Positions 1-64,000 are shown, counted from the first letter of the stretch. The stretch is DNA of 64,000 nucleotides from an uncultured Rhodospirillales bacterium (GCA_903865895.1 CAIPLM010000249.1:3032-67031); one strand, 5' to 3'. Notes: generated by a model from the sequence alone, not told the origin. A program made the numbers and translations.

Positions 1-408
1 GACCGGGGTGCCGGGCTGCTGGGCCGTCATCGCCGCGCCGGATGGCGGGGCAGTATCGGTCAGCCGCAGAACCTGGAGATTGGGCGCTCCGCCTTCGACA
101 ACGCTTGGCGCCTGATAAACCGTGACGAGCACCTGGGCCGGCCCGGAGCTCACGCGCACCAGGGCCGCGTCGCCGAAGGGCGTCATCCAGCCATCTTCCC
201 GGAACGTGGAGATGGTGACCGCCTCCGGCCGCCCGATCGGGCCGGGCGGCAGCGAGACGCGCACCCCGGGCAGCCCGGTCGCCACATCGGCTACCTTGGA
301 GGGATTGCATACGATGCAAAACAGGCCGGTATCCAGCGTCATCAGATGCCCGGAGACACGGAGTTCGTTGACCAGTTTCTGCGGCCGATCGGCAGTGGTT
401 TCGGACAT
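1..408 (-). CDS. hypothetical protein, N-terminal part only (ORF runs off the left edge)
   Basis: Not in the supplied ORF track because there is no stop in the window. A reverse-strand ATG at 406-408 opens a frame that stays open to position 1 (136 codons, MSETTADRPQKLVNELRVSGHLMTLDTG...). Codons are GC3-rich. It is co-directional with the glycosyltransferase gene and 109 nt downstream of it. No family recognised. Confidence 0.4.
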   Translation of the reverse strand, partial: MSETTADRPQKLVNELRVSGHLMTLDTGLFCIVCNPSKVADVATGLPGVRVSLPPGPIGRPEAVTISTFREDGWMTPFGDAALVRVSSGPAQVLVTVYQAPSVVEGGAPNLQVLRLTDTAPPSGAAMTAQQPGTPV

Positions 409-516
409 TCGCGTCTCTATGTTCCTGAAGTGCGATGGTGAGGACAGATGTATGTAGGTTTCGGTGCGCGGCTATACGGTATTCGTGCTGCGGTGATAAG
501 CGTTTAGCATAGGCCG

Positions 517-3500
517 TTACGCCCCCGCAGCCCAGCGGAGCCCAATAAACGCAGAGTTGATCGCTGCCGGCGGCAATCCGAGTGGCAGCAGCCACCCTCG
601 GCCGGTTTTGCGAATTCGTTCCCCGATGGCGCCAAGGTCGAACGCCGCGACACACAGCCCTGCCCGCCACGCCAGACCCAGGGTGAAACACCAGGTCTCC
701 GGCCAGATCGACGGCTGCCACGCCATGTCCAGGTCATGGGCACGAATCAAGCCAATGGCCTCCGATTCCTTGTATGGCCCGGTGACGAAAACGTGTCCGG
801 TTTCGATCAGCCGCTGATCGTCATGGGTATGCCCGATGACGGTAAAATGCAGGTTAAGCCGCCGGGCCGCGGCATTGCGGGCGCAAGCCAGCAAGACGTC
901 GTATCCCTTTTCGGTGCCGATGCCGCCGATCACCGCGATGCGCTCCGGCGCCCGCTGCAAGAGCCGCGCCGGCGGGTAGGTGGTATCATCCTCCAGCGGC
1001 TCGACGATCGGTGCGACATCGGGGAAATGCCGGCGCATCCGAGCGGCGACATCCTCAGAGGGTACCACGATGCGGCGCGAGCGGCGTAGATCCGCCGCCG
1101 AGCGGCCGCGTAGCGCACGAACGCCGATCGTCTCGGCCAGATTGCTCCCGGCATCGCGAACGCAGGCATCGCAGACCGCAGGATTTTCCGGCTCGCCACA
1201 GTAGCGGCTGTCGCGCCCGACCAGGCTGATGCGCGGGCAGAATGCCGCGTAATCATGCACGAAGGTCTCAACCGGAATGTCGAGCTTGGTTGCGAGCCGC
1301 AACACGGCGTGGTCGTGGCCGAGGAGATGATGCACCTCGATGCACTCCGGCCGGTCGCCGCGCAGTAATCGGGTGAGGGCGGCGAGGTCATCGGGCAGGC
1401 GGAAGCGCAGGTTGGGAAAACACGGCGAATCGGCCGGCAGCCCGCCCTCCTCGACAACGCAGACGCCGGGGAGATAGGCCGGCACGCCCTCGGTCGTCAT
1501 CGCCGAGCGCAGCACGATGGCGCGCCCGCCGGCCGCGCGAATGGCGATGCTGCGCTCCCGGATCACCCGTTCAACGCCGCCGCCGCTGGCGTGGGTGAGG
1601 AGCAGCACCGCGTGGTCCTTGCGCGCCATCCGCCACCGTTGCAGGTCAATCCGCCTGCGCGCCTCCGCGAGAGGATCCTCGGCCTGGAATGCGGCGATCA
1701 GCCGGTGATAGCCGGGGTGCGTGCGCTCGAGCACCGAGAGGTTGCGCTCGATGAGTTGCTCGCGCGCGGTGCCGAAGGACTGCCCGCCGACATGGGCGAC
1801 GAACACGCCGGGCGCCGCGACGTGGCGCCAGCCGAGATGGCGGGCACGGATGCAGAAATCATTCTCCTCGCCATAGCCTTGGGCGAAGAGGTCATCGCGG
1901 AACAGGCCGGTCTCCGCCAAGCATTCCCGGCGGATGTACATACAGAACCCGACGGCGCTGGGGATCTCCACCGCAGCCCCACGATTGGCCGCAGCGGCCC
2001 AGCGTGCCATGCGGCGCAGCTCATCACGGCCGGGTACCGGATTCCCGCCAGCGACGTTCGGATAGCTCAGGATCGTCGCATCATTGGACAGGGGCGTCGC
2101 CGAGCCGACATCGGGGGTGGCATGCACCACCGCGCCGAGAGCTTCGAGCCAGCCTGGGGGCACGATGGTGTCGCTGTTGAGCAGCACCACATCATGCGGC
2201 GCCGCGAGAGCCAGGGCGGCGCGAATGCCGGAGTTGGCGGCGCCGGGAAAGCCGCGGTTGAAGGGATGGCGGATCACCCTGATCCGCCGGTCACCGCGAT
2301 GGCGACGTGCCAGGGCGGCGATCTCCGGATCCGGCGAGGCGTCATCCACCACGATGACCTTGGTGCCCTCCGGCATGGTGTCCAGCACCGCGGACAGGCA
2401 CTGCCGCACCAGATCGGCACGGCCATATACCGGCACAACGACGGCTACCTTGCGGTCCGGCCGCGATGGGCAGTTCACCGCCACGCCCCGCACATCCGCC
2501 GGCACGCTGGACAGTTGCGCAATATCCGCCAGTTCGGCCGCCTCGCGGGGCATGAGCGCGGGGAAGCGCCCGGCCACCGCCCGAGCCGCGGCCATCGCAC
2601 CCTGCTGCTCGCCGAAGGGCGTGAGCGGGCTACCGAGCAAATGCCGGCCATTCTCGGCCATCACCGCGACCGGACCGCTCTGCCCGGCAAGCATCGCCGG
2701 GGTCAGGCGAAATCGCCTGGGGCGGGAGAGCGGTGTGCGCGCCACCATGTCCTGATCATCGGCGACAAACTCCTGGATCACCCGCCCGGGCGCGCCATCC
2801 GGCCCGAGCTCCCGTAACAGCAGCCGCGGGTTGCCTTCGGGTGCTCCAGGATGCCAGGCCCAGCCCTCGATCGTCCCATCCGCCGCGGCCCGCACCACGC
2901 CTTCGACACTGCGGATATCGCCGATCCGGATCGGACTGCCCAGCAAATGCTGCCCGCCCGCCATCACCTCCAGCAACCGGACATCGGGGGGAACGCGGCG
3001 GGGCCGGCCGCGCGCCGGCGCGCCATCGAGACGCATCACCACCGAACGTGCAGTCCCGCCGGCACGCCGCACCAGGATGGCGCCGTCCTGGCCAATGGCG
3101 CACCAGCCCGGCGCGCCAGCCGCCGCAGCGATGGCATCGGCAAGGCCCGGCAGATGCGGGGCAGCCGGCATCATATGCCCCGCAAAAGCGCGCGCCATCG
3201 CCGCCGCGGCGGTCTCCACGGCGCCGACGCGATGGCGGATGGTTGCCAATGCGAGCCACACCTCCCGGATGTCACCCTCCCGCGCCAAGCCCTCAAGCAG
3301 TTCGATCGCCGGTCCGAGCACGCCGGCCTGCATGCGGGCGGAGGCCAAGGAGAGGGTGATCGCCGCATCGCCCGGCGCTAGGCGATGGGCACGCTCCAGC
3401 CAGGGCAAGGCGTCGGCCGGGGGCCCGCCCACCAATGCCGCCTGGCCCTGGCGCCACGCCGCGGACGACAGCTCCTGCAACCATTCCGAGCGCGTCTTCA

Positions 3501-3609
3501 CCGGCGCAACGCGGGATCTCCACCGATTGCCGCTGGCATCGAGCGGTTCGGTAACCGCACGATCCGCGAATGACTCGACGGGCGATGCGCCAGCCGGGTC
3601 GTCGGTCAC
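517..3609 (-). CDS. multidomain glycosyltransferase: N-terminal TPR-like repeats + GT2 domain + C-terminal GT1/GT4-like domain
   Basis: The longest ORF (517..3846) overlaps the upstream gene by 240 nt. An in-frame GTG at 3607-3609 overlaps that gene's TGA (GTGA), so 517..3609 (1030 aa) is preferred. TPR-like helices are visible (LERAHRLAPGDAAITLSLASARMQAG...). GT2 signature: VAVVVPVYGRADL...KVIVVDDASPD...NRGFPGAANSG...LLNSD. The C-terminal ~350 aa is Rossmann-like and GT1/GT4-like. Confidence 0.8.
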   Translation of the reverse strand: MTDDPAGASPVESFADRAVTEPLDASGNRWRSRVAPVKTRSEWLQELSSAAWRQGQAALVGGPPADALPWLERAHRLAPGDAAITLSLASARMQAGVLGPAIELLEGLAREGDIREVWLALATIRHRVGAVETAAAAMARAFAGHMMPAAPHLPGLADAIAAAAGAPGWCAIGQDGAILVRRAGGTARSVVMRLDGAPARGRPRRVPPDVRLLEVMAGGQHLLGSPIRIGDIRSVEGVVRAAADGTIEGWAWHPGAPEGNPRLLLRELGPDGAPGRVIQEFVADDQDMVARTPLSRPRRFRLTPAMLAGQSGPVAVMAENGRHLLGSPLTPFGEQQGAMAAARAVAGRFPALMPREAAELADIAQLSSVPADVRGVAVNCPSRPDRKVAVVVPVYGRADLVRQCLSAVLDTMPEGTKVIVVDDASPDPEIAALARRHRGDRRIRVIRHPFNRGFPGAANSGIRAALALAAPHDVVLLNSDTIVPPGWLEALGAVVHATPDVGSATPLSNDATILSYPNVAGGNPVPGRDELRRMARWAAAANRGAAVEIPSAVGFCMYIRRECLAETGLFRDDLFAQGYGEENDFCIRARHLGWRHVAAPGVFVAHVGGQSFGTAREQLIERNLSVLERTHPGYHRLIAAFQAEDPLAEARRRIDLQRWRMARKDHAVLLLTHASGGGVERVIRERSIAIRAAGGRAIVLRSAMTTEGVPAYLPGVCVVEEGGLPADSPCFPNLRFRLPDDLAALTRLLRGDRPECIEVHHLLGHDHAVLRLATKLDIPVETFVHDYAAFCPRISLVGRDSRYCGEPENPAVCDACVRDAGSNLAETIGVRALRGRSAADLRRSRRIVVPSEDVAARMRRHFPDVAPIVEPLEDDTTYPPARLLQRAPERIAVIGGIGTEKGYDVLLACARNAAARRLNLHFTVIGHTHDDQRLIETGHVFVTGPYKESEAIGLIRAHDLDMAWQPSIWPETWCFTLGLAWRAGLCVAAFDLGAIGERIRKTGRGWLLPLGLPPAAINSAFIGLRWAAGA

Positions 3610-5414
3610 GCGGCCGGTTGCCCCGCTGGGGCGGCAGCCGGGGCCGGCACGTCGAGCGCGGCGAAATCCCCTTGCGCTTCGGCGAGGCCGAGCTGAATGG
3701 CCTGGGTGAACCAGAAGCGCGCCTCGTCGAGATTGGCATCGCCGGCCAGGCCGCGGGCGAGATAACGGCCCAGCATCATCATCGCATAGGCATGGCCACG
3801 CTCCGCCGACATGCGGAACCAGCCTTGCGCCGCCACCCGGTCCCACGGAACATCATGGCCGCCGCCGAGCATCGCGCCCATCGCGAACATCGCGCCGACA
3901 TGCCCGCCCTTGGCCGCGCGTTCGAAGAATTCCAGCGCCTTGGGATGGTCCTTGTCGCCGCCCACCCCGTTCACCAGCAACTCGGCATAGGCCACGAGCG
4001 CATCGAGCATGCCCGCTTCGGCCGCCTTGCCGATCCACACCCGGCCCTCCGCCGGATCCGCTGCGGTGCCGCGACCCTCGATCAGCATTCGGCCGTACCA
4101 GTACTGGGCATTGACCACCGATGGCGCGGCGCGGCGTAGCCACACCAGGGCCTGCGCATCATCCTTTGTCACGCCGACGCCCTCGGCAAGGCAGATACCG
4201 TAATTATAGGCGCCGACGAGGTCCCCGCCATTGGCCTCCTTCTCGAACCACTCGCGCGTGCGCTGCGCCTCCTCGGGCGCGGCCTCGCGTTGCAGAGCGA
4301 GTGTTGCGAGGTCGTAGCGTGAGGTTACGTCCCCCCCCTCGGCAGAGATCCGGAACCACCGGGCGGCTTCCTCGGGGTCCTTCGGAATTCCATTACCGTT
4401 GAGGTGCATCAGGCCGAGTGCCCGGGCCGCCGCACGGTGGCCGCCCTCGGCCGCGCGGCGATACCACATGCCGGCCTCGGCAAAGTTCGGCGGTAGGTCG
4501 CCACCCCTGGCATAGAGATCCCCAACCAAGGCGGCGGCATCGATGTCGCCCTGCAGCGCTGCGCGGCGCAGCCAGGATTCGCCCTCCTGCGGGTCCTTCG
4601 TCGTGCCGCCGCGCCCGTCGAGCAGGAACAGCCCGTAGCGCGCCTGCGCCGCCCGCAATCCGCGCACCGCGGCCTCGCGATAGAGCTCGACGGCCGCCTT
4701 AGGATCCGCCGGCGTACCTTGTCCCTGCTCGGTCATCGCGCCCAGCAGATAGAAGCCAGTGGCCAACCCCCCCGCCGCCGCGAGGCGCATCCACTTGATA
4801 GCCTCCTCATAGAGGGTCGGGTCGTCCTTGCGCAGCAAAGCCAAGCCGTAGCCGAGATAGCCTTGCGGACAATCGGCCTCGGCGGACAGCTTGTAGAGCC
4901 GCTCCGCTTCGTCGAGGTTGCGGAGCGTCTCCGGCCCGGCGGTAAGGATGTAGCCCAGCAGCGCCAGACCGTCCGGTGCGTTGGCCTCGGCGGCCTTCCG
5001 CGCCCACACGATCGCACGCTCGAAATCGGGCTGGCCGAGTTCCTGCGCCCCGAACAACGCGGCGGATGGCCGCGCACGCGAAACGTCGGCCGCTTCGGCT
5101 GCACGGCTCGGCTCCGCCCCCATCGCGCCTTGCAGGAACAAAGCCGCAAGCAGCGCGGCAGCATCCATATTGCCCCGCCCCGCCGCACGCTCCAGCCAGA
5201 ATGCCCCGTCGCGCACACTCCCTGGCACACCGGCCCCTTGCAGGTAGGCGCGTCCGACCAGGAATTCGGCACGCTCGTTACCCGCCTGCGCCAGCGGCGT
5301 GAGCTGGGCAAACGCGCCGACGGCGTCGCCGGCCGCGAGCATCGCCTCCGCCCGTTTCACGCGCGCTGCCGGCGACGCAAAACGGCTGCTGACCTTGCTG
5401 AGAAGTCCGCTCAT
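3606..5414 (-). CDS. Sel1-like repeat (SLR) protein, apparently cytoplasmic
   Basis: 602-aa ORF built almost entirely of ~36-aa Sel1-type repeats (pattern A..W..KAA..G...A...LG..Y..G.GV..D...A..W, roughly a dozen by eye). No signal peptide or TM helix at the N-terminus (MSGLLSKVSSRFASPAARVKRAEAML...). Confidence 0.85.
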   Translation of the reverse strand: MSGLLSKVSSRFASPAARVKRAEAMLAAGDAVGAFAQLTPLAQAGNERAEFLVGRAYLQGAGVPGSVRDGAFWLERAAGRGNMDAAALLAALFLQGAMGAEPSRAAEAADVSRARPSAALFGAQELGQPDFERAIVWARKAAEANAPDGLALLGYILTAGPETLRNLDEAERLYKLSAEADCPQGYLGYGLALLRKDDPTLYEEAIKWMRLAAAGGLATGFYLLGAMTEQGQGTPADPKAAVELYREAAVRGLRAAQARYGLFLLDGRGGTTKDPQEGESWLRRAALQGDIDAAALVGDLYARGGDLPPNFAEAGMWYRRAAEGGHRAAARALGLMHLNGNGIPKDPEEAARWFRISAEGGDVTSRYDLATLALQREAAPEEAQRTREWFEKEANGGDLVGAYNYGICLAEGVGVTKDDAQALVWLRRAAPSVVNAQYWYGRMLIEGRGTAADPAEGRVWIGKAAEAGMLDALVAYAELLVNGVGGDKDHPKALEFFERAAKGGHVGAMFAMGAMLGGGHDVPWDRVAAQGWFRMSAERGHAYAMMMLGRYLARGLAGDANLDEARFWFTQAIQLGLAEAQGDFAALDVPAPAAAPAGQPAA

Positions 5415-5445
5415 ACCCGAAATGCCCCGGCCTTACGCTGATACA

Positions 5446-6906
5446 TCATGGCTCACGATAGGCTTCCGTCACCGACGGCACCACGCGCGAGAAGAGATAT
5501 TCGACGAACGTGCGATACCCAACGAGGATATCCGTTTGACCGGACATACCCGGTGTTATTTTGAAGTAGCTCGGCAGATGGTGCAGAGTATTCTCCTCCA
5601 TCTTGACCCGCACTTTGTAATAGAGCGTTCCGAACGCCTGCTGGGAATTCGTGATGCCGACAGGCTGCGACAAGGCGTTGTACGGGCTGCGTGACGCATC
5701 CGGCTGGATCGAAATGACCCTGCCCACCATCGTGCCATGCGTGGCATAGGGGAAGGCATCAAACTTGATCGCCGCGCGCTGGCCGACCGCAACGAACCCC
5801 GCATCGGTCGAGTCAACCACCGCCTCGGCCACATAGTCGGTCTCCTTTGGCGTCAGGGAGACGACTTGGGCCCCCAACTGCACCACGGAGCCCACGTTGG
5901 CGACGGCAACGTCCATCACCGTGCCATCGAATGGCGCACGCAGCTCGATCAACGACAGGGCGTGGTTGGCGCGCGTCAGCGAATCCTGCAAGCCGGCGAG
6001 CTTGTCGCTCTGATCCTTCAGTGCCTGGGAAGTCTGGCTCTGCCAAGTCTGCCAGGCGGCATCGCGATCGGCGATCTTGGCGGCAAGCGAACCGCGGATC
6101 TGCTCAAGCTGTGCCTTTGCTACGTCCCTCAACCGTACCGCTTCGGCCCGCTGGTCCGCTGCGGAGATTGTGTTCAGCTGGCTTCCCACGCCGAGCCGCT
6201 CGAGATCGCGCCGCTTGTCCTCGGTCTTCGCGGCATATGCGAGCCGCTCACTATACTGGCGCAGGTCCCCCTCGGCCTGCATCAGTTGCGCCTGCAACGC
6301 CGCAATTTGCTGCGCGAAGCTCTCCATCTGAAACGTGATCTCGGCGTGCCGCTGGGTATAGAGCTGCGCCTGGACCTCGCCGTGCTTGGTGCCGTCCGAA
6401 AGATACAGCCGCCCGTCGAACTCCGCGCGCAACCGGATCGTCTCCTGCGTCAGCGAGGCGACCTGATCCTGATAGGACAGCACGTCGGCGGTCGTATTCG
6501 TTGGATCGAAGGTGACCAGCAAATCGCCCTTGTGGACCGGCTGGCCCTGCTGGACGTAGATTTTCCGGACAATGCCCGCATCAATCGCCGCCAAGCCGGT
6601 CGACGGCTCGGTCGCGACGATGCCCATCGTCCCACTCACGACGCGGTCAACCGGCATGAGCGTCAAGATCAGCATCAACGCCATGAACATCGTGAAGATG
6701 ATGTACGTCGTGTAGCGGGACCGCATCGGCACCGGCATGGCGAGCTGTGCGGCCGCGGGCGATTCGTATTCGAGAACCACCCGCTCGGTGCGTTCCGCCT
6801 CCAGCATCTCCGCGCCATCGGCTTTGCCCAGCCGGAGGCTCACGCCACGTGAGGCGCGCGTCACCTGCCGGGCGGCAGTGGTCACGTTCTTTGTCGGTTC
6901 GGCCAT
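5446..6906 (-). CDS. type I secretion membrane fusion protein, HlyD family
   Basis: Single N-terminal TM helix (YTTYIIFTMFMALMLILTLMPV) and a long coiled-coil centre. The C-terminal end (GMSGQTDILVGYRTFVEYLFSRV) is typical of HlyD-family T1SS adaptors. SD GAGAGG lies upstream of the ATG at 6906. The gene is 15 nt downstream of the ABC gene. Confidence 0.9.
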   Translation of the reverse strand: MAEPTKNVTTAARQVTRASRGVSLRLGKADGAEMLEAERTERVVLEYESPAAAQLAMPVPMRSRYTTYIIFTMFMALMLILTLMPVDRVVSGTMGIVATEPSTGLAAIDAGIVRKIYVQQGQPVHKGDLLVTFDPTNTTADVLSYQDQVASLTQETIRLRAEFDGRLYLSDGTKHGEVQAQLYTQRHAEITFQMESFAQQIAALQAQLMQAEGDLRQYSERLAYAAKTEDKRRDLERLGVGSQLNTISAADQRAEAVRLRDVAKAQLEQIRGSLAAKIADRDAAWQTWQSQTSQALKDQSDKLAGLQDSLTRANHALSLIELRAPFDGTVMDVAVANVGSVVQLGAQVVSLTPKETDYVAEAVVDSTDAGFVAVGQRAAIKFDAFPYATHGTMVGRVISIQPDASRSPYNALSQPVGITNSQQAFGTLYYKVRVKMEENTLHHLPSYFKITPGMSGQTDILVGYRTFVEYLFSRVVPSVTEAYREP

Positions 6907-6921
6907 AGGTCTCGACCTCTC

Positions 6922-9177
6922 TCAGGAACCGACGCTTGTCGACAAGGCCGCACGGGCACTTGAACGGAAGCTTTCCATATGACGGTTCTGTTGTTGCCAG
7001 AGCTGACGGTAAATCGTGCAGGTCTCCAGCAACTGGTTATGCGGCCCGATATCCACCATCTTGCCGCGGTCGAGTACCATGATCATGTCGCTGTCCACGA
7101 GTGAGGAAAGACGGTGGGACACGATGACCATCGTGCGATTGGCGGCGATGCGCGAGATGTTTGCGTTCACCAAGGCCTCGCTCTCCGGATCCAGCGCGCT
7201 GGTGGCTTCGTCGAGGATGAGGATGCGCGGATCATGGATCAGTGCGCGGGCAATGGCGAGGCGCTGGCGCTGGCCGCCGGAGAGGTTGGGCGAGCCTTCT
7301 TCCACCACGGTTTCATAGCCCTGCTGCATGCGCTCGATAAACTCCTCGGCGCCGGCCAGGCGGGCAGCACGCACCGCATCAGTCAAGGTGAGGCCCGACC
7401 GCCCGGCCAGCAGGTTGTCGCGCACCGTGCCGCGGAACAGGAAGTTCTCCTGCAACACCACACCGAAGCTGCGACGCAGATGGCCGAGATTGATTTCCCT
7501 CAAATCGACGCCATCGATCTTGATCTGCCCCTCGTATTCCCGGTTGATGCCCTGCAGCAAACGCGTGATCGTCGATTTGCCGGAGCCGCTTCGCCCGACC
7601 AACCCGAGCACGGTACCGGGGGGGACCTCGAAGGATATGTCATCGAGGGCCCGCGTCTTCGTGCCAGGATAGGTGAACTTCACCCCGCGGAAGGCAATCG
7701 CCCCCTCGAAACGTGGGCGTAGCCCGCTGCCAGGATTAAGTGTCTCGGGGCGGTTGTTGAGCACCAGGCCCACCATCATCACGGAAGCGCGCAGCTCCTC
7801 AATGTCCTGCAGCAGCTTTGACAGCGCGATCAGGGGTGACGAGACACGATTGGCGATCATCATGAAGGCAACGATGTGCCCCGAGGAAACGTCAACCCCG
7901 CTGATCGAGAGATAGGCGCCTACAAGCAACACACCACGGGTCATCAAGGTATCGAAGGGCGACACCAGGGTCTCTGGCCAGTTCGAGATATCATCGAGCC
8001 GGCGCTTCCAATACGATGCATCGGCGGCGCGCCTGTCCCACATCTCCCGCTGCGCTGATTCCAGGGCCAGCGATTTGATGGTGCGGATGCCGTGCAAGGT
8101 TTCGACCAGCACGATGTTCTTCTGCACTTCGAATTCCAGCCACCGCGCATAGGTACGGCGGATCGGCTTGATGAACGAACTGATGATCATCGCCATGACG
8201 CCGCCCAGCCCGACCACCATCCAGGCCATCGGAACGCTCATCCAGAACAGCACGGGCAAGACGACCAACAGGTTCATGATGTCGAACATGGTCGTGAGCA
8301 TCTTGCCGGTAACGAAACCCCTCACCTTGCCGGTCTGCGCGATGAGATAGCTGATCCGGCCGGTCGGAGTGCGTTCGAAATAATCGATCGGCAGGCCGAG
8401 CAGGCGTTTGAAGACGAACAGGTTCATCTTGATATCAAGGCGCAAGGCGACGATCGCCGACAACTGGCGCCGGACGTAGCCCAGCAGAGCCTCGAAAAAG
8501 AGAATCGCCAGAAGCAGGGCGGCCGTCATCCAGAGGGTCGCCAAAACGCGGTAGCTCATGACCTTGTCGATGATGATCATGATCATCAGCGCCGGAACCA
8601 TCGACACGAACGACAGGACCACACCGCCCATCATCAGGTCGGAAATGATACGCCCTTCGGCGAGCACGACGCGGGCAATCCACCCCATGTCCCATGGCTC
8701 ATTATCGGCACGCGACTGACGATCCGGACGGATCAGCAAGGCCTCGCCGGACCAGAGCTGGGACAGGCGGAGTTCGTCGACCGCGACACCTTCCTGCTCG
8801 GTCTCGATCTCGGGGTCCTTGAGCCAGACCACGTTCCGCACCGAATCGGGGCGGATCATCATCGCGCCCGTGCCGTCCTTCATCAACAGGATGACTGCCC
8901 CCGGGGAGGTCATCTTGACGAGCTGCCGCCACGTCAACTGGGCCGCCTTGCACCAGAGCCCGCTCTGGGAGACCCATTCGGCCAGCGCCGCCGGCGAGGG
9001 CGCCTCACCGGGGCTGATCCGCAAATCCTCGCGCGACAAGTCAGCGCCCTGCTCGCGGGCACCGGCGACTATGGAACGCAACCGAAGGTCGAGCGGCGTA
9101 TGCACGCTCTCTGCTCCGGGTTCGTAGCTCGGATCACGCGGATCAGGATCAGGCGAAGTCACCGAAGGGGAGTCCAA
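6922..9177 (-). CDS. type I secretion ABC transporter (permease/ATPase) with N-terminal C39-like domain
   Basis: TTG start with GAGG 8 nt upstream. The N-terminal ~150 aa resembles the HlyB-type C39-like domain but has no Cys/His catalytic dyad. Multi-TM exporter core follows. Walker A GRSGSGKST, ABC signature LSGGQRQR, Walker B ILILDEATSALD, H-loop VSHRLS. Confidence 0.9.
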   Translation of the reverse strand: MDSPSVTSPDPDPRDPSYEPGAESVHTPLDLRLRSIVAGAREQGADLSREDLRISPGEAPSPAALAEWVSQSGLWCKAAQLTWRQLVKMTSPGAVILLMKDGTGAMMIRPDSVRNVVWLKDPEIETEQEGVAVDELRLSQLWSGEALLIRPDRQSRADNEPWDMGWIARVVLAEGRIISDLMMGGVVLSFVSMVPALMIMIIIDKVMSYRVLATLWMTAALLLAILFFEALLGYVRRQLSAIVALRLDIKMNLFVFKRLLGLPIDYFERTPTGRISYLIAQTGKVRGFVTGKMLTTMFDIMNLLVVLPVLFWMSVPMAWMVVGLGGVMAMIISSFIKPIRRTYARWLEFEVQKNIVLVETLHGIRTIKSLALESAQREMWDRRAADASYWKRRLDDISNWPETLVSPFDTLMTRGVLLVGAYLSISGVDVSSGHIVAFMMIANRVSSPLIALSKLLQDIEELRASVMMVGLVLNNRPETLNPGSGLRPRFEGAIAFRGVKFTYPGTKTRALDDISFEVPPGTVLGLVGRSGSGKSTITRLLQGINREYEGQIKIDGVDLREINLGHLRRSFGVVLQENFLFRGTVRDNLLAGRSGLTLTDAVRAARLAGAEEFIERMQQGYETVVEEGSPNLSGGQRQRLAIARALIHDPRILILDEATSALDPESEALVNANISRIAANRTMVIVSHRLSSLVDSDMIMVLDRGKMVDIGPHNQLLETCTIYRQLWQQQNRHMESFRSSARAALSTSVGS

Positions 9178-9625
9178 AATCGTAACCTCATCTTGCTCGC
9201 CGCATCGCGGCTATGCGGCATCAATTCCGCCGCGTTCATACATTGATCGAGCGAAGCCCAATCGCCGGTGTCGCCATCCTCGCCACCGTGTGAAATCTCC
9301 GCAATCTAACAAAAATTGTCATCAAGCCTTGCTGGCGGCCGGACCGACCATGAACTCCTTATACTGCGTTCACGTCCCACCCCCAAGCGCGCCGGATGAT
9401 TGCGGGTATAACATATCCATGAACCGGATATTATTAAACCAACCGGCACCCTATGTAGCGGGAGGTTTACAGCTTCCGGCGACACAACTCTGTTCACGAC
9501 GCCGTGATTGCGGGTGCAATCAAGGTTGCTGTGAAAGCGCAGAATTGGCTGTTGCCCTCCATCGAGGCATAATGCCCCTCAGCGCGAACGATCTCTCGGA
9601 CGACAATCTCAACAGGTGACCTGGC

Positions 9626-10054
9626 ATGCAGCAGTTGATAATCGGCGACACGGGGCGGGACGTGGTCGTTTGGCAACGCTTCCTGGTGTCCATCTGGTTC
9701 GCCCAACAGGACGAAATGCTGCACGGCGTCTTTGACGAGGCGACCGACACTGCGACCCGGGCTTTCCAGACCACCAACGGCCTGCATGATACCGGGATCG
9801 TGGACCGGCTGACCTGCGAGGCGGCCGAAGCTCAAGGACTGAAAACAGTCGATACATCAGTAAGCTGGCTGCCATCGATCGGCACCTTAGTGTGGCTCAC
9901 ATGCCTTGTTGTCCTCACGAGCGTGAGTCTTGTTTCGATTCTGCAGGTGACCCCGACGATTCTTGCGTCGGGCGGAAAGGTTGTGCTGCCGGTGCCGCCC
10001 CAGTTTTTCGGCAATTCGCCCCCGGTCAAGCAATGCCCCGGATGGTTCTGCTGA
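9626..10054 (+). CDS. putative peptidoglycan-binding domain protein with C-terminal TM segment
   Basis: 142-aa ORF in a visibly lower-GC stretch. The N-terminus matches the PG_binding_1 pattern (IGDTGRDVVVWQRFL...HGVFDEATDTATRAFQTTNGLHDTGIVDRLT). A hydrophobic helix follows (IGTLVWLTCLVVLTSVSLVSIL). Confidence 0.5.
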   Translation: MQQLIIGDTGRDVVVWQRFLVSIWFAQQDEMLHGVFDEATDTATRAFQTTNGLHDTGIVDRLTCEAAEAQGLKTVDTSVSWLPSIGTLVWLTCLVVLTSVSLVSILQVTPTILASGGKVVLPVPPQFFGNSPPVKQCPGWFC

Positions 10055-10070
10055 CGCGGAGCAGCCCCGT

Positions 10071-10415
10071 TCAATCCGCGACGTAACGCCCCGACACAAA
10101 CGCATCCGTTACAATCGCGTCCAGCACAGCGGCCCTGCTCCCCTCATCGACATCGACGACCACTCGGGCAAATTGCGGCCGGCCCGACCGCGCGCGATGC
10201 ACGTAGGCCGCCGTCAGGGCGCGAGCCCAGGCCGATCGGCCGCAGCACTGGCAAGCCGCGTGATGCCCGGTGAGGCCACTGGGAGTGCTGACAGCGATGC
10301 GCACGACACCGGGAGGTGGCACAAAATCGTGATCCGTCAGAACAGCGTCCCCCGCCCGCGCGCAGGATGACAGGCCGATAACAACAGGAACGCGCGACTC
10401 GCTGGCATCAATCAT
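10071..10415 (-). CDS. hypothetical small protein with CxCC motif (degenerate CobW/G3E-like?)
   Basis: 114-aa ORF, divergent from the sahR-like gene with only 38 nt between start codons. Contains HHAACQCCG followed by ...RVVVDVDEG..., reminiscent of the CxCC region of COG0523/CobW proteins. No P-loop is visible. Confidence 0.45.
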   Translation of the reverse strand: MIDASESRVPVVIGLSSCARAGDAVLTDHDFVPPPGVVRIAVSTPSGLTGHHAACQCCGRSAWARALTAAYVHRARSGRPQFARVVVDVDEGSRAAVLDAIVTDAFVSGRYVAD

Positions 10416-10453
10416 ATGCTAGACATAAGGATATCTTTATACGATAACAAGTC
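10416..10453. promoter_or_regulatory. AT-rich divergent control region with candidate ArsR/SahR-type operator
   Basis: The entire intergenic spacer between the two divergent start codons is 38 nt (atgctagacataaggatatctttatacgataacaagtc). It is far more AT-rich than the surroundings. It contains the imperfect palindrome AAGGATATCTTT (10427-10438) and ATATC-N7-GATAA (10431-10447). Confidence 0.25.
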
Positions 10454-11422
10454 ATGGAAACCCTGCTGACCGCGCTTCGCGCCGCCGCCGAACCGACGCG
10501 CCTGCGCCTGCTGGCGTTGGCGGCCGGCGGACAATTTTGCGTGATGGAGTTCGCCGAAATCCTCGGACAGTCCCAGCCGCGCCTCTCGCGCCACCTGCGC
10601 CTGCTTGGCGAGGCCGGGCTGCTGGAGCGGGCGCGGGAGGGGGCCAATACCTGGTTCACCCTGCCGCCGGCCGAGAGCGATGCCGGATCGCTGGTCCGCT
10701 CGCTGCTCGCCCGCATCCCCGAGAATGACGAGGCGCTGGCCGCCGACCGGCGCCATGCGGCCCGTGTGCTGGCGGAGCGGGCCCGGGCGGCATCTGAGGC
10801 ATTCCAGCGCACCGGGGCCGATTGGGACGAGATGCGTGCCCTTAATCTTGCGGCCGCCGATGTCGAGCGGGCGCTGCTCGACCTGCTGCCCCCCGCCGCC
10901 ATCGGCCGGATGCTCGATATCGGCACCGGCACCGGCGCCCTGCTGGAACGGCTCGCTCCCCGCGTCTCCTCCGCCCTCGGCGTCGATGCCAGCCGGACGA
11001 TGCTGGCCCTCGCCCGCACCCGCCTCGCCAAGCCTGGCCTCGACCATTGCTCCGTCCGCCATGCCGATATGTACCGCCTGCCGCTGGCCGATGCCGGGTT
11101 CGATCTCGTGGTGCTGCAAATGGTGCTGCATTACGCCGAAGACCCCTCGGGCGTGCTCGCCGAGGCCGCCCGTGTGCTGCGTCCCGGCGGCCGCGTCGTC
11201 GTCGTCGATCTCGCACCGCATGCCGATACCGCGGTGACCACCCGCCTCGCCCATCGCTGGCCCGGCTTCTCCGATGCCGCGATGCTCGAAACTTTTGCCC
11301 AGAACGGCCTCAGCATCCACGCCGCGCAAACCGTGCGCGGCCCGCTCGATGTCCGCATCTGGTCCGCCGGCCATGCTGGCCTCCCCGCCCCTGCCGACCT
11401 TGCCATGGAAGCCACGCGATGA
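10454..11422 (+). CDS. sahR: ArsR-family wHTH fused to SAM-dependent methyltransferase-like domain (SahR-type regulator of the methionine cycle)
   Basis: N-terminal ArsR HTH (LRAAAEPTRLRLLALAA...FCVMEFAEILGQSQPRLSRHLRLLGEAGLL). C-terminal class I methyltransferase fold (MLDIGTGTGALLERL...LRPGGRVVVVD). Its TGA overlaps the metH ATG (ATGA at 11419-11422). The symbol is assigned from architecture and context only. Confidence 0.75.
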   Translation: METLLTALRAAAEPTRLRLLALAAGGQFCVMEFAEILGQSQPRLSRHLRLLGEAGLLERAREGANTWFTLPPAESDAGSLVRSLLARIPENDEALAADRRHAARVLAERARAASEAFQRTGADWDEMRALNLAAADVERALLDLLPPAAIGRMLDIGTGTGALLERLAPRVSSALGVDASRTMLALARTRLAKPGLDHCSVRHADMYRLPLADAGFDLVVLQMVLHYAEDPSGVLAEAARVLRPGGRVVVVDLAPHADTAVTTRLAHRWPGFSDAAMLETFAQNGLSIHAAQTVRGPLDVRIWSAGHAGLPAPADLAMEATR

Positions 11423-14400
11423 CCCGTCTCCCCCTGCTCGATGCCCTCCGCGAGCGCGTCCTCCTCGCCGATGGCGCCACCGGCACCCATTTCCAGGCGA
11501 TGACCTTGGACATCGATCGCGACTACTGGGGCCAGGAGAACTGCACCGATATCCTTTGCCTCTCCCGCCCCGACCTGGTGCGCGAACTCCATCGCGGCTT
11601 CTTCGCCGCCGGCGCCGATATCGTGGAAACCAACAGCTTCGGCGGCTCCCCGATCACCCTCGGCGAATTCGGCCTCTCCGATCGCGCCTTCGAGCTCAAC
11701 AAGCGCGCCGGCGAACTGGCGCGCGAGGCGGCCGAAATGTTCGCCGATGACCGTCCCCGCTACGTGCTCGGCTCCATCGGCCCCGGCACCAAGCTGCCCT
11801 CCCTCGGCAACATCGCGTACGACCCGCTGGAAGACGCCCTCGCCGAGCAGGCCCGTGGCCTCATCGCCGGCGGCGTCGACGCGATCCAGATCGAGACCTG
11901 CCAGGACCCCCTGCAGATCAAGGCCGCCATCAACGGCGCCAAGCGGGCCCGCGCCGCGGCCGGCACCACCACGCCGATCTTCGTCTCCGTCACCGTCGAA
12001 ACCACCGGCACCCTGCTGGTCGGCCCCGACGTCCCGGCGGCGGCGACCATCGTGCATGCGCTCGATATCCCCGTCCTCGGCCTCAACTGCGCCACCGGCC
12101 CGCAGGAAATGGCGGAGCATGTCCGCTGGCTCGCCGCCAACTGGCCCGGGCTGATCTCGGTGATGCCCAACGCCGGCCTGCCGGAACTGGTCGACGGCCA
12201 GGCCCATTTCCCCCTCGCCCCCGATGCCATGGCCTCCTGGCTCGAACGCTTCGTGGCGGAAGACGGCGTGAACCTCATCGGCGGCTGCTGCGGCACGACC
12301 CGCGCCCACATCTCCGCGCTCGACGCGATGCTCAAAAGGCGCGGCGAACCCCGCCCCGCCCCGGTCGAGCGCCGCTCCATCTGGGTCCCCTCCGTCGCCT
12401 CGCTCTACCAGGCCGTGCCGCTGCGCCAGGAGAACGCCTTCTTCGCCATCGGCGAGCGCTGCAACGCCAACGGCTCCAAGAAGTGGCGCGAGCTGCAAGA
12501 GAAGGCCGACTGGGACGGTTGCGTCGCCATGGGCCGCGAGCAGATCGACGAGGGCTCCCACAGTCTCGATATCTGCACCGCCTTCGTCGGCCGCGACGAA
12601 ATCGCCGAGATGAACGAGGTGATCACCCGCTTCACCGCCTCGGTGAACTCCCCCCTGGTGATCGACAGCACCGAAACCCCGGTGCTCGAAGCCGCGCTCA
12701 AACTCCACGGCGGCAAGGCCATCATCAACTCCATCAACTTCGAGGACGGAGAACGCGCCGCCGCCGATCGCATGACTCTCGCCCGCCGCTTCGGCGCCGC
12801 GGTGATCGCCCTCACCATCGACGAAAAGGGCATGGCCAAAACCGCCCGGGAGAAGCTCGACGTCGCCGCCCGCCTGGTTGATTTCGCCTGCACCCAGCAC
12901 GGCCTCCCGCAATCCGACCTGATGATCGACCCGCTGACCTTCACCATCGCCACCGGCAACGAGGACGACCGCAAGCTCGGCGAATGGACGCTCGACGGCA
13001 TTCGCATGATCCGCGATCGCTTCCCCGATGTGCAGATCGTGCTGGGCCTCTCCAACATCTCCTTCGGCCTCAACCCCGCCGCTCGCGCTGTGCTGAACTC
13101 CGTCTTCCTCGATCACGCCGTCCGCGCCGGGATGACCGGGGCCATCGTCCACGTCTCGAAAATCCGCCCCCTCCACCAGATCGCCGCCGAAGAGGTGCAG
13201 GTCTGCGAAGACCTCATCTTCGATCGCCGCCGCGAGGGCTACGACCCCCTGCAACGCCTGCTCGAACTCTTCGCCGACCGCAAAGCCGCCGACGCGGTGA
13301 AGAAAAAGCGCGCCGAGACCGTCGAGGGCCGCCTCAAGGACCGCATCGTCGACGGCGACCGCAAGGGCCTCGCCGACGAGCTCGACGAGGCGCTGAAAAC
13401 CCATGCCCCTCTCGCCATCATCAACGACATCCTGCTCGACGGCATGAAGGTCGTCGGCGAGCTGTTCGGCGCCGGCAAAATGCAGCTCCCCTTCGTGCTG
13501 CAATCCGCCGAAACCATGAAGGCCGCCGTCGCCCATCTCGAACCCCTCATGGAGCGCGTCGAGGGCCAGGAACGCGGCACCATCGTGCTCGCCACCGTCC
13601 GCGGCGACGTGCATGACATCGGCAAGAACCTGGTCGACATCATCCTCACCAATAACGGCTACCGGGTGATCAATCTCGGCATCAAGGTCCCACTGGCCGA
13701 TATGCTCACCGCCGTGCGCGAGCACCAGGCCCACGCCATCGGCATGTCCGGCCTGCTGGTGAAATCCACCGTGGTGATGCGCGAGAATCTTGAGGAAATG
13801 TCCCGTCAGGGCCTCGATGTTCCCGTGCTGCTCGGCGGCGCGGCCCTGACGCGCAACTACGTCGAGGATGATTGCGTCCGCGCCTATGGCTCGGGCCGGG
13901 TCGCCTATGCGCGCGATGCCTTCGATGGCCTGCACCTGATGGATCGCGTCACCGGCAACGGCTTCGATGACTATCTCGCCGCCGTGCAGGCCAAGCGCGC
14001 CGGCAAGGCCCGCAACACCACCCGCACCCTCGGCCAGGCCGCCCCCGCCGCCTTCCGCCCGGTCGATGTCGCCGCCGTTCGCCAACGGCGCCAGGCCATC
14101 ACCCGTGACGTGCCCCCGATCGAGCCGCCCTTCTGGGGCGCCCGCATCATCGAGGCCTCGCCCAAGGCGATCGTGCCCTTCGTCAACGAACGCAGCCTGT
14201 ACCAATTCCAATGGGGCTTCCGCAAACAGGGCCGCTCGCTCGACGAATTCCTCGGCTGGGCCCGCCAGGAACTCCGTCCCGTCATGCGCCGCATGCTCGC
14301 CCTCTGCGACGAGCAGGACATCCTCAAGCCGCAAGCCGCCTACGGCTACTGGAAGGCGGCCGGCCAGGGGAATGACCTCATCCTCTTCGAGCAGGACGGC

Positions 14401-14934
14401 ACCACCGAGGCCGCCCGCTTCTCCCTCCCTCGCCAGCCCAAGGCCGATGGCGAGTGCATCGCCGACTTCTTCCGCGACGTCGACGACGCCCCGCGGCAGC
14501 GTAGCGCGAGCGGCCATATCGAGCGCGACGTCATCGGCCTGCAAGTCGTCACCGTCGGCCAGAAAGCCTCCGACATCGCCCGCGTCTGGTTCGAGGAAAA
14601 CCGCTACCAGGACTACCTCTATCTCCACGGCCTCTCCGTCGAAATGGCCGAGGCGATGGCCGAGAACACCCATAAGCGCATCCGCGCCGAATGCGGTTTC
14701 GCCGGCGAGGACGATCGGGACTTGGAGAAAATGCTCGCCCAGGGCTATCGCGGCAGCCGCTACTCCTTCGGCTATCCCGCCTGCCCGCGCCTGGAGGACC
14801 AGGAGCCGATCCTCAAGCTCCTCGGTGCCGATCGCATCGGCATCTCGCTCTCCGATGAATCCCAGCTGCATCCCGAACAATCCACCAGCGCCCTGGTTGT
14901 GCTCAATCCAAAGGCGAAATACTTTTCGGTATGA
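11419..14934 (+). CDS. metH: cobalamin-dependent methionine synthase
   Basis: The listed ORF starts at 11047. The in-frame ATG at 11419 (MTRLPLLDALRERVLLADGATGTHFQ...) overlaps the upstream stop. The protein contains homocysteine S-methyltransferase, pterin-binding, B12-binding (GDVHDIGKN) and AdoMet-activation modules. 1171 aa. Confidence 0.95.
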   Translation: MTRLPLLDALRERVLLADGATGTHFQAMTLDIDRDYWGQENCTDILCLSRPDLVRELHRGFFAAGADIVETNSFGGSPITLGEFGLSDRAFELNKRAGELAREAAEMFADDRPRYVLGSIGPGTKLPSLGNIAYDPLEDALAEQARGLIAGGVDAIQIETCQDPLQIKAAINGAKRARAAAGTTTPIFVSVTVETTGTLLVGPDVPAAATIVHALDIPVLGLNCATGPQEMAEHVRWLAANWPGLISVMPNAGLPELVDGQAHFPLAPDAMASWLERFVAEDGVNLIGGCCGTTRAHISALDAMLKRRGEPRPAPVERRSIWVPSVASLYQAVPLRQENAFFAIGERCNANGSKKWRELQEKADWDGCVAMGREQIDEGSHSLDICTAFVGRDEIAEMNEVITRFTASVNSPLVIDSTETPVLEAALKLHGGKAIINSINFEDGERAAADRMTLARRFGAAVIALTIDEKGMAKTAREKLDVAARLVDFACTQHGLPQSDLMIDPLTFTIATGNEDDRKLGEWTLDGIRMIRDRFPDVQIVLGLSNISFGLNPAARAVLNSVFLDHAVRAGMTGAIVHVSKIRPLHQIAAEEVQVCEDLIFDRRREGYDPLQRLLELFADRKAADAVKKKRAETVEGRLKDRIVDGDRKGLADELDEALKTHAPLAIINDILLDGMKVVGELFGAGKMQLPFVLQSAETMKAAVAHLEPLMERVEGQERGTIVLATVRGDVHDIGKNLVDIILTNNGYRVINLGIKVPLADMLTAVREHQAHAIGMSGLLVKSTVVMRENLEEMSRQGLDVPVLLGGAALTRNYVEDDCVRAYGSGRVAYARDAFDGLHLMDRVTGNGFDDYLAAVQAKRAGKARNTTRTLGQAAPAAFRPVDVAAVRQRRQAITRDVPPIEPPFWGARIIEASPKAIVPFVNERSLYQFQWGFRKQGRSLDEFLGWARQELRPVMRRMLALCDEQDILKPQAAYGYWKAAGQGNDLILFEQDGTTEAARFSLPRQPKADGECIADFFRDVDDAPRQRSASGHIERDVIGLQVVTVGQKASDIARVWFEENRYQDYLYLHGLSVEMAEAMAENTHKRIRAECGFAGEDDRDLEKMLAQGYRGSRYSFGYPACPRLEDQEPILKLLGADRIGISLSDESQLHPEQSTSALVVLNPKAKYFSV

Positions 14935-14937
14935 GGA

Positions 14938-15085
14938 TTCGAAGGAAGGGCTTCTTTTTGAAAAAAGAAGTGCAGCAGCGCTCTCGCGGATCGAAGCCGA
15001 TCCACTGTCGCTCCCGCCGCCGCTACGCTCCGCTTCGCGTCAGAAGTTTTTTGCTTCTTTTTTTCAAAAAAGAAGCCCTTCTCTT
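14938..15085 (+). repeat. AT-rich composite palindromic intergenic element, copy 1 (divergent centre)
   Basis: Terminal inverted arms gaagggcttcttttt...aaaaagaagcccttc. Internal hairpins cttctttttgaaaaaagaag (14951-14970) and gcttctttttttcaaaaaagaagc (15053-15076). The right end is near-identical to copies 2 and 3 (aagttttttgSttctttttttcaaaaaagaaS). Confidence 0.8.
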
Positions 15086-15992
15086 TTATCTTCTCTCCCT
15101 CCTCTCCGCCTGCGCCGAACCCCCACCCAACAGCGCCGCCGCCTGCGCGCTGGAGCGTCGCGGCGAGTTCCAGCTCAACTTCGGCGACGGTCTGCCCACC
15201 ATTCCGGTCACCCTCGATGGGTCCTCCGGCAACCTGCTGTTCGATACCGGCGCCTCGATGACCACCCTGTCCGCAGTGGCGGCAGCGCGGATGGATCTGC
15301 TGCACAACGGCAACATGCGCATCACCTCCCACGGCATCGGCGGCAAATCCGAGGCGATCGCCGCGGACGTCGCCCGCTTCCGCATCGGTGACATGGAGCT
15401 GCAACGCCGCACCGTCATGGTGATCCCCTTCGAACTGCGCGGCTTCAAGGCCGGCCCGCCCGACGGCCTGCTCGGCTTCGACATCTTCTCGCAGTTTGAC
15501 GTCGAGTTCGATCTGATGACCGGCCGCGGCACCTTCTACCGCCCGCGCAACTGCCCCTCCGCGGTGCCGAATTGGCTGCTCGCCTCCAACCGCTTCGTCA
15601 TCCCCAGCACCACCCCCAGCGGCAAACTGCAAATCGAGGTCGAGCTCGACGGCAAACGCCTGGTCGCCACCGTCGACACTGGCGCCGGCGGCACCCTGGT
15701 CAGCTCGGCGGCGGCAGCGAAGCTCGGCGTCACCGCCCAGCAACTCTCCTCCGCCCGCGCCATCGCCGGCTACGGCGTGGCCCCAACCGACGTGCAAATG
15801 CGCGTCGTGCGTTTCCGCGAACTCCGCGTCGGCCAGGAAACCGCGAAAACCCCCGAACTCGCCATCACCGACCTCCCGCCAGGCGCCGGTGACATGCTGC
15901 TGGGCATGAACTACCTGCGCAACCGCAAGCTCTGGATCTCCCTCTCCTCCCGCACCCTCCACCTCAGCATCCCCCAGGCGCAGACGCGTTAA
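15051..15992 (+). CDS. retropepsin-like (two-lobed) aspartyl protease, probable lipoprotein
   Basis: Two DTG motifs (LLFDTGASMTTL and ATVDTGAGGTLV), as in bacterial retroviral-type aspartyl protease families. Lipobox LLSAC. The start is uncertain. TTG at 15051 gives MLLFFKKEALLFYLLSLLSAC. The listed ORF start, ATG 14931, overlaps the metH stop but would read through the repeat element. Confidence 0.7.
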   Translation: MLLFFKKEALLFYLLSLLSACAEPPPNSAAACALERRGEFQLNFGDGLPTIPVTLDGSSGNLLFDTGASMTTLSAVAAARMDLLHNGNMRITSHGIGGKSEAIAADVARFRIGDMELQRRTVMVIPFELRGFKAGPPDGLLGFDIFSQFDVEFDLMTGRGTFYRPRNCPSAVPNWLLASNRFVIPSTTPSGKLQIEVELDGKRLVATVDTGAGGTLVSSAAAAKLGVTAQQLSSARAIAGYGVAPTDVQMRVVRFRELRVGQETAKTPELAITDLPPGAGDMLLGMNYLRNRKLWISLSSRTLHLSIPQAQTR

Positions 15993-16030
15993 AATTACGA
16001 TATCGAAACAAAATAGACACAGCAATACCC

Positions 16031-16777
16031 TCAATCCCGCGGCAATTTTCGCGGCAAAAGCTTCATCGGCTTCCCCTCCAAATTCGGATACCAAAGAATC
16101 GCCTCCCGCTCCTTCCGCGTGAGCCAACGGCGCCGCACGACTCCCTCTCCCGCACTCGCGGGCTTGGGCTGCGAAGCAGACCAAGGGTGGGGTGAGGGTA
16201 GCGCCCCAGCCTGAGGTGTCGCCTCGTCTCCCTCTCCCGCCCTCGCGGGAGAGGGTCGGGGTGAGGGTGGTGCAGCAACAACAATCTTCGAGCGCTTCCT
16301 CACCAACCGCCCCACACACGGCGCATCAATCGCCAGCAGATGACACACCGGCCGCAGCACCCGCTGCGCCTGCGGACACGCCGCAATCAACGCGGACACC
16401 TCGGTCCGATTGAGATGATGCCCGATCATGGCAGCCGCCATCCGCACATCCTCACCCAACCGCGCCACCCAACCGAACTCCATCGGCAACCGCACCCGCG
16501 GCGCCGCCGACGCGGCACGCACCTCACCAGCCCGCGAAGCCCGCGTCCGAAACACCTCCCCCGCCGCAAACCGCTCCAACACCTTCAGGAAGCGCCACAC
16601 ACTTCGGTTCAGATACCTCTGCACATCCATCGCGCAAGCCGCGCGCGGATGCCCCGTCAGCCGCCACCCCACCAACCCCACCAGCTTGCCCAAAAACCAC
16701 AGCACCGCCGCCGCCAGATCGGCGGGGAGGCCCGGCAGGGTGCCGGAAGGCGCGGAGGTCGTGGCCACAACATTCAT
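16031..16777 (-). CDS. hypothetical protein carrying an in-frame REP-like insertion
   Basis: 248-aa ORF with GC3-rich codons and no family recognised. The segment ...PPSPRPSPARAGEGDEATPQAGALPSPHPWSASQPKPASAGEG... is encoded by the hairpin repeats at 16141-16270. Confidence 0.5.
   Translation of the reverse strand: MNVVATTSAPSGTLPGLPADLAAAVLWFLGKLVGLVGWRLTGHPRAACAMDVQRYLNRSVWRFLKVLERFAAGEVFRTRASRAGEVRAASAAPRVRLPMEFGWVARLGEDVRMAAAMIGHHLNRTEVSALIAACPQAQRVLRPVCHLLAIDAPCVGRLVRKRSKIVVAAPPSPRPSPARAGEGDEATPQAGALPSPHPWSASQPKPASAGEGVVRRRWLTRKEREAILWYPNLEGKPMKLLPRKLPRD
16141..16270. repeat. REP-like GC-rich hairpin repeat pair inside a coding region
   Basis: Two copies of ctccctctcccgcNctcgcggg (16141-16162 and 16229-16250). 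Each is followed by ggggtgagggt (16189-16199 and 16258-16268). The second copy forms the hairpin tctcccgc-cctc-gcgggaga. Confidence 0.6.
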
Positions 16778-17006
16778 GGCCTTTATAATAATACGTGAGT
16801 TAGATCGCCGTCAAGGACAAATATCCATATTCGAAGATTTTTTGCCCCATCACCCCCCGGGCTTCCGGCCGCACACCCCCACGCGCCCGTCCCGCCCTGC
16901 CCCCCATCACCCAGCCGCTCCGGTGGATGAACTTCGGCATCTAGCTTTCGCGGCAATCGCATGTAAACTCGAATAATTGCCACTTCGAGCCGCACGGACC
17001 CCGCCC

Positions 17007-20000
17007 ATGTCAACCATCCTTGTCACTGGCACCCTTGGAACTCCCGGCGCACTTGCCCTCACGCCAGGCAGTTCGGGAGGCTCAGGCGGGGCCGGCGGCG
17101 ACGGGAGCGCCACCGCCAGCGTGCCCACGGACGCAGAGAACAGCGCGACGGCCACCGCCGGCCCCGGCGGCAATGGTGCCGGCGGCAGTTCCGCCGGCAC
17201 CGATCCGGTGACCCACGTCACCACCCCGTACGGCGGCAATGGCGGCGCCGGCGGGAAGGGCGGCAATGCCATCGCTTCCGCCGCCAGCACGACCACCGGG
17301 ACCACCAACGCCCGAGCCTTCGCAATCGCCAATGCCGGCAACGGCGGCAATGGCGGTGCCGGCAGCCTTGGCACCCCGATCGGCAGCGCCGGACCCGGTG
17401 GCAATGGCGGCACGGCAGCCGCCACCGCCACAGCCAAGGCCACGAAGTCCGCCGACGCCACCGCCCAAGCGATGACAACCGGCGGCAACGGCGGCGGCGG
17501 CAACATCATCAGCGCGCCCAATCCCCCCCTTATCGGCAGCCTCGGCGGGTCCGCTGGCGCCGTCACCGGCACCTCAGCCACCGCCACTGGCGGCACCGCG
17601 AGCGCGAGCGCAATCGCCACTGCCGGCTCGGCCACAATTTCGTTCGGAACCGGCAATAGCGGCCTGGCCGGTGCCGTGGCCAGCGGCACCAAGGCGTCGG
17701 CCATCGCGCTTGCCCTGCATGGCGGTGCCAGCGCATCTGCAACGCAGACCGGCGGCAATGGCGGCAGCGGCTTCTCCGGCGCGGCCGGCGGCGCCGGTGC
17801 CTCCAGCAGCCTCGTCAACGCCGTCACCGGCCGCACCAATGCCGGCGGCTTGACCCTGTCGGAGATCGCAATAGCGGGCTGGGGCGGCAGCGCGACCTAT
17901 CCCGATGGCGGCAATGCCGGGACCGCCGGCAGCGCCACAGCCACACTGGCTTTCAACGATACCACCAGCCTCACCCAGAGCCAGACTATCGGCGCCTTCA
18001 CCAGCGCCTCTGGCGGCGCCGGGGGCAGCGGCGCGCTGGGCACCGCGGCCGGCAGCGCGACCGCGGCAACCACACTGACCGGAACCGGGTCCGTCCAGGC
18101 CATGGCGACTGCCGACTCGCATCTGGCCGGGACGTCGTTTGCCGGGAATGGCGCGGCCGGCGGCGCGGCCACCGCGACATCCGTGGCCACCACCACGGCG
18201 ACCGGCTTTGCCGGAGTGGATGCAACCGCGCGAGCAACGGGCTCCGCCGGCGGCGGCGGCACCGGAGCGGGCAATCATGGCGGTGCCGGCGGTATCGCCA
18301 AGGCGACGGCGCAAGGCAATGCCACCGGCGCCGCGACCGACACTGTCCTGGCGCAACAACAGGGCGGCTCCGGCGGCGGCGGTTCCTCCGGCGCGGCCGG
18401 CGGCAATGGCGCCGCCAGCACCCTCACCAACGCCGCCACCGGCATGACCAACGGCGGCACTCTGTCCCTGACGCAGATGGCGTTCGGCGGTGGCGGCGGC
18501 TCGGCCGATAGCGGCCAGGGCGGCCAAGGCGGCGGTGCCAGCTCCTCGCTGGTCCTGGACGACACCAAAAGCGCGACGCAAAGCATCTCACTGACGGGGT
18601 GGAACACCGCCTCAGGGGGGGCCGGGGGCGCGGTGGCCTTTGGCACCGCAGCCGGCGGCAATGGTGGCAATGCCACCGCCACCACGACCCTCACCGGAAC
18701 CCAGCTTGTCCAGGCCTTCGCCACCGGCAACGCCTTCCTCGGCTACAATTCCGGCGGCAACAGTGCCGGCGGCAACGGCGGCAACGGCGGCGCCTCCACC
18801 ACCAATGCCGCCGCGACCTCAACCGGCGGCAGCGCCCTCGCCACTGCAACCGCACAGGGCGGAAACGGCGGCAATTCCTCTTCCGCAAATGGCGGCAAGG
18901 CCGGCGGCGCCAGCGCCACGGCTGCCGCCACAGCGCCGGCCACCGTTTCCGCCGTGGCGGGCGCCACCGCCAACGCGACAGGCGGCACCGGCGGCGGCGG
19001 CATCATCGGCGCGGCCGGCAGCCCCGTCACCGGCACCACCGCGACCGCAACCGGCGGATCGGCCAACGCCACCGTCTACGCGATCGGCGGCGATGGCGGC
19101 ACCAGTTCGGGCGCCGGCCACACCGGCGGCGCCGGCGGCGTGGCCAGCGGATCACTCGCCACCGCGAATGGCACCGGGCCGGGCGCAGTCGGATTTGTGC
19201 TGAACACCTTCGTCCATCTCACCCAGTCCGGAGGCAATGGCGGCGGCGGCACCAACGGCGCCAATGGCGGCGCCGGGGCTTCGAGCACCCTGACCAACGC
19301 CGTCACCGGCCGCACTGACGCCGGCATCCTGACCTTCTACGAAACCGCCAACGGTGGCATCGGCGGCGGCAGTAACGGGGGTATCGCCGGCACCGCCGGC
19401 AATGCCAGCGCCGCGCTCACCTTCGACGACACCGCCAGCCCCACCCAAAGCGCACGCCTCGACGGATCCACCATCGCCACCGGCGGCGTCGGCGGCCTCG
19501 GCCAGGGCACCTCCGCCGGCGGCGCATCCGGTGCCGCCACGGCCACCATCGCCCTCACCGGCGCACATTCGGTGAATGCCAACGCCACCGCCGGGGCCGG
19601 CACCGGCGGCATTTCCAGCAACGCCAACGGCGGCAATGGCGGCATCGCGGTCGCCACATCGGCGGCCACCACCACCGCGACCGATACCGTCTCGCTCGCA
19701 TCGACGGCCCTGGCCTCCGGCGCACAAGGGGGCGGCAGCACCGGCGCCGGCAGTCATGGCGGCAATGGCGGCAGCGCCACGGCATCCGCCCAGGCCAGCG
19801 CCGCCGGCACCGCTGGCGCAACCATCACCGCCCAGCAACTCGGCGGCAATGGCGGCAGCGGCTTCTCCGGCGCGGCCGGCGGCAACGGCGCCGCCAGCAC
19901 CCTCACCAACGCCGTCACCGGCATCACCAACGGCGGCAGCCTCACCCTGATCGAGACCGCCACCGGCGGCAACGCCGGCAGCAGCGACACCGGCACCGCC

Positions 20001-21013
20001 GGAAGCGCCGGGGCCGCCAAGGCATCCCTGACCTTCGACGACACGCTGAACCCCACACTCAGCAACAGCCTGTCGAGCACAATCACCGCCACAGGCGGTA
20101 AGGGCGGCTCCGGCGCCACCGCCAGCAAAGGCGCCGCCGCCACCGCCTCCCTATCCCTCACCGGCGCCCCCGGCGCCACCGTCGCCGCGACCACCACGGC
20201 CAACGGCGGCAGCGGTGGCATCGGCACGGCAAGCAGCGGCGCTGGCGGTGCTGCCACCTCCACTTCCAGCGCCAGCGGCGGGACCGTCGCCTCCATCGCC
20301 CACGCCACCGGCGGCTCCGGCATCACCAGCGCCGGCATTGCCCTGGCCACTGCCAACGCCACCGGCATCTCCGGTTACGTCGACGCCACCGCCGCGAGCC
20401 GCTTTTCACCGGCAGTGCCGGCCACGTCGTCTCGGTCAGCGCCGAGACCAGCACCGCCACCCTCAACGGCACCGCCCAATTCACCGCGGAAACCCTGCTC
20501 GGCGGCACCATGCCCGGCTTCATCACCGCCCAGGGCGTCGCCCTCGCCGATGGCAGCCCCGCCGCCGGCAGTGTCAACGCGGTGTTCAAAACCAACCCCG
20601 CCATCAAAACAGCCTTCGGCGGCTCAACCGCCATTCTCGGCATGGGTGAATTGGGCGGCGCCTACGATCTGGGCGGCAGCGGCACGCAATCCACCTCCAG
20701 CATCATCACCTTCGGCGTCACCCTCACGCCGGCCGACCTCGCGCATGACCTGGTGATCGGCCTCTATGGCGGCAGCGCGACCGGCAGCGGCGTCACCGGC
20801 GTCACGCTCGATGTGTGGGCAAATGGCACCGACGTGCTGCATCAGAGCTTCGCCAGCGCGGCGAGTGCGACGGCCTACTTCACCAACAATACGGCCGATC
20901 TCGGGGCAATCACCGGCAGCGAGGGAAGCCCGCTGACGCTTCAGGTCGTCCTCGGCGTCACCACCAACGCACCCGGATCGGGCTTCATCGGCGGCGTGCT
21001 GCTCACGGGGTAA
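17007..21013 (+). pseudogene. glycine-rich (GGNGG / PGRS-like) modular repeat protein, reading frame broken by an apparent 1-nt deletion near 20403-20406
   Basis: Frame 0 (ORF 16977..20756, TTG; first ATG at 17007) is plausible until ...GYVDATAAS(RF) at about 20400. It then turns into Pro/Cys-rich nonsense. The frame of ORF 20510..21013 is plausible from 20399 onward (PLFTGSAGHVVSVSAETSTATLNGTAQF...GFIGGVLLTG*). One extra T in the T4 run at 20403-20406 fuses the frames (~1335 aa). No Cys and no signal peptide. Confidence 0.65.
17751..20453 (+). repeat. coding tandem modules of the glycine-rich protein
   Basis: Module anchors (GGN/SGG...STLTNAVTG...) lie at 17751, 18363, 19230 and 19842, giving spacings of 612, 867 and 612 nt. 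Modules 1 and 4 share an identical 42-nt stretch (ggcggcaatggcggcagcggcttctccggcgcggccggcggc). Confidence 0.8.
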
Positions 21014-21032
21014 GGGCGCCAGTCAGGCGCCC
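21014..21032. terminator. GC hairpin between convergent genes (possible bidirectional terminator)
   Basis: gggcgcc-agtca-ggcgccc lies immediately after the TAA at 21011-21013 and 10 nt before the asd stop (21043). There is no flanking T-run. Confidence 0.35.
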
Positions 21033-21042
21033 CGCCCTTCCT

Positions 21043-22083
21043 TCACTCCGCCGCGACGGCCTTCTTCTTGCCGATCAGCCCCTGCGCCACCATCGTCTCG
21101 GCGATCTGGATGGCGTTCAGCGCCGCACCCTTGCGCAGATTATCCGACACGCACCAGAACGACAGCCCGTGCGGCACGGTGTCATCGATGCGGATGCGGC
21201 TGACATAGGTCGCGTCTTCGCCCTGGCATTCCAGCGGCGTGATGTAGCCGCCGTCCTCGCGGGTATCCATCACCACCACGCCCGGCGCATCGCGCAGCGC
21301 CTGGCGGGCGCCGGCCAGCGTGATCGGGTTGGCGAATTCGACGTTGATCGCCTCGGAATGGCCGATGAACACCGGCACGCGCACGCAGGTTGCGGTCACC
21401 TTCACGTCGGGGTCGAGGATCTTGCGGGTCTCGACCACCATCTTCCACTCCTCCTTGGTCGACCCGTCATCCATGAACTTGTCGATATGGGGGATGCAGT
21501 TGAAGGCGATCTGCTTGGTGAAGACTTCCTGGCGCGGCGGATCGTTGACGAAGCTGCCCTTGGTCTGGGTGTACAGCTCGTCCATGCCTTCCTTCCCCGC
21601 GCCGGCGACGGCCTGGTAGGTGGCGACGACGACGCGCTTGATCTTGTACTTGTCGTGCAGCGGCTTGAGCGCGACGACCATCTGGATCGTCGAGCAATTC
21701 GGGTTGGCGATGATGTTGCGCTTGTTCTTCAGCAGCGCCTGCGGGTTCACCTCCGGCACCACCAGGGGGATGTCCGGGTCCATGCGGAAATGGCTGGTGT
21801 TGTCGATCACCACGCAGCCCTGGGCCGCGGCGCGCGGGGCGTGCACGGCGGAGATGGCGGCGCCGGGGCTGAACAGCCCGATATCCCAGCCCGTGAAATC
21901 GAAGGTCTCGAGGTTCTTCACCTTGAGCACCTGCTTGTCGCCAAAGGAGATTTCCTGGCCGACCGAGCGGGCGGAGGCCAGCGCGACGACTTCGCTCACC
22001 GGGAATTCGCGCTCGGCGAGGGTTTTCAGCATTTCGCGCCCGACCGCCCCGGTGGCGCCCACGACTGCGACTCTGTAACCCAT
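21043..22083 (-). CDS. asd: aspartate-semialdehyde dehydrogenase
   Basis: MGYRVAVVGATGAVGREMLKTLAEREFP...PEVNP... is typical of Asd. The ATG at 22083 is preferred over 22089 because GAGGAG lies 8 nt upstream of it. Confidence 0.92.
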   Translation of the reverse strand: MGYRVAVVGATGAVGREMLKTLAEREFPVSEVVALASARSVGQEISFGDKQVLKVKNLETFDFTGWDIGLFSPGAAISAVHAPRAAAQGCVVIDNTSHFRMDPDIPLVVPEVNPQALLKNKRNIIANPNCSTIQMVVALKPLHDKYKIKRVVVATYQAVAGAGKEGMDELYTQTKGSFVNDPPRQEVFTKQIAFNCIPHIDKFMDDGSTKEEWKMVVETRKILDPDVKVTATCVRVPVFIGHSEAINVEFANPITLAGARQALRDAPGVVVMDTREDGGYITPLECQGEDATYVSRIRIDDTVPHGLSFWCVSDNLRKGAALNAIQIAETMVAQGLIGKKKAVAAE

Positions 22084-22200
22084 CGACATAACTCCTCACC
22101 ACCGCGGCCGGGGTGGCCGCGCAAACGGCGGACCGTTAGTCCGATTGTCCCGGCGCGGCAAGGGGGCGGGCCATGCGGCGTGCGCAGGCCCGGATATGCG

Positions 22201-22341
22201 TCAAGGGGTAATGCGGGAGAGCGCCGTATAGGTGCCGAAGGCGACGGTCATCGCGACGGCGAGCCAGCCGAAGGCGAAACTGCCGGCGGTGCTGACGAGC
22301 GTCTGCCCGACCACCCCGACCCCGTTCACCAAAAACTCCAT
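22201..22341 (-). CDS. small hydrophobic protein (46 aa), unlisted ORF
   Basis: Below the length cutoff of the ORF track. ATG at 22339-22341 is preceded by GGAGG with a 5-nt spacer. Sequence: MEFLVNGVGVVGQTLVSTAGSFAFGWLAVAMTVAFGTYTALSRITP*. Mostly GC3-rich codons. Confidence 0.35.
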   Translation of the reverse strand: MEFLVNGVGVVGQTLVSTAGSFAFGWLAVAMTVAFGTYTALSRITP

Positions 22342-22489
22342 CTCCGCCTCCAACGCTTGCCTGGGAATGGCCTAGCACCGGGCTGGTTAGGGATGTGTTC
22401 ACGAGCAGGAGAGGACGGGCGGGCCGCCGATCAACCCCGCGTGAGCGAGCGGCTTGCCTGCCTCGCCGGTTGGCGGCAGAACATCGGCC

Positions 22490-23593
22490 ATGAGCGCGCG
22501 CATCATCGCCACCTATCACGTCACCGCCGACGCTGCCTCCATCGAGGCACGGGCACGCGGCATCGCGGTCGAGCAAAGCGTCGAAATGCCAGTCGAAGGC
22601 ATCGACGACCCCGTCGTGCTGAACGGCATCGTCGGCCGCGTCGATGAGATCCGCGAGATCACCCCCGGCCGCTACCGGGTGCGCATCGGGCTGGCCACCG
22701 AGACCGTCGGCGGCGATGCGGGGCAGCTCTTCAACATGCTGTTCGGCAACACCTCCATCCAGGAGGGCGTTGATCTGGCCGATGCCGACCTGCCGGACGC
22801 CATCCTCGCCGCCCATCCCGGCCCCAATATCGGCACGCCCGGCCTGCGTGCCCGCACCGGCGCCCATGGCCGTGCCCTCACCTGCGGCGCGCTGAAGCCG
22901 CAGGGCCTGCCGCCGGAAGGGCTGGCATCCCTCGCCGGGCGCATGGCGGCGGGCGGCATCGACCTCATCAAGGACGATCACGGCCTCGCCGACCAGCCCT
23001 ACTCCCCCTTCACCCACAGGGTCGATCGCATCGCCGAGGCGCTGGACCAGGTGGCGGCGCGCAGCGGCAAGCGCACGCTCTATATCCCCAGCCTCTCCGG
23101 CAATCTCGATGCCATGCGCGGCCAGATCCGCCACGCAATCTCACGCGGGGTGGACGCCTTCCTTATCGCCCCGATCGTCGCGGGCATCCCCACCTTCGCG
23201 ACCCTGGTGCGGGAATTTCCCGCCTGCGCCTTCATGACGCACCCGACGCTGTCGGGCATCGCCCGCATCGCGCCGCCGCTGTTCTACGGCAAGCTCTTCC
23301 GCCTGCTCGGCGCCGATGCGGTGGTCTACCCCAACCACGGCGGCCGCTTCGGCTACAGCACCGCCACCTGCCTGGAACTCGCCGAGAACTGCCGGGCGGA
23401 CTGGGCGGGCAAGCTGCCCTGCCTGCCCACCCCCGCCGGCGGCATGACCACGGCGCGCATTCCCGAGATGCTGGATTTCTACGGCGCCGACACCATACTG
23501 CTGATCGGCGGCGCCTTGCTCGCCACCCGCGAACGCCTGACCCGGGAAGTCGCCGCCTTCGCCGCCGCCGTCGCCGCGCACAGATACAGCTGA
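22490..23593 (+). CDS. RuBisCO large-subunit-like protein (form IV RLP)
   Basis: Internal ATG at 22490 (MSARIIATYHV...), 367 aa. RuBisCO-fold motifs are present: GALKPQGL (KPK region with Q replacing the second Lys), DLIKDDHGL (KDDE region with H replacing E) and PTPAGGMT. No small-subunit or cbb genes are nearby. Confidence 0.85.
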   Translation: MSARIIATYHVTADAASIEARARGIAVEQSVEMPVEGIDDPVVLNGIVGRVDEIREITPGRYRVRIGLATETVGGDAGQLFNMLFGNTSIQEGVDLADADLPDAILAAHPGPNIGTPGLRARTGAHGRALTCGALKPQGLPPEGLASLAGRMAAGGIDLIKDDHGLADQPYSPFTHRVDRIAEALDQVAARSGKRTLYIPSLSGNLDAMRGQIRHAISRGVDAFLIAPIVAGIPTFATLVREFPACAFMTHPTLSGIARIAPPLFYGKLFRLLGADAVVYPNHGGRFGYSTATCLELAENCRADWAGKLPCLPTPAGGMTTARIPEMLDFYGADTILLIGGALLATRERLTREVAAFAAAVAAHRYS

Positions 23594-23599
23594 GGACAC

Positions 23600-24070
23600 A
23601 TGGACCAGGACCGCTCCCCGCCGTTCCGCGCCTTCCAGGACTATCGCTGGGAGGGGGTCGCGCATCTGCCCTACAAGGAGGACGCCACCACGCCCTTCAA
23701 GTCGGTCACGCGCCAGGTGCTGTTCCACGAGCCGGACATGGGCTGCGAGCTGCGCTACTTCGAGGTTTCGGCCGGTGGCTATTCCACGCTGGAGCAGCAT
23801 GAGCACGCCCACGCCGTGCTGATCCTGCGCGGCAGCGGCGACTGCATGGTGGGCGACGACGTGCGCCCCGTCGCCACCAATGATCTCGTGTCCATCCCCC
23901 CCTGGGCCTGGCACCAATTCCGCGCCACCCTCGGCGAGCCGCTCGGTTTCCTCTGCATGGTCAACGCCCTGCGCGACAAGCCGCGGCTACCGACCCAGGA
24001 GCAGCTCGCCGAGATGCGCCGCAGCCCGGCCGTGACGGCCTTCCTCGACACCACGGAGCGCAGCGCATGA
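23600..24070 (+). CDS. cupin domain protein
   Basis: 156 aa, 6 nt after the RLP stop. Cupin motif region: GGYSTLEQHEHAHAVLILRGSG...LVSIPPWAWHQF. Confidence 0.8.
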   Translation: MDQDRSPPFRAFQDYRWEGVAHLPYKEDATTPFKSVTRQVLFHEPDMGCELRYFEVSAGGYSTLEQHEHAHAVLILRGSGDCMVGDDVRPVATNDLVSIPPWAWHQFRATLGEPLGFLCMVNALRDKPRLPTQEQLAEMRRSPAVTAFLDTTERSA

Positions 24071-24774
24071 GCACGGTCAAGGCGATCATTTTCGACACCT
24101 TCGGCACGGTGGTGGACTGGCGCACCAGCCTGATCGATGACCTCACCGCCTTCGGCACCGCCCGCGGCATCACCGCGGATTGGGTCGGCCTGGTTGACGC
24201 CTGGCGCGCCAACTACGCCCCCTCGATGGACCGCGTGCGCAAGGGCGAACAACCCTGGACCAAGCTCGATGATCTCCATCGCACCACGTTGGACCAACTG
24301 GTGGTCCAATTCGGCGTCACCGGGCTGAGCGAGGCCGACCTCGACCACCTCAACCGCGGCTGGCACCGCCTGAAGCCCTGGCCCGACGCGGTGCCCGGCC
24401 TCACCCGCCTCAAGGCGAAATACATCATCGCCCCGATGTCCAACGGCAACGTCTCGCTGCTGCTGAACATGGCGAAAAACGCCGGCATCCCCTGGGACAT
24501 GATCTGCGCCGCCGAGCTGTTCCGCCACTACAAGCCGGACCCCGAGACCTATCTCGGCGCAGCCAGCCTGCTCGGCCTCGCGCCATCAGAGGTGATGATG
24601 GCCGCCGCCCATAACGGCGATCTCGCCGCCGCCCGCACATGCGGCCTCAAGACGGCGTTCTTCCCCCGCCCCAGCGAGTATGGGCCGCACCAGAAGCGGG
24701 ATTTCGCGGCCGATCAGGCGTGGGATGTGGTGGCGGCGGATATTGAGGATCTCGCCGCGCGGATGGGGTGTTAG
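24067..24774 (+). CDS. HAD-superfamily hydrolase, type II haloacid dehalogenase-like
   Basis: ATGA overlap with the cupin gene. N-terminal nucleophile motif IIFDTFGTVVDW. 235 aa. Confidence 0.85.
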   Translation: MSTVKAIIFDTFGTVVDWRTSLIDDLTAFGTARGITADWVGLVDAWRANYAPSMDRVRKGEQPWTKLDDLHRTTLDQLVVQFGVTGLSEADLDHLNRGWHRLKPWPDAVPGLTRLKAKYIIAPMSNGNVSLLLNMAKNAGIPWDMICAAELFRHYKPDPETYLGAASLLGLAPSEVMMAAAHNGDLAAARTCGLKTAFFPRPSEYGPHQKRDFAADQAWDVVAADIEDLAARMGC

Positions 24775-24900
24775 GAAGTATCTTCTTTTTCTGAAGAAAA
24801 AGAAGCAAAAAGACTTTTATCCGTTTGCTTCGCGCTCTCCCGGGAGGGCGCAATGCAAACGGATAGAAGTTTTTTGGTTCTTTTTTTCAAAAAAGAACCC
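24775..24900 (+). repeat. AT-rich composite palindromic intergenic element, copy 2
   Basis: Fills the whole 126-nt spacer between convergent stops. Hairpins: cttctttttc-tgaa-gaaaaagaag, ccgtttgc...gcaaacgg around a cccggg core, and gttcttttttt-c-aaaaaagaac. The first ~40 nt and last ~32 nt are near-identical to copy 3. Confidence 0.85.
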
Positions 24901-25971
24901 CTACCCTTCCACCACCTCAGGCGCCTCCCACGTCGTCCTGAACTCCCGGAACGTCGAAGGAATCTCCTTCAGCGCCGACAACACCCGCCGCCGCGTGTTG
25001 TCGCCATCCTCCGGCAGGAAATCGATCGAGACGGCGTCCGCGATGCCGCCAAACCGGTCGGCGATGGCGTTGGGCAGCTTGTCATATGTGGCGCGGGCGC
25101 AGAACAGGTCCAGCACGTCGTCATCCACCATCGCCGCCATCTTGTCCCACTCGCCGCGCCGCGAGGCCTCATGCAGCTTCACGCCGAGGTCGCTAAGCCC
25201 GTGAATATCGAACACCCCGCGATAGGCGGGGGTGGAGCCGTAGAAGGCGACGCGGTAACGGATTTTCTCCGAGGCCGCCTTCACCGCCGCATCGTCCGGC
25301 CCGGTGGCGATAAAGCCGCCGCCGGTGACCTCGAAGGCATCGAAGCTCTTGCCGCGCTTGGCAAGCTCCTCGCCCAGCAGCGGGCGCACCACCTGCTCGA
25401 CATATTTGCGGGTGGCAAAGCCATGCAGGCGGACACCGTCACAGTGGCGAGCCGCGGCCTTCTGCATTTCGGGGCCCACGGCGGCGATCATCAGCGGCAC
25501 CATGGGGAGTCCTGTCGGCTTGGGGGAGAATTCCGGGGTCATCAGAGTGAAGGTGTAGAACTTGCCCTTGAAGTTGAGCTTCTCGCCGGTCTCCCAGCAC
25601 CGCCAGATCGCCCGGAGCGCGCGGATATATTCGGACATGCGCGGCGCCGGCGAGATCCACGGCACGCTGAAGCGCCGCTCATTATGCGCCTTCACCTGGG
25701 TGCCGAGGCCGCAGACATAGCGGCCGCCGGAGGCGGCGTGCAGATCCCACGCCAGATTGGCGACGATCATTGGGCTGCGCGGGAAGGCGATGGCGACCGA
25801 GGTGGCGAGCTCCACCCGGCTGGTCGCCACCGCGGCCATGGCGAGCGGGATGAACGGATCATGCGCGAGTTCGGGTGTGGTCACGCCGTCGAACCCATCG
25901 GCTTCGGCGCGGGCGGCGGCGGGGCCGCATTGGCGCCAATCGGCATACGGCAGGCTGGTGTTGACGCGCAT
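24901..25971 (-). CDS. luciferase-like monooxygenase (LLM) class oxidoreductase
   Basis: Internal ATG at 25971 (MRVNTSLPYADW...). LLM/TIM-barrel family features are present (ELATSVAIAFPRSPM...LGLGTQVKAHNERRF...), resembling the 'probable F420-dependent' LLM subfamily. Confidence 0.8.
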   Translation of the reverse strand: MRVNTSLPYADWRQCGPAAARAEADGFDGVTTPELAHDPFIPLAMAAVATSRVELATSVAIAFPRSPMIVANLAWDLHAASGGRYVCGLGTQVKAHNERRFSVPWISPAPRMSEYIRALRAIWRCWETGEKLNFKGKFYTFTLMTPEFSPKPTGLPMVPLMIAAVGPEMQKAAARHCDGVRLHGFATRKYVEQVVRPLLGEELAKRGKSFDAFEVTGGGFIATGPDDAAVKAASEKIRYRVAFYGSTPAYRGVFDIHGLSDLGVKLHEASRRGEWDKMAAMVDDDVLDLFCARATYDKLPNAIADRFGGIADAVSIDFLPEDGDNTRRRVLSALKEIPSTFREFRTTWEAPEVVEG

Positions 25972-26026
25972 TGGCTGATCTCCCCGGGTTTCGTTGCCCG
26001 ATGTTCGCGCCTCCGCGCCCCGCTGT

Positions 26027-26845
26027 CTATCCGCCCGCGAGTGCCGCGCGCAGCTCAACCGCCTCGGCGCCGGCGATCAGTCCTTCACGGAGGAATAGAT
26101 CGATCAGCACCAGGTTGACGTTGAACTTGAACGCATCGGTATCGCGCACCGCCGCCAGCACGCGGGCGATCGGCCACAAGGCGAAGCCCTCCACCTCGCC
26201 GTCGGCAGGGATGGGGGTGAAGCTCTCGGGCAGCTCGATGTCGTAGCAATGCAGCACATCCCGGCGCAGGCCTTCCGGCCGCTCCATGGCGTAGGTGACG
26301 GTGCCGGTGAAGCGCGCGGTGGCGGCGAGTTCGGCGGGAACCGAGGCTTCCTCGGCCGCCTCCTTCACCCAGGTCTCGAAGGGCGTCATCCCCGCCGGCG
26401 TGCCACCGGCGACGATATGGTCGAGCTTGCCGGGGTCGAGCAGCTTGTTGGCGGCGCGCTTGGCCACCCAGAGATGCAACCCGTCGGTCCGGCGCACAAG
26501 GCCATTGGCGTGGATGCCCTCGGCCATCACGCCGAACACCGGCAAGGCGCCGCGATCGATGGTGGTGAGCACCGGGCCGCCCGGCTTGGCCCGCACGTCG
26601 AACGCCTCGCCGCGATCTCGCCCGAAGCCGCGCGCGGCCACCGCCCGGGCGATCGCCGGCAGGGCGGCGGGCTCATGCAGCGTCACGCCCGCCACATCTC
26701 GCGTGATCGCGGGGAAGCCGGCCAGAACATCGGCGAAGGCCGGGGTCACATAGCCAACCGTCATCCCGCTGACGCAAAAGGGGAGGCGGCCGCCCGGGAG
26801 CACGGCGGTATTGCAGGCGCGGATATGGCGGAGGAAGGGGGACAT
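26027..26845 (-). CDS. NUDIX hydrolase with N-terminal extension
   Basis: Nudix-box-like GGTPAGMTPFETWVKEAAEEASV in a 272-aa protein. Confidence 0.7.
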   Translation of the reverse strand: MSPFLRHIRACNTAVLPGGRLPFCVSGMTVGYVTPAFADVLAGFPAITRDVAGVTLHEPAALPAIARAVAARGFGRDRGEAFDVRAKPGGPVLTTIDRGALPVFGVMAEGIHANGLVRRTDGLHLWVAKRAANKLLDPGKLDHIVAGGTPAGMTPFETWVKEAAEEASVPAELAATARFTGTVTYAMERPEGLRRDVLHCYDIELPESFTPIPADGEVEGFALWPIARVLAAVRDTDAFKFNVNLVLIDLFLREGLIAGAEAVELRAALAGG

Positions 26846-26925
26846 GCGATGCGGTTAGCGCGTATCAGCCATCCCGCCAATCGCGCGCCTTTCATTGCAG
26901 CCGGGCGCGTGCCACATCCCGTGCC

Positions 26926-28782
26926 ATGAGAAGCATGGCCGCCCCTACCCAAGCCGCTCCCGCGGCCAAAACCAGCCCGACCGGTGTGAATGAGCGATCC
27001 GGGCTGCAAACGATCCTCTCCCTCCTCCCCTATCTATGGCCGCGCGGGGATATCGCCTCGCACACCCGTACGGTGATCGCGGTGGTGTTCCTGGTGGCGG
27101 CCAAGGCGACCAACGTGCTGGTGCCGCTCGCCTATGCCGCGGCGGTGGATGCGCTGACACCGAAGAACCTGCCGGGCGGCACCGCGCTGATCGTCATCCC
27201 CGCCGCGCTGATCCTCGGCTATGGGCTGCTGCGCGTCTCCGCCTCCTTCTTCGGCGAGATGCGCGACGCGATTTTCGCCTCCGTGCAACAGCGGGCGGCG
27301 CGCACCGTGGCGTTGGGCACGTTCAAGCACCTGCACGAGCTCTCACTGCGCTTCCATCTCGACCGCCAGACCGGCGGCCTGTCACGCGCCATCGAGCGCG
27401 GCACGGCGGGCATCCAGGTCGTGCTGCGGATGGCGATCTTCAACGTGCTGCCGACCCTGCTGGAAGTCGCCCTGGTGGTCGCCATCATCTGGACGATGTT
27501 CGACTGGCGCTTCGCGCTGACCACCGGCGTGGCCATCGCCGGCTACCTGACCTTCACCGTCACCTACTCGGCCTATCGCGTGCGCGTACGCCGCACCATG
27601 AACGAGAGCGACAGCGAGGCGCAGACCAAGGCGGTCGACAGCCTGCTGAATTACGAGACGGTGAAGTATTTCGGCAATGAGCGCCACGAGCAGGCGCGGT
27701 TCGATCTTGCGCTTGCCCGCTACGAGAAGGCCGCGGTGAAGAACCAGGTCTCGCTCAACATGCTGAACCTCGGCCAGGCCTGCATCATCGCAACGGGCCT
27801 CACAGTGGTGATGCTGCTCGCCGCCCAGGGGGTGCAGGATGGCAGCATGTCGGTCGGCCGGTTCGTCATGGTCAACACCTACCTGATGCAGATCTACCAG
27901 CCGCTCAACATGCTTGGCTTCGTCTATCGCGAGATCAAACAGGGCCTGATCGACATGGAGACGATGTTCCGCCTGATGGCCCTGCCGCAGGAAGTGGCGG
28001 ACAAGCCGAACGCGCGGGCGCTGACCGCGGTGCGCGGCGAGGTGGCGTTCGAGGCCGTGCGCTTCGCCTATAGGCCGGACCGCATTATCCTGCAGAACGT
28101 CACGTTCCGTGTCCCGCCCGGCAAATCGCTCGCCATCGTCGGCTCCACCGGGGCCGGCAAATCCACCATCTCCCGCCTGCTGTTCCGCTTCTATGACGTG
28201 ACCGGCGGGCGGGTGACGATCGACGGTCAGGACATCCGCGACATCACCCAGGACAGCCTGCGCGCGACGATCGGCGTGGTGCCGCAGGATACCGTGCTGT
28301 TCAACGACACCATCCGCTACAACATCGCCTATGGCCGCCCCGGCGCCACCCAGGCGGAGATCGAGGCGGCGGCGAAAATGGCGCAGGTGCATGATTTCGT
28401 GCTCCGCCTGCCCGATGGCTATGACACGCGAGTGGGCGAGCGCGGCCTGAAACTCTCCGGCGGCGAGAAGCAGCGCGTCGCGATCGCCCGCACCATCCTG
28501 AAAAACCCGCCGATCCTGATCCTCGACGAAGCCACCAGCGCGCTCGACACCCGCACCGAGCAGGACATCCAGACCGCACTCCGCGAACTCGCCGCCCATC
28601 GCACCACGATCACCATCGCCCACCGCCTCTCCACCGTGGTCGATGCCGACGAGATCATCGTGCTGGACCTTGGCAAGGTTGCCGAACGCGGCACCCACGG
28701 CGAGCTGCTCGCCCAAGGTGGCCTCTACGCCCGCATGTGGGCGATGCAGGCCGAGGCAACCGAGCTGGTGCCTGCGAAGTAG
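26926..28782 (+). CDS. ABC exporter, Atm1/ABCB7-like (fused permease-ATPase)
   Basis: N-terminal LLPYLWPRGD motif region and a six-helix exporter core. Walker A GSTGAGKST, signature LSGGEKQR, Walker B ILILDEATSALD. Confidence 0.9.
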   Translation: MRSMAAPTQAAPAAKTSPTGVNERSGLQTILSLLPYLWPRGDIASHTRTVIAVVFLVAAKATNVLVPLAYAAAVDALTPKNLPGGTALIVIPAALILGYGLLRVSASFFGEMRDAIFASVQQRAARTVALGTFKHLHELSLRFHLDRQTGGLSRAIERGTAGIQVVLRMAIFNVLPTLLEVALVVAIIWTMFDWRFALTTGVAIAGYLTFTVTYSAYRVRVRRTMNESDSEAQTKAVDSLLNYETVKYFGNERHEQARFDLALARYEKAAVKNQVSLNMLNLGQACIIATGLTVVMLLAAQGVQDGSMSVGRFVMVNTYLMQIYQPLNMLGFVYREIKQGLIDMETMFRLMALPQEVADKPNARALTAVRGEVAFEAVRFAYRPDRIILQNVTFRVPPGKSLAIVGSTGAGKSTISRLLFRFYDVTGGRVTIDGQDIRDITQDSLRATIGVVPQDTVLFNDTIRYNIAYGRPGATQAEIEAAAKMAQVHDFVLRLPDGYDTRVGERGLKLSGGEKQRVAIARTILKNPPILILDEATSALDTRTEQDIQTALRELAAHRTTITIAHRLSTVVDADEIIVLDLGKVAERGTHGELLAQGGLYARMWAMQAEATELVPAK

Positions 28783-28810
28783 CGGCGCCCAACGAATTAA
28801 GGACTGCCCC

Positions 28811-29533
28811 ATGCCGGCCTGGAAGGTTCACGAACTCGCCCCCGCCGCCCGCTTCCGCGTCGTGCGCGACATGGCGCCACTCCCCGCCGCGCTCGATACC
28901 GAGGTGAGCCGCCTGTGGGACGAAGCCCAGCTTCGCACCGGCGGCAAGCTGTTCAACGGCCAGGTGTTCAGCGCCGACGTCATCACGCCGCACCTCGTCT
29001 GCGGCCACTGGACGGAGTTCCGCCGCATCGTCGCGCAAATGAACCGGCATGACCTGTTCTCGATCATCGGCGCCCGCCCCCTCGCGGTCGGCGGCGTGAT
29101 CAGCGGGCCGGATGGCGTGATCTTCGGCCGCCGCCCCGCCCGCGCGGTCTATCAGGCCGGCGAATGGCAACTCCCCCCCGCCGGCAGCGTCGACCACGGC
29201 GCCGCCCGCGCGGAAGGCGCCGTTGACGTCGTCTTCCAGTTCCTCGTCGAACTCGCCGAGGAGCTCGGGCTCGGCGAGGATGACGTGCACAACCCCACGC
29301 CGCTCTGCATCGTCGAGCACGCCGGCAGCCATGTGCTGGACCTCGGCATCGCCGCCACCACGCCGCTCTCCGCCGCGGCGATCCGCGCCAAACACCAGGC
29401 CGGCGGCAACGCCGAATATGACCCGCTGGCCTTCATTGGGCGTGCCGATCTCCCGGCGTTCATCGCCGAAGGCGGCGCGCTGATGAACCTCCAGGCGCCA
29501 ATCTTCCTCCGCCGCGCCGGTCTCCTGCCGTAG
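28811..29533 (+). CDS. Nudix-fold-like hypothetical protein
   Basis: Internal ATG at 28811 (MPAWKVHELAPA...), 240 aa. Degenerate Nudix-like segment: GEWQLPPAGSVDHG...VVFQFLVELAEELGL. Confidence 0.55.
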   Translation: MPAWKVHELAPAARFRVVRDMAPLPAALDTEVSRLWDEAQLRTGGKLFNGQVFSADVITPHLVCGHWTEFRRIVAQMNRHDLFSIIGARPLAVGGVISGPDGVIFGRRPARAVYQAGEWQLPPAGSVDHGAARAEGAVDVVFQFLVELAEELGLGEDDVHNPTPLCIVEHAGSHVLDLGIAATTPLSAAAIRAKHQAGGNAEYDPLAFIGRADLPAFIAEGGALMNLQAPIFLRRAGLLP

Positions 29534-29579
29534 CGCCGCCCTGCCGACCGCATTGAACCATGCAGTCGGCGGGCGCGTA

Positions 29580-31643
29580 TCAGCGGTTCAGCGAGGCGAA
29601 GCTGCGGCCGGAGTCCGCGAGTTCCACCAGCAGCGGCGCCGGCGCGAAGTCCGGCCCGTCATTGCCCATGCGGCGGACGGTCTCGAGGATGGTCTTGAGC
29701 CCGACCTGATCGGCCGCATGCATCGGCCCGCCGCGCCAGGCCGGGAAGCCATAGCCGTGCACCAGCACGACGTCGATGTCGGACGGGCGTTGGGCGATGC
29801 CCTCGGCGAGGATTTTGGCGGCCTCGTTGACCATGGCGGCGAGCGCGCGGGCCTGGATCTCCTCCGCCGCGATGGGGCGGCGGGTGATGCCCTTGGCGGA
29901 AGAGGCGCGTTCGACGAGCTGGTGCACCAGCGGGTCAACGGCCCGCCGCCCGCCATCATGGCGATACCAGCCAGCCCCGGTCTTCTGGCCGTAGCGGCCC
30001 TGTTCCACCAGCCAGTCGATGATCGGCACGTCGCGCGCGCGCGGATCCCTGGTCGGAGCGGTGCGCTTGCGCCCGGCGGCGGCGATGTCGAGGCCGGCGA
30101 GGTCGGCCACCGCGTAGGGGCCCATGGCGAAGCCGTAACCCTCGATCGCGGCGTCCACCTCCTCGGGGAAGGCGCCGTCCTCCAGCGCGTAGTCGCATTG
30201 GCCCCACCAGCGGGCGAGGATGCGGTTGCCGATGAACCCGTCGCACACGCCGGAGATCACCGGCTGCTTGCGCATGCGCCCGGCGATGGCGAGCGCGGTG
30301 GCGATCACCTCGGGCGCGGTCCGATCCGCCCGCACGATTTCGAGCAGCCGCATCACATGGGCGGGGCTGAAGAAATGCAGCCCCACCACCCGCTCGGGCG
30401 CCTCGACCACATCGGCGAGGCGGTTGATGTCGAGTGCGGAGGTGTTGGAGGCGAGGATGCAGTCGCGCTTGGTGTGGGTGGACAGCGCGCGGAAGACCTC
30501 CTGCTTGGCCTCCATGTTCTCATAGACCGCCTCGATCACCATGTCGGCATCCGCCATCCGCTCGTAGCGGTAGGTATAGGCGAGGCGGCGCAACCGGGAC
30601 TCCATGGCAGCCTGGGTGAGGCGGCCGGCGCCGTAGTGGCGGGCGTGCACCGCGCGGATGCGCGCCTCAGCGCCGGCGGCCGCGGTGAGCGAGGTTTCCA
30701 GGATGGTCACCTGATAACCCGCTTCCAGCAGCGACAGTGCGATGCCGGAGCCCATGGTGCCGCCGCCGATCACGCCGACATGCTTGATCGGCCAGGCCGC
30801 CCCCGCATCGGCGGGCGCACGCGCGGCCGCGCGATCGGCGTGCATGATGTGCAGCAGGGCCGTGCTCTGCGGCCCACCGCGCAATTCGGCCGCCCGCCCG
30901 CGGGTCTTGGCGTCGGCCTCCGCGAAGGGGAGATCGAGCGCCCAGCCGAGCGCCTCGACGACCGCAACCGGGGCCACGGCGCCGCGCGCGCGCCGGGCGA
31001 TGGCGCGAGCGGCCGTGTCGAACGCGGCCCGATCGATCACCGGGAGGTCAAGCTTGCTGGTTACCGGCCAGTGCCCGGCTTCGGCCAGTGCCGCAGCGCG
31101 GGCGATCGCCTGCTGGCGCCAATCGGTCGCCACCTCGTCGGCGAGGCCGAGCTTGATCGCCTCGTCGGCGGCAAGCGACCGGCCAGAGGTCGCGATATCG
31201 AGGGCTGCGGTGGCGCCGGCGAGGCGCACGAGCCGGGCCAACCCACCAGAGACCATGCCGATGCGCGCTTCCGGCAACCCGGCGGTGGCATCGGGCGCCA
31301 TCACCCGGCCATGGCAGGCGATCGCGAGGTCGAGCCCCTCGCCAAGGCAGGCCCCGTGCAGGGCGGCGACCACCGGCTTGGCCGCGCCATCGAGCAGGTC
31401 ACACAGGGCAGCGAGCCCCGGCGCAGCTTCGGGCGCGGCGAGCTCGGCCATGTCGGAACCGGCGATGAAGCCCCGCCCGGCGCCGGCCAGCACCACGGCA
31501 TGGACGCCGCTGTCGCCAAGGGCTTCCCGCAGCGCCGCCAGCAGCGCCACGCGAACTTGGTGTGAGAGCGCGTTGTGCGGCGCGTGGTCGATCTCCACCA
31601 CCGCGACCTTGCCGTGCCGCTCGGTATGCACCGGGGATGCCAT
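29580..31643 (-). CDS. bifunctional enoyl-CoA hydratase / 3-hydroxyacyl-CoA dehydrogenase (FadB/FadJ-like)
   Basis: N-terminal crotonase fold (VAVVEIDHAPHNAL...LAGAGRGFIAGSDM). Central NAD-binding GVIGGGTMGSGIA, and C-terminal 3HCDH domains. 687 aa. Confidence 0.9.
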   Translation of the reverse strand: MASPVHTERHGKVAVVEIDHAPHNALSHQVRVALLAALREALGDSGVHAVVLAGAGRGFIAGSDMAELAAPEAAPGLAALCDLLDGAAKPVVAALHGACLGEGLDLAIACHGRVMAPDATAGLPEARIGMVSGGLARLVRLAGATAALDIATSGRSLAADEAIKLGLADEVATDWRQQAIARAAALAEAGHWPVTSKLDLPVIDRAAFDTAARAIARRARGAVAPVAVVEALGWALDLPFAEADAKTRGRAAELRGGPQSTALLHIMHADRAAARAPADAGAAWPIKHVGVIGGGTMGSGIALSLLEAGYQVTILETSLTAAAGAEARIRAVHARHYGAGRLTQAAMESRLRRLAYTYRYERMADADMVIEAVYENMEAKQEVFRALSTHTKRDCILASNTSALDINRLADVVEAPERVVGLHFFSPAHVMRLLEIVRADRTAPEVIATALAIAGRMRKQPVISGVCDGFIGNRILARWWGQCDYALEDGAFPEEVDAAIEGYGFAMGPYAVADLAGLDIAAAGRKRTAPTRDPRARDVPIIDWLVEQGRYGQKTGAGWYRHDGGRRAVDPLVHQLVERASSAKGITRRPIAAEEIQARALAAMVNEAAKILAEGIAQRPSDIDVVLVHGYGFPAWRGGPMHAADQVGLKTILETVRRMGNDGPDFAPAPLLVELADSGRSFASLNR

Positions 31644-31722
31644 GGATTTTTCTCCCTTAGCTTAAATGTTCTGCTGCATAGGCCCGCCAGCGGGCGAAAG
31701 GCAACGCCTGCGGTGCGGACAC

Positions 31723-31754
31723 GAAAACGCGCCGGCTCCCTGCGGAACCGGCGC
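31723..31754 (-). terminator. probable Rho-independent terminator of the binding-protein gene
   Basis: On the minus strand: GCGCCGG-ttccgcagggag-CCGGCGC followed by GTTTTCG, 22 nt after the stop at 31777. Confidence 0.5.
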
Positions 31755-31776
31755 GCCAATCGTCAGCCCGCGCGGA

Positions 31777-33360
31777 TCAGGCCTTCATCCAGGCCTTGTC
31801 GAGCACGCGGCCGTTGTCGAGGTCGAAGCCGTTATGCGGCGTGATGCCGCCGACCTTCTTGCTGTGCGCGGAGAGGTAGTCGCGGAAGCCCGGCACGATC
31901 ACGCCGCCTTCCTTGCTCAGCATCTCCTGCATGTCCCAGATATAGGTCTTGCGCTTGTTGAAGTCGGTCTCGGCGCGGGCATCGGCCAGCAGCTTGTCGA
32001 ACTTCGGCACGTTCCAGTGGCTCTCGTTCCACGGCGCGCCGCCCTTGTAGGCCACGCCGAGCATCTGCGTCGCCGCCGGACGGCCACCCCAGTAGGAGGT
32101 GACGAACTGGCCCTTCAGCCACACATTGTCCCAGAACCCGTCCACCGGCTCCTTCTTGAGGTCGACCTTCACGCCCGCCTTGGCGGCCGAGGCCTGGAAG
32201 AGGGTGCACATGTCGACCGCGCCGGCGAAAGCGGCGTCGGAGGCCTGGAGGTTGATCTTCGCGTCGGCCATGCCGGCCTTCTTGAAGTGGAACTTCGCCT
32301 TGTCCGGATCGTATTTGATCTGCGGCAGCTGCTTGTGGAAGAACGGATCGCCCTTGGGGATCGGGTGATCATTGCCCACCGAGCCATAGCCGGCGAACAG
32401 CGTCTTGGTGATCTGCTCGCGGTCGATCGCGTATTTCAGCGCGAGGCGCATATCGAGGTTGTTGTAGGGCGCCACGTCGGTCTGCATCGCCAGCACCGGG
32501 TGCCAGCCGCCCGGCGAACGCGAGGTCTCGATATTGGCGTTCTTGGCCAGCAGCGAGACGGTGCGCGGGTCGCAGCGGTTCATCAGGTCGATCTGGCCGG
32601 AGATCAGCGCATTCATGCGCGCCGAGCCGTCGGCCACCACGGTGATCTCGAAGCTGTCGAGCCAGCCGTGGTTCTTCTTCCAGTAGTTGGGGTTGCGCTT
32701 GCCGGAGACGCGCACGCCGGGCTGGAAGGTGTCGAGCACGAAGGCGCCGGTGCCCACGGGCTTGGACCAGTCGGTGTGGCCGTTCGGCACTACGATCAGG
32801 TGGTAGTCGGTGATCACCTGCAGGAAGTCGGCGTCGCCGCCCTCAAGCTCGATCGAGATCTGGTTGGCGGTGAGCTTCTTGATGTCCTTGATCGCCTTCA
32901 TCGGACCCGCGGCGCCGGACTTGGTTTTGCCGCGGTGCAGGTTGAAGGAGTAGATCGCGTCATCGGCATCGAAGGTCTTGCCGTTGGAGAACTGGATGCC
33001 CTTGCGCAGGTTGAGGATCCACTCGGCCGCGCCCTTGCGCACTTCGTAGCTCTCGGCCAGCTCGGGGATCGGCTTGTTCTCGGGGTCGTTTTCCATCAGC
33101 CCGTTGAACAGGCCGTAGGCGGCGACGATCATCACCGAATCGGTCCAGCTGCCGGGGTCGATGCTGTCGGTGGTGCTGCCGCCGGCCATGCCGAGGCGGA
33201 GATGGCCGCCCTTGCGCGGCGCGTCGGCGGCGGCAGCGATCTGCGGCACGCCCGCCAGAGTCGCGGCGCCAATGCCCAGCGCCGTGGCGCGGCCGATGAA
33301 GTCACGCCGGGAAATGCTCCCGAGCGCCAGGCGCAGCTTGAGATCGTCGAACTCGGTCAT
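31777..33360 (-). CDS. ABC transporter substrate-binding protein, family 5 (peptide/nickel type), Tat signal
   Basis: N-terminal SRRDFIGRATALGIGAATLAG...AAA twin-arginine signal. SBP_bac_5-like body. No cognate permease or ATPase genes are adjacent. Confidence 0.9.
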   Translation of the reverse strand: MTEFDDLKLRLALGSISRRDFIGRATALGIGAATLAGVPQIAAAADAPRKGGHLRLGMAGGSTTDSIDPGSWTDSVMIVAAYGLFNGLMENDPENKPIPELAESYEVRKGAAEWILNLRKGIQFSNGKTFDADDAIYSFNLHRGKTKSGAAGPMKAIKDIKKLTANQISIELEGGDADFLQVITDYHLIVVPNGHTDWSKPVGTGAFVLDTFQPGVRVSGKRNPNYWKKNHGWLDSFEITVVADGSARMNALISGQIDLMNRCDPRTVSLLAKNANIETSRSPGGWHPVLAMQTDVAPYNNLDMRLALKYAIDREQITKTLFAGYGSVGNDHPIPKGDPFFHKQLPQIKYDPDKAKFHFKKAGMADAKINLQASDAAFAGAVDMCTLFQASAAKAGVKVDLKKEPVDGFWDNVWLKGQFVTSYWGGRPAATQMLGVAYKGGAPWNESHWNVPKFDKLLADARAETDFNKRKTYIWDMQEMLSKEGGVIVPGFRDYLSAHSKKVGGITPHNGFDLDNGRVLDKAWMKA

Positions 33361-33469
33361 ACGCTAGTCTCCCTGGATGGTTGTTCTGCCGCCCGCACGG
33401 CGCGGGCATCGTCGCTCAACTCTGGATCGCTCTTTCGCACGCGCCCGCTTCGCTTACAATCGTTCCGCC

Positions 33470-34255
33470 TCACCCGTGGCCGATATAGTCGGTCCGCCCG
33501 CCATCCACCGTCAGCACCTGCGCGGTGATGAAGCCGGCTTCCGGGGCAGCGAGGAAGGCCACCGCATTGGCGATCTCTTCCGGTTCGCCGACGCGCCCCA
33601 TGATGGCGAGCTTGCTGAAGCTCGCCACCAGCGCCTGCCACTCCGCGTCACTGCGCTTGCCCTGCGTCATGTCCGAGCGGGTGAGGCCGGGGGCCACCGC
33701 GTTGACGGTGATGCCATGCGGGCCGAGCTCGATGGCAAAGCGGCGGGTAAGGATGTTCACCTCGGCCTTGGTGGCAGCGTAGAAATGGTTGCCGACGAAG
33801 CCGGTATTGCCGTGCCCGGCCACCGAGGAGATGTTCACCACCCGCCCGAAGCCGCGCGCCTTCATGCCGCCCATCACGGCGCGGATGGTGTGGATCATCG
33901 CGTCCACATTCACCGCGCGCAGCCTTGCGTAACCCGCGGGCTCCCAGGTCTCGAGCGTCGCCGGCCAGCCGATGCCGGCGTTGTTCACGAGGATGCTGAT
34001 CGGGCCGAGTTCGGCCTCGGTGCGCGAGACCATCGCATTCACCGCCGCCGCATCGGCGACATCGGCGCCTACCGCGATGGCGCGGCCGCCGGCGGCGCGG
34101 ATCTCATCGGCGAGTGCGGCGGCCTTCTCGGGCGAGGCCGAGTAGTTGATCGCCACCGCCGCGCCCTGCGCCACGAACCGCTGCACCGTGGCCCGCCCGA
34201 TCCCGCGCGCGCCACCCGTCACCAGCGCCACCTGGTCCGCCCACTGCTTCGTCAT
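33470..34255 (-). CDS. SDR-family oxidoreductase (FabG-like)
   Basis: TGGARGIGRA cofactor motif, NNAG, and catalytic YAATKAE. Confidence 0.9.
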   Translation of the reverse strand: MTKQWADQVALVTGGARGIGRATVQRFVAQGAAVAINYSASPEKAAALADEIRAAGGRAIAVGADVADAAAVNAMVSRTEAELGPISILVNNAGIGWPATLETWEPAGYARLRAVNVDAMIHTIRAVMGGMKARGFGRVVNISSVAGHGNTGFVGNHFYAATKAEVNILTRRFAIELGPHGITVNAVAPGLTRSDMTQGKRSDAEWQALVASFSKLAIMGRVGEPEEIANAVAFLAAPEAGFITAQVLTVDGGRTDYIGHG

Positions 34256-34269
34256 TGTCCGCTCCCTTT

Positions 34270-35229
34270 TCAGCCCCAGACCGCTTCCGCGACCCGCATG
34301 AAATTGCCGCCGAGGATGGCCCGCAGATCAGCCTCGCCGTAGCCCAGGCGCAGCAGCCCCTCGGTGATCTCGCCCAGCCGCTCCGGCGGCAGGAAGGTGA
34401 AGCTGCCCTGGTAGTGCTCGGGCGGCCAGAACCGCATGCCGCCGGCCGAGGCGCTGGTCTCCCAGGTATAGTCGAGCCCAAGCCCGACATGCGCGGCGCC
34501 GACCGTCTGCACGGCGACATCCACCGCGCGCACGAAGGTCTCGGGCCGGGCCGCGGGGTCATCGAGGAAGCGGCCGACGCCGGTGATGCCGATCACGCCC
34601 CCGGTCGCCGCGCAGGCGCGCATCTGCTCGGCATCGACGTTGCGGGGATGCAGGGCGATGGCGGTAGGTACGCAATGCGAAAACACCACGGGGGCGGCCG
34701 AGTGGGCGATGAGGTCGAGGCTGGTGCGGCGTCCGACATGGCAGCAATCCACCAGCATCCCCACGCCATTCATCGCCGCCAGAATGGCGCGGCCATAGGC
34801 GGTCAGCCCGTGATCGTCATCATGGCAACCACCGGCGGCGGCGTTATTGAGGTTGTAGGCGAACAGCGCCTGGCGCACGCCGAGCCGGTGATAGGCCTCG
34901 ATCATCTCGACCTGCCCGCCCAGCGCCTCCATCCCCTCGATATCGAAGGCGACGCCGAGCTTGCCAGCAGCCTTGGCGGCGCGGATATCGCCGGCGCGCT
35001 CCACCAGCACGTAGCGATCGGGATTGGCCTGGATATAGCCACGGAACGCCGCGAGGTTGCGCACCGCGGCGGGGAAGGGCAGCACGTCGAAGCCGACATT
35101 CACCGAGAGGAAGGACACCCCGGCATGCCGCCAGCGCGCCAGCACCGCAAGGTCCATCTCGGCACGCGGCCAGAACCCGGCATGGGCGTCATAGACGATG
35201 GCATCGCGGAGCAGGGCGGCGGCGTCCAT
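34270..35229 (-). CDS. membrane dipeptidase family (peptidase M19)
   Basis: Internal ATG at 35229 (MDAAALLRDAIVYDAHAG...). ...SHCVPTAIALHPRNVDAEQMRACAATGGVIGITG... is typical of M19. Confidence 0.85.
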   Translation of the reverse strand: MDAAALLRDAIVYDAHAGFWPRAEMDLAVLARWRHAGVSFLSVNVGFDVLPFPAAVRNLAAFRGYIQANPDRYVLVERAGDIRAAKAAGKLGVAFDIEGMEALGGQVEMIEAYHRLGVRQALFAYNLNNAAAGGCHDDDHGLTAYGRAILAAMNGVGMLVDCCHVGRRTSLDLIAHSAAPVVFSHCVPTAIALHPRNVDAEQMRACAATGGVIGITGVGRFLDDPAARPETFVRAVDVAVQTVGAAHVGLGLDYTWETSASAGGMRFWPPEHYQGSFTFLPPERLGEITEGLLRLGYGEADLRAILGGNFMRVAEAVWG

Positions 35230-35251
35230 GTCCCGTCCCCCGCGCGCGGCG

Positions 35252-35851
35252 TCAGTTCGGCCTGGTGGCGAAGCCGAGGAAGCCGGCTTGAGGGTTGGGC
35301 ACGCCGGGATCATTGCCATAGGCCTGCCGCACCGGCGCCGGCGCGGCGGTCCGCACAGGGGCGGATGGTGCGGGCATTGGAGCCGGACGCGCCTCGGCTA
35401 CCTTCGGGACGGCCGGAGCCTTGGCACCGCCGCCGGGCGCCGGCGCGCCAGATGCCCGGCTGGTGCGCATGGAGAGCAGCAGGAAGGTGATGTCGTTGCG
35501 GCCAAGATCGACCGAGAGCTCGATCGAGGTCAGCCCAAGCATATTGCGCGCCTCGACGTCGGCACCGCGGTTCAGCGCCTCGCGGGCCGATGCGATATCG
35601 CCGCGATTGACGGCATCGAACAACGCCTCGTTCGGCGCCAGGGCGCTGGGCGGCGCGGTGCGTTCCGCCGCCCCTGGCACCGCGCTGGCGCCCGGCAGGG
35701 CGGCCGGTATGGTCTCGGCCTTCGGGGCGGTCAGCGGCTTGGCCGACACCGCACGGTTCTGCGCCGCCGCGGGGCCGCCGGCCAGCAGGCCGGTCATCGC
35801 CGGCGCGCCGATCAGCAGCGCGGTCATCCAGGCGTTTCGGGCAAATCGCAT
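35252..35851 (-). CDS. secreted ankyrin-repeat protein with Pro/Ala-rich tail
   Basis: Internal ATG at 35851 gives the signal peptide MRFARNAWMTALLIGAPAMTGLLAGGPAAAQ. ANK-like segment: LFDAVNRGDIASAREALNRGADVEARNMLGLTSIELSV. Confidence 0.65.
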   Translation of the reverse strand: MRFARNAWMTALLIGAPAMTGLLAGGPAAAQNRAVSAKPLTAPKAETIPAALPGASAVPGAAERTAPPSALAPNEALFDAVNRGDIASAREALNRGADVEARNMLGLTSIELSVDLGRNDITFLLLSMRTSRASGAPAPGGGAKAPAVPKVAEARPAPMPAPSAPVRTAAPAPVRQAYGNDPGVPNPQAGFLGFATRPN

Positions 35852-35867
35852 CGCGGCAGCTCCAGGT

Positions 35868-36359
35868 CTAGCCGGGGTTGAGCCATGCGAACCCGGCATT
35901 GAGATACGTGGCATAGCACGTCCAGATCGCGTAAGGCACCAGCAGCCCGGCCGCAAGCCCATCGCGCCGGCGGAAGGCCGCGATCGTGCCGCCGATCAAG
36001 CCGAGCAGCGCCACGACGATCACCAGTGCAAGGCCAAGGCGATGGGCGCCGAAGAACACCGGCGTCCAGATCGCGTTGGCGGCGAGCTGAGCGAACCACA
36101 GGCCGAGCGCCGCCCGCCGCGCCGCCCCGCCCTGTCGCCAGATGCGCCAGGCCGCGATTCCCATCAGGATATAGAGCGTCGTCCACACTGGCCCGAACAG
36201 CCAGTCCGGCGGCGTTCCGGGCGGGCGGATCAGCGTGGGATACCAGGTTTTCACGTTGGCCGCGGTGACCCAGCCACCGAGACCGCCGGCCAACAGGCAC
36301 AGGCCGATGAAGCCCACGAGCGCCAATAGCGAGAGGGTCGGGCGGGCGGGAGCGGTCAT
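35868..36359 (-). CDS. tspO: TspO/MBR tryptophan-rich sensory protein
   Basis: Internal ATG at 36359. Five-TM Trp-rich sequence: WYPTLIRPPGTPPDWLFGPVWTTLYILMGIAAW...LLVPYAIWTCYATYLN. Confidence 0.85.
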   Translation of the reverse strand: MTAPARPTLSLLALVGFIGLCLLAGGLGGWVTAANVKTWYPTLIRPPGTPPDWLFGPVWTTLYILMGIAAWRIWRQGGAARRAALGLWFAQLAANAIWTPVFFGAHRLGLALVIVVALLGLIGGTIAAFRRRDGLAAGLLVPYAIWTCYATYLNAGFAWLNPG

Positions 36360-36367
36360 GGTCCGGT

Positions 36368-38500
36368 TCAGGCCGATTCCTGGTGCCACGCCAGCAGGAT
36401 CAGGCCGAGCATCAACGGCAAAGCAAGCCAAGTCGGCAATAGCGGCGTGGTCGCGATGCCACTGACGATATGGTCATGCCGGCGCTGCAAGCCAATCCAG
36501 CTCGCGCCGGACGTTTCCCGCCCGGGCTCGGTGCGGCGCAGGGCGGGTGCCCCCGATGGGTCGAGGAAGTGCACGCTGCCGGCACTCGCGCGGATCACCG
36601 GGGCGAGGATGGTCCCGGTCGCCCGCATATCGGCAAATTCCGGCGGGTTGGCGGCGCCCGCGGCGGCAAAGGCGCGCATGGTGCCGTCGCTGACCTGCCA
36701 CACCCCCGGCGCCGTCGCCGGCAGTGCGGCCCGCGCTCGCCCGGGGCGACTTGGGGCGAGGGCGAGCGTCTGGCTGCGTCCGTCGGGATCGGTCACCGTC
36801 ACCGCGCCGGGCGGCGCCGCCTCGGTGCCGCGCCGCTCGATGCCGAGCACCCCTTTCTCGACGCGGGCGACCAGCGCGGTCTCCTCCAGCTCCGGCTCCT
36901 TCATCAGCCAATGCGCGATCCGCCGCAGCAACTCGGCCTGCGGCCCGCCACCCTCATGCCCGCGCGACCACAGCCAGATCTGATCGGAGAGCAACATCGC
37001 CACCCGCCCCTGCTCGACGTGGTCGAGCAGCAGCACCGGCGCCCGCCCATCCGGCCCGCTCGGGTCCGGCGCGTCCATCAGCGTTTCGCCGCGGATCTCG
37101 ACCGGCGCGATGCGGCGATACCAGCTGCCCCAGGGCGTATCCCCACCCTGGACTGCCCCCGCCTTGCCGCGCCACTCCGCCAACCCCTCGGTCACCGGAT
37201 GGCGGCCCCCGAGTGCGGTCACGTTCGGGCGAAACGCCTCGTTGACCAACCCGCCGCGCGGCGCCGGGCGGGCCGGCAACACGGCGCCGAGCGGGGTGGG
37301 TGCAAGGCTGGTGGCGCCGACGAATTCCGGCCCCACGCTCATCAGCAGCGCACCGCCGCCGCGCACATAGTCGGCGATATTGCGCAGATACTGCGCCGGC
37401 AGCACGCCGCGGTTCTGGAACCGGTCGAAGATAATGAGGTCGAACTCGCGCAGCTTCACCTGGAACAGTTCGCGGACCGGAAACGCGATCAGCGCCAGCT
37501 CGTTGAGCGGCGTCAGATCGTCCTTCTCGGGCGGCCGGAGGATGGTGAAATGCACCAGATCCACCGCCGGATCCGCCTTCAGCAGCCGCCGCCAGGTCCG
37601 CTCGCCCGCATGTGGCTCGCCGGAGACCAGCAGCACCCGCAGCCGGTCCCGCACGCCGTTGATCTCGACCACCGCCTTGTTGTTGGCGCGCGATACCTCG
37701 CCCTCCAGCGGCTCGGCTTCAAGCTCCACCACCGTCGGCCCGCCGCGGGTGATCATCAGGTCGATCTGGTGCTCAAGCCCGATCGGCACGTTCTCCACCA
37801 CCGGCGGCTCGCCGTCACGGCGGATCGTCAGCTTGGCGGCGCCGAACATGGTCAGCCCGTTGCGCGCCGTGCCGAGGTCCTCCACGGTCATGCGGATGGT
37901 CGCCTGCTTGCCGACGATGCCGAAACCGGGGGCGGCAATGATGCGCACCCGCCGATCCACCTCCTCACCGCGGGCGGGCACCAGCAGATGCAGCGGCGCC
38001 TCGCCGAAGGGCGTGGTGCCGGCTGGCGGCAGGTCGTGAATTTGCCCGTCACTGATCGCCACCACACCGGCGAGGCGGGCACGCGGAATATCGGCCATGG
38101 CGCGGTCGATCGCGGTGAAGAGCTGGGTGCCCTCGCTGCCCGCTTCCGGCACGATGATGGTGCGCAGCTCAAAATCCGGCAGATCCTTCGCCGCCGCCTC
38201 GATTTTCGCCCGCGCCGCCCCCGCCAGCGCCGCGCGCGTGCCGACACCCATCGAGGCGGATTGGTCAACCACCAGCAGCCCAATATCCGGCAGCCCTTCG
38301 CGCGTCTCCTCGATCACCCGTGGCCCGGCGAGCCACAGGCACAGCACGGCAAAGGCGAAGAACCGCCAGATCGCCCCGCGCGCCCGGGTGAAGAGGCCGA
38401 CCGCCACCGCGACCAGGCAGAGCGCCGCCAGCGCGCCGATCAGCCACCACGGCACCACCGGATCGAAGCGCAGCGCGGCGATGGCTTGTTCGAACTTCAT
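36368..38500 (-). CDS. membrane protein with vWA/MIDAS-like motif (fourth gene of the MoxR/BatA-type operon)
   Basis: N-terminal double TM, DxSxS motif (LLVVDQSASMG) and a C-terminal TM. ATGA-type 4-nt overlap with the upstream gene. Confidence 0.8.
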   Translation of the reverse strand: MKFEQAIAALRFDPVVPWWLIGALAALCLVAVAVGLFTRARGAIWRFFAFAVLCLWLAGPRVIEETREGLPDIGLLVVDQSASMGVGTRAALAGAARAKIEAAAKDLPDFELRTIIVPEAGSEGTQLFTAIDRAMADIPRARLAGVVAISDGQIHDLPPAGTTPFGEAPLHLLVPARGEEVDRRVRIIAAPGFGIVGKQATIRMTVEDLGTARNGLTMFGAAKLTIRRDGEPPVVENVPIGLEHQIDLMITRGGPTVVELEAEPLEGEVSRANNKAVVEINGVRDRLRVLLVSGEPHAGERTWRRLLKADPAVDLVHFTILRPPEKDDLTPLNELALIAFPVRELFQVKLREFDLIIFDRFQNRGVLPAQYLRNIADYVRGGGALLMSVGPEFVGATSLAPTPLGAVLPARPAPRGGLVNEAFRPNVTALGGRHPVTEGLAEWRGKAGAVQGGDTPWGSWYRRIAPVEIRGETLMDAPDPSGPDGRAPVLLLDHVEQGRVAMLLSDQIWLWSRGHEGGGPQAELLRRIAHWLMKEPELEETALVARVEKGVLGIERRGTEAAPPGAVTVTDPDGRSQTLALAPSRPGRARAALPATAPGVWQVSDGTMRAFAAAGAANPPEFADMRATGTILAPVIRASAGSVHFLDPSGAPALRRTEPGRETSGASWIGLQRRHDHIVSGIATTPLLPTWLALPLMLGLILLAWHQESA

Positions 38501-41169
38501 TGCCCCAACCGCTCCAGCAGGGCCGGCACGTGCACCTGGTCGCCCTTGTAGTTGCCGGTCAGCGCGTACATCACGAGATTGACCCCGAACCGGTAGGCCA
38601 GCACCCGCTGCCGCGCCCCGCCAGGGATGGTGGCGTAGGGGTTGCGCCCCTGCGCATCGACCGCCCAGGCCGAGGCCCAGTCATGCCCGCCGATGATCAC
38701 CGGCGAGACGCCGTCATTGCTGCGGTCCTGGTCGCTCGCCACCCAGATGGCATCGCCGGCGAAGCGGCCGGGAAATTCGCTCAGCAGATAAAAGGAGCGC
38801 GCCAGCACATGCGCCTGGGTCAACTCCGCCAGCGCCGGCACCACCAGCCCGCGGCCGATCTGGCGCAATGCCGCCTCGGCCCCGGCGGAAAATCCCTCGC
38901 CCGAGCCGCCATTGCGCGTGTCGATCAGGATGATCCCGCCATTGGCCATGAACAGGTTGAGCGCCGCCACCGCCTGCCCCGTCGGTGCCGGCGCCTCGGC
39001 GGTGATCGGCCAGTAGAGCAGCGGGTAGAGCGAGAGATCGTCCTGCCCGGGCTCCACCCCGGCCGGCTCGGCCAGGGCGGCGGCGGTGCGGCGGTTGACG
39101 TAATCGGACAGGCCGATCAACCCCGCCCGCGCCACATTATCCACCTGCGCATCCCCGGTCAGCACATGAGCGAGGCGGGTGCCGCGCGCCGGGTTCTCCT
39201 CCGGCGAAAGCTGCGGCGCCTGAGCCTGCGCGAGCGGCGCGACCAGGAGAAAAGCCAGCACCGCGGTTGCCCCCAACAGCCCGCGCAGCCGCAGCGAGGC
39301 TAGCATGTCGATCGCCAGCAGCAGGATCGCCACCGCCATCAGCCACGGCGCCAGCCCGCGCTCCGGCGGAATGCCGCCCAGCGGCTCGAACGTCGCGCCG
39401 GGGATCGCCGAAGCGGCCACCGGCATCGCCATGCGATTGGCGAGGTTGAGCACACGCCGCGCCGTCTCCGGCCCGTAGATGCCAGGCGGCGCGCGCGGCC
39501 CGGGGTCGGCGCGGGCGAGTTCGGCGGCGGTCATCGCAGCCGCCACCGCCGGGGGCGCGCCGGGCTGGCCGAACCCGTCCAGCGTCTCCACCGGCGCCAG
39601 TTTCTGCGTGCTGCCCTCATCCCCGCCGGTCACGCCATTGGCCAGCTCGACCAGCCGGCGCAGCATGTCGACAAACAGGCCGGAGAGCGGCAGGTCCGAC
39701 CAATCGGCATTGGCGGTCACGTGGAACAGCACCACCTGCCCGGCGCCGCGCGTGGCATGGGTTACCAGCGGGGTGCCGTCGCCGAGCCGCGCCCAGGTGG
39801 CATCCGCGAGATGCATCCCCGGCGCCGCCAGCACCTGGCGGGTGATCTTGACCTCCGCCGGCACGGCAAGCCCCGCGAAGGGCGAGGTGGGCGCGAACCC
39901 AGCCAGCCCCGCCGGCTGACTCCAGGACATCGCGCCGCCGAGCTGGCGATCGCCTTCCAGCATTTTCACCGGCAGCAATGTATCCGGCCGCTCCGCCGTC
40001 TTGGGCCCGGCGAAGCGGATCAGCATGCCGCCCTTGCCCACCCAATTCGCCAGCACCTCGCGCTCCGGCCCGTCCGGCACCACCCGGTCGGCCAGGATCA
40101 GCACGGAAATCTCGCGCGACAGCAGCGCCGCGAGCTCCCCCTCCCGCAATTCGGTGGAGGTTTCCAACGCCCGGCGGAGATAGAACAACTGGCCGGTCAA
40201 CGGCGCCCCGGCCGCCGCCGCGTCGCCGGCCAGCAGCCCGACCGGGCGGCGGCGCCAGCGCTCGTCGAGCATCACCACCCCCGCCACGGTGGACGATCCC
40301 TCGATCACCAGCTTGGACAGCCGGTTGCGCAATTCCGGCGGCAGCAGCATCGGCGCCTCAGCCGAAGTGGCGCCGCCGGTGATCGGGACGACGATGCGTG
40401 CGAGCGTGCGACCATCGGCCGATTGCGCGGCCACCGCCACCTCGCTCGCCGCAGCCGCCACGGGATGCGCGACGCGCACCACCAGCCGATCCGGCTCGGC
40501 GCGCGGCGGCAGCAGCAGCCGCGTGCCGCCATCCTCGGCGCGCATCTCCACCACCGGCCCCACGGAAGCCAGCGCAGCGGCGAAGCGGCTCCAATCTGGC
40601 CCGCCCTCCAGCCCATCGAGGATCGCCACCACGGCGCCCGCCTTGGCCAATTGCGCCGCCTGCGCCGCCGCCGCGCGATCGACCCCCCAGGGCTTCGGCC
40701 GCAGCGCCTCGACCAGCGGCCTGGCCACCGCGGCATCCATCGCCGGCGTGGCGGAAGGCGGTGCGCCGGTCTCAGCCGGCGCTGTGGCGAGCAGCACGAC
40801 CTTGCGCCCCGCCCGCTCTGCCCGGTCCAACACCGTGCGCGCGACGACGACGCGCTTCGCCCAGTCGCGCGCCGCCGCCCAGCCATCATCGATCACCAGC
40901 AGCACCGGCCCACTGCCCGGCAAGGCGGCGCCCGATTCGAGCACGGGCTGCGCGAGCCCGATGATCACCAACCCGGCCACGACGCAGCGCAGCACCAGCA
41001 GCCAGAGCGGCGTGCGCGCCGGCGTCTCGCTGTTGGACATCAGCCCGAGCAACAGGCGGATCGCCGGGAAGCGCTCGATGCGCGGCGCCGGCGGCGTCAC
41101 CCGCAGCAGCCACCACAGCAGCGGCAGCGCGGCCAGCGCGAACAGCACCCAAGGCGCGGCGAAGATCAT
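38497..41169 (-). CDS. BatA-type N-terminal double-TM domain / DUF4159-containing membrane protein
   Basis: Internal ATG at 41169 (MIFAAPWVLFALAALPLLWWLLRVTPP...) overlaps the DUF58 gene stop (ATGA). The C-terminal end (...VIIGGHDWASAWAVD...VMYALTGNYKGDQVHV) is DUF4159-like. Confidence 0.85.
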   Translation of the reverse strand: MIFAAPWVLFALAALPLLWWLLRVTPPAPRIERFPAIRLLLGLMSNSETPARTPLWLLVLRCVVAGLVIIGLAQPVLESGAALPGSGPVLLVIDDGWAAARDWAKRVVVARTVLDRAERAGRKVVLLATAPAETGAPPSATPAMDAAVARPLVEALRPKPWGVDRAAAAQAAQLAKAGAVVAILDGLEGGPDWSRFAAALASVGPVVEMRAEDGGTRLLLPPRAEPDRLVVRVAHPVAAAASEVAVAAQSADGRTLARIVVPITGGATSAEAPMLLPPELRNRLSKLVIEGSSTVAGVVMLDERWRRRPVGLLAGDAAAAGAPLTGQLFYLRRALETSTELREGELAALLSREISVLILADRVVPDGPEREVLANWVGKGGMLIRFAGPKTAERPDTLLPVKMLEGDRQLGGAMSWSQPAGLAGFAPTSPFAGLAVPAEVKITRQVLAAPGMHLADATWARLGDGTPLVTHATRGAGQVVLFHVTANADWSDLPLSGLFVDMLRRLVELANGVTGGDEGSTQKLAPVETLDGFGQPGAPPAVAAAMTAAELARADPGPRAPPGIYGPETARRVLNLANRMAMPVAASAIPGATFEPLGGIPPERGLAPWLMAVAILLLAIDMLASLRLRGLLGATAVLAFLLVAPLAQAQAPQLSPEENPARGTRLAHVLTGDAQVDNVARAGLIGLSDYVNRRTAAALAEPAGVEPGQDDLSLYPLLYWPITAEAPAPTGQAVAALNLFMANGGIILIDTRNGGSGEGFSAGAEAALRQIGRGLVVPALAELTQAHVLARSFYLLSEFPGRFAGDAIWVASDQDRSNDGVSPVIIGGHDWASAWAVDAQGRNPYATIPGGARQRVLAYRFGVNLVMYALTGNYKGDQVHVPALLERLGQ

Positions 41170-42019
41170 CGGCGGCCGAGCTGCGGCGCCAGCGCCGTGT
41201 AGAGGCCAAGCAGCGCGGATTCCGCGGGATGATCGGTGCGATGGATGGTGAAACCCCAGCCGGCGGCTCGGCAAATCGCCCGCAACCCGTCCTGCTGCGC
41301 CGCCAGCCGCTCCCCATAGGCCTCCCGCACGCCCTCGACGCGGGCGATCAGGGTGGAGACTTCGCGCCGTACCCCCTCGAAGCGCACCCGCCCCTCATAG
41401 GGCAGCACCGCCTCGGCTGGGTCCAGCACCTGCAGCAGATGGCCGCGCACGGGGATGGAGGCCATGCGCCCGACCGCCTGCTGGATCACCTCCAGCGGCG
41501 CGAGGAAATCGCCGATCAGCACCACCTGGGCATGGCGAGGAAGCGGCACTTCTGGCGGCACCCCCTCGCCGGCGGGCTGGCGCGCCACCAACTCGGCCAG
41601 GCGCTCCACGCTGGAAACCGCGCGCCCCTCGCTGCCCAGCAGCCGCACGCGCTCGCCGCCGCGGATCAGCAGCGCGGCGAGTGCCAGCAGCAGCAACTCG
41701 GCGCGCTCGGCCTTTTCCACCGGCGCGCCCTTGCGCCAGCGCATGCTCTCGCCGCCATCGCGCCAAAGCGCCACCGTCTGCGCCGCCTCCCACTCGGTCT
41801 CGCGGATGAAGGCACGATCGGAGCGGGCGGATTGCCGCCAGTCGATCCGGTTGACCGCATCGCCCGGCAGAAAGGGCCGATATTGCCAGAAACTATCGCC
41901 CTGGCCGACCCGGCGCCGCCCGTGCACGCCCTGCGCCACCGTCGCGGCCACCCGCTCGGCGGCGACCAGCAGCGGCGGCAGCGTGGCGCCGAGCGCCTCG
42001 GCGCGGCGGGCGAGTGCGC

Positions 42020-42023
<4 letters not shown>
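41166..42023 (-). CDS. DUF58 domain protein
   Basis: 285 aa. The GDSFWQYRPFLPGDAVNRIDWRQSAR motif is typical of DUF58 partners of MoxR ATPases. 4-nt overlaps on both sides. Confidence 0.85.
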
Positions 42024-43030
<1,007 letters not shown>

Positions 43031-43122
43031 GGGTCGGATCCTCGGCTGGCGCAGATAACAAATAGGGCTGCGGTGACACGCTGCCACTTCCCCCGGACGG
43101 GGGATGCTACCTATATCTTCCC

Positions 43123-43734
43123 ATGGGGCGAAAGACCGTCCGAGGGTGCAATGTCGTGAATGAGGCCTTGCCGGCGATAAATGATCTCCTTGATGGCGCC
43201 CGGGCCAGACCCCGGCGCGCGCCCGTGGAGTGCGGAGATCTGCCGTTCGTCATCCGGCGCGACGGCTCGTGGCTCTATTGCGGCACGCCGATCAACCGCA
43301 AGGAGCTGGTTTGCCTGTTCGCCTCGGTGCTGACGCGCGAGGCGTGCGGCGATTTCTACCTGCAAACCCCCGCCGAACGCGGGCGTATCGTGGTGGAGGA
43401 TGCGCCCTTCGTCGCGGTCGAGCTGAACTGGACCGGCATCGGGCCGGACCAGGCGCTCACCTTCCGCACCAATGTCGACCAGATGGTCACCGCCGGGCGC
43501 GAACACCGCATCCGCATCGCCTATGACGTGGTGACCTGCGAGCCCACCCCCTACCTCACCGTGCGCGCCGGCGATGGCGCCCACCCGATCGAGGCGCGCA
43601 TCGGCCGCGCCGTCTATTACGAACTGATCGCCCTGGCCGAGGCCGGCGAGGTCAACGGGCGCAGCGTGCTGGGCGTGTGGAGCGGCGGCTGCTTCTTCCC
43701 GCTGGGTGACCTGCCGGATGAGGAAGACGCCTGA
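43123..43734 (+). CDS. DUF1285 domain protein
   Basis: ...LPFVIRRDGSWLYCGTPINRKELVCLFASVL...FYLQTPAERGRIVVEDAPF... The start could instead be GTG 43156, which has GAGGG upstream. Confidence 0.75.
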   Translation: MGRKTVRGCNVVNEALPAINDLLDGARARPRRAPVECGDLPFVIRRDGSWLYCGTPINRKELVCLFASVLTREACGDFYLQTPAERGRIVVEDAPFVAVELNWTGIGPDQALTFRTNVDQMVTAGREHRIRIAYDVVTCEPTPYLTVRAGDGAHPIEARIGRAVYYELIALAEAGEVNGRSVLGVWSGGCFFPLGDLPDEEDA

Positions 43735-44386
43735 CGTGGATGAATCCGAACTGCGCGCCCGCCTCGCCACCCCCGCCCCCCCGCGCCCGCCGCAGCGCGG
43801 CACCATCGAGGTGGATAACCCCCCCTCGCTCGCCGCCCCCTTCGGCAGTGACGAAGGCTGGACCCTGGCCGACCAGCCGCTGGTGCCCGCCGCCGTGCTG
43901 GTCTCCTTCCTGCAAGGGCGCGAGCGCGGCGTGCTGCTGACCAAGCGCACCGCCCATCTCAACAAGCACGCCGGCCAGGTCAGCTTCCCCGGCGGACGGA
44001 TCGACCCCGGCGACGGCAGCCCCGAGGCGGCCGCCCTGCGGGAGGCGCAGGAGGAGGTCGGGCTCGATCCCGCGCTGGTCGAGATCACCGGCCGCCTCGG
44101 CGACTACGTTACCGGCACCGGCTATCGCATCACCCCCATCGTCGGCCTGCTGCCGCGCGGGCGGGATCTCGACGAGCTCGCACTCTCTCCCTCGCCGGAC
44201 GAGGTGGCGAGCGTCTTTGCCCTGCCGATGTCCGTGCTGCTTGACCCCGCCGCCCCGCAGCGCCGCCGCGCGCATTATCGCGGGCGCTGGCGGGAATTCT
44301 GGGTCTGGCCGCACCCGGACCACTACGTCTGGGGGGCCACCGCGGCGATCCTGGTCCATCTCGCCGAACGGCTGCGCGGCGCCTGA
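43706..44386 (+). CDS. CoA pyrophosphatase (NUDIX, NudL-like)
   Basis: Nudix box: VSFPGGRIDPGDGSPEAAALREAQEEVGL. An alternative in-frame GTG start at 43736 lies just after the upstream stop. Confidence 0.8.
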   Translation: MTCRMRKTPDVDESELRARLATPAPPRPPQRGTIEVDNPPSLAAPFGSDEGWTLADQPLVPAAVLVSFLQGRERGVLLTKRTAHLNKHAGQVSFPGGRIDPGDGSPEAAALREAQEEVGLDPALVEITGRLGDYVTGTGYRITPIVGLLPRGRDLDELALSPSPDEVASVFALPMSVLLDPAAPQRRRAHYRGRWREFWVWPHPDHYVWGATAAILVHLAERLRGA

Positions 44387-44631
44387 TGCTTGTCCTGGCC
44401 GAAATCGGCCTGTTCCTGTTCCCGACCGCGCTCTACGTCGCCTGGCTCTATGCCGGCAACCACACGCCGCGCTGGGCGGTGTGGGTGACGCTGGGGGTAA
44501 CCGCGGTGATCGCTGCCGGCATCATCCGCTTCGGCATCACCAACGCCATCGCGCCCGACGCCGCCTACGTGCCCGCCCATATCGAGGATGGCCGCATCGT
44601 GCCGGGCCACGCCGCGCCGAAACGGCGGTGA
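44386..44631 (+). CDS. small two-TM membrane protein
   Basis: 81 aa. TGATG overlaps at both ends link it translationally to the NudL-like gene and cca. Confidence 0.55.
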   Translation: MLVLAEIGLFLFPTALYVAWLYAGNHTPRWAVWVTLGVTAVIAAGIIRFGITNAIAPDAAYVPAHIEDGRIVPGHAAPKRR

Positions 44632-45800
44632 TGACGACCCCACCCGAATTCCTCGCCGCGCCTTCCCTGCGTGCGGTGCTCGCCGCCCTGCCGAATGCCC
44701 GCATCGCCGGTGGCGCGGTGCGCGATGCGCTGGCGGGATGCGCGGTCGCCGATATCGACCTCGCCACCCCCGAACCGCCGGACGCGATGATCGCCGCACT
44801 GCGCGCCGCCGGCATCCGCCCCATCCCTACCGGCCTCGCACACGGCACCGTCACCGCCGTGGTGGGGAGCTCGAGCTTCGAGATCACCACGCTGCGACGG
44901 GACGTAGAGACCGATGGGCGACATGCCCGAGTTGAATTTACCGACGACTGGCGCGAGGACGCGGCGCGGCGCGATTTCACCATCAACGCCATGTCGATGG
45001 ACCGCGATGGGCGGGTGTTCGATTATTTCGGCGGGATGGATGATCTCGCGGCCGGCCGCGTGCGCTTCGTCGGCGACGCTGCGACACGCATCGCCGAGGA
45101 CTACCTGCGCATCCTCCGCTTCTTCCGTTTCCATTCCCGCTACGGGCGCGGGGAACCCGATGCGGCGGCGGTCGCCGCCATCGCCGCCGCAGCGCCGCAT
45201 CTCGCACGCCTATCGCCCGAGCGCATCTGGAGCGAGCTCAAACGCATCCTCGCCGCTGCCACGCCGAGCGAGGCGGTGCATCTGATGGAAGCGCTCGGCG
45301 TGCTCGCCGTGGCGCTACCCGGAGGCGCCGATCCCGCCGCGCTCGATCGCCTGCTCGCCCATGCCGCGCCGCCCGACCCGTTGCTGCGCTTCGCCGCGCT
45401 CTCGTCGGACGACCCGGAGGGCGTCGCCGCCGCGCTGCGCCTGTCCGGCGCCGAGCGGTACAGCCTCATCGCCCTGCGCGATGCGCCCGCATTGGGTCCC
45501 GAAGTTGATGCGACAGCCATCCGCGTCGCGCTGGCGGACTGGCCGCGCGAGGCACTGATCGGGCGTGCCTGGCTCGCCCATGGCGACCACGCCGCCATTG
45601 CCCGCATCGAAGCCACCGAGGCGCCCGAGTTCCCGCTGCGCGGGCGTGACCTCGCGGCCGCCGGTGTGGCCGCCGGGCGGACGATGGGCGCGCTGCTGCG
45701 CGAGATAAGGGCATGGTGGCTCGCGGGCGGCTGCATCGCCGATGCAGCCGCCTGCCGGGCCGAACTGGCGCGGCGGTTGGGCGGAGCCTCAGTGGCCTGA
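44631..45800 (+). CDS. cca: CCA tRNA nucleotidyltransferase / poly(A) polymerase family
   Basis: Internal ATG at 44631 ([12 protein letters not shown]...). GGAVRDAL...DIDLAT...RRDFTINAM motifs. Confidence 0.85.
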
Positions 45801-47198
45801 ATTGGCCCCGGAGAAATCCGGCGCTTCCAGGCCCGAGGCCGCAAGCTGCTCCACCAGCGCCGCCTTCAGCCGGTCGAGCCCGATCTCCGAATTGGCCTCG
45901 CAGCGCGCCACCAGCACCGCCTGGGTGTTGGACGCCCGCAGCAGCCACCAGCCATCGGCGGTGGAGACGCGCACGCCGTCATTATCGGCGACCTCGGCGC
46001 CCACCGCCTTCAGCCGGCCGGCCACTTCCTCAATCACCGCGAACTTGCGCACATCGTCGCAGTTGAAGCGCAGCTCCGGCGTGTTGATCACCTGCGGCAG
46101 CGCCTCGCGCACCGCCGAGAGCTTGCCCTCCATGCGCGCGACGATCCCAAGCAGGCGGACGCCGGCGTAGAGCGCGTCGTCAAAGCCGTACCATCTGTCG
46201 TTGAAGAAGATATGGCCCGACATCTCGCCGGCCAGCGGACAGCCGGTCTCGGCCATTTTCGCCTTGATGAGGGAATGCCCGGTCTTCCACATCAGCGGAT
46301 TGCCGCCGGCCCGCGCCACCTCGTCGAACAGCACCTGGCTCGCCTTGACGTCGGCGATGATGGTGGCGCCCGGGTGGGTCTTCAGCACGTCGCGCGCCAG
46401 CACCACCAGCAACTGATCGCCGAACATCATGGTGCCGCTGTCATCCACCACGCCGATGCGATCCGCGTCGCCATCGAAGGCAATGCCGAGATCGGCGCCG
46501 CGGGCGCGCACCTCATGGATCAGCGCCTCCACGTTCTTCAGCACCGTGGGGTCCGGGTGGTGGTTGGGGAAGGTGCCGTCGATCTCGGGGTAGAGCACCG
46601 TGTGGTTGCCGGGCAGCCGCTTCACCAGCCGCTCCAGCACCGCGCCGGCGGCGCCGTTGCCGTTGTCCCACACCACGTTGAGTGCACGCGTGCCGCCGTC
46701 CCAGTCCTGCGCCAGGCGGTCGATGTATTCCTCGGAGACGTCGATCGTCCGCACCCCGCCGGCGCCCTCGGCCACCACGTCGCCCGCGGCGGCCATGCGG
46801 CCGATATCGGTGATCTGCTTGCCGAAGAAGGGCTTGCCGGCCAGCATCATCTTGAAGCCGTTGTAGTTCGGCGGATTATGGCTGCCGGTCAGCATCACCG
46901 CGCCGCCGGTCTTCCCCACGGTGGCCGCGTAATACAGCATCGGCGTCGGCCCGAGGCCGATCCGGGTGACATCCATCCCTGAGGCGCGCAGCCCGGCGAC
47001 CAGCGCCGCCTCCAGCGAAGGCGAGGACACCCGCCCGTCATAGCCGACCGCAACCGTGCTGCCGCCGTTGCGCGCGACCACGGTGCCGAAGCAGCGGCCG
47101 ATGGCGAAGGCATCCGCCTCATGCAGCGTCTGCCCGACGATGCCGCGAATATCGTATTCGCGCAGCACGGTGGGATTGAAAGCGTGAACGAAACTCAT
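45789..47198 (-). CDS. phosphomannomutase/phosphoglucomutase
   Basis: Active-site loop [13 protein letters not shown] and metal loop FDGDADR. 469 aa. Confidence 0.9.
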
Positions 47199-47211
47199 GC
47201 TGGTGACCCGC

Positions 47212-48090
47212 TTATACGTAGTTCTTGAGGAAGGCCGAGACCTGCGCCGCCATGTCCGGCCGCTTCAGCGCGAAGGCGATCTGCGCCTCGAGGAAGCCGA
47301 TCTTGTCGCCGCAATCGAAGCGGCGGCCTTCGTAGCGCAGCCCATGGAACGGCACCTGGCCGATCAGCTTGGCCATCGCGTCGGTCAACTGCACCTCGCC
47401 GCCGGCGCCGCGCTCGAGCATACCGAGATACTGCATCACCTCGGGCCGCAGCACGTAGCGGCCGATGATGGAGAGGTTGGAGGGCGCATCCTCCGGCTTC
47501 GGCTTCTCCACCAGGCCCTTGACCTCGACGAGGCGGCCGTCATCGGCGCCGATGTCGAGAATGCCGTAGCGGTTGGTCTGGTCGTGCGGCACCTCGGTGA
47601 CGGCCACCACGCAGCCGCCGGTCTGGTAATAGGCCTCGGCGAGCTGCTGGGTGCAGGGCGTCTCCGACAGCACGAGATCGTCCGGCAGCAGGATAGCGAA
47701 GGGGTCGTCGCCGACGAAAGCGCGCGCGCACCAGATGGCATGGCCGAGCCCCATCGGCTCCTGCTGGCGCACCGTCACCATGGCGCCCGGCGGCAATTGC
47801 GCCTCGCGCAGCATGCGCAGCTCGGTCTCCTTATGGCGCATCCTCAGCGTCGCCTCGAGCTCGTAGGCGATGTCGAAATGCTCGACGATCGCGGTCTTGC
47901 CGCGGCCGGTGATGAGGCAGAACTGCTGGATGCCGGCGGCGCGCGCCTCTTCGATCGCGTATTGGATCAACGGCTTATCCACCACCGGCAGCATCTCCTT
48001 GGCCATCGCCTTGGTGGCGGGCAGGAAGCGGGTGCCGAGCCCGGCGACGGGCAGGACGGCCTTGCGGAGCGGTTTGGTCACGTGGAGCAT
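47212..48090 (-). CDS. galU: UTP--glucose-1-phosphate uridylyltransferase
   Basis: [35 protein letters not shown]... is canonical GalU. Confidence 0.9.
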
Positions 48091-48175
48091 CCTTGGTCTG
48101 TGCTGCGGCGGCAGTATTCACCACAGGCGGCCGAATTATGGCACATCCGTGTGTTAACAAAAACGTCACCCGGCA

Positions 48176-48607
48176 TCAGCCCAGCAGAACGTCTCGCGCC
48201 TGGTTGATCCGTGCGGCCAGCCAATCGGAGCCGCCGCGATCGGGGTGCGCGGCCTGCATCAGCCGGCGATGCGCGGCGCGGATGGCGGCCTCGTCAGCGC
48301 CGGGCTTCAGGCCGAGGATCTCATAGGCCTCCGCCCGGCTGATCGGGCCCGTCGGCTTGGCCGCCCCGCCCGGCTTGGCCCGCTGCTCCACCACCCAGGA
48401 CCACACCAGCGGCCCCAGCATCACCAGCGCCCAGATCGCCGTCATCCCGCGGCCGGAGAACAGCAGCATCGCGGCCAGCAGCATACCACCAATCGCGCCG
48501 GCCCAGATGCCGAGCGTCTTCAGCGTGCGGACATTGGCCTTGGAGAACATCCCCAACGCCGCCAGTACCGCGCCGAGGCACAGCGCGCCGAGAAGCAGCG
48601 CCACCAT
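48176..48607 (-). CDS. membrane-anchored J-domain protein
   Basis: Three N-terminal hydrophobic helices followed by a J-domain (AYEILGLKPGADEAAIRAAHRRLMQAAHPDRGG). Confidence 0.75.
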   Translation of the reverse strand: MVALLLGALCLGAVLAALGMFSKANVRTLKTLGIWAGAIGGMLLAAMLLFSGRGMTAIWALVMLGPLVWSWVVEQRAKPGGAAKPTGPISRAEAYEILGLKPGADEAAIRAAHRRLMQAAHPDRGGSDWLAARINQARDVLLG

Positions 48608-48611
48608 CGCC

Positions 48612-50891
<2,280 letters not shown>

Positions 50892-51012
50892 GAAACCATC
50901 CGCTCCATTTCCCGGGAATGTCGGCGCTCCAGGGCGATGATGCAAGAAAGCCGGACAGGCCGCGCCCACCATATCGCCTCCGGCGCGGCAGACTTGATCA
51001 ATTTGATAGACC

Positions 51013-51025
51013 GGAATTGAATTCC
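51013..51025. promoter_or_regulatory. perfect 6-1-6 palindrome upstream of fcl (candidate operator)
   Basis: ggaatt-g-aattcc lies in the divergent maeB/fcl intergenic region, 58 nt upstream of the fcl ATG. Confidence 0.2.
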
Positions 51026-51082
51026 CGTCCGTCGACCGGTATCGTCAGCGCAACCTAAAATTCAGTCGGGTATTGTTGCGAA

Positions 51083-52075
51083 ATGCAAAAAACTCCCCCC
51101 ACACCTGCGATGTTCGACCTGACAGGCCGCAGAATTTGGGTGGCCGGGCATGCCGGCATGGTTGGGCAAGCCATGCTGCGCAGACTTTCCGAAGAGTCTT
51201 GCGAAGTAATTACGGCCCCGCGCGACACGCTCGATCTGCGACGGCAAGCCGATGTCGAGGCGTGGCTTGATGCCCATCGCCCCGATGTGGTTGTCGTCGC
51301 CGCCGCCAGAGTCGGCGGAATCCTCGCCAACAGCACCTATCCGGCGGACTTCATCTACGACAACCTCGCCATCGCCCAGAACGTCATCCACGGCGCATGG
51401 CGTGCCGGCGTGCGGCGGCTGCTCTATCTCGGCTCATCCTGCATCTACCCGAGGCTCGCAGCGCAACCGATGACCGAAGACGCGCTGCTGACTGGCGCGC
51501 TCGAACCCACCAACGAGTGGTACGCGGTGGCCAAGATCGCCGGCCTCAAGCTCTGTCAGGCCTATCGCCGCCAGCATGGCTGCGACTTCATCAGTGCCAT
51601 GCCGACCAATCTCTACGGCATCGGCGATAATTTCGACCAGCGCGGCGGACATGTGCTGCCCGCGCTCATGGCCCGGTTCGATGCCGCACGCGAAGCCGGT
51701 GCACCGCAAGTGGCGATCTGGGGCAGTGGCCAGCCGCGCCGCGAATTTCTCTTCGTTGATGACCTCGCCGACGCACTCATCCATCTGCTGCGCCACTATG
51801 ATGGCGACGAACACATCAACATTGGCACCGGCGAGGATGTCAGCATCGCCGAGCTCGCCGCCCTGCTCGCCAGCGAGGCCGGATATGCCGGCGAGTGTGT
51901 TTTTGATCCATCGAAACCCGATGGCACACCGCGCAAGCTGCTCGATGTATCGCGACTACATGCGCTGGGCTGGCGCCACCGCACGGCGCTGCGGGATGGG
52001 GTCCGTGCGATGTACCAGTGGTATCGCGCCCAGCAGGCATCCGGCGCCCCGCTGCGCGGGGCACCCGCTACCTGA
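51083..52075 (+). CDS. fcl: GDP-L-fucose synthase (GDP-4-keto-6-deoxymannose 3,5-epimerase/4-reductase)
   Basis: RIWVAGHAGMVGQA...AAARVGGILAN...GSSCIYP...YAVAKIAG...PTNLYG is typical of Fcl/WcaG. The start could be ATG 51110. Confidence 0.9.
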   Translation: MQKTPPTPAMFDLTGRRIWVAGHAGMVGQAMLRRLSEESCEVITAPRDTLDLRRQADVEAWLDAHRPDVVVVAAARVGGILANSTYPADFIYDNLAIAQNVIHGAWRAGVRRLLYLGSSCIYPRLAAQPMTEDALLTGALEPTNEWYAVAKIAGLKLCQAYRRQHGCDFISAMPTNLYGIGDNFDQRGGHVLPALMARFDAAREAGAPQVAIWGSGQPRREFLFVDDLADALIHLLRHYDGDEHINIGTGEDVSIAELAALLASEAGYAGECVFDPSKPDGTPRKLLDVSRLHALGWRHRTALRDGVRAMYQWYRAQQASGAPLRGAPAT

Positions 52076-52604
52076 CGGCTTCGAGATTGAGGCTGACCAG
52101 CCGTCCGGCCTGCTTGTCCATATGGGGCAAGTAAGCCTGCGAATAGTCGTCCACACTCGCATGCTCGGTGGTCCGCCAGTCCCAGCGCCGAACCGTGCGG
52201 AACCCTGCCGCCTGCAATGCGGTGGTGAGCAGAGGCTCATCAAAGACCATCCTGTGATAGTCAAACCCGTTGCGCTGCCCGCCCACCATCAAGCCGATGA
52301 TATCGGACAGACCTCGCGCCAAACCGCCCTCGACGTAAAGTGCCGCGCAGCACGCGAAATCCGGCACTGCCAGCCGCAAGACCCCGCCTGGCCGCAGCAC
52401 GCGGTACCATTCGCGCAGAGCTGCCGCATATTCATGCCGTCCGAAATGCTCCAGCACATGACTGGCATAGATCATCTCGATGGTGCCATCCGCATGCGGC
52501 AAAACCCGCGCATCCGACACGTAGTCGACTCCGCTGATCGGCATGATATCGATATGCAGAAATCCATCGATTCGCTTGCCACCACAGCCGATATGCAGCT
52601 TCAC
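52068..52604 (-). CDS. class I SAM-dependent methyltransferase
   Basis: The GTG at 52604 (VKLHIGCGGKRIDGFLHID...) is preferred because the longest ORF start (52652) overlaps the upstream gene. Motif LRPGGVLRLAVPD. Its 3' end converges on and overlaps fcl by 8 nt. Confidence 0.75.
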   Translation of the reverse strand: MKLHIGCGGKRIDGFLHIDIMPISGVDYVSDARVLPHADGTIEMIYASHVLEHFGRHEYAAALREWYRVLRPGGVLRLAVPDFACCAALYVEGGLARGLSDIIGLMVGGQRNGFDYHRMVFDEPLLTTALQAAGFRTVRRWDWRTTEHASVDDYSQAYLPHMDKQAGRLVSLNLEAVR

Positions 52605-52638
52605 GAAACCACCCTCTGCGGAACCGGGCCCCGCGCCG

Positions 52639-54000
52639 TCACGATATCGCATCCCGCGATGCGACCTGCACGGCCAATTCCTGATTTACCTCAGAGATCC
52701 CGTCGTCGATATCGACCGCCGCCCGCAATGCGGCAATGGCCTCATCATGTTTGCCGCGCCCTCGCAATATGCGGGCATGGAGCATGAGCACGTATGGGTT
52801 CTCGACGTGGAGGGCCAGGATCCTCCGCATTTGGGCCTGCGCCTGGTCGAGCCGCGATTGCGATACGGCGATTCGCGCCTGCCGGATAAGGGAGTCGCTT
52901 GTCCATACCTGATGCCATTCGATCCGGCGCCGGATTTTGACCTCCGAGACCACATCGCCCACACGCGCATACTCAGCAGCCAGCAACATGGCGTTCGCAG
53001 TTGTTTGCGCCGCCCGGTACGCCGATTCGGCAAATAAAATCGCCTGCCTCGGCGAGAGCTTCGGGATGACATGCTTCAATATTGGAGCCTCGATGTCTCG
53101 TGTGAGCGTGACGTCAAGGGTTTCGCTATTGAGGATGGCGAGGCGCGCGAACAGACTGGCGCTGTATATCAGGGCGGAACAAGCGGACAGCGCCCAGGCA
53201 TCCTGTACCGCCTCGAACAGGATCTCCGGATCGTGTCCTTCGCTGGCCAGATGCTCCGCGTAATTCCGGTCCGGAAGCTTCTGCGCCAATGTGATGCAGT
53301 TCGGCAGCAGAGCCCTCATCGCCGTAACAAAACCCGCGTTGTCGCTCGCGATGAAATGGCGTGGCGCACTCCATCCCTGCGCCGCCGCTATGTCCTTTGC
53401 ATGTTGGGCATAGCGACGCTGAAGTTCCCCCAAGCGTGCCGCGTAGTCGGGGAAACTGCCGGTATCGAAGCGGCCGAGCAAATGCTCGCCATTCCCATGG
53501 CGGAAATAGATTCCGATGATCGGCCCGCCGTTGCGCAAATTGGCGATATTGGCGTCAATGCGCTCGCGCAGCCAGCCACGCAAGGCAACCCGCACCAGCG
53601 GTGGCGTCTGCCGGGCCGCTAGCGGGTATACCGAAATAAGCCACGTGCCATGCACCAGGACCACGCGCTCCGGTCTTTCCGAGGCGCGCGGCAGGTCCTC
53701 AGGATTTCTCACATGGAACTTGCTCGGGTCATCGTGCAACGCACGGACCGCTGTGGGGTTCGTCGTCACAGCGAGGTCTTTCGGTCCCTCCAAGGCGAAA
53801 CACTCGCAGAACTGCCGATGCGCATCATTGGCGAAATACTGAAAATTGGCGGCATCGATCACCAGCCCTCGACCCTCCCTTCTGGCCCACATCGCAAGAT
53901 TGAGAATGGCACTCAGGACATGGCCAAGCCCCGTGCGGCCGACCCGATACAGCACCATTCGACGCCCGTCCGCTGTCTCTCGCTGCTCAACCAGCGCCAT
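52639..54000 (-). CDS. NodZ-like (GT23) fucosyltransferase fused to C-terminal TPR-like repeats
   Basis: ATG at 54000 with GGAG 8-9 nt upstream. By eye it matches NodZ landmarks: RTGLGHVLSAILNLAMWARREGRGLVID (NodZ: RTGFGDCLWSLA...RTGRTLxIDW), GIYFRHGNGEHL (NodZ: GIHVRHGNGEDI) and FIASDNAGF. The last ~150 aa are TPR-like (...LHARILRGRGKHDEAIAALRAAVDID). Confidence 0.7.
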   Translation of the reverse strand: MALVEQRETADGRRMVLYRVGRTGLGHVLSAILNLAMWARREGRGLVIDAANFQYFANDAHRQFCECFALEGPKDLAVTTNPTAVRALHDDPSKFHVRNPEDLPRASERPERVVLVHGTWLISVYPLAARQTPPLVRVALRGWLRERIDANIANLRNGGPIIGIYFRHGNGEHLLGRFDTGSFPDYAARLGELQRRYAQHAKDIAAAQGWSAPRHFIASDNAGFVTAMRALLPNCITLAQKLPDRNYAEHLASEGHDPEILFEAVQDAWALSACSALIYSASLFARLAILNSETLDVTLTRDIEAPILKHVIPKLSPRQAILFAESAYRAAQTTANAMLLAAEYARVGDVVSEVKIRRRIEWHQVWTSDSLIRQARIAVSQSRLDQAQAQMRRILALHVENPYVLMLHARILRGRGKHDEAIAALRAAVDIDDGISEVNQELAVQVASRDAIS

Positions 54001-54260
54001 CGCCGTTCTCCCCCATGCCAAGCTTAGCCGCAGGCGCGCCGAACGCCACTTTAGCGGTGCGGCACTACCGCAATAGTGCTCTGTCGCATGCCGGCCCTCC
54101 GGCCCCACGTCAACCCGGCCCAAGCGGCCCCGACACGTCGGCGTCTGCCGCAGCAGGCTGCCATGACCATTTGCGCAATGCCGCACATGCGGAGCCATCA
54201 GCCCTATCTCCCGGCGGCGTGGTCTGCTAACACGCCGCCGCCATTCAAGGAGCAGCAACC

Positions 54261-54509
54261 ATGGCCGCCGAGAAGACCTCCATTGAGCTCGACAAGACTG
54301 AATTCGCCCTCATCGTCGGCGAAGAGGATGGCGAGATGTCCGTCCGCGTCGTCGGTGGTGCAGAGATTGCGGACGATGTCGAGGAGATGCCGGCCCCGGC
54401 CGAGATCGTGCTCGCGCTGGCGATGCGTCTGCTGCGCGATCCTGATTTCCATGACGAGGTGATCGACTGGTACTACGAGCACCAGGACGAGATGGACGAC
54501 GAGGATTGA
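54261..54509 (+). CDS. small highly acidic hypothetical protein
   Basis: Strong SD AAGGAG 8 nt upstream of the ATG. 82 aa with about 26 Asp/Glu versus 5 Lys/Arg (hand count). Confidence 0.55.
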   Translation: MAAEKTSIELDKTEFALIVGEEDGEMSVRVVGGAEIADDVEEMPAPAEIVLALAMRLLRDPDFHDEVIDWYYEHQDEMDDED

Positions 54510-54517
54510 GATCGGTT

Positions 54518-54542
54518 GCCGGCGGGGTGTAGCCCCGCCGGC
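54518..54542. terminator. 10-bp GC hairpin between convergent genes
   Basis: gccggcgggg-tgtag-ccccgccggc lies between the stops at 54509 and 54549. Confidence 0.45.
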
Positions 54543-54548
54543 ACTCCG

Positions 54549-56156
54549 TCAGGTACCGAACTTGAAGCCCGCGTAGTTGCGGGCCGCCACGTGGTTGCAG
54601 ATTTCCCGGTAGCGCAGCATGCCGCCGGCATAGGGCATGAACACGCGCGGCTTACCGGGCACGTTGGCGCCGAGGTACCAGGAATGTCCGGCCATCGGCA
54701 GTAGAGTCGCGTTGGCCGCGTCGTTGACGTGAGCCACCCACTTCTCCGCCTCTTCGTCCGATGTCTCGATGGTCGCGATGTTATTGGCGCGCAGATGGGC
54801 GATGCAGTCGGTGATCCATTCGACGTGCTGCTCGATGCAGACCGGCATGTTGCAGAGCACCGAGGGGCTGCCCGGCCCGGTGACGGTGAAGAGATTGGGG
54901 AAGCCGGCGACCTGGAGGCCGAGATAGGTCCGCGGGCCGGCGGCCCAGGCGTCCTTCAGCTTGAGCCCGTCGCGGCCCGCGATATCCATGCGCATGAACG
55001 GCCCGGTCATCGCATCGAAGCCGGTGGCGAAGACGATGATATCGAGCGGATACTCGGCCCCGCTGGTCTTCACCCCATTCGCGGTGATGCGCTCAATTGG
55101 CTTGGATCGCAGGTCCACGAGATGCACGTTGGGGCGGTTGAAGGCTTCGAAATAGAAGCTGTCGATCGGCGGGCGCTTGGCGGCGTAGGGGTGGTCGATA
55201 TCGGCCAGCGCCGCGGCGGTGGCGGGGTCTTTCACGATGCTGCGGATCTTGCCCTTGAGGAACGCAGCCGCCGTGTCATTGGCCGCCTTGTCGACCAGCA
55301 GGTCCTGGAAGGTGGCGCGAAACTGCAATCCGCCTTTCTCCCAGGCTTTTTCGTAGAGCGCCTCACGCTCCTCGGCGCTGACGTCCCATACCGAGCGCTG
55401 GGCGATCTCGAAGGGATGGCCGTTGGGGGTTCGGCGGGTGGTGTCGCGGATGTCGTCCGCGTGTTCCTTCACGTAACGCTTGAATTCCGGGCTCAGCGGC
55501 GCGTTGTGGGCCGGCACGCTATAGTTGGCGGTGCGCTGGAACACGGTGAGCTCGGCCGCCGTCTCGGCGATCACCGGCACCGCTTGGATGCCGGTGGAGC
55601 CGGTGCCGATCTGGCCGACACGCTTGCCGGTGAAATCCACCCCCTCATGCGGCCATTGGCCGGTGTGATACCAATCACCCTTGAAATCGGCGAGGCCAGG
55701 GATGTTGGGCACATTGGCGGAGGACAGGCAGCCGATGGCGGTGATCAGCCAGGTGCAGGACATTTCCTCCCCGGCCGCGGTGGTGACGTGCCAGCGATTG
55801 GCGGCCGCGTCATAGCGCGCGGCGGTCACGCGGGTGTTGAATTCGATATCACGGCGGAGGTCAAACCGGTCTGCCACGTGGTTGAGATAGCGCAGGATTT
55901 CCGGCTGCTGCGGGTAGCGCTCGGACCATTCCCACTCCTGCACCAACTCCCTGGAGAAGTAGTACTGGTAGGAGTGACTCTCGGAATCGCAGCGTGCGCC
56001 CGGGTAGCGGTTCCAGTACCAGGTGCCGCCGACGCCGTCGCCGGCTTCGAGCACGCGGGTTTTCAGGCCAAGCCGGTCACGCAGGCAGATCAGCTGATAC
56101 ATGCCGGCAAACCCGGCGCCGATGACGATGGCGTCAAACTCGGTGGTGGTCGTCAT
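54549..56156 (-). CDS. Baeyer-Villiger (flavin-containing) monooxygenase
   Basis: Internal ATG at 56156. FAD motif IVIGAGFAGM, GGTWYWNRYPGARCD, BVMO fingerprint FKGDWYHTGQWP, and a second Rossmann motif GQIGTGSTG. Confidence 0.9.
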   Translation of the reverse strand: MTTTTEFDAIVIGAGFAGMYQLICLRDRLGLKTRVLEAGDGVGGTWYWNRYPGARCDSESHSYQYYFSRELVQEWEWSERYPQQPEILRYLNHVADRFDLRRDIEFNTRVTAARYDAAANRWHVTTAAGEEMSCTWLITAIGCLSSANVPNIPGLADFKGDWYHTGQWPHEGVDFTGKRVGQIGTGSTGIQAVPVIAETAAELTVFQRTANYSVPAHNAPLSPEFKRYVKEHADDIRDTTRRTPNGHPFEIAQRSVWDVSAEEREALYEKAWEKGGLQFRATFQDLLVDKAANDTAAAFLKGKIRSIVKDPATAAALADIDHPYAAKRPPIDSFYFEAFNRPNVHLVDLRSKPIERITANGVKTSGAEYPLDIIVFATGFDAMTGPFMRMDIAGRDGLKLKDAWAAGPRTYLGLQVAGFPNLFTVTGPGSPSVLCNMPVCIEQHVEWITDCIAHLRANNIATIETSDEEAEKWVAHVNDAANATLLPMAGHSWYLGANVPGKPRVFMPYAGGMLRYREICNHVAARNYAGFKFGT

Positions 56157-56221
56157 GTCGAACGTCTTCTCCGTCGGGCCTTGATGGTCCGGCCACAGGA
56201 TTTTGCGGCGGGGCCGCGATG

Positions 56222-57649
56222 TCAACCGGCCATCAGCGCCTTGAGCCGCGCGGCGATGCCGGGCAGCGCCGCATCGAGCACGCGCCGGCCGGGCGCCACG
56301 CGATCACGGATCGCCGCCATCGCGTCGGATGCGGCGGCACGGGCGGCGGCTTCGTCGAAGGCGAGGATGCGCTTGTCGCGCATGAGCCAGGTGCCGCCCA
56401 CCATGACCGACTCCACTGCGTCGGGGCTAGCGTGTTGCACCAGGGCGGCGACCGAGGGATCGAGCGCCAGGGCGGCGGCGCCGTCGTGGCGCACCAAGGC
56501 GAGATCGGCGAGCATGCCGGGCGCGATCCGGCCGGCCTGGCCACCGAGGCCGAGCACGGCGGCGCCGGTTTCGCTCGCCATGGTCAGCACCTCGCGCGGC
56601 GTCGGCCAGGCGGTGTGATCTTGGGTGGCGACGCGGGGCAGCATCATGGCGAGGCGCATGATTTCGAACATGTCGGCGCGCCCGCCGGTATTGGCGGAAT
56701 CGCTGCCGAGGGCGGTGGCGAGGCCGAGGCGGCGATGGGCCAGCAGGTCCATCACGCCGCTGCCCAGCATCAGGTTGCTGGCGGGGTTGTGCACCACCAC
56801 CGCGCCGGCCTCGGCGAGGCGGCCGCGCTCGGCCTCGGTGAGCCACACGCCATGGGCGGCGGCGAGGCCGGGGCGCAGCAGGTCCTGCCGCGCCATTTCG
56901 GCGACCAACCCGCCCTCCCAGTCCCGCGCGCCAATCATCGCCTGGGCACGGGTTTCCATGAGGTGGAGATGCACGCGCACGTCGTGGCGCTCTTGCAGCC
57001 TCCGCCACAGCGCCCAGGCCTCCGGTGTGCAGCGCTGCGGGGCGTTGGGGCCGAGTTGCACCTGAACCCGGCCGGAGCCGGCGCTGGCGGCGCCATGGGC
57101 CTCGGCGAAGCGTGCGGCGTAGGCACGCGCATCGAGCCGCGGCAGGGCGCCGGCCATGGCGGCGACCTCGGGCGGCAGGTCGAGCTTCAGCAGGTCGTAG
57201 TCCGAGATATCATGCAGGAAGGCGGCGTAGCCGACGCGCAGGCCGGATTGCTCATGCGCGGCGATCGCCTCCCGCCACAGGCCGACATAGGGGGTATGGT
57301 CGACCACCCCGGTGATCCCCGCGCGAATGCGCTCGGCCGCCCCCAGCAGGATGGCGGCGCGGATCGCCTCGGCATCGAAAGCGCGGCCGTAGAGCACGGT
57401 GTAGAGCGCCCAAAGCTCCAGTGGCAGGGCGTTCTCGGTGCCGCGCAGCAGCGACGAATAGCCATGGGCGTGGGCGTCGATGAGGCCGGGGATCAGCCAG
57501 CACCCCGCTGCATCCACCACCTCCCGGGCGCGATGGCGCAATTGCGCGGCCTCGCCGATGGCGGCAATGCGGTCGCCCTCCACCAGCACCGCGCCGGGGG
57601 CGAAGCCTTGCTCGCCCAGCACCAGCGCATTGGCGATCAGCACGCTCAT
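56222..57649 (-). CDS. amidohydrolase family protein (deaminase/chlorohydrolase-like)
   Basis: LIPGLIDAHAHG metal-binding HxH motif. 475 aa. 4-nt overlap with the ferredoxin gene. Confidence 0.85.
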   Translation of the reverse strand: MSVLIANALVLGEQGFAPGAVLVEGDRIAAIGEAAQLRHRAREVVDAAGCWLIPGLIDAHAHGYSSLLRGTENALPLELWALYTVLYGRAFDAEAIRAAILLGAAERIRAGITGVVDHTPYVGLWREAIAAHEQSGLRVGYAAFLHDISDYDLLKLDLPPEVAAMAGALPRLDARAYAARFAEAHGAASAGSGRVQVQLGPNAPQRCTPEAWALWRRLQERHDVRVHLHLMETRAQAMIGARDWEGGLVAEMARQDLLRPGLAAAHGVWLTEAERGRLAEAGAVVVHNPASNLMLGSGVMDLLAHRRLGLATALGSDSANTGGRADMFEIMRLAMMLPRVATQDHTAWPTPREVLTMASETGAAVLGLGGQAGRIAPGMLADLALVRHDGAAALALDPSVAALVQHASPDAVESVMVGGTWLMRDKRILAFDEAAARAAASDAMAAIRDRVAPGRRVLDAALPGIAARLKALMAG

Positions 57650-57972
57650 CGCTTGGGATGGGCGGCGACGACGGGGTGATCGAGCGTGGTGGTGAATTTC
57701 GGCGAAGCGCCGCCGGGTTCGCCCCAGCCGGTGACCTCCGGCCCGAAGAATTCGCGATTGACGGCGAGGAAATGCGCCTCGCCGGCCGGCAGCAGCGCCT
57801 CCTCAAAAATCGCCTCCACCGGGCAGAAGGAGAGGCACACGCCGCAATCGATGCACTCATCCGGCTGAATGTAGAGCATCCGCCCGCCGACATAGATGCA
57901 ATCGACCGGGCAGGCGTGCACGCAGGCGCCGTCCTTCACGTCGATGCAGGCTGTGGTGATGATGTGGGGCAT
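57646..57972 (-). CDS. 7Fe-type ferredoxin ([3Fe-4S] + [4Fe-4S])
   Basis: Cx7Cx3CP (CIDVKDGACVHACP) followed by Cx2Cx2Cx3CP (CIDCGVCLSFCP). Confidence 0.9.
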   Translation of the reverse strand: MPHIITTACIDVKDGACVHACPVDCIYVGGRMLYIQPDECIDCGVCLSFCPVEAIFEEALLPAGEAHFLAVNREFFGPEVTGWGEPGGASPKFTTTLDHPVVAAHPKR

Positions 57973-57976
57973 CAGA

Positions 57977-58112
57977 GGGAAGGAAGGCCTTCTTTTTCTG
58001 AAGAAAAAGAAGCAAAAAGACTTTTATCAGTGGCTTCGCGTTCTCCCGGGACAGCGCGAAGCCAAACGGATAAAAGTTTTTTGGTTCTTTTTTTCAAAAA
58101 AGAACACCCTTT
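57977..58112 (+). repeat. AT-rich composite palindromic intergenic element, copy 3 (inside an operon)
   Basis: Occupies the 150-nt gap between the ferredoxin start (57972) and the crotonase stop (58123). It has the same left core (cttctttttctgaagaaaaagaagcaaaaagacttttatc) and right core (aagttttttggttctttttttcaaaaaagaac) as copy 2. Central hairpin: ggcttcgcg...cgcgaagcc around cccggg. Confidence 0.85.
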
Positions 58113-58122
58113 CTTGTCCATG

Positions 58123-58896
58123 TCAGGTCCCCGTCCAAACCGGCGCCCGCTTCTCCCGAAACGCCCGCACCCCCTCCTCGCCGTCCTTGCTCGACAGGCA
58201 GGCAACGAGTGCCGGCAGCCGCTGCTCGCGGGCTTCCTGTGCGGTCAGATGCGCGGTGCGACGCACCGTCTGCTTGATCGCGCGCAGCGAGAGCGGCGCA
58301 CAGGCCAGAATCTCAGCAAGCCAGCGATCGACCGCGGCGTCGAGCTCGGCGCGGGGGACGACCTCGTTGACCAGCCCGAGCGCTTTCAGCTCGGCCGCCT
58401 TGGCGCGGCGGCCCGTCAGCAGCATGCCCATGGCGAGGTGGTGCGGGATTTGCCGTTGCAGCAGCACCATGCCGCCATCGAGCGGCAGGCGGCCGACGCG
58501 GGGTTCGGGCAGGCCGAAGGTGGCCTCCTCGGCGGCGATGATGATGTCGCAGCCCAGCACCATCTCGAACCCGCCCCCCAGGGCGTGGCCGTTGACGCGG
58601 GCGATCACCGGCACGTCCAGCGTGGTGCGCAGCGCGATGCCGCCGAAGCCGTTTGGGTTGCCCTCCGCCCAGTATTCCAGGCCGGACTTCTCGACGTTCT
58701 TCATGTCCGAGCCGACGCAGAAGGCGCGCTCGCCGGCGCCGCTCAGCACCACCGCGCGTACATCCGGATTGGCCTCGATCTGCCGCCAGATCGCCTCCAG
58801 CGCCTGGTCGGTGGTGATGTCGAGCGCGTTCATCACCGCGGGGCGGTCGATGGTGACACGGGCGACGTGGTTGGTGATCTCGAGGCGGACGCTCAT
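58123..58896 (-). CDS. enoyl-CoA hydratase/isomerase (crotonase) family
   Basis: VARVTIDRPAVMNAL...LSGAGERAFCVGSDM...NGHALGGGFE is crotonase fold. Confidence 0.9.
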   Translation of the reverse strand: MSVRLEITNHVARVTIDRPAVMNALDITTDQALEAIWRQIEANPDVRAVVLSGAGERAFCVGSDMKNVEKSGLEYWAEGNPNGFGGIALRTTLDVPVIARVNGHALGGGFEMVLGCDIIIAAEEATFGLPEPRVGRLPLDGGMVLLQRQIPHHLAMGMLLTGRRAKAAELKALGLVNEVVPRAELDAAVDRWLAEILACAPLSLRAIKQTVRRTAHLTAQEAREQRLPALVACLSSKDGEEGVRAFREKRAPVWTGT

Positions 58897-60068
58897 GCCA
58901 GCACTTTCCGTGCGGCGAGGCCGTCGATTTCGGCTTCGGTGTAGCCGAATTCCGCCAGCACGTCCCGCCCGTCACCGCCGAGCTTGGGCGGCAGGCGGCG
59001 GAGCGTGAAGCCGCCATCGGAGAGGTGCACCGGCGAGCCGACAGCCGCGAAATCGCGGCCGCCGCCCAGCAGCATGCCGTTGATCTCGGTCTGCGGGTCG
59101 GACAGCGCATCGAACAGCGGGCGCACCGGGGAGCACAGCAGGTCCCGCCCCTCAAGTGCGGCAATCCAGTGTTCGGTGGTGTTGGTGGCGATGCGGGCGC
59201 GCAGCATGTCGTGCAGCGCGTTGCGGTTGGTGCTCGCCGTCTCGTAGCTGTCGAAGCGCGGATCGGCGGAGAGGTCGGGCAGGCCGAGGGCGATGCAGAT
59301 CTCCTGCAGCGGATTGGCTTTGAAGGCGCCGACGATCACCACCGCGCCATCCGTGGTCTCGAAGCAGCCGGTGAAGGGCATCGCGCCCCAGGAGAAATCC
59401 CGCTCGCGCATCAGCCACATCGAGGCTTCCTGCATCTGCATCGCCAGCACGGAATCATAGAGCGACACTTCGACGCGCTGGCCCCGCCCGGTGCGGCCGC
59501 GTTGCAGCAAGGCGAGCAGGATGCCCTGAACCATATGCATGCCGGCCGAATAATCGGCGAGGGCCGTCGGGTAGATCAGCGTGGGCTCCGAGGGGTGGCA
59601 TTTGCGCGCCATCAGCCCGCTCATCGCCTGAGCCAGGATGTCCTGCCCGCCCTTATGGGCGTAGGGGCCCTTGGGGCCGAAGCCGGTGCCCTCGGCGTAG
59701 ATGATGCCGGGATTGCGGGCGGACAGCGCCTCGTAGCCAAGGCCCATGCGGTCCATCACCCCTGCCCGGAAGTTGTTCACCACCACATCGGCGGTTTCCA
59801 GCAGCCGGTGCACCACCGCCATCCCCTCGGGGGATTTGAGGTCGAGCGCGATGGAGCGCTTATTGCGGTTGAGCGATGAGAACACCGGGTTCTGCAACCC
59901 GGCAGGGTCCGGGATCGCGGTGCGCGAGAGATCGCCGGCGCCCATGCGCTCGACCTTGATGACATCGGCGCCGTAGTCGCCGAGCGTCTGGGTGCAGCAA
60001 GGACCCATCATCACCTGGGTGAAGTCGATCACCTTGATGCCGTCGAGCGGTTGGGCGGACGTGCTCAC
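58893..60068 (-). CDS. family III CoA-transferase (CaiB/BaiF-like)
   Basis: LDGIKVIDFTQVMMGPCCTQTLGDYGADVIKVE... is typical of family III CoA transferases. Confidence 0.9.
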   Translation of the reverse strand: MSTSAQPLDGIKVIDFTQVMMGPCCTQTLGDYGADVIKVERMGAGDLSRTAIPDPAGLQNPVFSSLNRNKRSIALDLKSPEGMAVVHRLLETADVVVNNFRAGVMDRMGLGYEALSARNPGIIYAEGTGFGPKGPYAHKGGQDILAQAMSGLMARKCHPSEPTLIYPTALADYSAGMHMVQGILLALLQRGRTGRGQRVEVSLYDSVLAMQMQEASMWLMRERDFSWGAMPFTGCFETTDGAVVIVGAFKANPLQEICIALGLPDLSADPRFDSYETASTNRNALHDMLRARIATNTTEHWIAALEGRDLLCSPVRPLFDALSDPQTEINGMLLGGGRDFAAVGSPVHLSDGGFTLRRLPPKLGGDGRDVLAEFGYTEAEIDGLAARKVLA

Positions 60069-61450
60069 GCGGTGGCCTCCAGGATTTTCGCGTTGGCCGA
60101 GGGACGGTCCCCGGGGTCGGCTCCCTGGGCGCGCAGGCGCTTCTGCAATTCGGCGACGTCGAGGTCCCGCAGCTTCACGCCGGAGGACAATGCCATGGTG
60201 GCGGCGAGCCCGGCGGCCTCGCCCATCGCCATGCAGGGCGGGATTTCGCGCGACATCTTCTGCGCCGCTGACGTGGCAGAGTAGTGCCGGCCGGCGACGA
60301 GAAGGTTCTCGACGTTGCGCGGCAGAATGGCGCGGTAGGGAGTGTAGTAGTCCCGCCCGCGCGCAATGCTGTCGGCGAAATGCACGCGCTGATTGATGTC
60401 CTCTTTCGTCACCACGTATTCGCCCTCAAGCAGTCGTGTCTGCCGCACCCCGGTCTGCGGCGCCACGTCCACCACGTAGCACTTGGCAAAGCCCGGCAGG
60501 TTGGCGCGGATATAATCCACCATGCGATGGATGCGGCGGCGGCCCTCGAACTCGGCGCGGGTGAGGTCGGCCACTTTCATACCGTCATAGCCGGTCATGT
60601 GCGGGCAGTTGCACCAGACGATGCCGGGCAACGGCGTCTTCAGCCACCAGTAATCCCACGAGCCGCCGATCAGCCGCTTGGCTTCGCGGTCGATCGCCTG
60701 GAAGCGCTCGGGCTCCTCGAACTGGAAGCGCTCGGCCTCGTCGGTATCGACGCCGCCGAGGCGGAACACGGTGGTCACCATGTAGGCGCCCTCGATGAAG
60801 GCGGCGCCGGCGGAGGCCGCGACATCGAGATCGCCCGTGGTGTCGATCACCATGCCGCCCATGATCGCCTGGCGGCCCTCCTTGGTCTCCACCACCACGC
60901 CCGTGGCGCGGCCATCCTCGACGATGGTGCGGGAGAACCAGGAATGCAGCCGCAGTTCGAGCCCGGCCTCCAGCACCATCTCGTCGGAAATGCGCTTCCA
61001 GCCGTCGGGGTCAAACGCCACCGAGTAGCAGATCGGGTGCGGCTTGTAGTGGGTGTGGAAATCGAACACCCCCCAGCGTGACCATTTGCGGTGCATCGCC
61101 GGGTCATTGCCGATCGCCTCGGGCGGCGGCACGACGGCCAGCCCGTGCTTGGCCATGCGCCCGATCATCTCGTCGCAAATGCCGCGGACGGTGACCTCGG
61201 TGCCGTTCACCATGTCATCGAGCACCAGCACCATGCCGCCCGAGGCGAGGCCGCCCAGATACGGGTACCGCTCCACCAAGGTGACGGAAGCGCCGGCGCG
61301 CGCGGCTGAGACGGCGGCGGAGAACCCGGCGGGGCCGCCGCCGACCACCACGACATCGGCGCGCGAGACGACGGGCACCTGGCCGGCGGGCTCATGGATC
61401 ATGTCGGTCATCTTCATTCTTTCACGTTGGGTATCATGAGACGCCAGCAT
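60065..61450 (-). CDS. FAD-dependent oxidoreductase
   Basis: ADVVVVGGGPAGFSAAVSAARAGASVTLVE dinucleotide-binding motif. The start is uncertain (61450 or ATG 61417). Confidence 0.85.
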   Translation of the reverse strand: MLASHDTQRERMKMTDMIHEPAGQVPVVSRADVVVVGGGPAGFSAAVSAARAGASVTLVERYPYLGGLASGGMVLVLDDMVNGTEVTVRGICDEMIGRMAKHGLAVVPPPEAIGNDPAMHRKWSRWGVFDFHTHYKPHPICYSVAFDPDGWKRISDEMVLEAGLELRLHSWFSRTIVEDGRATGVVVETKEGRQAIMGGMVIDTTGDLDVAASAGAAFIEGAYMVTTVFRLGGVDTDEAERFQFEEPERFQAIDREAKRLIGGSWDYWWLKTPLPGIVWCNCPHMTGYDGMKVADLTRAEFEGRRRIHRMVDYIRANLPGFAKCYVVDVAPQTGVRQTRLLEGEYVVTKEDINQRVHFADSIARGRDYYTPYRAILPRNVENLLVAGRHYSATSAAQKMSREIPPCMAMGEAAGLAATMALSSGVKLRDLDVAELQKRLRAQGADPGDRPSANAKILEATA

Positions 61451-61505
61451 TTCCGCAACTTACACTAAGTCGCAGGTTGCAACTCAACTTAGCAAAGCCG
61501 GAGCC

Positions 61506-61772
61506 ATGGTCGAAGACTTGATCATTGCACCGACTCGGTCCTACACGCCACAACATGGTCTCAGGCTAACGTCAAAAGTCGGCCGAATGAAGGGCATGGA
61601 TGCCATGGCGAGCAAGGACATTGAAAAATTGTTCCGCGAGAAAGACGAACGTAAAAAAAGTGATAGCTTGCTTGTTGAAGACGACGCCCCCGGCCAGAAA
61701 TCGTCCAAACAACCTAACCCGCAACGCCGCTTGGATCGCCCAGCACGGCAAGATACTCCGAAAGCGCGATGA
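61506..61772 (+). CDS. hypothetical Lys/Asp-rich small protein (low-GC islet)
   Basis: 88-aa ORF. The start may be an internal Met (MKGMDAMASKDIEKLF...). ATGA overlap with the next ORF. No family recognised. Confidence 0.3.
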   Translation: MVEDLIIAPTRSYTPQHGLRLTSKVGRMKGMDAMASKDIEKLFREKDERKKSDSLLVEDDAPGQKSSKQPNPQRRLDRPARQDTPKAR

Positions 61773-62152
61773 CTACCAAGCTGACGGCCTTTGCAGCCGA
61801 GTGGATGACTTTCGCTACGTTGGTATTGATCGTGACCGCAGCGCAGGCTGCGGATTGGAAATTGCTTGGCAAAAACCTCCCATTGGAACCAGGGATAACG
61901 GGAAATATTTACTACGATAAAGATAGCATCGTGCGGCCAAGTGCATCAACGGTGTCCGTGTGGGAGCGATACGAACTTCCCAATCGTGACATGAAGATGT
62001 GGATTAGCTTCAATTGTTCAAAAAGAGAAATCACGATCAAATCTGCTATAATCGATGGGCGCAACGTCTATGATGCACCATGGCTCAATAGATCGCTGGG
62101 TGTTGAACCCCAGACTTCCGACGAAAAATTGTTTTCGATCGTTTGTAAATAG
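61769..62152 (+). CDS. small secreted protein, possibly surface-adhesin-protein-E-like fold
   Basis: Signal peptide (TFATLVLIVTAAQA/ADW). The pattern W..LG......IYYDKDSIV......VSVWERYEL...ISFNCSKREITIKS resembles small periplasmic proteins of the Adhesin_E type. Hand-counted GC is ~35-57% per 60-nt line. Confidence 0.5.
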   Translation: MTTKLTAFAAEWMTFATLVLIVTAAQAADWKLLGKNLPLEPGITGNIYYDKDSIVRPSASTVSVWERYELPNRDMKMWISFNCSKREITIKSAIIDGRNVYDAPWLNRSLGVEPQTSDEKLFSIVCK

Positions 62153-62223
62153 CTCGACGCCGTCGCGTGTTCGTGAAATAGGCACCCACCTGCCACCAGA
62201 GCCATTCCTTGAATGATGGGGGC

Positions 62224-62263
62224 TGGGGCCTACGGCCCCAGCGGGTCCAGGGCAGAGCCCTGG
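62224..62263. repeat. REP-like twin GC hairpins
   Basis: tggggcc-tac-ggcccca (62224-62240) and ccaggg-cagag-ccctgg (62247-62263), in the spacer between convergent genes. Confidence 0.4.
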
Positions 62264-62292
62264 CCTTCCTGTCTATCCACCGCTCTGCATCA

Positions 62293-63096
62293 TCACCCCC
62301 CCGGCGCTTCCCAGCGGATGACGAGACGTTCAAGCAGGCGGACCGCCATGAAGAAGGCGACCGAGAAGGCGGAGCCGCAGAGGACGACGGCGTAGAGCAG
62401 GGCGCTGTCGAAGTTGTAGGTGGCCTGGATGATCAGGGCGCCGATGCCTTCCTGCGAGCCGATCCATTCGCCGACAATCGCACCCACCACGGCGGTGGAG
62501 GTGGCGACCTTGAGGGCGGAGAACAGGAAGGGGAGCGAGGTCGGCAGGCGGAGTTTCCAGAAGATTTCCCAGCGGCTGCCGGAGAGCACGTGCATCAGCT
62601 CCATCGCCTGCGGGCTGACGGCTTCGAGGCCGCGGGCCATGTTCACCAAAGTGGGGAAGAAGCAGATCACCGCGGAAATGGCGATTTTCGGCGCCAGCCC
62701 GTTGCCGAGCATCAGCACTAGGATCGGTGCCTTGGCGACGATGGGGATGGAGTTGATGAAGACGGCGACGGGGAAGAACGCCTGCTCCATCGTGCGGCAA
62801 TGCACGAAGATGGTGGCGATGCCGATACCCAGCAGGTTGCCGATGATGAAGCCGCCGATCGCCTCGATGGCGGTCGGCGCCAGATTGTCCATCAGCATGC
62901 CGAATTTCTGATAGAGCGTGATCGCCACCACCTCGGGCGAGGGGGCGATGAAGGGGCGGACGTGGAAATAGGCCACCACCGCCCACCACAGGAACAGCAG
63001 CGCGCCGGCGCCGGCGCTCGGCAGCAGCCAGCCGCGCAGTTTGCGGCGGCGCTGGGCGGCCTGCCAGGCGGCGTCCATCTCGGCCTCTTCCATCAC
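62293..63096 (-). CDS. ABC transporter permease (nitrate/sulfonate/taurine type)
   Basis: BPD_transp_1-like permease with 6 predicted helices. ATGA overlap with the ATPase gene. Confidence 0.9.
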
Positions 63097-63860
63097 AGCC
63101 CCTCCAGCACGCGGCGCAGATGGGCGGCGAGGCGGACGAATTCCGGGGTTTCCCGCACTGCAAGGCCGCGCGGCTCCGGCAGATCGACGGTGACCAGCTC
63201 GCGCACCCGGCCGGGCCGCGGCGCCAGCACCAGCACCTTGCGGGCGAGGAAGGCAGCCTCGTAGATGCTGTGGGTGACGAAGACGATCGTGGTGCCGGTT
63301 TCGCGCCAGATGCGCAACAGCTCCTCGTTGAGGCGGTCCCGGGTGATTTCGTCGAGCGCGCCGAAGGGCTCGTCCATCAGCAGGATGCGGGGGCCGCCGA
63401 GCAAGGCGCGGGCGATGGCGACGCGCTGGCGCATGCCGCCGGAGAGCTCATGCGGGTAGGATTTCTCCCAGCCCGCCAGGCCGACCATGTCCAGCAGCGC
63501 CTCGGGAGAGACCGGTACGCTGCCACGCCGGCCACCGACTTCGAGCGGCAGGCGCACGTTGTCGAGCACGTTGCGCCAGGGCAGCAGGGAGGCGTCCTGG
63601 AAGACGAAGCCGATTTCGCGGCGCTGGCGGGCGCCCGAGGGCGCCTCGCCGAACACCTTCACCGAGCCCGTGGTGGGGGCGATGATATCGGCGATCACCC
63701 GCAGCAGGGTGGATTTGCCGCAGCCGGAGGGGCCCAGCAGCGTGACGAAATCGCCTGGCTCGAGCGCCAGCGATACGCGTTCGAGCGCCGTGACCGCACG
63801 CCGCTCGCTCATGAAGCGAACGGTGACGTCCCGGCAATCGAGCGCGAGATCCCCCCCCAC
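63093..63860 (-). CDS. ABC transporter ATP-binding protein (SsuB/TauB-like)
   Basis: Walker [10 protein letters not shown], signature LSGGMRQR, Walker [13 protein letters not shown]. The GTG at 63860 is chosen because the longest ORF (to 63992) overlaps the upstream gene's 3' end. Confidence 0.85.
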
Positions 63861-63865
63861 GACGC

Positions 63866-64000
63866 TCAGCCGATGCGCGGCCGGGCGTCCTTGGTGGCAT
63901 CGAGGATTTCCATCGTCATCACCTCCTCGAGCTTGGGCACGCGCTTGGAGAACTGGCCGAGCTCGGCATAGAGCGCGATCTGCTCCTGCCACACGGCGGG
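63866..64000 (-). CDS. C-terminal end of a periplasmic substrate-binding protein (SsuA/TauA-like), partial
   Basis: The reverse frame is open from the window edge to the TGA at 63866-63868 (...[44 protein letters not shown]). Function is inferred from its position upstream of the ATPase and permease genes. Confidence 0.5.

Follow-up and report, generated by a model that had tools for sequence, protein, structure and literature searches.

A conserved operon that joins a type I exporter to a Sel1-repeat protein and glycosyltransferases and probably makes and exports a sugar-coated surface protein

In the 64,000-nt window, which is the whole stretch of DNA analyzed here, four co-directional genes lie on the minus strand. 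The first (6922-9177) encodes an ABC exporter of HlyB/LssB architecture, with a C39-like domain, a transmembrane domain, and an ATPase, as indicated by Pfam, TIGR, and PDB matches. It is followed by genes for a 486-aa HlyD-family type I secretion membrane-fusion protein (MFP; 5446-6906), a cytoplasmic 602-aa Sel1-like-repeat protein (SLR; 3606-5414), and a soluble 1030-aa multidomain glycosyltransferase (GT; 517-3609). The intergenic gaps are 15 nt (ABC-HlyD) and 31 nt (HlyD-SLR), and the SLR and GT genes overlap by 4 nt (GTGA, 3606-3609). Independent gene calls on contig L081 of the same genome gave identical spacing, confirming the tight packing described in the original prediction. That prediction had also taken these four genes, at 517-9177, as the entire unit. 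Their ORFs, gaps, overlap, and domains stand, but the unit goes on downstream. A fifth co-directional gene, X, starts at 408 and extends past the window edge, leaving its first 136 codons in a conserved frame (1-408, minus strand). Full-length X, coding for a ChW-like protein of 317 aa, is found at 13202-14155 on L081. The same contig carries a sixth gene at 14220-15524, beyond the window: GT4b, which encodes a GT4 glycosyltransferase. The complete unit is a six-gene operon, ABC-HlyD-SLR-GT-X-GT4b, of which the window holds four and a half genes.

The start of the ABC gene is uncertain. The TTG at 9177, chosen in the original prediction, gives 751 aa, and the GTG at 9105, found in the same-genome gene calls, gives 727 aa. 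A conserved ORF was sought in the non-coding stretch upstream (9178-9625) and none was found. The 2-kb bin at 8001-10000 has a G+C content of 0.60, below most of the window. A consensus promoter scan of the L081 equivalent of 9178-9625 gave nothing above chance on the operon strand. This stretch is presumably the promoter and 5' leader of the operon.

The order of the genes is strongly conserved. The full order ABC-HlyD-SLR-GT-X-GT4b occurs in 59 of 80 related loci, far more often than chance would allow; most of the other loci end early at contig ends. The original prediction had left conservation of ABC-HlyD-SLR-GT to be checked, and the order passed this check strongly. The six-gene unit is conserved across hundreds of Acetobacteraceae species, and in the 80 loci its flanks are variable, with no further conserved neighbor. 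This is favorable to the coupling of glycosylation to export considered below. The frame of X is the most conserved one downstream of GT and is present in 73 of the 80. A literature search found no published description of the six-gene module.

The ABC protein is a half-transporter with transmembrane and nucleotide-binding domains (Pfam PF00664 ABC_membrane, E 1.6e-26; PF00005 ABC_tran, E 3.4e-34). Its two best TIGR models are TIGR01846 HlyB (502 bits, below the cutoff of 725.55) and TIGR03375 LssB (423 bits, below 693.1), and both alignments extend into the N-terminal domain. The scores under these curated cutoffs count against the coupling of glycosylation to export considered below. The best single-half match in the PDB is HlyB (7sgr/8dck, E 5e-106), and MsbA and glucan exporters also match at lower scores. 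The N-terminal domain profile aligns with HlyB residues 8-144 in a collinear but weak manner (E 0.5), and Peptidase_C39 gives weak N-terminal matches for 5 of 21 orthologues, the strongest at E 1e-3. The N-terminal ~170 aa contain a single His and a single Cys, whose order does not fit a C39 dyad, and no Cys or His in this domain is invariant among the 21 orthologues. The homology is weak but consistent with an inactive C39-like domain. No conserved small ORF that could be a double-glycine leader precursor (ORFs of at least 50 aa) lies beside the module across the 80 loci. In both the conserved Cys/His pair and the small ORF, the operon thus lacks the marks of a bacteriocin exporter of the C39 PCAT type. 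The HlyD protein scores 289.7 bits against TIGR01843, over the cutoff of 208.65, and matches Pfam HlyD_3 and Biotin_lipoyl_2. Its single N-terminal membrane helix shows as a hydrophobicity maximum at residues ~66-86. The window ORFs that were scanned for an OEP/TolC domain contained none.

The SLR protein contains 10 Sel1 repeats (E 1.8e-69; 228 bits against a cutoff of 30.7), and neither a signal peptide nor a membrane helix was detected in it or in 61 orthologues. Its gene overlaps GT in the window, and in loci L083, L085, and L087 of a sister clade (Azospirillum and relatives) the SLR homologue overlaps a gene of the type I secretion system (T1SS), either that for the MFP or that for the OMP. 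SLR is translationally coupled to GT in the window and to T1SS genes in these three loci, which is favorable to the coupling of glycosylation to export. This arrangement marks SLR as a conserved companion of this T1SS, and it may act as an adaptor.

The GT protein consists of a TPR region (residues 40-164), a beta-sandwich (168-320), a GT-A/GT2 domain (387-610), a helical linker, and a GT-B/GT4 domain (667-1023). Pfam assigns PF00535 (E 1.3e-19) and PF13439/PF13692, corresponding to GT2 and GT4/GT1, and PDB profile hits back the domain layout. The conserved motifs are kept in both catalytic halves, and D422, D423, D480, and E581-D584 are invariant. The AlphaFold2 model has a pLDDT of 83, and Foldseek matched it to GT-A and GT-B enzymes with a probability of 1.00. 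The start of the gene is backed by the independent gene calls and by a 100% identical 1030-aa database protein. No GT41 catalytic domain, as in protein O-GlcNAc transferases, was found; GT matches GT2 and GT4/GT1 models only. The N-terminal TPR array and the two intact catalytic halves are favorable to the coupling. No signal peptide or membrane helix was found in GT, X, or GT4b, and no priming transferase, flippase, polymerase, or ABC-2 exporter in the module. Together with the cytoplasmic character of SLR, this is also favorable to it.

The domain assignments of all four proteins in the original prediction therefore agree with the Pfam, TIGR, Sel1, and GT2/GT4 profile matches. The HlyB-type C39-like domain without a catalytic dyad, the TPR-like start of GT ahead of GT2 and GT4, the soluble SLR, and the absence of a TolC gene among the window ORFs scanned were all borne out, and neither an active C39 peptidase nor, among conserved ORFs of at least 50 aa, a double-glycine leader peptide turned up.

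X matches ChW (PF07538) at 20.1 bits in the same-genome protein, against a gathering score of 22, and 39 of 39 members of the X family reach E<=0.01 (best 3e-6). By eye, the C-terminal domain of X shows three ChW-like repeats, and this domain superposes on phage lysin models (rmsd 2.6-3.3 Å, E 2e-5). In Gram-positive bacteria, surface proteins and endolysins carry ChW domains, which are predicted cell-wall or surface anchors of unknown ligand (PMC5817068). X is better conserved than any other gene of the unit, and its conserved positions include cysteines. In our lineage it is a separate protein with a Lys/Ala/Pro-rich polycationic tail. In the sister clade, GT and X form one polypeptide of 1230-1450 aa (about 60 listed proteins). 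Since the two are fused there, X is predicted to belong to the enzyme as an accessory module and not to be a free cargo, which is also favorable to the coupling.

We examined eight sister-clade loci. A homologous small RTX-like gene lies directly upstream of GT-X in seven of them and elsewhere in the locus in the eighth. The encoded proteins are 114-428 aa long, acidic (pI mostly 4-4.5), and mostly free of Cys, with 19% Gly, about 20% Ser+Thr, and GGxGxD motifs. Genes for ABC, HlyD, sometimes a TolC-type protein, and SLR homologues are nearby in four of the eight loci. L085 has a self-contained set of RTX-like, GT-X, GT4b, ABC (with a faint C39 domain), HlyD, OEP, and SLR genes, with the OEP gene inside the homologous operon and no other glycan genes. 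The adjacency and this set are favorable to the coupling. No RTX-like homologue was found in the window or in the flanks of L001-L078 (roughly 75 Acetobacteraceae module loci), which counts against it. The earlier statement that the operon has no cargo gene thus holds only in the sense of linkage. The best reading is that the cargo gene is unlinked in this lineage and that in the sister clade it immediately precedes the fused GT-X gene.

Given the small secreted protein of calcium-binding type that relatives encode next to the enzymes, the six-gene unit probably produces a surface protein coated with sugar and exports it. We tentatively favor, as a real possibility, a system in which an RTX-type cargo is glycosylated in the cytoplasm and SLR links this step to type I export. 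GT, with X as a detachable ChW-type glycan-binding subunit, and GT4b would build a glycan on the unfolded RTX-type protein in the cytoplasm. SLR and the inactive C39-like domain would hold this protein and pass it to the exporter, and the HlyB/HlyD-type exporter with an unlinked TolC would carry it out. The RTX-like protein would then be both cargo and glycan acceptor. T1SSs are thought to carry unfolded chains and may not let a glycosylated one pass, which counts against this reading. The stricter version is more doubtful: a T1SS dedicated to a glycoprotein, in which GT and the ChW module decorate a small RTX-type protein, SLR hands it over to the C39-like domain, and glycosylation and export are mechanically coupled. 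If true, it would make SLR a previously unrecognized T1SS component. Support for the coupling of cargo recognition and glycosylation to the T1SS, as originally predicted, is indirect; it comes from the RTX-like gene upstream of GT and the T1SS and SLR genes near it in the sister clade, and the GTs may act on a protein or make a free glycan.

Chief among the rivals is an EPS II-like or S-layer-like system, which we consider unlikely but deserving of weight. GT, X, and GT4b would make a lipid-linked surface polysaccharide with a separate, unlinked exit, and the T1SS would secrete a protein (RTX-like in the relatives) needed for or anchored to the polymer, with no covalent link. The ExpD1/ExpD2 T1SS of S. 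meliloti secretes the Ca-binding ExpE1 from the EPS II cluster, and T1SS mutants lose EPS II (PMC1403797). Several sister-clade loci lie in polysaccharide clusters with Wzm/Wzt (Wzt_C), rml genes, an acyltransferase, DegT, and a methyltransferase, and an ABC-2 pair directly follows GT4b in this setting; such clusters fit a free glycan. The GT-A and GT-B fusion with a glycan-binding module is also similar to polymerases of disaccharide repeats, for example chondroitin and heparosan synthases, and the ChW-type module of X, with its structural match to phage lysins, is of a kind proposed to anchor proteins to cell walls (PMC5817068). However, glycan export and priming genes are missing from both the 59-locus module and the L085 set. 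This rival also explains neither why the RTX-like gene stands strictly next to GT-X nor why SLR is translationally coupled to the T1SS genes as well as to GT.

It is improbable that ABC/HlyD serves to export the product of GT, X, and GT4b, a glycan or glycolipid, with SLR and X as scaffold and chain-binding parts. This alternative, already raised in the original prediction, is kept alive by the sister-clade polysaccharide clusters, the matches of ABC to MsbA and glucan exporters, and a module made up of transport genes, glycosyltransferases, and repeat proteins only. However, the top ABC matches are the protein exporters HlyB and LssB, the MFP scores above the cutoff of the curated HlyD model for type I systems, and an RTX-type cargo candidate is linked in the relatives. 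ABC also retains the C39-like domain, which binds the protein substrate in HlyB. Least probable is that X or SLR is itself the T1SS cargo in Acetobacteraceae: both lack a signal peptide, X has an extracellular-type ChW triplet of the sort found in Gram-positive surface proteins and a polycationic tail, and the operon encodes no other candidate, but X is the C-terminal part of a cytoplasmic GT in the sister clade, its conserved cysteines and high conservation argue against a cargo, SLR is found with the T1SS also in loci that have an RTX cargo, and the Lys- and Pro-rich tail is unlike known type I signals.

The operon shares features with several known systems. Like E. coli haemolysin HlyB-HlyD-TolC, it has an ABC half-transporter with an inactive N-terminal C39-like domain, a HlyD-type MFP, and presumably an unlinked TolC, whereas it has no RTX toxin or acyltransferase gene and co-transcribes a Sel1-repeat protein and two glycosyltransferases. 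Glycocin systems use a SunS-type GT2 with helical repeats to glycosylate a peptide in the cytoplasm, and a C39-family ABC then exports it; those systems have an active Cys/His peptidase and double-glycine leaders, unlike the operon here, where no conserved Cys/His or small-peptide gene was seen. OGT (GT41) and Caulobacter FlmG are soluble cytoplasmic enzymes with an N-terminal TPR array before the catalytic domain, whereas the GT here combines GT2 with GT4 and also carries a beta-sandwich and, in relatives, a ChW module. In the RsaA S-layer locus of Caulobacter crescentus, the T1SS RsaD/E lies beside O-antigen genes and the cargo depends on a neighbor-made glycan, but this glycan is LPS O-antigen from a conventional pathway, with no SLR or GT-ChW fusion. 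Exporters of the PrtD/PrtE class are not known to carry a C39-like domain.

The original prediction knew of no characterized T1SS with a dedicated glycosyltransferase, which needs to be qualified by two precedents, ExpD1/ExpD2-ExpE1 (PMC1403797) and the glycosylated RTX proteins (PMC3034196). The S. meliloti EPS II cluster, whose ExpD1/ExpD2 are described as PrtD/PrtE-like (PMC1403797), resembles our operon by organization only: genes for a T1SS, for glycosyltransferases, and for a small secreted protein of RTX-like type are clustered. The run of RTX-like, GT, methyltransferase, and GT genes in the sister clade is similar in outline, but no SLR, TPR-GT2-GT4 fusion, or ChW module is described for EPS II. 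The cyanobacterial RTX proteins oscillin and SwmA are reported as glycoproteins (PMC3034196). Both are large compared with the 114-428 aa here, and the same paper names no glycosyltransferases and no operon link to a T1SS. Because the RTX family is exported by T1SS, their glycosylation likely precedes export. A glycoprotein-dedicated T1SS of the kind proposed here, if true, would explain how RTX glycoproteins such as oscillin and SwmA get their sugars.

The operon on the minus strand begins with the ABC gene (6922-9177, a 751-aa ORF), followed by HlyD (5446-6906, 486 aa), the gene of the Sel1-like-repeat protein SLR (3606-5414, 602 aa) and the glycosyltransferase gene GT (517-3609, 1030 aa, from a GTG at 3609). 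The first three genes are separated by 15 and 31 nt, and SLR and GT share 4 nt (GTGA). On L081, another contig from this genome, independently called genes show the same layout apart from the ABC start, which lies 24 codons later there. The original prediction had ended the operon with these four genes at position 517, but the unit extends further. The best-conserved frame downstream of GT is that of X, which starts from an ATG at 408 on the minus strand and runs past the window edge. In L081, the full X (317 aa) is followed by GT4b, a 434-aa GT4 enzyme with Glyco_trans_4_3 and Glycos_transf_1 domains, and then by a convergent cyclase gene. Two seemingly conserved ORFs were rejected as antisense shadows: 122-457 on the plus strand, opposite X at 408-1 on the minus strand, and 10412-11374 on the minus strand, opposite an ArsR-SAM methyltransferase gene. 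A promoter and terminator scan of the operon gave no signal above shuffled controls, and the search for an RNA gene downstream of GT found no Rfam family, tRNA or tmRNA in 1-12000.

A scan of species-representative genomes gave 560 loci with GT relatives, and we examined the best 80 of the 560, nearly all labelled Acetobacteraceae or Rhodospirillales. The gene order, whose conservation had been proposed as a check, is kept, with ABC-HlyD-SLR-GT-X-GT4b complete in 59 of these 80 loci. Most of the others are interrupted by contig ends, and four are clear orphan GT paralogues. The X family comprises 351 distinct cluster representatives at E<=1e-30, and the module is conserved in hundreds of species. 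Acidisoma sp. L85 and Acidisphaera sp. L21 are among its carriers. Its flanks vary, with MetH and the ArsR-methyltransferase at some loci and a GNAT/amidase gene at others, and no conserved gene was found downstream of the module in the loci compared, indicating a conserved unit of exactly six genes.

Several genes upstream of the operon were also inspected. The plus-strand gene at 10454-11422 encodes a SAM methyltransferase with a fused ArsR-type HTH and lies directly upstream of metH (11419-14934, plus strand); about 25 loci show this pair in synteny with the module. The ORF at 11047-14934 had been considered as a large cargo and proved to be methionine synthase MetH, called too long, with the real start near 11419. 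Directly after metH, 14931-15992 (plus) encodes two retropepsin-like aspartyl protease domains behind a lipoprotein-like N-terminus. A small PG_binding_1 protein with one membrane helix (9626-10054, plus) is encoded divergently from ABC, and its conservation is limited to the three closest relatives (L001, L002, L016). The 114-aa ORF at 10071-10415, some 0.9 kb upstream of ABC and in the direction of the operon, matches no Pfam family and shows weak conservation (37% identity) in 12 loci.

Profile searches confirmed every domain that had been named for the four proteins. The ABC protein contains ABC_membrane and ABC_tran domains, and its top models, HlyB (502 bits) and LssB (423 bits), are both under their curated cutoffs, with alignments that reach into the N-terminal domain. 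HlyD passes the curated type I model TIGR01843 with 290 bits, the cutoff being 209. A profile of 21 orthologous ABC N-terminal domains is collinear with HlyB residues 8-144, weakly (E 0.5), and weak Peptidase_C39 matches occur in 5 of the 21, with no second family recurring. No Cys or His is invariant among them, and the window protein has one of each, placed in an order that does not fit a catalytic dyad. The collinearity, the weak matches and the missing conserved dyad together argue that the domain is C39-like and inactive, as had been predicted.

SLR has ten Sel1 repeats (E 1.8e-69) and, in the window and among its orthologues, neither a signal peptide nor a membrane helix, as originally stated; none was found in GT, X or GT4b either, including across orthologues. 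GT matched TPR, GT2 and GT4/GT1 profiles, and its predicted structure (pLDDT 83) has five parts: TPR (40-164), a beta-sandwich (168-320), GT-A (387-610), a helical linker and GT-B (667-1023). In Foldseek searches, both catalytic halves resembled generic enzymes, namely polypeptide GalNAc-transferases, WrtF and chondroitin polymerase for GT-A, and PimA, MshA and BshA for GT-B. The Asp motifs of GT are invariant. The X model (pLDDT 81) shows two beta-rich domains with an Ala/Pro linker between them and, at the end, a tail rich in Lys, Ala and Pro. Its fold had no match in the PDB at E<1e-3, and profile comparison gave no relation between X and GT. All 39 aligned X family members matched Pfam ChW at E<=0.01, and the modelled C-domain superposes on predicted phage lysins (rmsd 2.6-3.3 Å, E 2e-5). 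ChW triplets are proposed cell-wall anchors in Gram-positive proteins and endolysins, with the ligand unknown (PMC5817068). The length of the linker between the two X domains is highly variable, as seen in an orthologue enlarged by QAPGQQ repeats (L022, 12985-14178) and in the 563-aa family member P0252, with about 250 linker residues rich in Pro, Gln, Gly and Met.

X was our first working idea for the secreted cargo. A search of 1.84 billion representatives with the X profile found several proteins of 1284-1357 aa that carry X after a full GT, and among the matches listed for one such fusion, some 60 proteins, 1230-1450 aa long, align over more than 90% of it. The listed carriers include Azospirillum halopraeferens, Azospirillum sp. 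A39 and 'Roseomonas genomospecies 6'. In tblastn, the GT part (38-44% identity; none reported for L086) and the X part (29-34%) fall inside a single called gene. Nucleotide-sugar-dependent glycosyltransferases work in the cytoplasm, and X, fused to such an enzyme, is therefore an accessory module of it and not a free secreted cargo.

We read eight distinct contexts of the fusion GT-X (L083 and L085-L091; L084 duplicates L083). GT4b follows GT-X in all eight, often with a small methyltransferase between. Immediately upstream of GT-X, seven of the eight encode a 114-358 aa RTX-like protein, and in the eighth (L088) the start of such a gene lies at the contig end. These small proteins are mutually homologous with no long conserved stretch, acidic (pI mostly 4-4.5) and mostly without Cys. 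Gly makes up about 19% and Ser+Thr about 20% of their residues, and they carry GGxGxD motifs and a C-terminal module of the usual RTX type. Such features constitute the classic type I cargo profile. Two short, unusually His-rich RTX-like genes upstream of GT-X (L087, 9541-9942, 133 aa; L091, 9599-9943, 114 aa) may be degenerate or specialised versions. Among the orphan GT paralogues, L032, L040 and L053 have unrelated housekeeping genes around them, and the only informative one, L079 from an Acetobacteraceae MAG, has an RTX-like gene directly upstream. Beside that pair lies a 439-aa protein (13184-14503, plus) with a Hint-like (intein/hedgehog-type) C-terminal half, followed by a protein with TPR and Gly_transf_sug domains.

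The type I genes also recur in the fusion clade. In L085, where no other glycan genes are nearby, ABC (faint C39), HlyD, OEP and SLR form a single convergent operon. Near the fusion, L087 has ABC, HlyD and SLR, L083 has HlyD and SLR, and L088 has SLR. The ABC proteins are 43-46% identical to that of the window, in L085 including most of the N-terminal domain, and the SLR proteins are 27-38% identical. In L083, L085 and L087 the SLR gene also overlaps the MFP or OMP gene ahead of it, and SLR is thus a constant companion of this secretion system.

We tentatively favour, at somewhat less than even chances, a proposal in which GT, X and GT4b would glycosylate an RTX-type cargo in the cytoplasm, and SLR and the C39-like domain would hand it over to the HlyB/HlyD-type exporter. 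The proposal draws on the strict adjacency of the RTX-like gene to GT-X, the TPR and SLR arrays, the coupling of SLR both to type I genes and to GT, and self-contained modules without lipid-carrier or glycan-export genes. No RTX-like homologue was found in the window or beside any six-gene locus, and the cargo gene of the window lineage would be unlinked to the operon. The Gly-rich giant ORF at 16977-21013 was rejected as a linked cargo, with no homologue beside the module elsewhere and no detectable RTX-like similarity.

This giant Gly/Ala/Thr/Ser-rich repeat protein (plus strand; ORF 16977-20756, 1259 aa) has a cargo-like composition, no Pfam match and no obvious signal peptide. Past a change of frame near 20400, the protein seems to extend into ORF 20510-21013, which resembles a folded C-terminal domain; the region has a G+C of 0.74 and a strong AT skew. 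Elsewhere in the window, 22445-23593 (plus) resembles the RuBisCO large chain (E 4.5e-20, catalytic domain only) and may encode a RuBisCO-like protein rather than a true carboxylase. A Bat-like aerotolerance-type cluster (36368-43249, minus) encodes BatA/DUF4159 (965 aa), a 770-aa protein without Pfam matches and a MoxR AAA ATPase. A possible sugar-donor supply lies some 37 kb away from the operon, where a phosphomannomutase/phosphoglucomutase gene adjoins a sugar-nucleotidyl transferase gene (45789-48117, minus).

The main rival to cargo glycosylation is an arrangement like that of Sinorhizobium meliloti EPS II, in which a calcium-binding protein secreted by the type I system is required for the polysaccharide of neighbouring glycosyltransferases (PMC1403797). 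Some fusion loci indeed lie in polysaccharide clusters, L086 with Wzm/Wzt (Wzt_C), an acyltransferase and rml genes, and L089 with an ABC-2 pair directly after GT4b, and the GT-A/GT-B plus glycan-binding architecture is polymerase-like. Direct export of a glycan by the ABC/HlyD pair is less likely, with HlyD above its curated type I model and, in relatives, an RTX-like gene beside GT-X. X or SLR as the cargo is likewise less likely, given the GT-X fusions and the place of SLR beside the exporter genes.

Cultured carriers such as Rhodopila globiformis DSM 161, Rhodovastum atsumiense and Azospirillum halopraeferens make experiments feasible. Descriptions of type I secretion usually list three components and a cargo, and to our knowledge acylation is the only well-studied cargo modification. 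In this module the system comes with a dedicated Sel1-repeat protein in the cytoplasm and a set of glycosyltransferases. The parts all come from known families; what is new is their combination, in which a type I system is joined by this Sel1-repeat protein, a TPR-GT2-GT4 enzyme that carries a ChW module and a GT4 partner, and in relatives also by a small RTX protein. We found no description of it in the literature on T1SS/Sel1/glycosyltransferase, ChW or Azospirillum type I secretion. RTX glycoproteins are known, namely oscillin and SwmA, in a review that names no enzymes for their glycosylation (PMC3034196). Glycosylation of the cargo, if true, would give a testable answer to how such proteins gain their sugars and whether a glycosylated chain can pass through a type I system. 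If the module instead serves a polysaccharide, it would offer a compact model of why certain exopolysaccharides, S. meliloti EPS II among them, depend on type I secretion in a way so far unexplained.

Follow-up and report, generated by a model that had tools for sequence, protein, structure and literature searches.

A frameshifted gene for a giant glycine-rich repeat protein of an undescribed family in an uncultured Rhodospirillales bacterium

A gene for a giant glycine-rich protein lies on the + strand of the window, the whole 64,000-nucleotide stretch of DNA from an uncultured Rhodospirillales bacterium analyzed here. One open reading frame (ORF) runs from 16977 (TTG) or 17007 (ATG) to 20756, encoding 1259 or 1249 aa, and a second lies in the -1 frame of the same strand (20510-21013). 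When frame 0 (17007-20399) is continued into the -1 frame (20402-21010), the result is a protein of ~1,335 aa, the length that the first-pass annotation had reached by frame repair. The frame-0 part (17007..20399, +) encodes a leaderless N-terminus, a stretch of degenerate Gly-rich repeats ~245 aa long, the four super-repeats and then a linker. Strand and frame are backed by homologs (E down to 1.6e-44) and by public gene calls. An opposite-strand gene is rejected, as the minus-strand ORFs reported on truncated contigs by some public gene callers have no homologs. Rfam, scanned against the entire window, produced zero matches.

The joined protein (117 kDa, pI 4.68) is 24% Gly, 20% Ala, 15% Thr, 11% Ser and 5% Asn; Ser and Thr together account for 26% of residues and Asp for 2.2%, and there are 0 Cys. 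Its glycine motifs comprise 30 GGxGG (12 of them GGNGG) against a single GGxGxD, in keeping with the earlier observation that they lack the Asp of RTX nonapeptides. The start, MSTILVTGTLGTPG, has neither the basic n-region nor the hydrophobic core of a Sec-type N-terminus; full-length relatives have homologous starts, and the alignment includes those at loci L004, L005, L019 and L021. ORF, composition and repeats thus bear out the first-pass description: the protein is giant, modular and leaderless, contains no Cys, is Gly-rich without being of RTX type, and has a separate C-terminal domain.

The central part of the protein is built from four diverged super-repeats. Copies of repeat family D3 begin at 17750, 18362, 19229 and 19841 (spacing 612/867/612 nt; 72-81% nucleotide identity), matching almost to the base the module anchors proposed earlier (17751, 18363, 19230 and 19842). 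Each copy carries the motif GGNGG..(S/T)L(T/V)NA(A/V)TG...L(A/V/T)(F/L)(N/D)DT. Super-repeat 1 (17750..18361, +; families D3/D2, motifs GGNGG...LVNAVTG...LAFNDT) and super-repeat 3 (19229..19840, +) are 204 aa long. Super-repeat 2 (18362..19228, +) has 289 aa, in effect a unit of the 204-aa type lengthened by ~85 Gly-rich residues, and super-repeat 4, with the linker to the frame break, occupies 19841..20399 (+). These boundaries draw on repeat families and motifs throughout, and the self-identity of the protein peaks at lags 204 and 289 aa. The D3 spacing shows that the modules are not of one size: the ~204 aa assigned to all of them holds for modules 1 and 3, in a series of 204, 289, 204 and ~186+ aa. 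Modules 1-2 match modules 3-4 far above chance (phmmer, E=2.6e-55). Tandem Repeats Finder reported trivial 9-21-nt repeats only, missing the modules because the copies are too diverged.

The super-repeats are predicted to adopt a repetitive beta-rich fold. Structure prediction, proposed earlier as a check, returned a confident, repetitive, beta-rich AF2 model (m38b81b4a7795, which contains super-repeat 3 and also bears on super-repeat 4; pLDDT 94.9, pTM 0.92) with 49% strand and a ~41-43-aa period. Each super-repeat would consist of five ~41-aa structural units, and each unit of a pair of ~9-residue beta-strands connected through GGxGG-type glycine turns. Foldseek searches of this model against PDB and BFVD returned nothing at E<=1e-3, with all TM-scores <0.2; a springtail antifreeze protein (AFP) match was not significant (E=0.013) and was set aside. 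The autocorrelation of glycine has a single peak, at lag 3 (z=9.4), and is flat at lags 6 and 9. This fits GGxGG turns and not long polyglycine-II (PGII) helices, and the polyglycine-II/PPII reading is rejected.

A conserved C-terminal domain follows the repeats (20402..21013, +, stop included). It is read in the -1 frame and ends ...GFIGGVLLTG*, with no further tail. The ~200-aa non-repetitive domain noticed in the first pass is thus real, and it is conserved among homologs, with the signature ELGGxY...GxTxxxL...YFT(N/D)...GSGF. Its AF2 model (pLDDT 84.7, pTM 0.82) is a ~160-residue sandwich; the best Foldseek matches are CBM61, CBM27, CBM6 and MAM jelly-rolls, whose weak scores (TMq <=0.33) suggest a CBM-like (jelly-roll) beta-sandwich. 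Exhaustive HMMER searching with the domain profile recovered 598 clusters at 50% identity (E<=1e-3), 319 of them at E<=1e-10, whereas word-index searches gave only 2 and 8 matches. Among the top 150 representative clusters, at least 11 stop precisely where the domain does, which marks the tail-less form as a variant that is maintained rather than a truncation. PDB sequence searches with both profiles gave no match, and Pfam/NCBIfam scans of the protein, the C-terminal domain and 25 domain homologs found no family.

Judged by homology, the giant protein belongs to an undescribed, unannotated family. The repeat-region search gave 57 matches (repeat homology E=1.6e-44 to 1e-20), and narrower alignments gave three genome loci and six metagenome loci. 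The window protein has the architecture that defines the family, namely ~204-aa GGxGG...TLTNAVxG...LTFxDT repeats followed by the conserved domain; relatives carry from one to more than ten super-repeats, against four here. We found no description of the family in the literature on PGRS-like, Gly-rich or Hint proteins with type I secretion systems (T1SSs) in Alphaproteobacteria, and no function-defining domain in the giant protein.

At least five kinds of C-terminal ending accompany the capping domain in different proteins: no extension at all, a short tail, RTX, Hint, and PEP-CTERM or dockerin. The short tail, ~50 aa with the motif GDPP...(R/H)F(V/A)QAMAxFG..., occurs in all three T1SS-adjacent relatives; the window protein and its nearest clade do not have it. 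RTX or T1SS-target C-termini are found in more distant relatives (P0008, P0013, P0025, P0021, P0037 and P0083). A Sec leader is absent from the window protein and from tail-, RTX- and Hint-type relatives, whereas relatives ending in PEP-CTERM do carry one; the distant relatives P0014, P0038, P0053, P0057 and others have both features. A tandem Asp-protease was rejected as a conserved partner: it occurs only in the window and at L005, with no similarity between these copies detectable by tblastn. The locus points to a sizeable unannotated family in Alphaproteobacteria and beyond, with ~600 clusters by C-terminal domain alone, a confidently predicted repeat fold that has no PDB counterpart, and a conserved capping domain with varied endings.

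Of the possible export routes, type I secretion has the strongest support for this family. T1SS genes adjoin 3 of the 14 relatives with usable flanks: ABC(C39-like) and HlyD immediately upstream of a 2,175-aa homolog (L004), a HlyD C-terminus and a TolC-like OEP directly preceding a 2,636-aa homolog (L003), and ABC(C39) and HlyD two genes downstream of P0040 (L007). The flanks of the other 11, including the tail-less L021 and L022, hold no T1SS genes. The window protein also has the generic traits of T1SS substrates, with no N-terminal signal, an acidic pI and no Cys. The three adjacent loci and the RTX/T1SS-target ends favor, at the level of the family, the first-pass proposal of a T1SS cargo; for this genome's copy and transporter the proposal is not supported. 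We infer that the window protein's own subclade would also be exported in this way, and that an adhesin or fiber role is plausible.

The leaderless, tail-less subclade that includes the window protein could instead belong to an extracellular family without being a T1SS substrate, leaving by another route or being non-secreted and released by lysis. T1SS adjacency would then apply only to the tail-bearing and RTX-bearing branches, which agrees with the presence of the C-terminal tail in every T1SS-adjacent relative, its absence here, and the lack of a nearby T1SS at L021 and L022. The repeat-plus-domain cassette is moreover reused with Sec/PEP-CTERM, dockerin and Hint C-termini, so it does not fix the export route. 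Nonetheless, we consider this alternative unlikely: the window N-terminus, without a Sec signal, is homologous to the starts of the T1SS-adjacent proteins, the tail-less form is maintained across clusters, and the genes of T1SS substrates often lie apart from those of the transporter.

The T1SS genes nearest to the giant gene are not supported as its partners. A HlyB-type ABC (6922-9177) and HlyD (5446-6906), identified by Pfam/NCBIfam matches, lie at 5446..9177 on the - strand, 8 kb from the giant gene and in a separate operon; metH, a regulator, an Asp protease and a hypothetical gene intervene on mixed strands. The cargo-linked ABCs share 55% identity among themselves but only 35% with the window ABC, and the window HlyD is 27-28% identical to cargo-linked HlyDs that share 39%. 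On these identities, the window T1SS belongs to a different subfamily and is not orthologous to the cargo-linked transporters. It also heads an operon with partners of its own (Sel1, GT2/GT4, a 317-aa leaderless protein and another GT), so the giant gene is not its only plausible cargo, as had been claimed.

It is very unlikely that the giant protein is a functional cargo of this ABC/HlyD pair, O-glycosylated by TPR-glycosyltransferases at 517-3846 and 52639-54258. Proximity (within 8-10 kb), the plausible T1SS export of the family, the Ser/Thr content and the TPR-sulfotransferase or TPR-fusion genes near three relatives (L005, L024 and L025) would fit such a pairing. They are outweighed by the non-orthologous transporter, the intervening genes, the Sel1, two GTs and 317-aa protein within the T1SS operon, and the frameshift that puts the C-terminal domain out of frame; the second “TPR-GT” (52639-54258) is, in addition, a NodZ-like/TPR protein 32 kb away.

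The frame break is a genuine 1-nt deletion in this genome. It lies at 20397..20402 (+; frame 0 to -1), where the window reads GCGAGC-CGCTTTTCAC and a sister strain reads GCGACCGCGCTTTTCAA (pairwise alignment with L011). The sister strain, 97.8% identical, has one extra base at ~20399/20400, and its translation is continuous across the junction (...DATAATALFNGSAGH...). The homologs P0002, P0004, P0007 and P0016 also read through this junction in one frame. The frameshifted allele recurs in L001/L012, L002, L009 (1 mismatch in 21 kb) and L010 (3 mismatches in 13.9 kb, with the whole gene spanned). The frame repair of the first-pass annotation therefore recovers the full protein, but what it repaired is no mere reading nuisance: the deletion is real, seen in at least five assemblies and against L011.

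The deletion puts the C-terminal domain out of frame, so that the last ~200 aa, where a T1SS signal would sit, are not made in frame. The ORF as encoded continues instead into an out-of-frame tail (20400..20756, +; 119 codons plus stop) that is Pro/Ala/Ser-rich, contains 3 Cys and has no homologs. The resulting 1,249-aa product is predicted to lack both the C-terminal domain and any C-terminal secretion signal, which makes a pseudogene most likely. From its reading frame, this genome's copy is probably a recent one.

That the break is not inactivating, through programmed -1 frameshifting, transcriptional slippage or a functional 1,249-aa product, we judge highly improbable. The out-of-frame tail is rich in Pro/Ala/Ser, is without homologs and adds Cys. 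Although the break adjoins a TTTT run, the site (CC-CGC-TTT-TCA) contains no X_XXY_YYZ slippery heptamer. The sister strain differs there simply by carrying one base more, which identifies the change of frame as a mutation rather than a conserved signal for recoding; programmed frameshifting at ~20400 is rejected on these grounds. The frameshifted allele has been assembled from several datasets and so persists in the population, a point in favor of a tolerated break. An assembly or sequencing artifact in an otherwise intact gene has almost no credibility: short-read contigs do break in the repeat region (~18663 and ~19844), and relative L022 has several frame breaks that are possibly assembly errors, but this break sits in unique, non-repeated sequence, at least five separate assemblies, produced by different assemblers, agree on the base string, and the divergent strain differs by a clean 1 nt at the site. 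The locus should be annotated neither as two genes nor as cargo of the neighboring transporter.

With moderate confidence, we interpret 17007-21013 (+) as a gene for a ~1,335-aa extracellular fiber protein of an undescribed family whose leaderless members are most likely T1SS-exported, present here as a recent pseudogene. Members would start with a conserved leaderless N-terminus of small size, continue with Gly/Ala/Thr/Ser-rich super-repeats in varying number and finish with a ~200-aa jelly-roll (CBM-like) sandwich cap. A HlyB/HlyD/TolC type I system would export the leaderless members in unfolded form, beginning at the C-terminus, and these would probably act as a surface or matrix fiber or adhesin with the sandwich domain as its distal binding tip. 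In this genome, the deletion just upstream of the sandwich domain would leave the last ~200 residues out of frame.

More tentatively, the family may constitute a new class of non-RTX T1SS substrates, with a stalk in a beta-rich fold not seen before (~41-aa period, Asp-free GGxGG turns), presumable calcium independence in contrast to RTX rolls, and secretion determinants of its own. The GDPP...(R/H)F(V/A)QAMAxFG tail might then be read by a dedicated CLD-type ABC transporter, while the tail-less variant would end with the CBM-like sandwich itself. TPR-fused sulfotransferases or glycosyltransferases near several members might decorate the Ser/Thr-rich fiber. Giant repetitive T1SS proteins (adhesins, S-layers and ice-binding proteins) shape Gram-negative attachment and surface building, and to our knowledge almost all characterized examples rely on RTX repeats that bind Ca2+. 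Should the link to T1SS and the tail motif be borne out, the family would offer a tractable system for non-RTX substrate recognition and folding outside the cell.

Several known systems resemble the giant protein in part. Autotransporters (T5SS) have a Sec signal and a C-terminal beta-barrel translocator; the giant protein has no Sec signal, no Pfam match and a C-terminal model that is a sandwich, not a barrel. PEP-CTERM/exosortase substrates combine a Sec signal with a C-terminal PEP motif, TM helix and Arg cluster, and the window protein's end (...GGVLLTG*) has no TM helix or Arg cluster. Among the non-significant Foldseek matches of the repeat model, most are right-handed beta-helix proteins (pertactin and phage tailspikes) and antifreeze proteins built as Gly-rich PPII bundles. 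The giant protein shares with both groups an elongated, beta-rich, repetitive structure, predicted here, but has neither autotransporter barrel nor Sec signal.

Mycobacterium PE_PGRS proteins, in which a PGRS region comes after an N-terminal PE domain (PF00934) and which are exported by ESX/T7SS, share the very high Gly/Ala content and the GGxGG and GGNGG motifs. The PGRS resemblance drawn earlier is compositional only: there is no PE domain, no Pfam match and no extended Gly period-3 signal, and the N-terminus is unrelated. The Gly clusters form short turns between ~9-residue beta-strands, as predicted, unlike the long GGA/GGN tracts of PE_PGRS, and the host is an alphaproteobacterial MAG, to which a T7SS/ESX context is inapplicable.

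RTX proteins carry tandem Ca2+-binding nonapeptides GGxGxDxUx (Pfam PF00353 HemolysinCabind) and an uncleaved C-terminal secretion signal read by a HlyB-type ABC. Like RTX and giant T1SS substrates (RsaA of the Caulobacter S-layer and LapA/MpIBP-type adhesins), the giant protein is large, acidic, Cys-free, Gly/Thr/Ala/Ser-rich, repetitive and leaderless. Its relatives are encoded beside ABC(C39-like)/HlyD/TolC genes, and distant relatives (P0008, P0013 and P0025) fuse the repeat cassette to genuine RTX repeats. The repeat unit itself differs (~41 aa versus 9/18 aa), PF00353 has no match in the giant protein at E<=0.01, and the CBM-like sandwich has no RTX block in front. The protein also has no BIg/cadherin-type repeats and no recognizable N-terminal retention module.

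The “beta strand repeat-containing” Hint giants of Xanthobacteraceae and other Alphaproteobacteria (PF13403 Hint_2) share homologous Gly-rich super-repeats with the giant protein. Hint-type P0010, P0012, P0017-19, P0033 and P0035 have these super-repeats, combined in several of the proteins with the same beta-sandwich domain, behind leaderless N-termini similar to that of the window protein. The Hint giants continue past the sandwich into a Hint_2 autoprocessing domain, whereas the window protein stops at the sandwich.

The giant gene is real, and of interest as one example of a large undescribed protein family. The ORF list places it on the forward strand, from 16977 (TTG) or 17007 (ATG) to 20756, with a second forward ORF in the -1 frame at 20510-21013. 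Joining frame 0 up to 20399 to the -1 frame from 20402 yields a protein of ~1,335 aa (117 kDa, pI 4.68) composed of 24% G, 20% A, 15% T, 11% S and 5% N. The joined translation contains no Cys, as the first-pass annotation had described. The start is likely ATG 17007, judging from aligned sequences: the start peptide MSTILVTGTLGTPGALALTPGSSGG matches the N-termini of full-length relatives, such as MSTLTANGTSGTPG... and MSTVFVSGTSGGNG... No Sec-type leader was found in the MSTILVTGTLGTPGALALTPGSSGG start or in the aligned starts of full-length relatives, which agrees with the earlier reading that the protein has no N-terminal signal. Its 30 GGxGG motifs, 12 of them GGNGG, stand against a single GGxGxD, so that the motif does lack the Asp of RTX repeats.

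The internal repeat is real. Four copies of a direct-repeat family (D3) lie at 17750, 18362, 19229 and 19841, share 72-81% nucleotide identity and have the common motif GGNGG...(S/T)L(T/V)NA(A/V)TG...L.(F/L)(N/D)DT, and modules 1-2 match modules 3-4 with a phmmer E-value of 2.6e-55. The four anchors proposed for ~204-aa modules were thus recovered, but the spacing of 612/867/612 nt makes one unit 289 aa long.

The repeat region and the C-terminal domain each have numerous uncharacterised relatives. Neither region matches Pfam, NCBIfam or PDB sequences. A search with the repeat region returned 57 related proteins (E down to 1.6e-44), and exhaustive searching by HMMER with the C-terminal domain returned 598 clusters (50% identity) at E<=1e-3, including 319 at E<=1e-10 and 79 at E<=1e-30. 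Full-length relatives from metagenome-assembled genomes match the giant protein in composition (G ~25%, no Cys), N-terminus, super-repeat motifs and C-terminal domain. These are proteins of Sphingomonadaceae (L003, 2,636 aa), Sphingomonadales (L004, 2,175 aa) and Caulobacterales (L005, 1,687 aa), and two from metagenome loci: L019, a 1,693-codon stop-to-stop frame, and L021, of 567 aa. Super-repeat copy number varies from one (L021) to more than 10.

Predicted structures suggest that the repeat fold and capping domain of the family are apparently new. An AlphaFold2 model of the repeats (window 19197-20399; 19-sequence alignment) has a pLDDT of 94.9, a pTM of 0.92 and 49% beta-strand. In each structural unit, two ~9-residue strands are separated by a GGxGGx turn, a 1-4-residue bridge and a second Gly turn, and a short turn follows the second strand; of 94 Gly residues, only 11 lie in strands. 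Self-identity peaks at lags of 41, 43 and 204 aa, which indicates five structural units per super-repeat. Foldseek found no significant match for this model in PDB or BFVD (all E>1e-3, TM<0.2). A springtail PPII antifreeze protein (E=0.013) tops the non-significant lists, in which right-handed beta-helix tailspikes and pertactin predominate. We infer from the model that the array may be beta-solenoid-like. The C-terminal domain is modelled as a beta-sandwich (AlphaFold2; pLDDT 84.7, pTM 0.82), and its best Foldseek matches are weak, to carbohydrate-binding modules and MAM-type jelly-rolls (E~1e-3, TMq 0.2-0.33).

The frame break in the giant gene is a real mutation. It lies at ~20399/20400 in unique sequence, GCGAGC|CGCTTTTCAC. 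The source scaffold (L009, BUCK21-1_SAMEA6872997 scaffold_198, 79,156 bp) carries this string too, with 1 mismatch over 21 kb, and so does an independent contig assembled by megahit (L010, ERZ27313596), which has 3 mismatches over 13.9 kb and covers the whole gene and its repeats. The short contigs L001/L012 and L002 are also identical to the window at the break. The sister strain GROS21-1 (L011), 97.8% identical over 9.4 kb, has GCGACCGCGCTTTTCAA at this site, one base more than the window, and its translation continues unbroken across it (...GISGYADATAATALFNGSAGHVV...GGVLLTG*). Homologues P0002, P0004, P0007 and P0016 likewise cross the junction in one frame. Recoding at a slippery sequence was rejected, as the site does not fit X_XXY_YYZ.

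As encoded in the window, the product is 1,249 aa long, its last 119 residues are out of frame and Pro/Ala/Ser-rich, and the conserved C-terminal domain falls outside the translated frame. Most simply read, the window copy is a recent pseudogene and probably dead. Short-read contigs (public contig ERZ1426836, L001, L002; window 18663-20368) end within the repeats, at ~18663 and ~19844. Public gene calls on these contigs include spurious ORFs of 204, 134 and 221 aa on the opposite strand and a 167-aa stand-alone "gene" for the C-terminal domain, all of which are annotation artefacts caused by the frameshift and the GC-rich repeat. On a contig from a JGI metagenome, one tail-less homologue (L022 1921-6283) shows several frame changes within its repeats, reflecting either repeat assembly errors or a second decayed copy.

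Family members are probably leaderless Gly-rich extracellular fibre proteins exported by type I secretion systems (T1SS). In L004, an HlyD and an ABC transporter whose N-domain is C39-like immediately precede the homologue. The genes ahead of the L003 homologue encode a C-terminal HlyD part and a TolC-like OEP, and downstream of the L007 homologue (P0040) come a sedolisin/S8 peptidase and then ABC(C39) and HlyD. Between L004 and L007, the ABCs share 55% identity across the full length and the HlyDs share 39% identity, which suggests that these cargo-linked transporters form a dedicated lineage. T1SS genes are adjacent in only 3 of the 14 relatives with usable flanks. Among more distant relatives sharing the repeats or domain, P0008, P0013 and P0025 carry RTX-repeat C-termini, and P0021 (a weak TIGR03661 match), P0037, P0083 and P0112 carry T1SS-target-type C-termini. 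Classical Sec leaders occur in relatives with PEP-CTERM-like anchors and are absent from all others. This distribution indicates that the cassette is an extracellular module serving several export routes.

All three T1SS-adjacent relatives carry a ~50-aa tail past the sandwich domain, with the motif GDPP...(R/H)F(V/A)QAMA(G/A)(F/M)G..., and its presence in each of them makes this motif a candidate secretion signal. GDPP and the ~50-aa tail are found on most family members (P0004, P0007, P0067, P0204 and others), and the tail, with its conserved amphipathic motif (R/H)F(V/A)QAMA(G/A)(F/M)G, also ends L003, L004, L005, L018 and L019. The giant protein and its nearest clade are tail-less and end at ...GG(V/I)L(L/I)(T/S)G*. 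This clade includes P0002, P0060-63, P0070, L020-L023 and at least 11 of the top 150 clusters. No T1SS was found in the flanks of its members L021 and L022.

Pairing of the giant protein with the window T1SS and with glycosyltransferases is not supported. It had been called the only plausible cargo of this system, which is unjustified because a distance of 8 kb is all that ties the gene to the operon. The reverse-strand operon begins with an HlyB-type ABC (6922-9177), followed by HlyD (5446-6906), a Sel1 protein with 10 repeats (3606-5414) and a TPR/GT2/GT4 fusion (517-3846). Past the window start it goes on with a 317-aa leaderless protein and then a GT1 (extension at L017 16499-18821); the 317-aa protein contains Cys and spans the window start. 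The window ABC is 35% identical to the cargo-linked ABCs, in the membrane and ATPase domains only; its N-terminal ~185 aa give no Pfam match to C39. The window HlyD is 27-28% identical to the cargo-linked HlyDs. What the operon exports may be a glycosylated product of its own rather than the giant protein. The proposed second TPR-glycosyltransferase, at 52639-54258, is NodZ-like with TPR and lies 32 kb from the giant gene.

Five genes separate the operon from the giant gene: a PG-binding ORF, an ArsR/methyltransferase regulator, metH, a tandem Asp-protease gene and a divergent hypothetical gene. The first of these, a small ORF (9626-10054, forward) divergent from the ABC gene, encodes a hydrophobic C-terminal segment as well as a PG_binding_1 domain and sits in a lower-GC stretch (8001-10000, GC 0.60). 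The protein at 14931-15992 (forward), ~1 kb upstream of the giant gene, has two tandem retropepsin-like Asp_protease_2 domains. A similar two-domain protein is encoded at L005 13132-14259 (reverse), 2.4 kb downstream of the Caulobacterales homologue. The window and L005 proteins have diverged beyond a tblastn match and the gene was not seen in other loci, so this shared neighbour may be coincidence. Elsewhere in the window, a ~121-nt direct repeat occurs at ~24782-24902, between convergent genes, and at 57989-58110 (91% identity, 3 gaps). An Rfam scan of the whole window gave no match, and the repeat is possibly REP/terminator-like.

Several repeat-family members have TPR-sulfotransferase or TPR-fusion genes within a few kb, at L005 18474-20525, L024 16459-19067 and 6842-7669, and L025 2975-6442. 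These recurring neighbours hint weakly at post-translational modification, possibly sulfation rather than glycosylation.

Among known systems, the family belongs with the non-RTX giant repetitive secreted proteins. Its proposed likeness to mycobacterial PGRS proteins holds for Gly-rich composition but goes no further. The giant protein lacks a PE domain (Pfam), and its Gly autocorrelation is significant only at lags 1 and 3 (z=4.6 and 9.4), a pattern that fits GGxGG and not long (GGX)n tracts. The resemblance to PE_PGRS proteins is compositional, and the Gly clusters of the giant protein are, in the repeat model, short turns between strands rather than long (GGX)n tracts.
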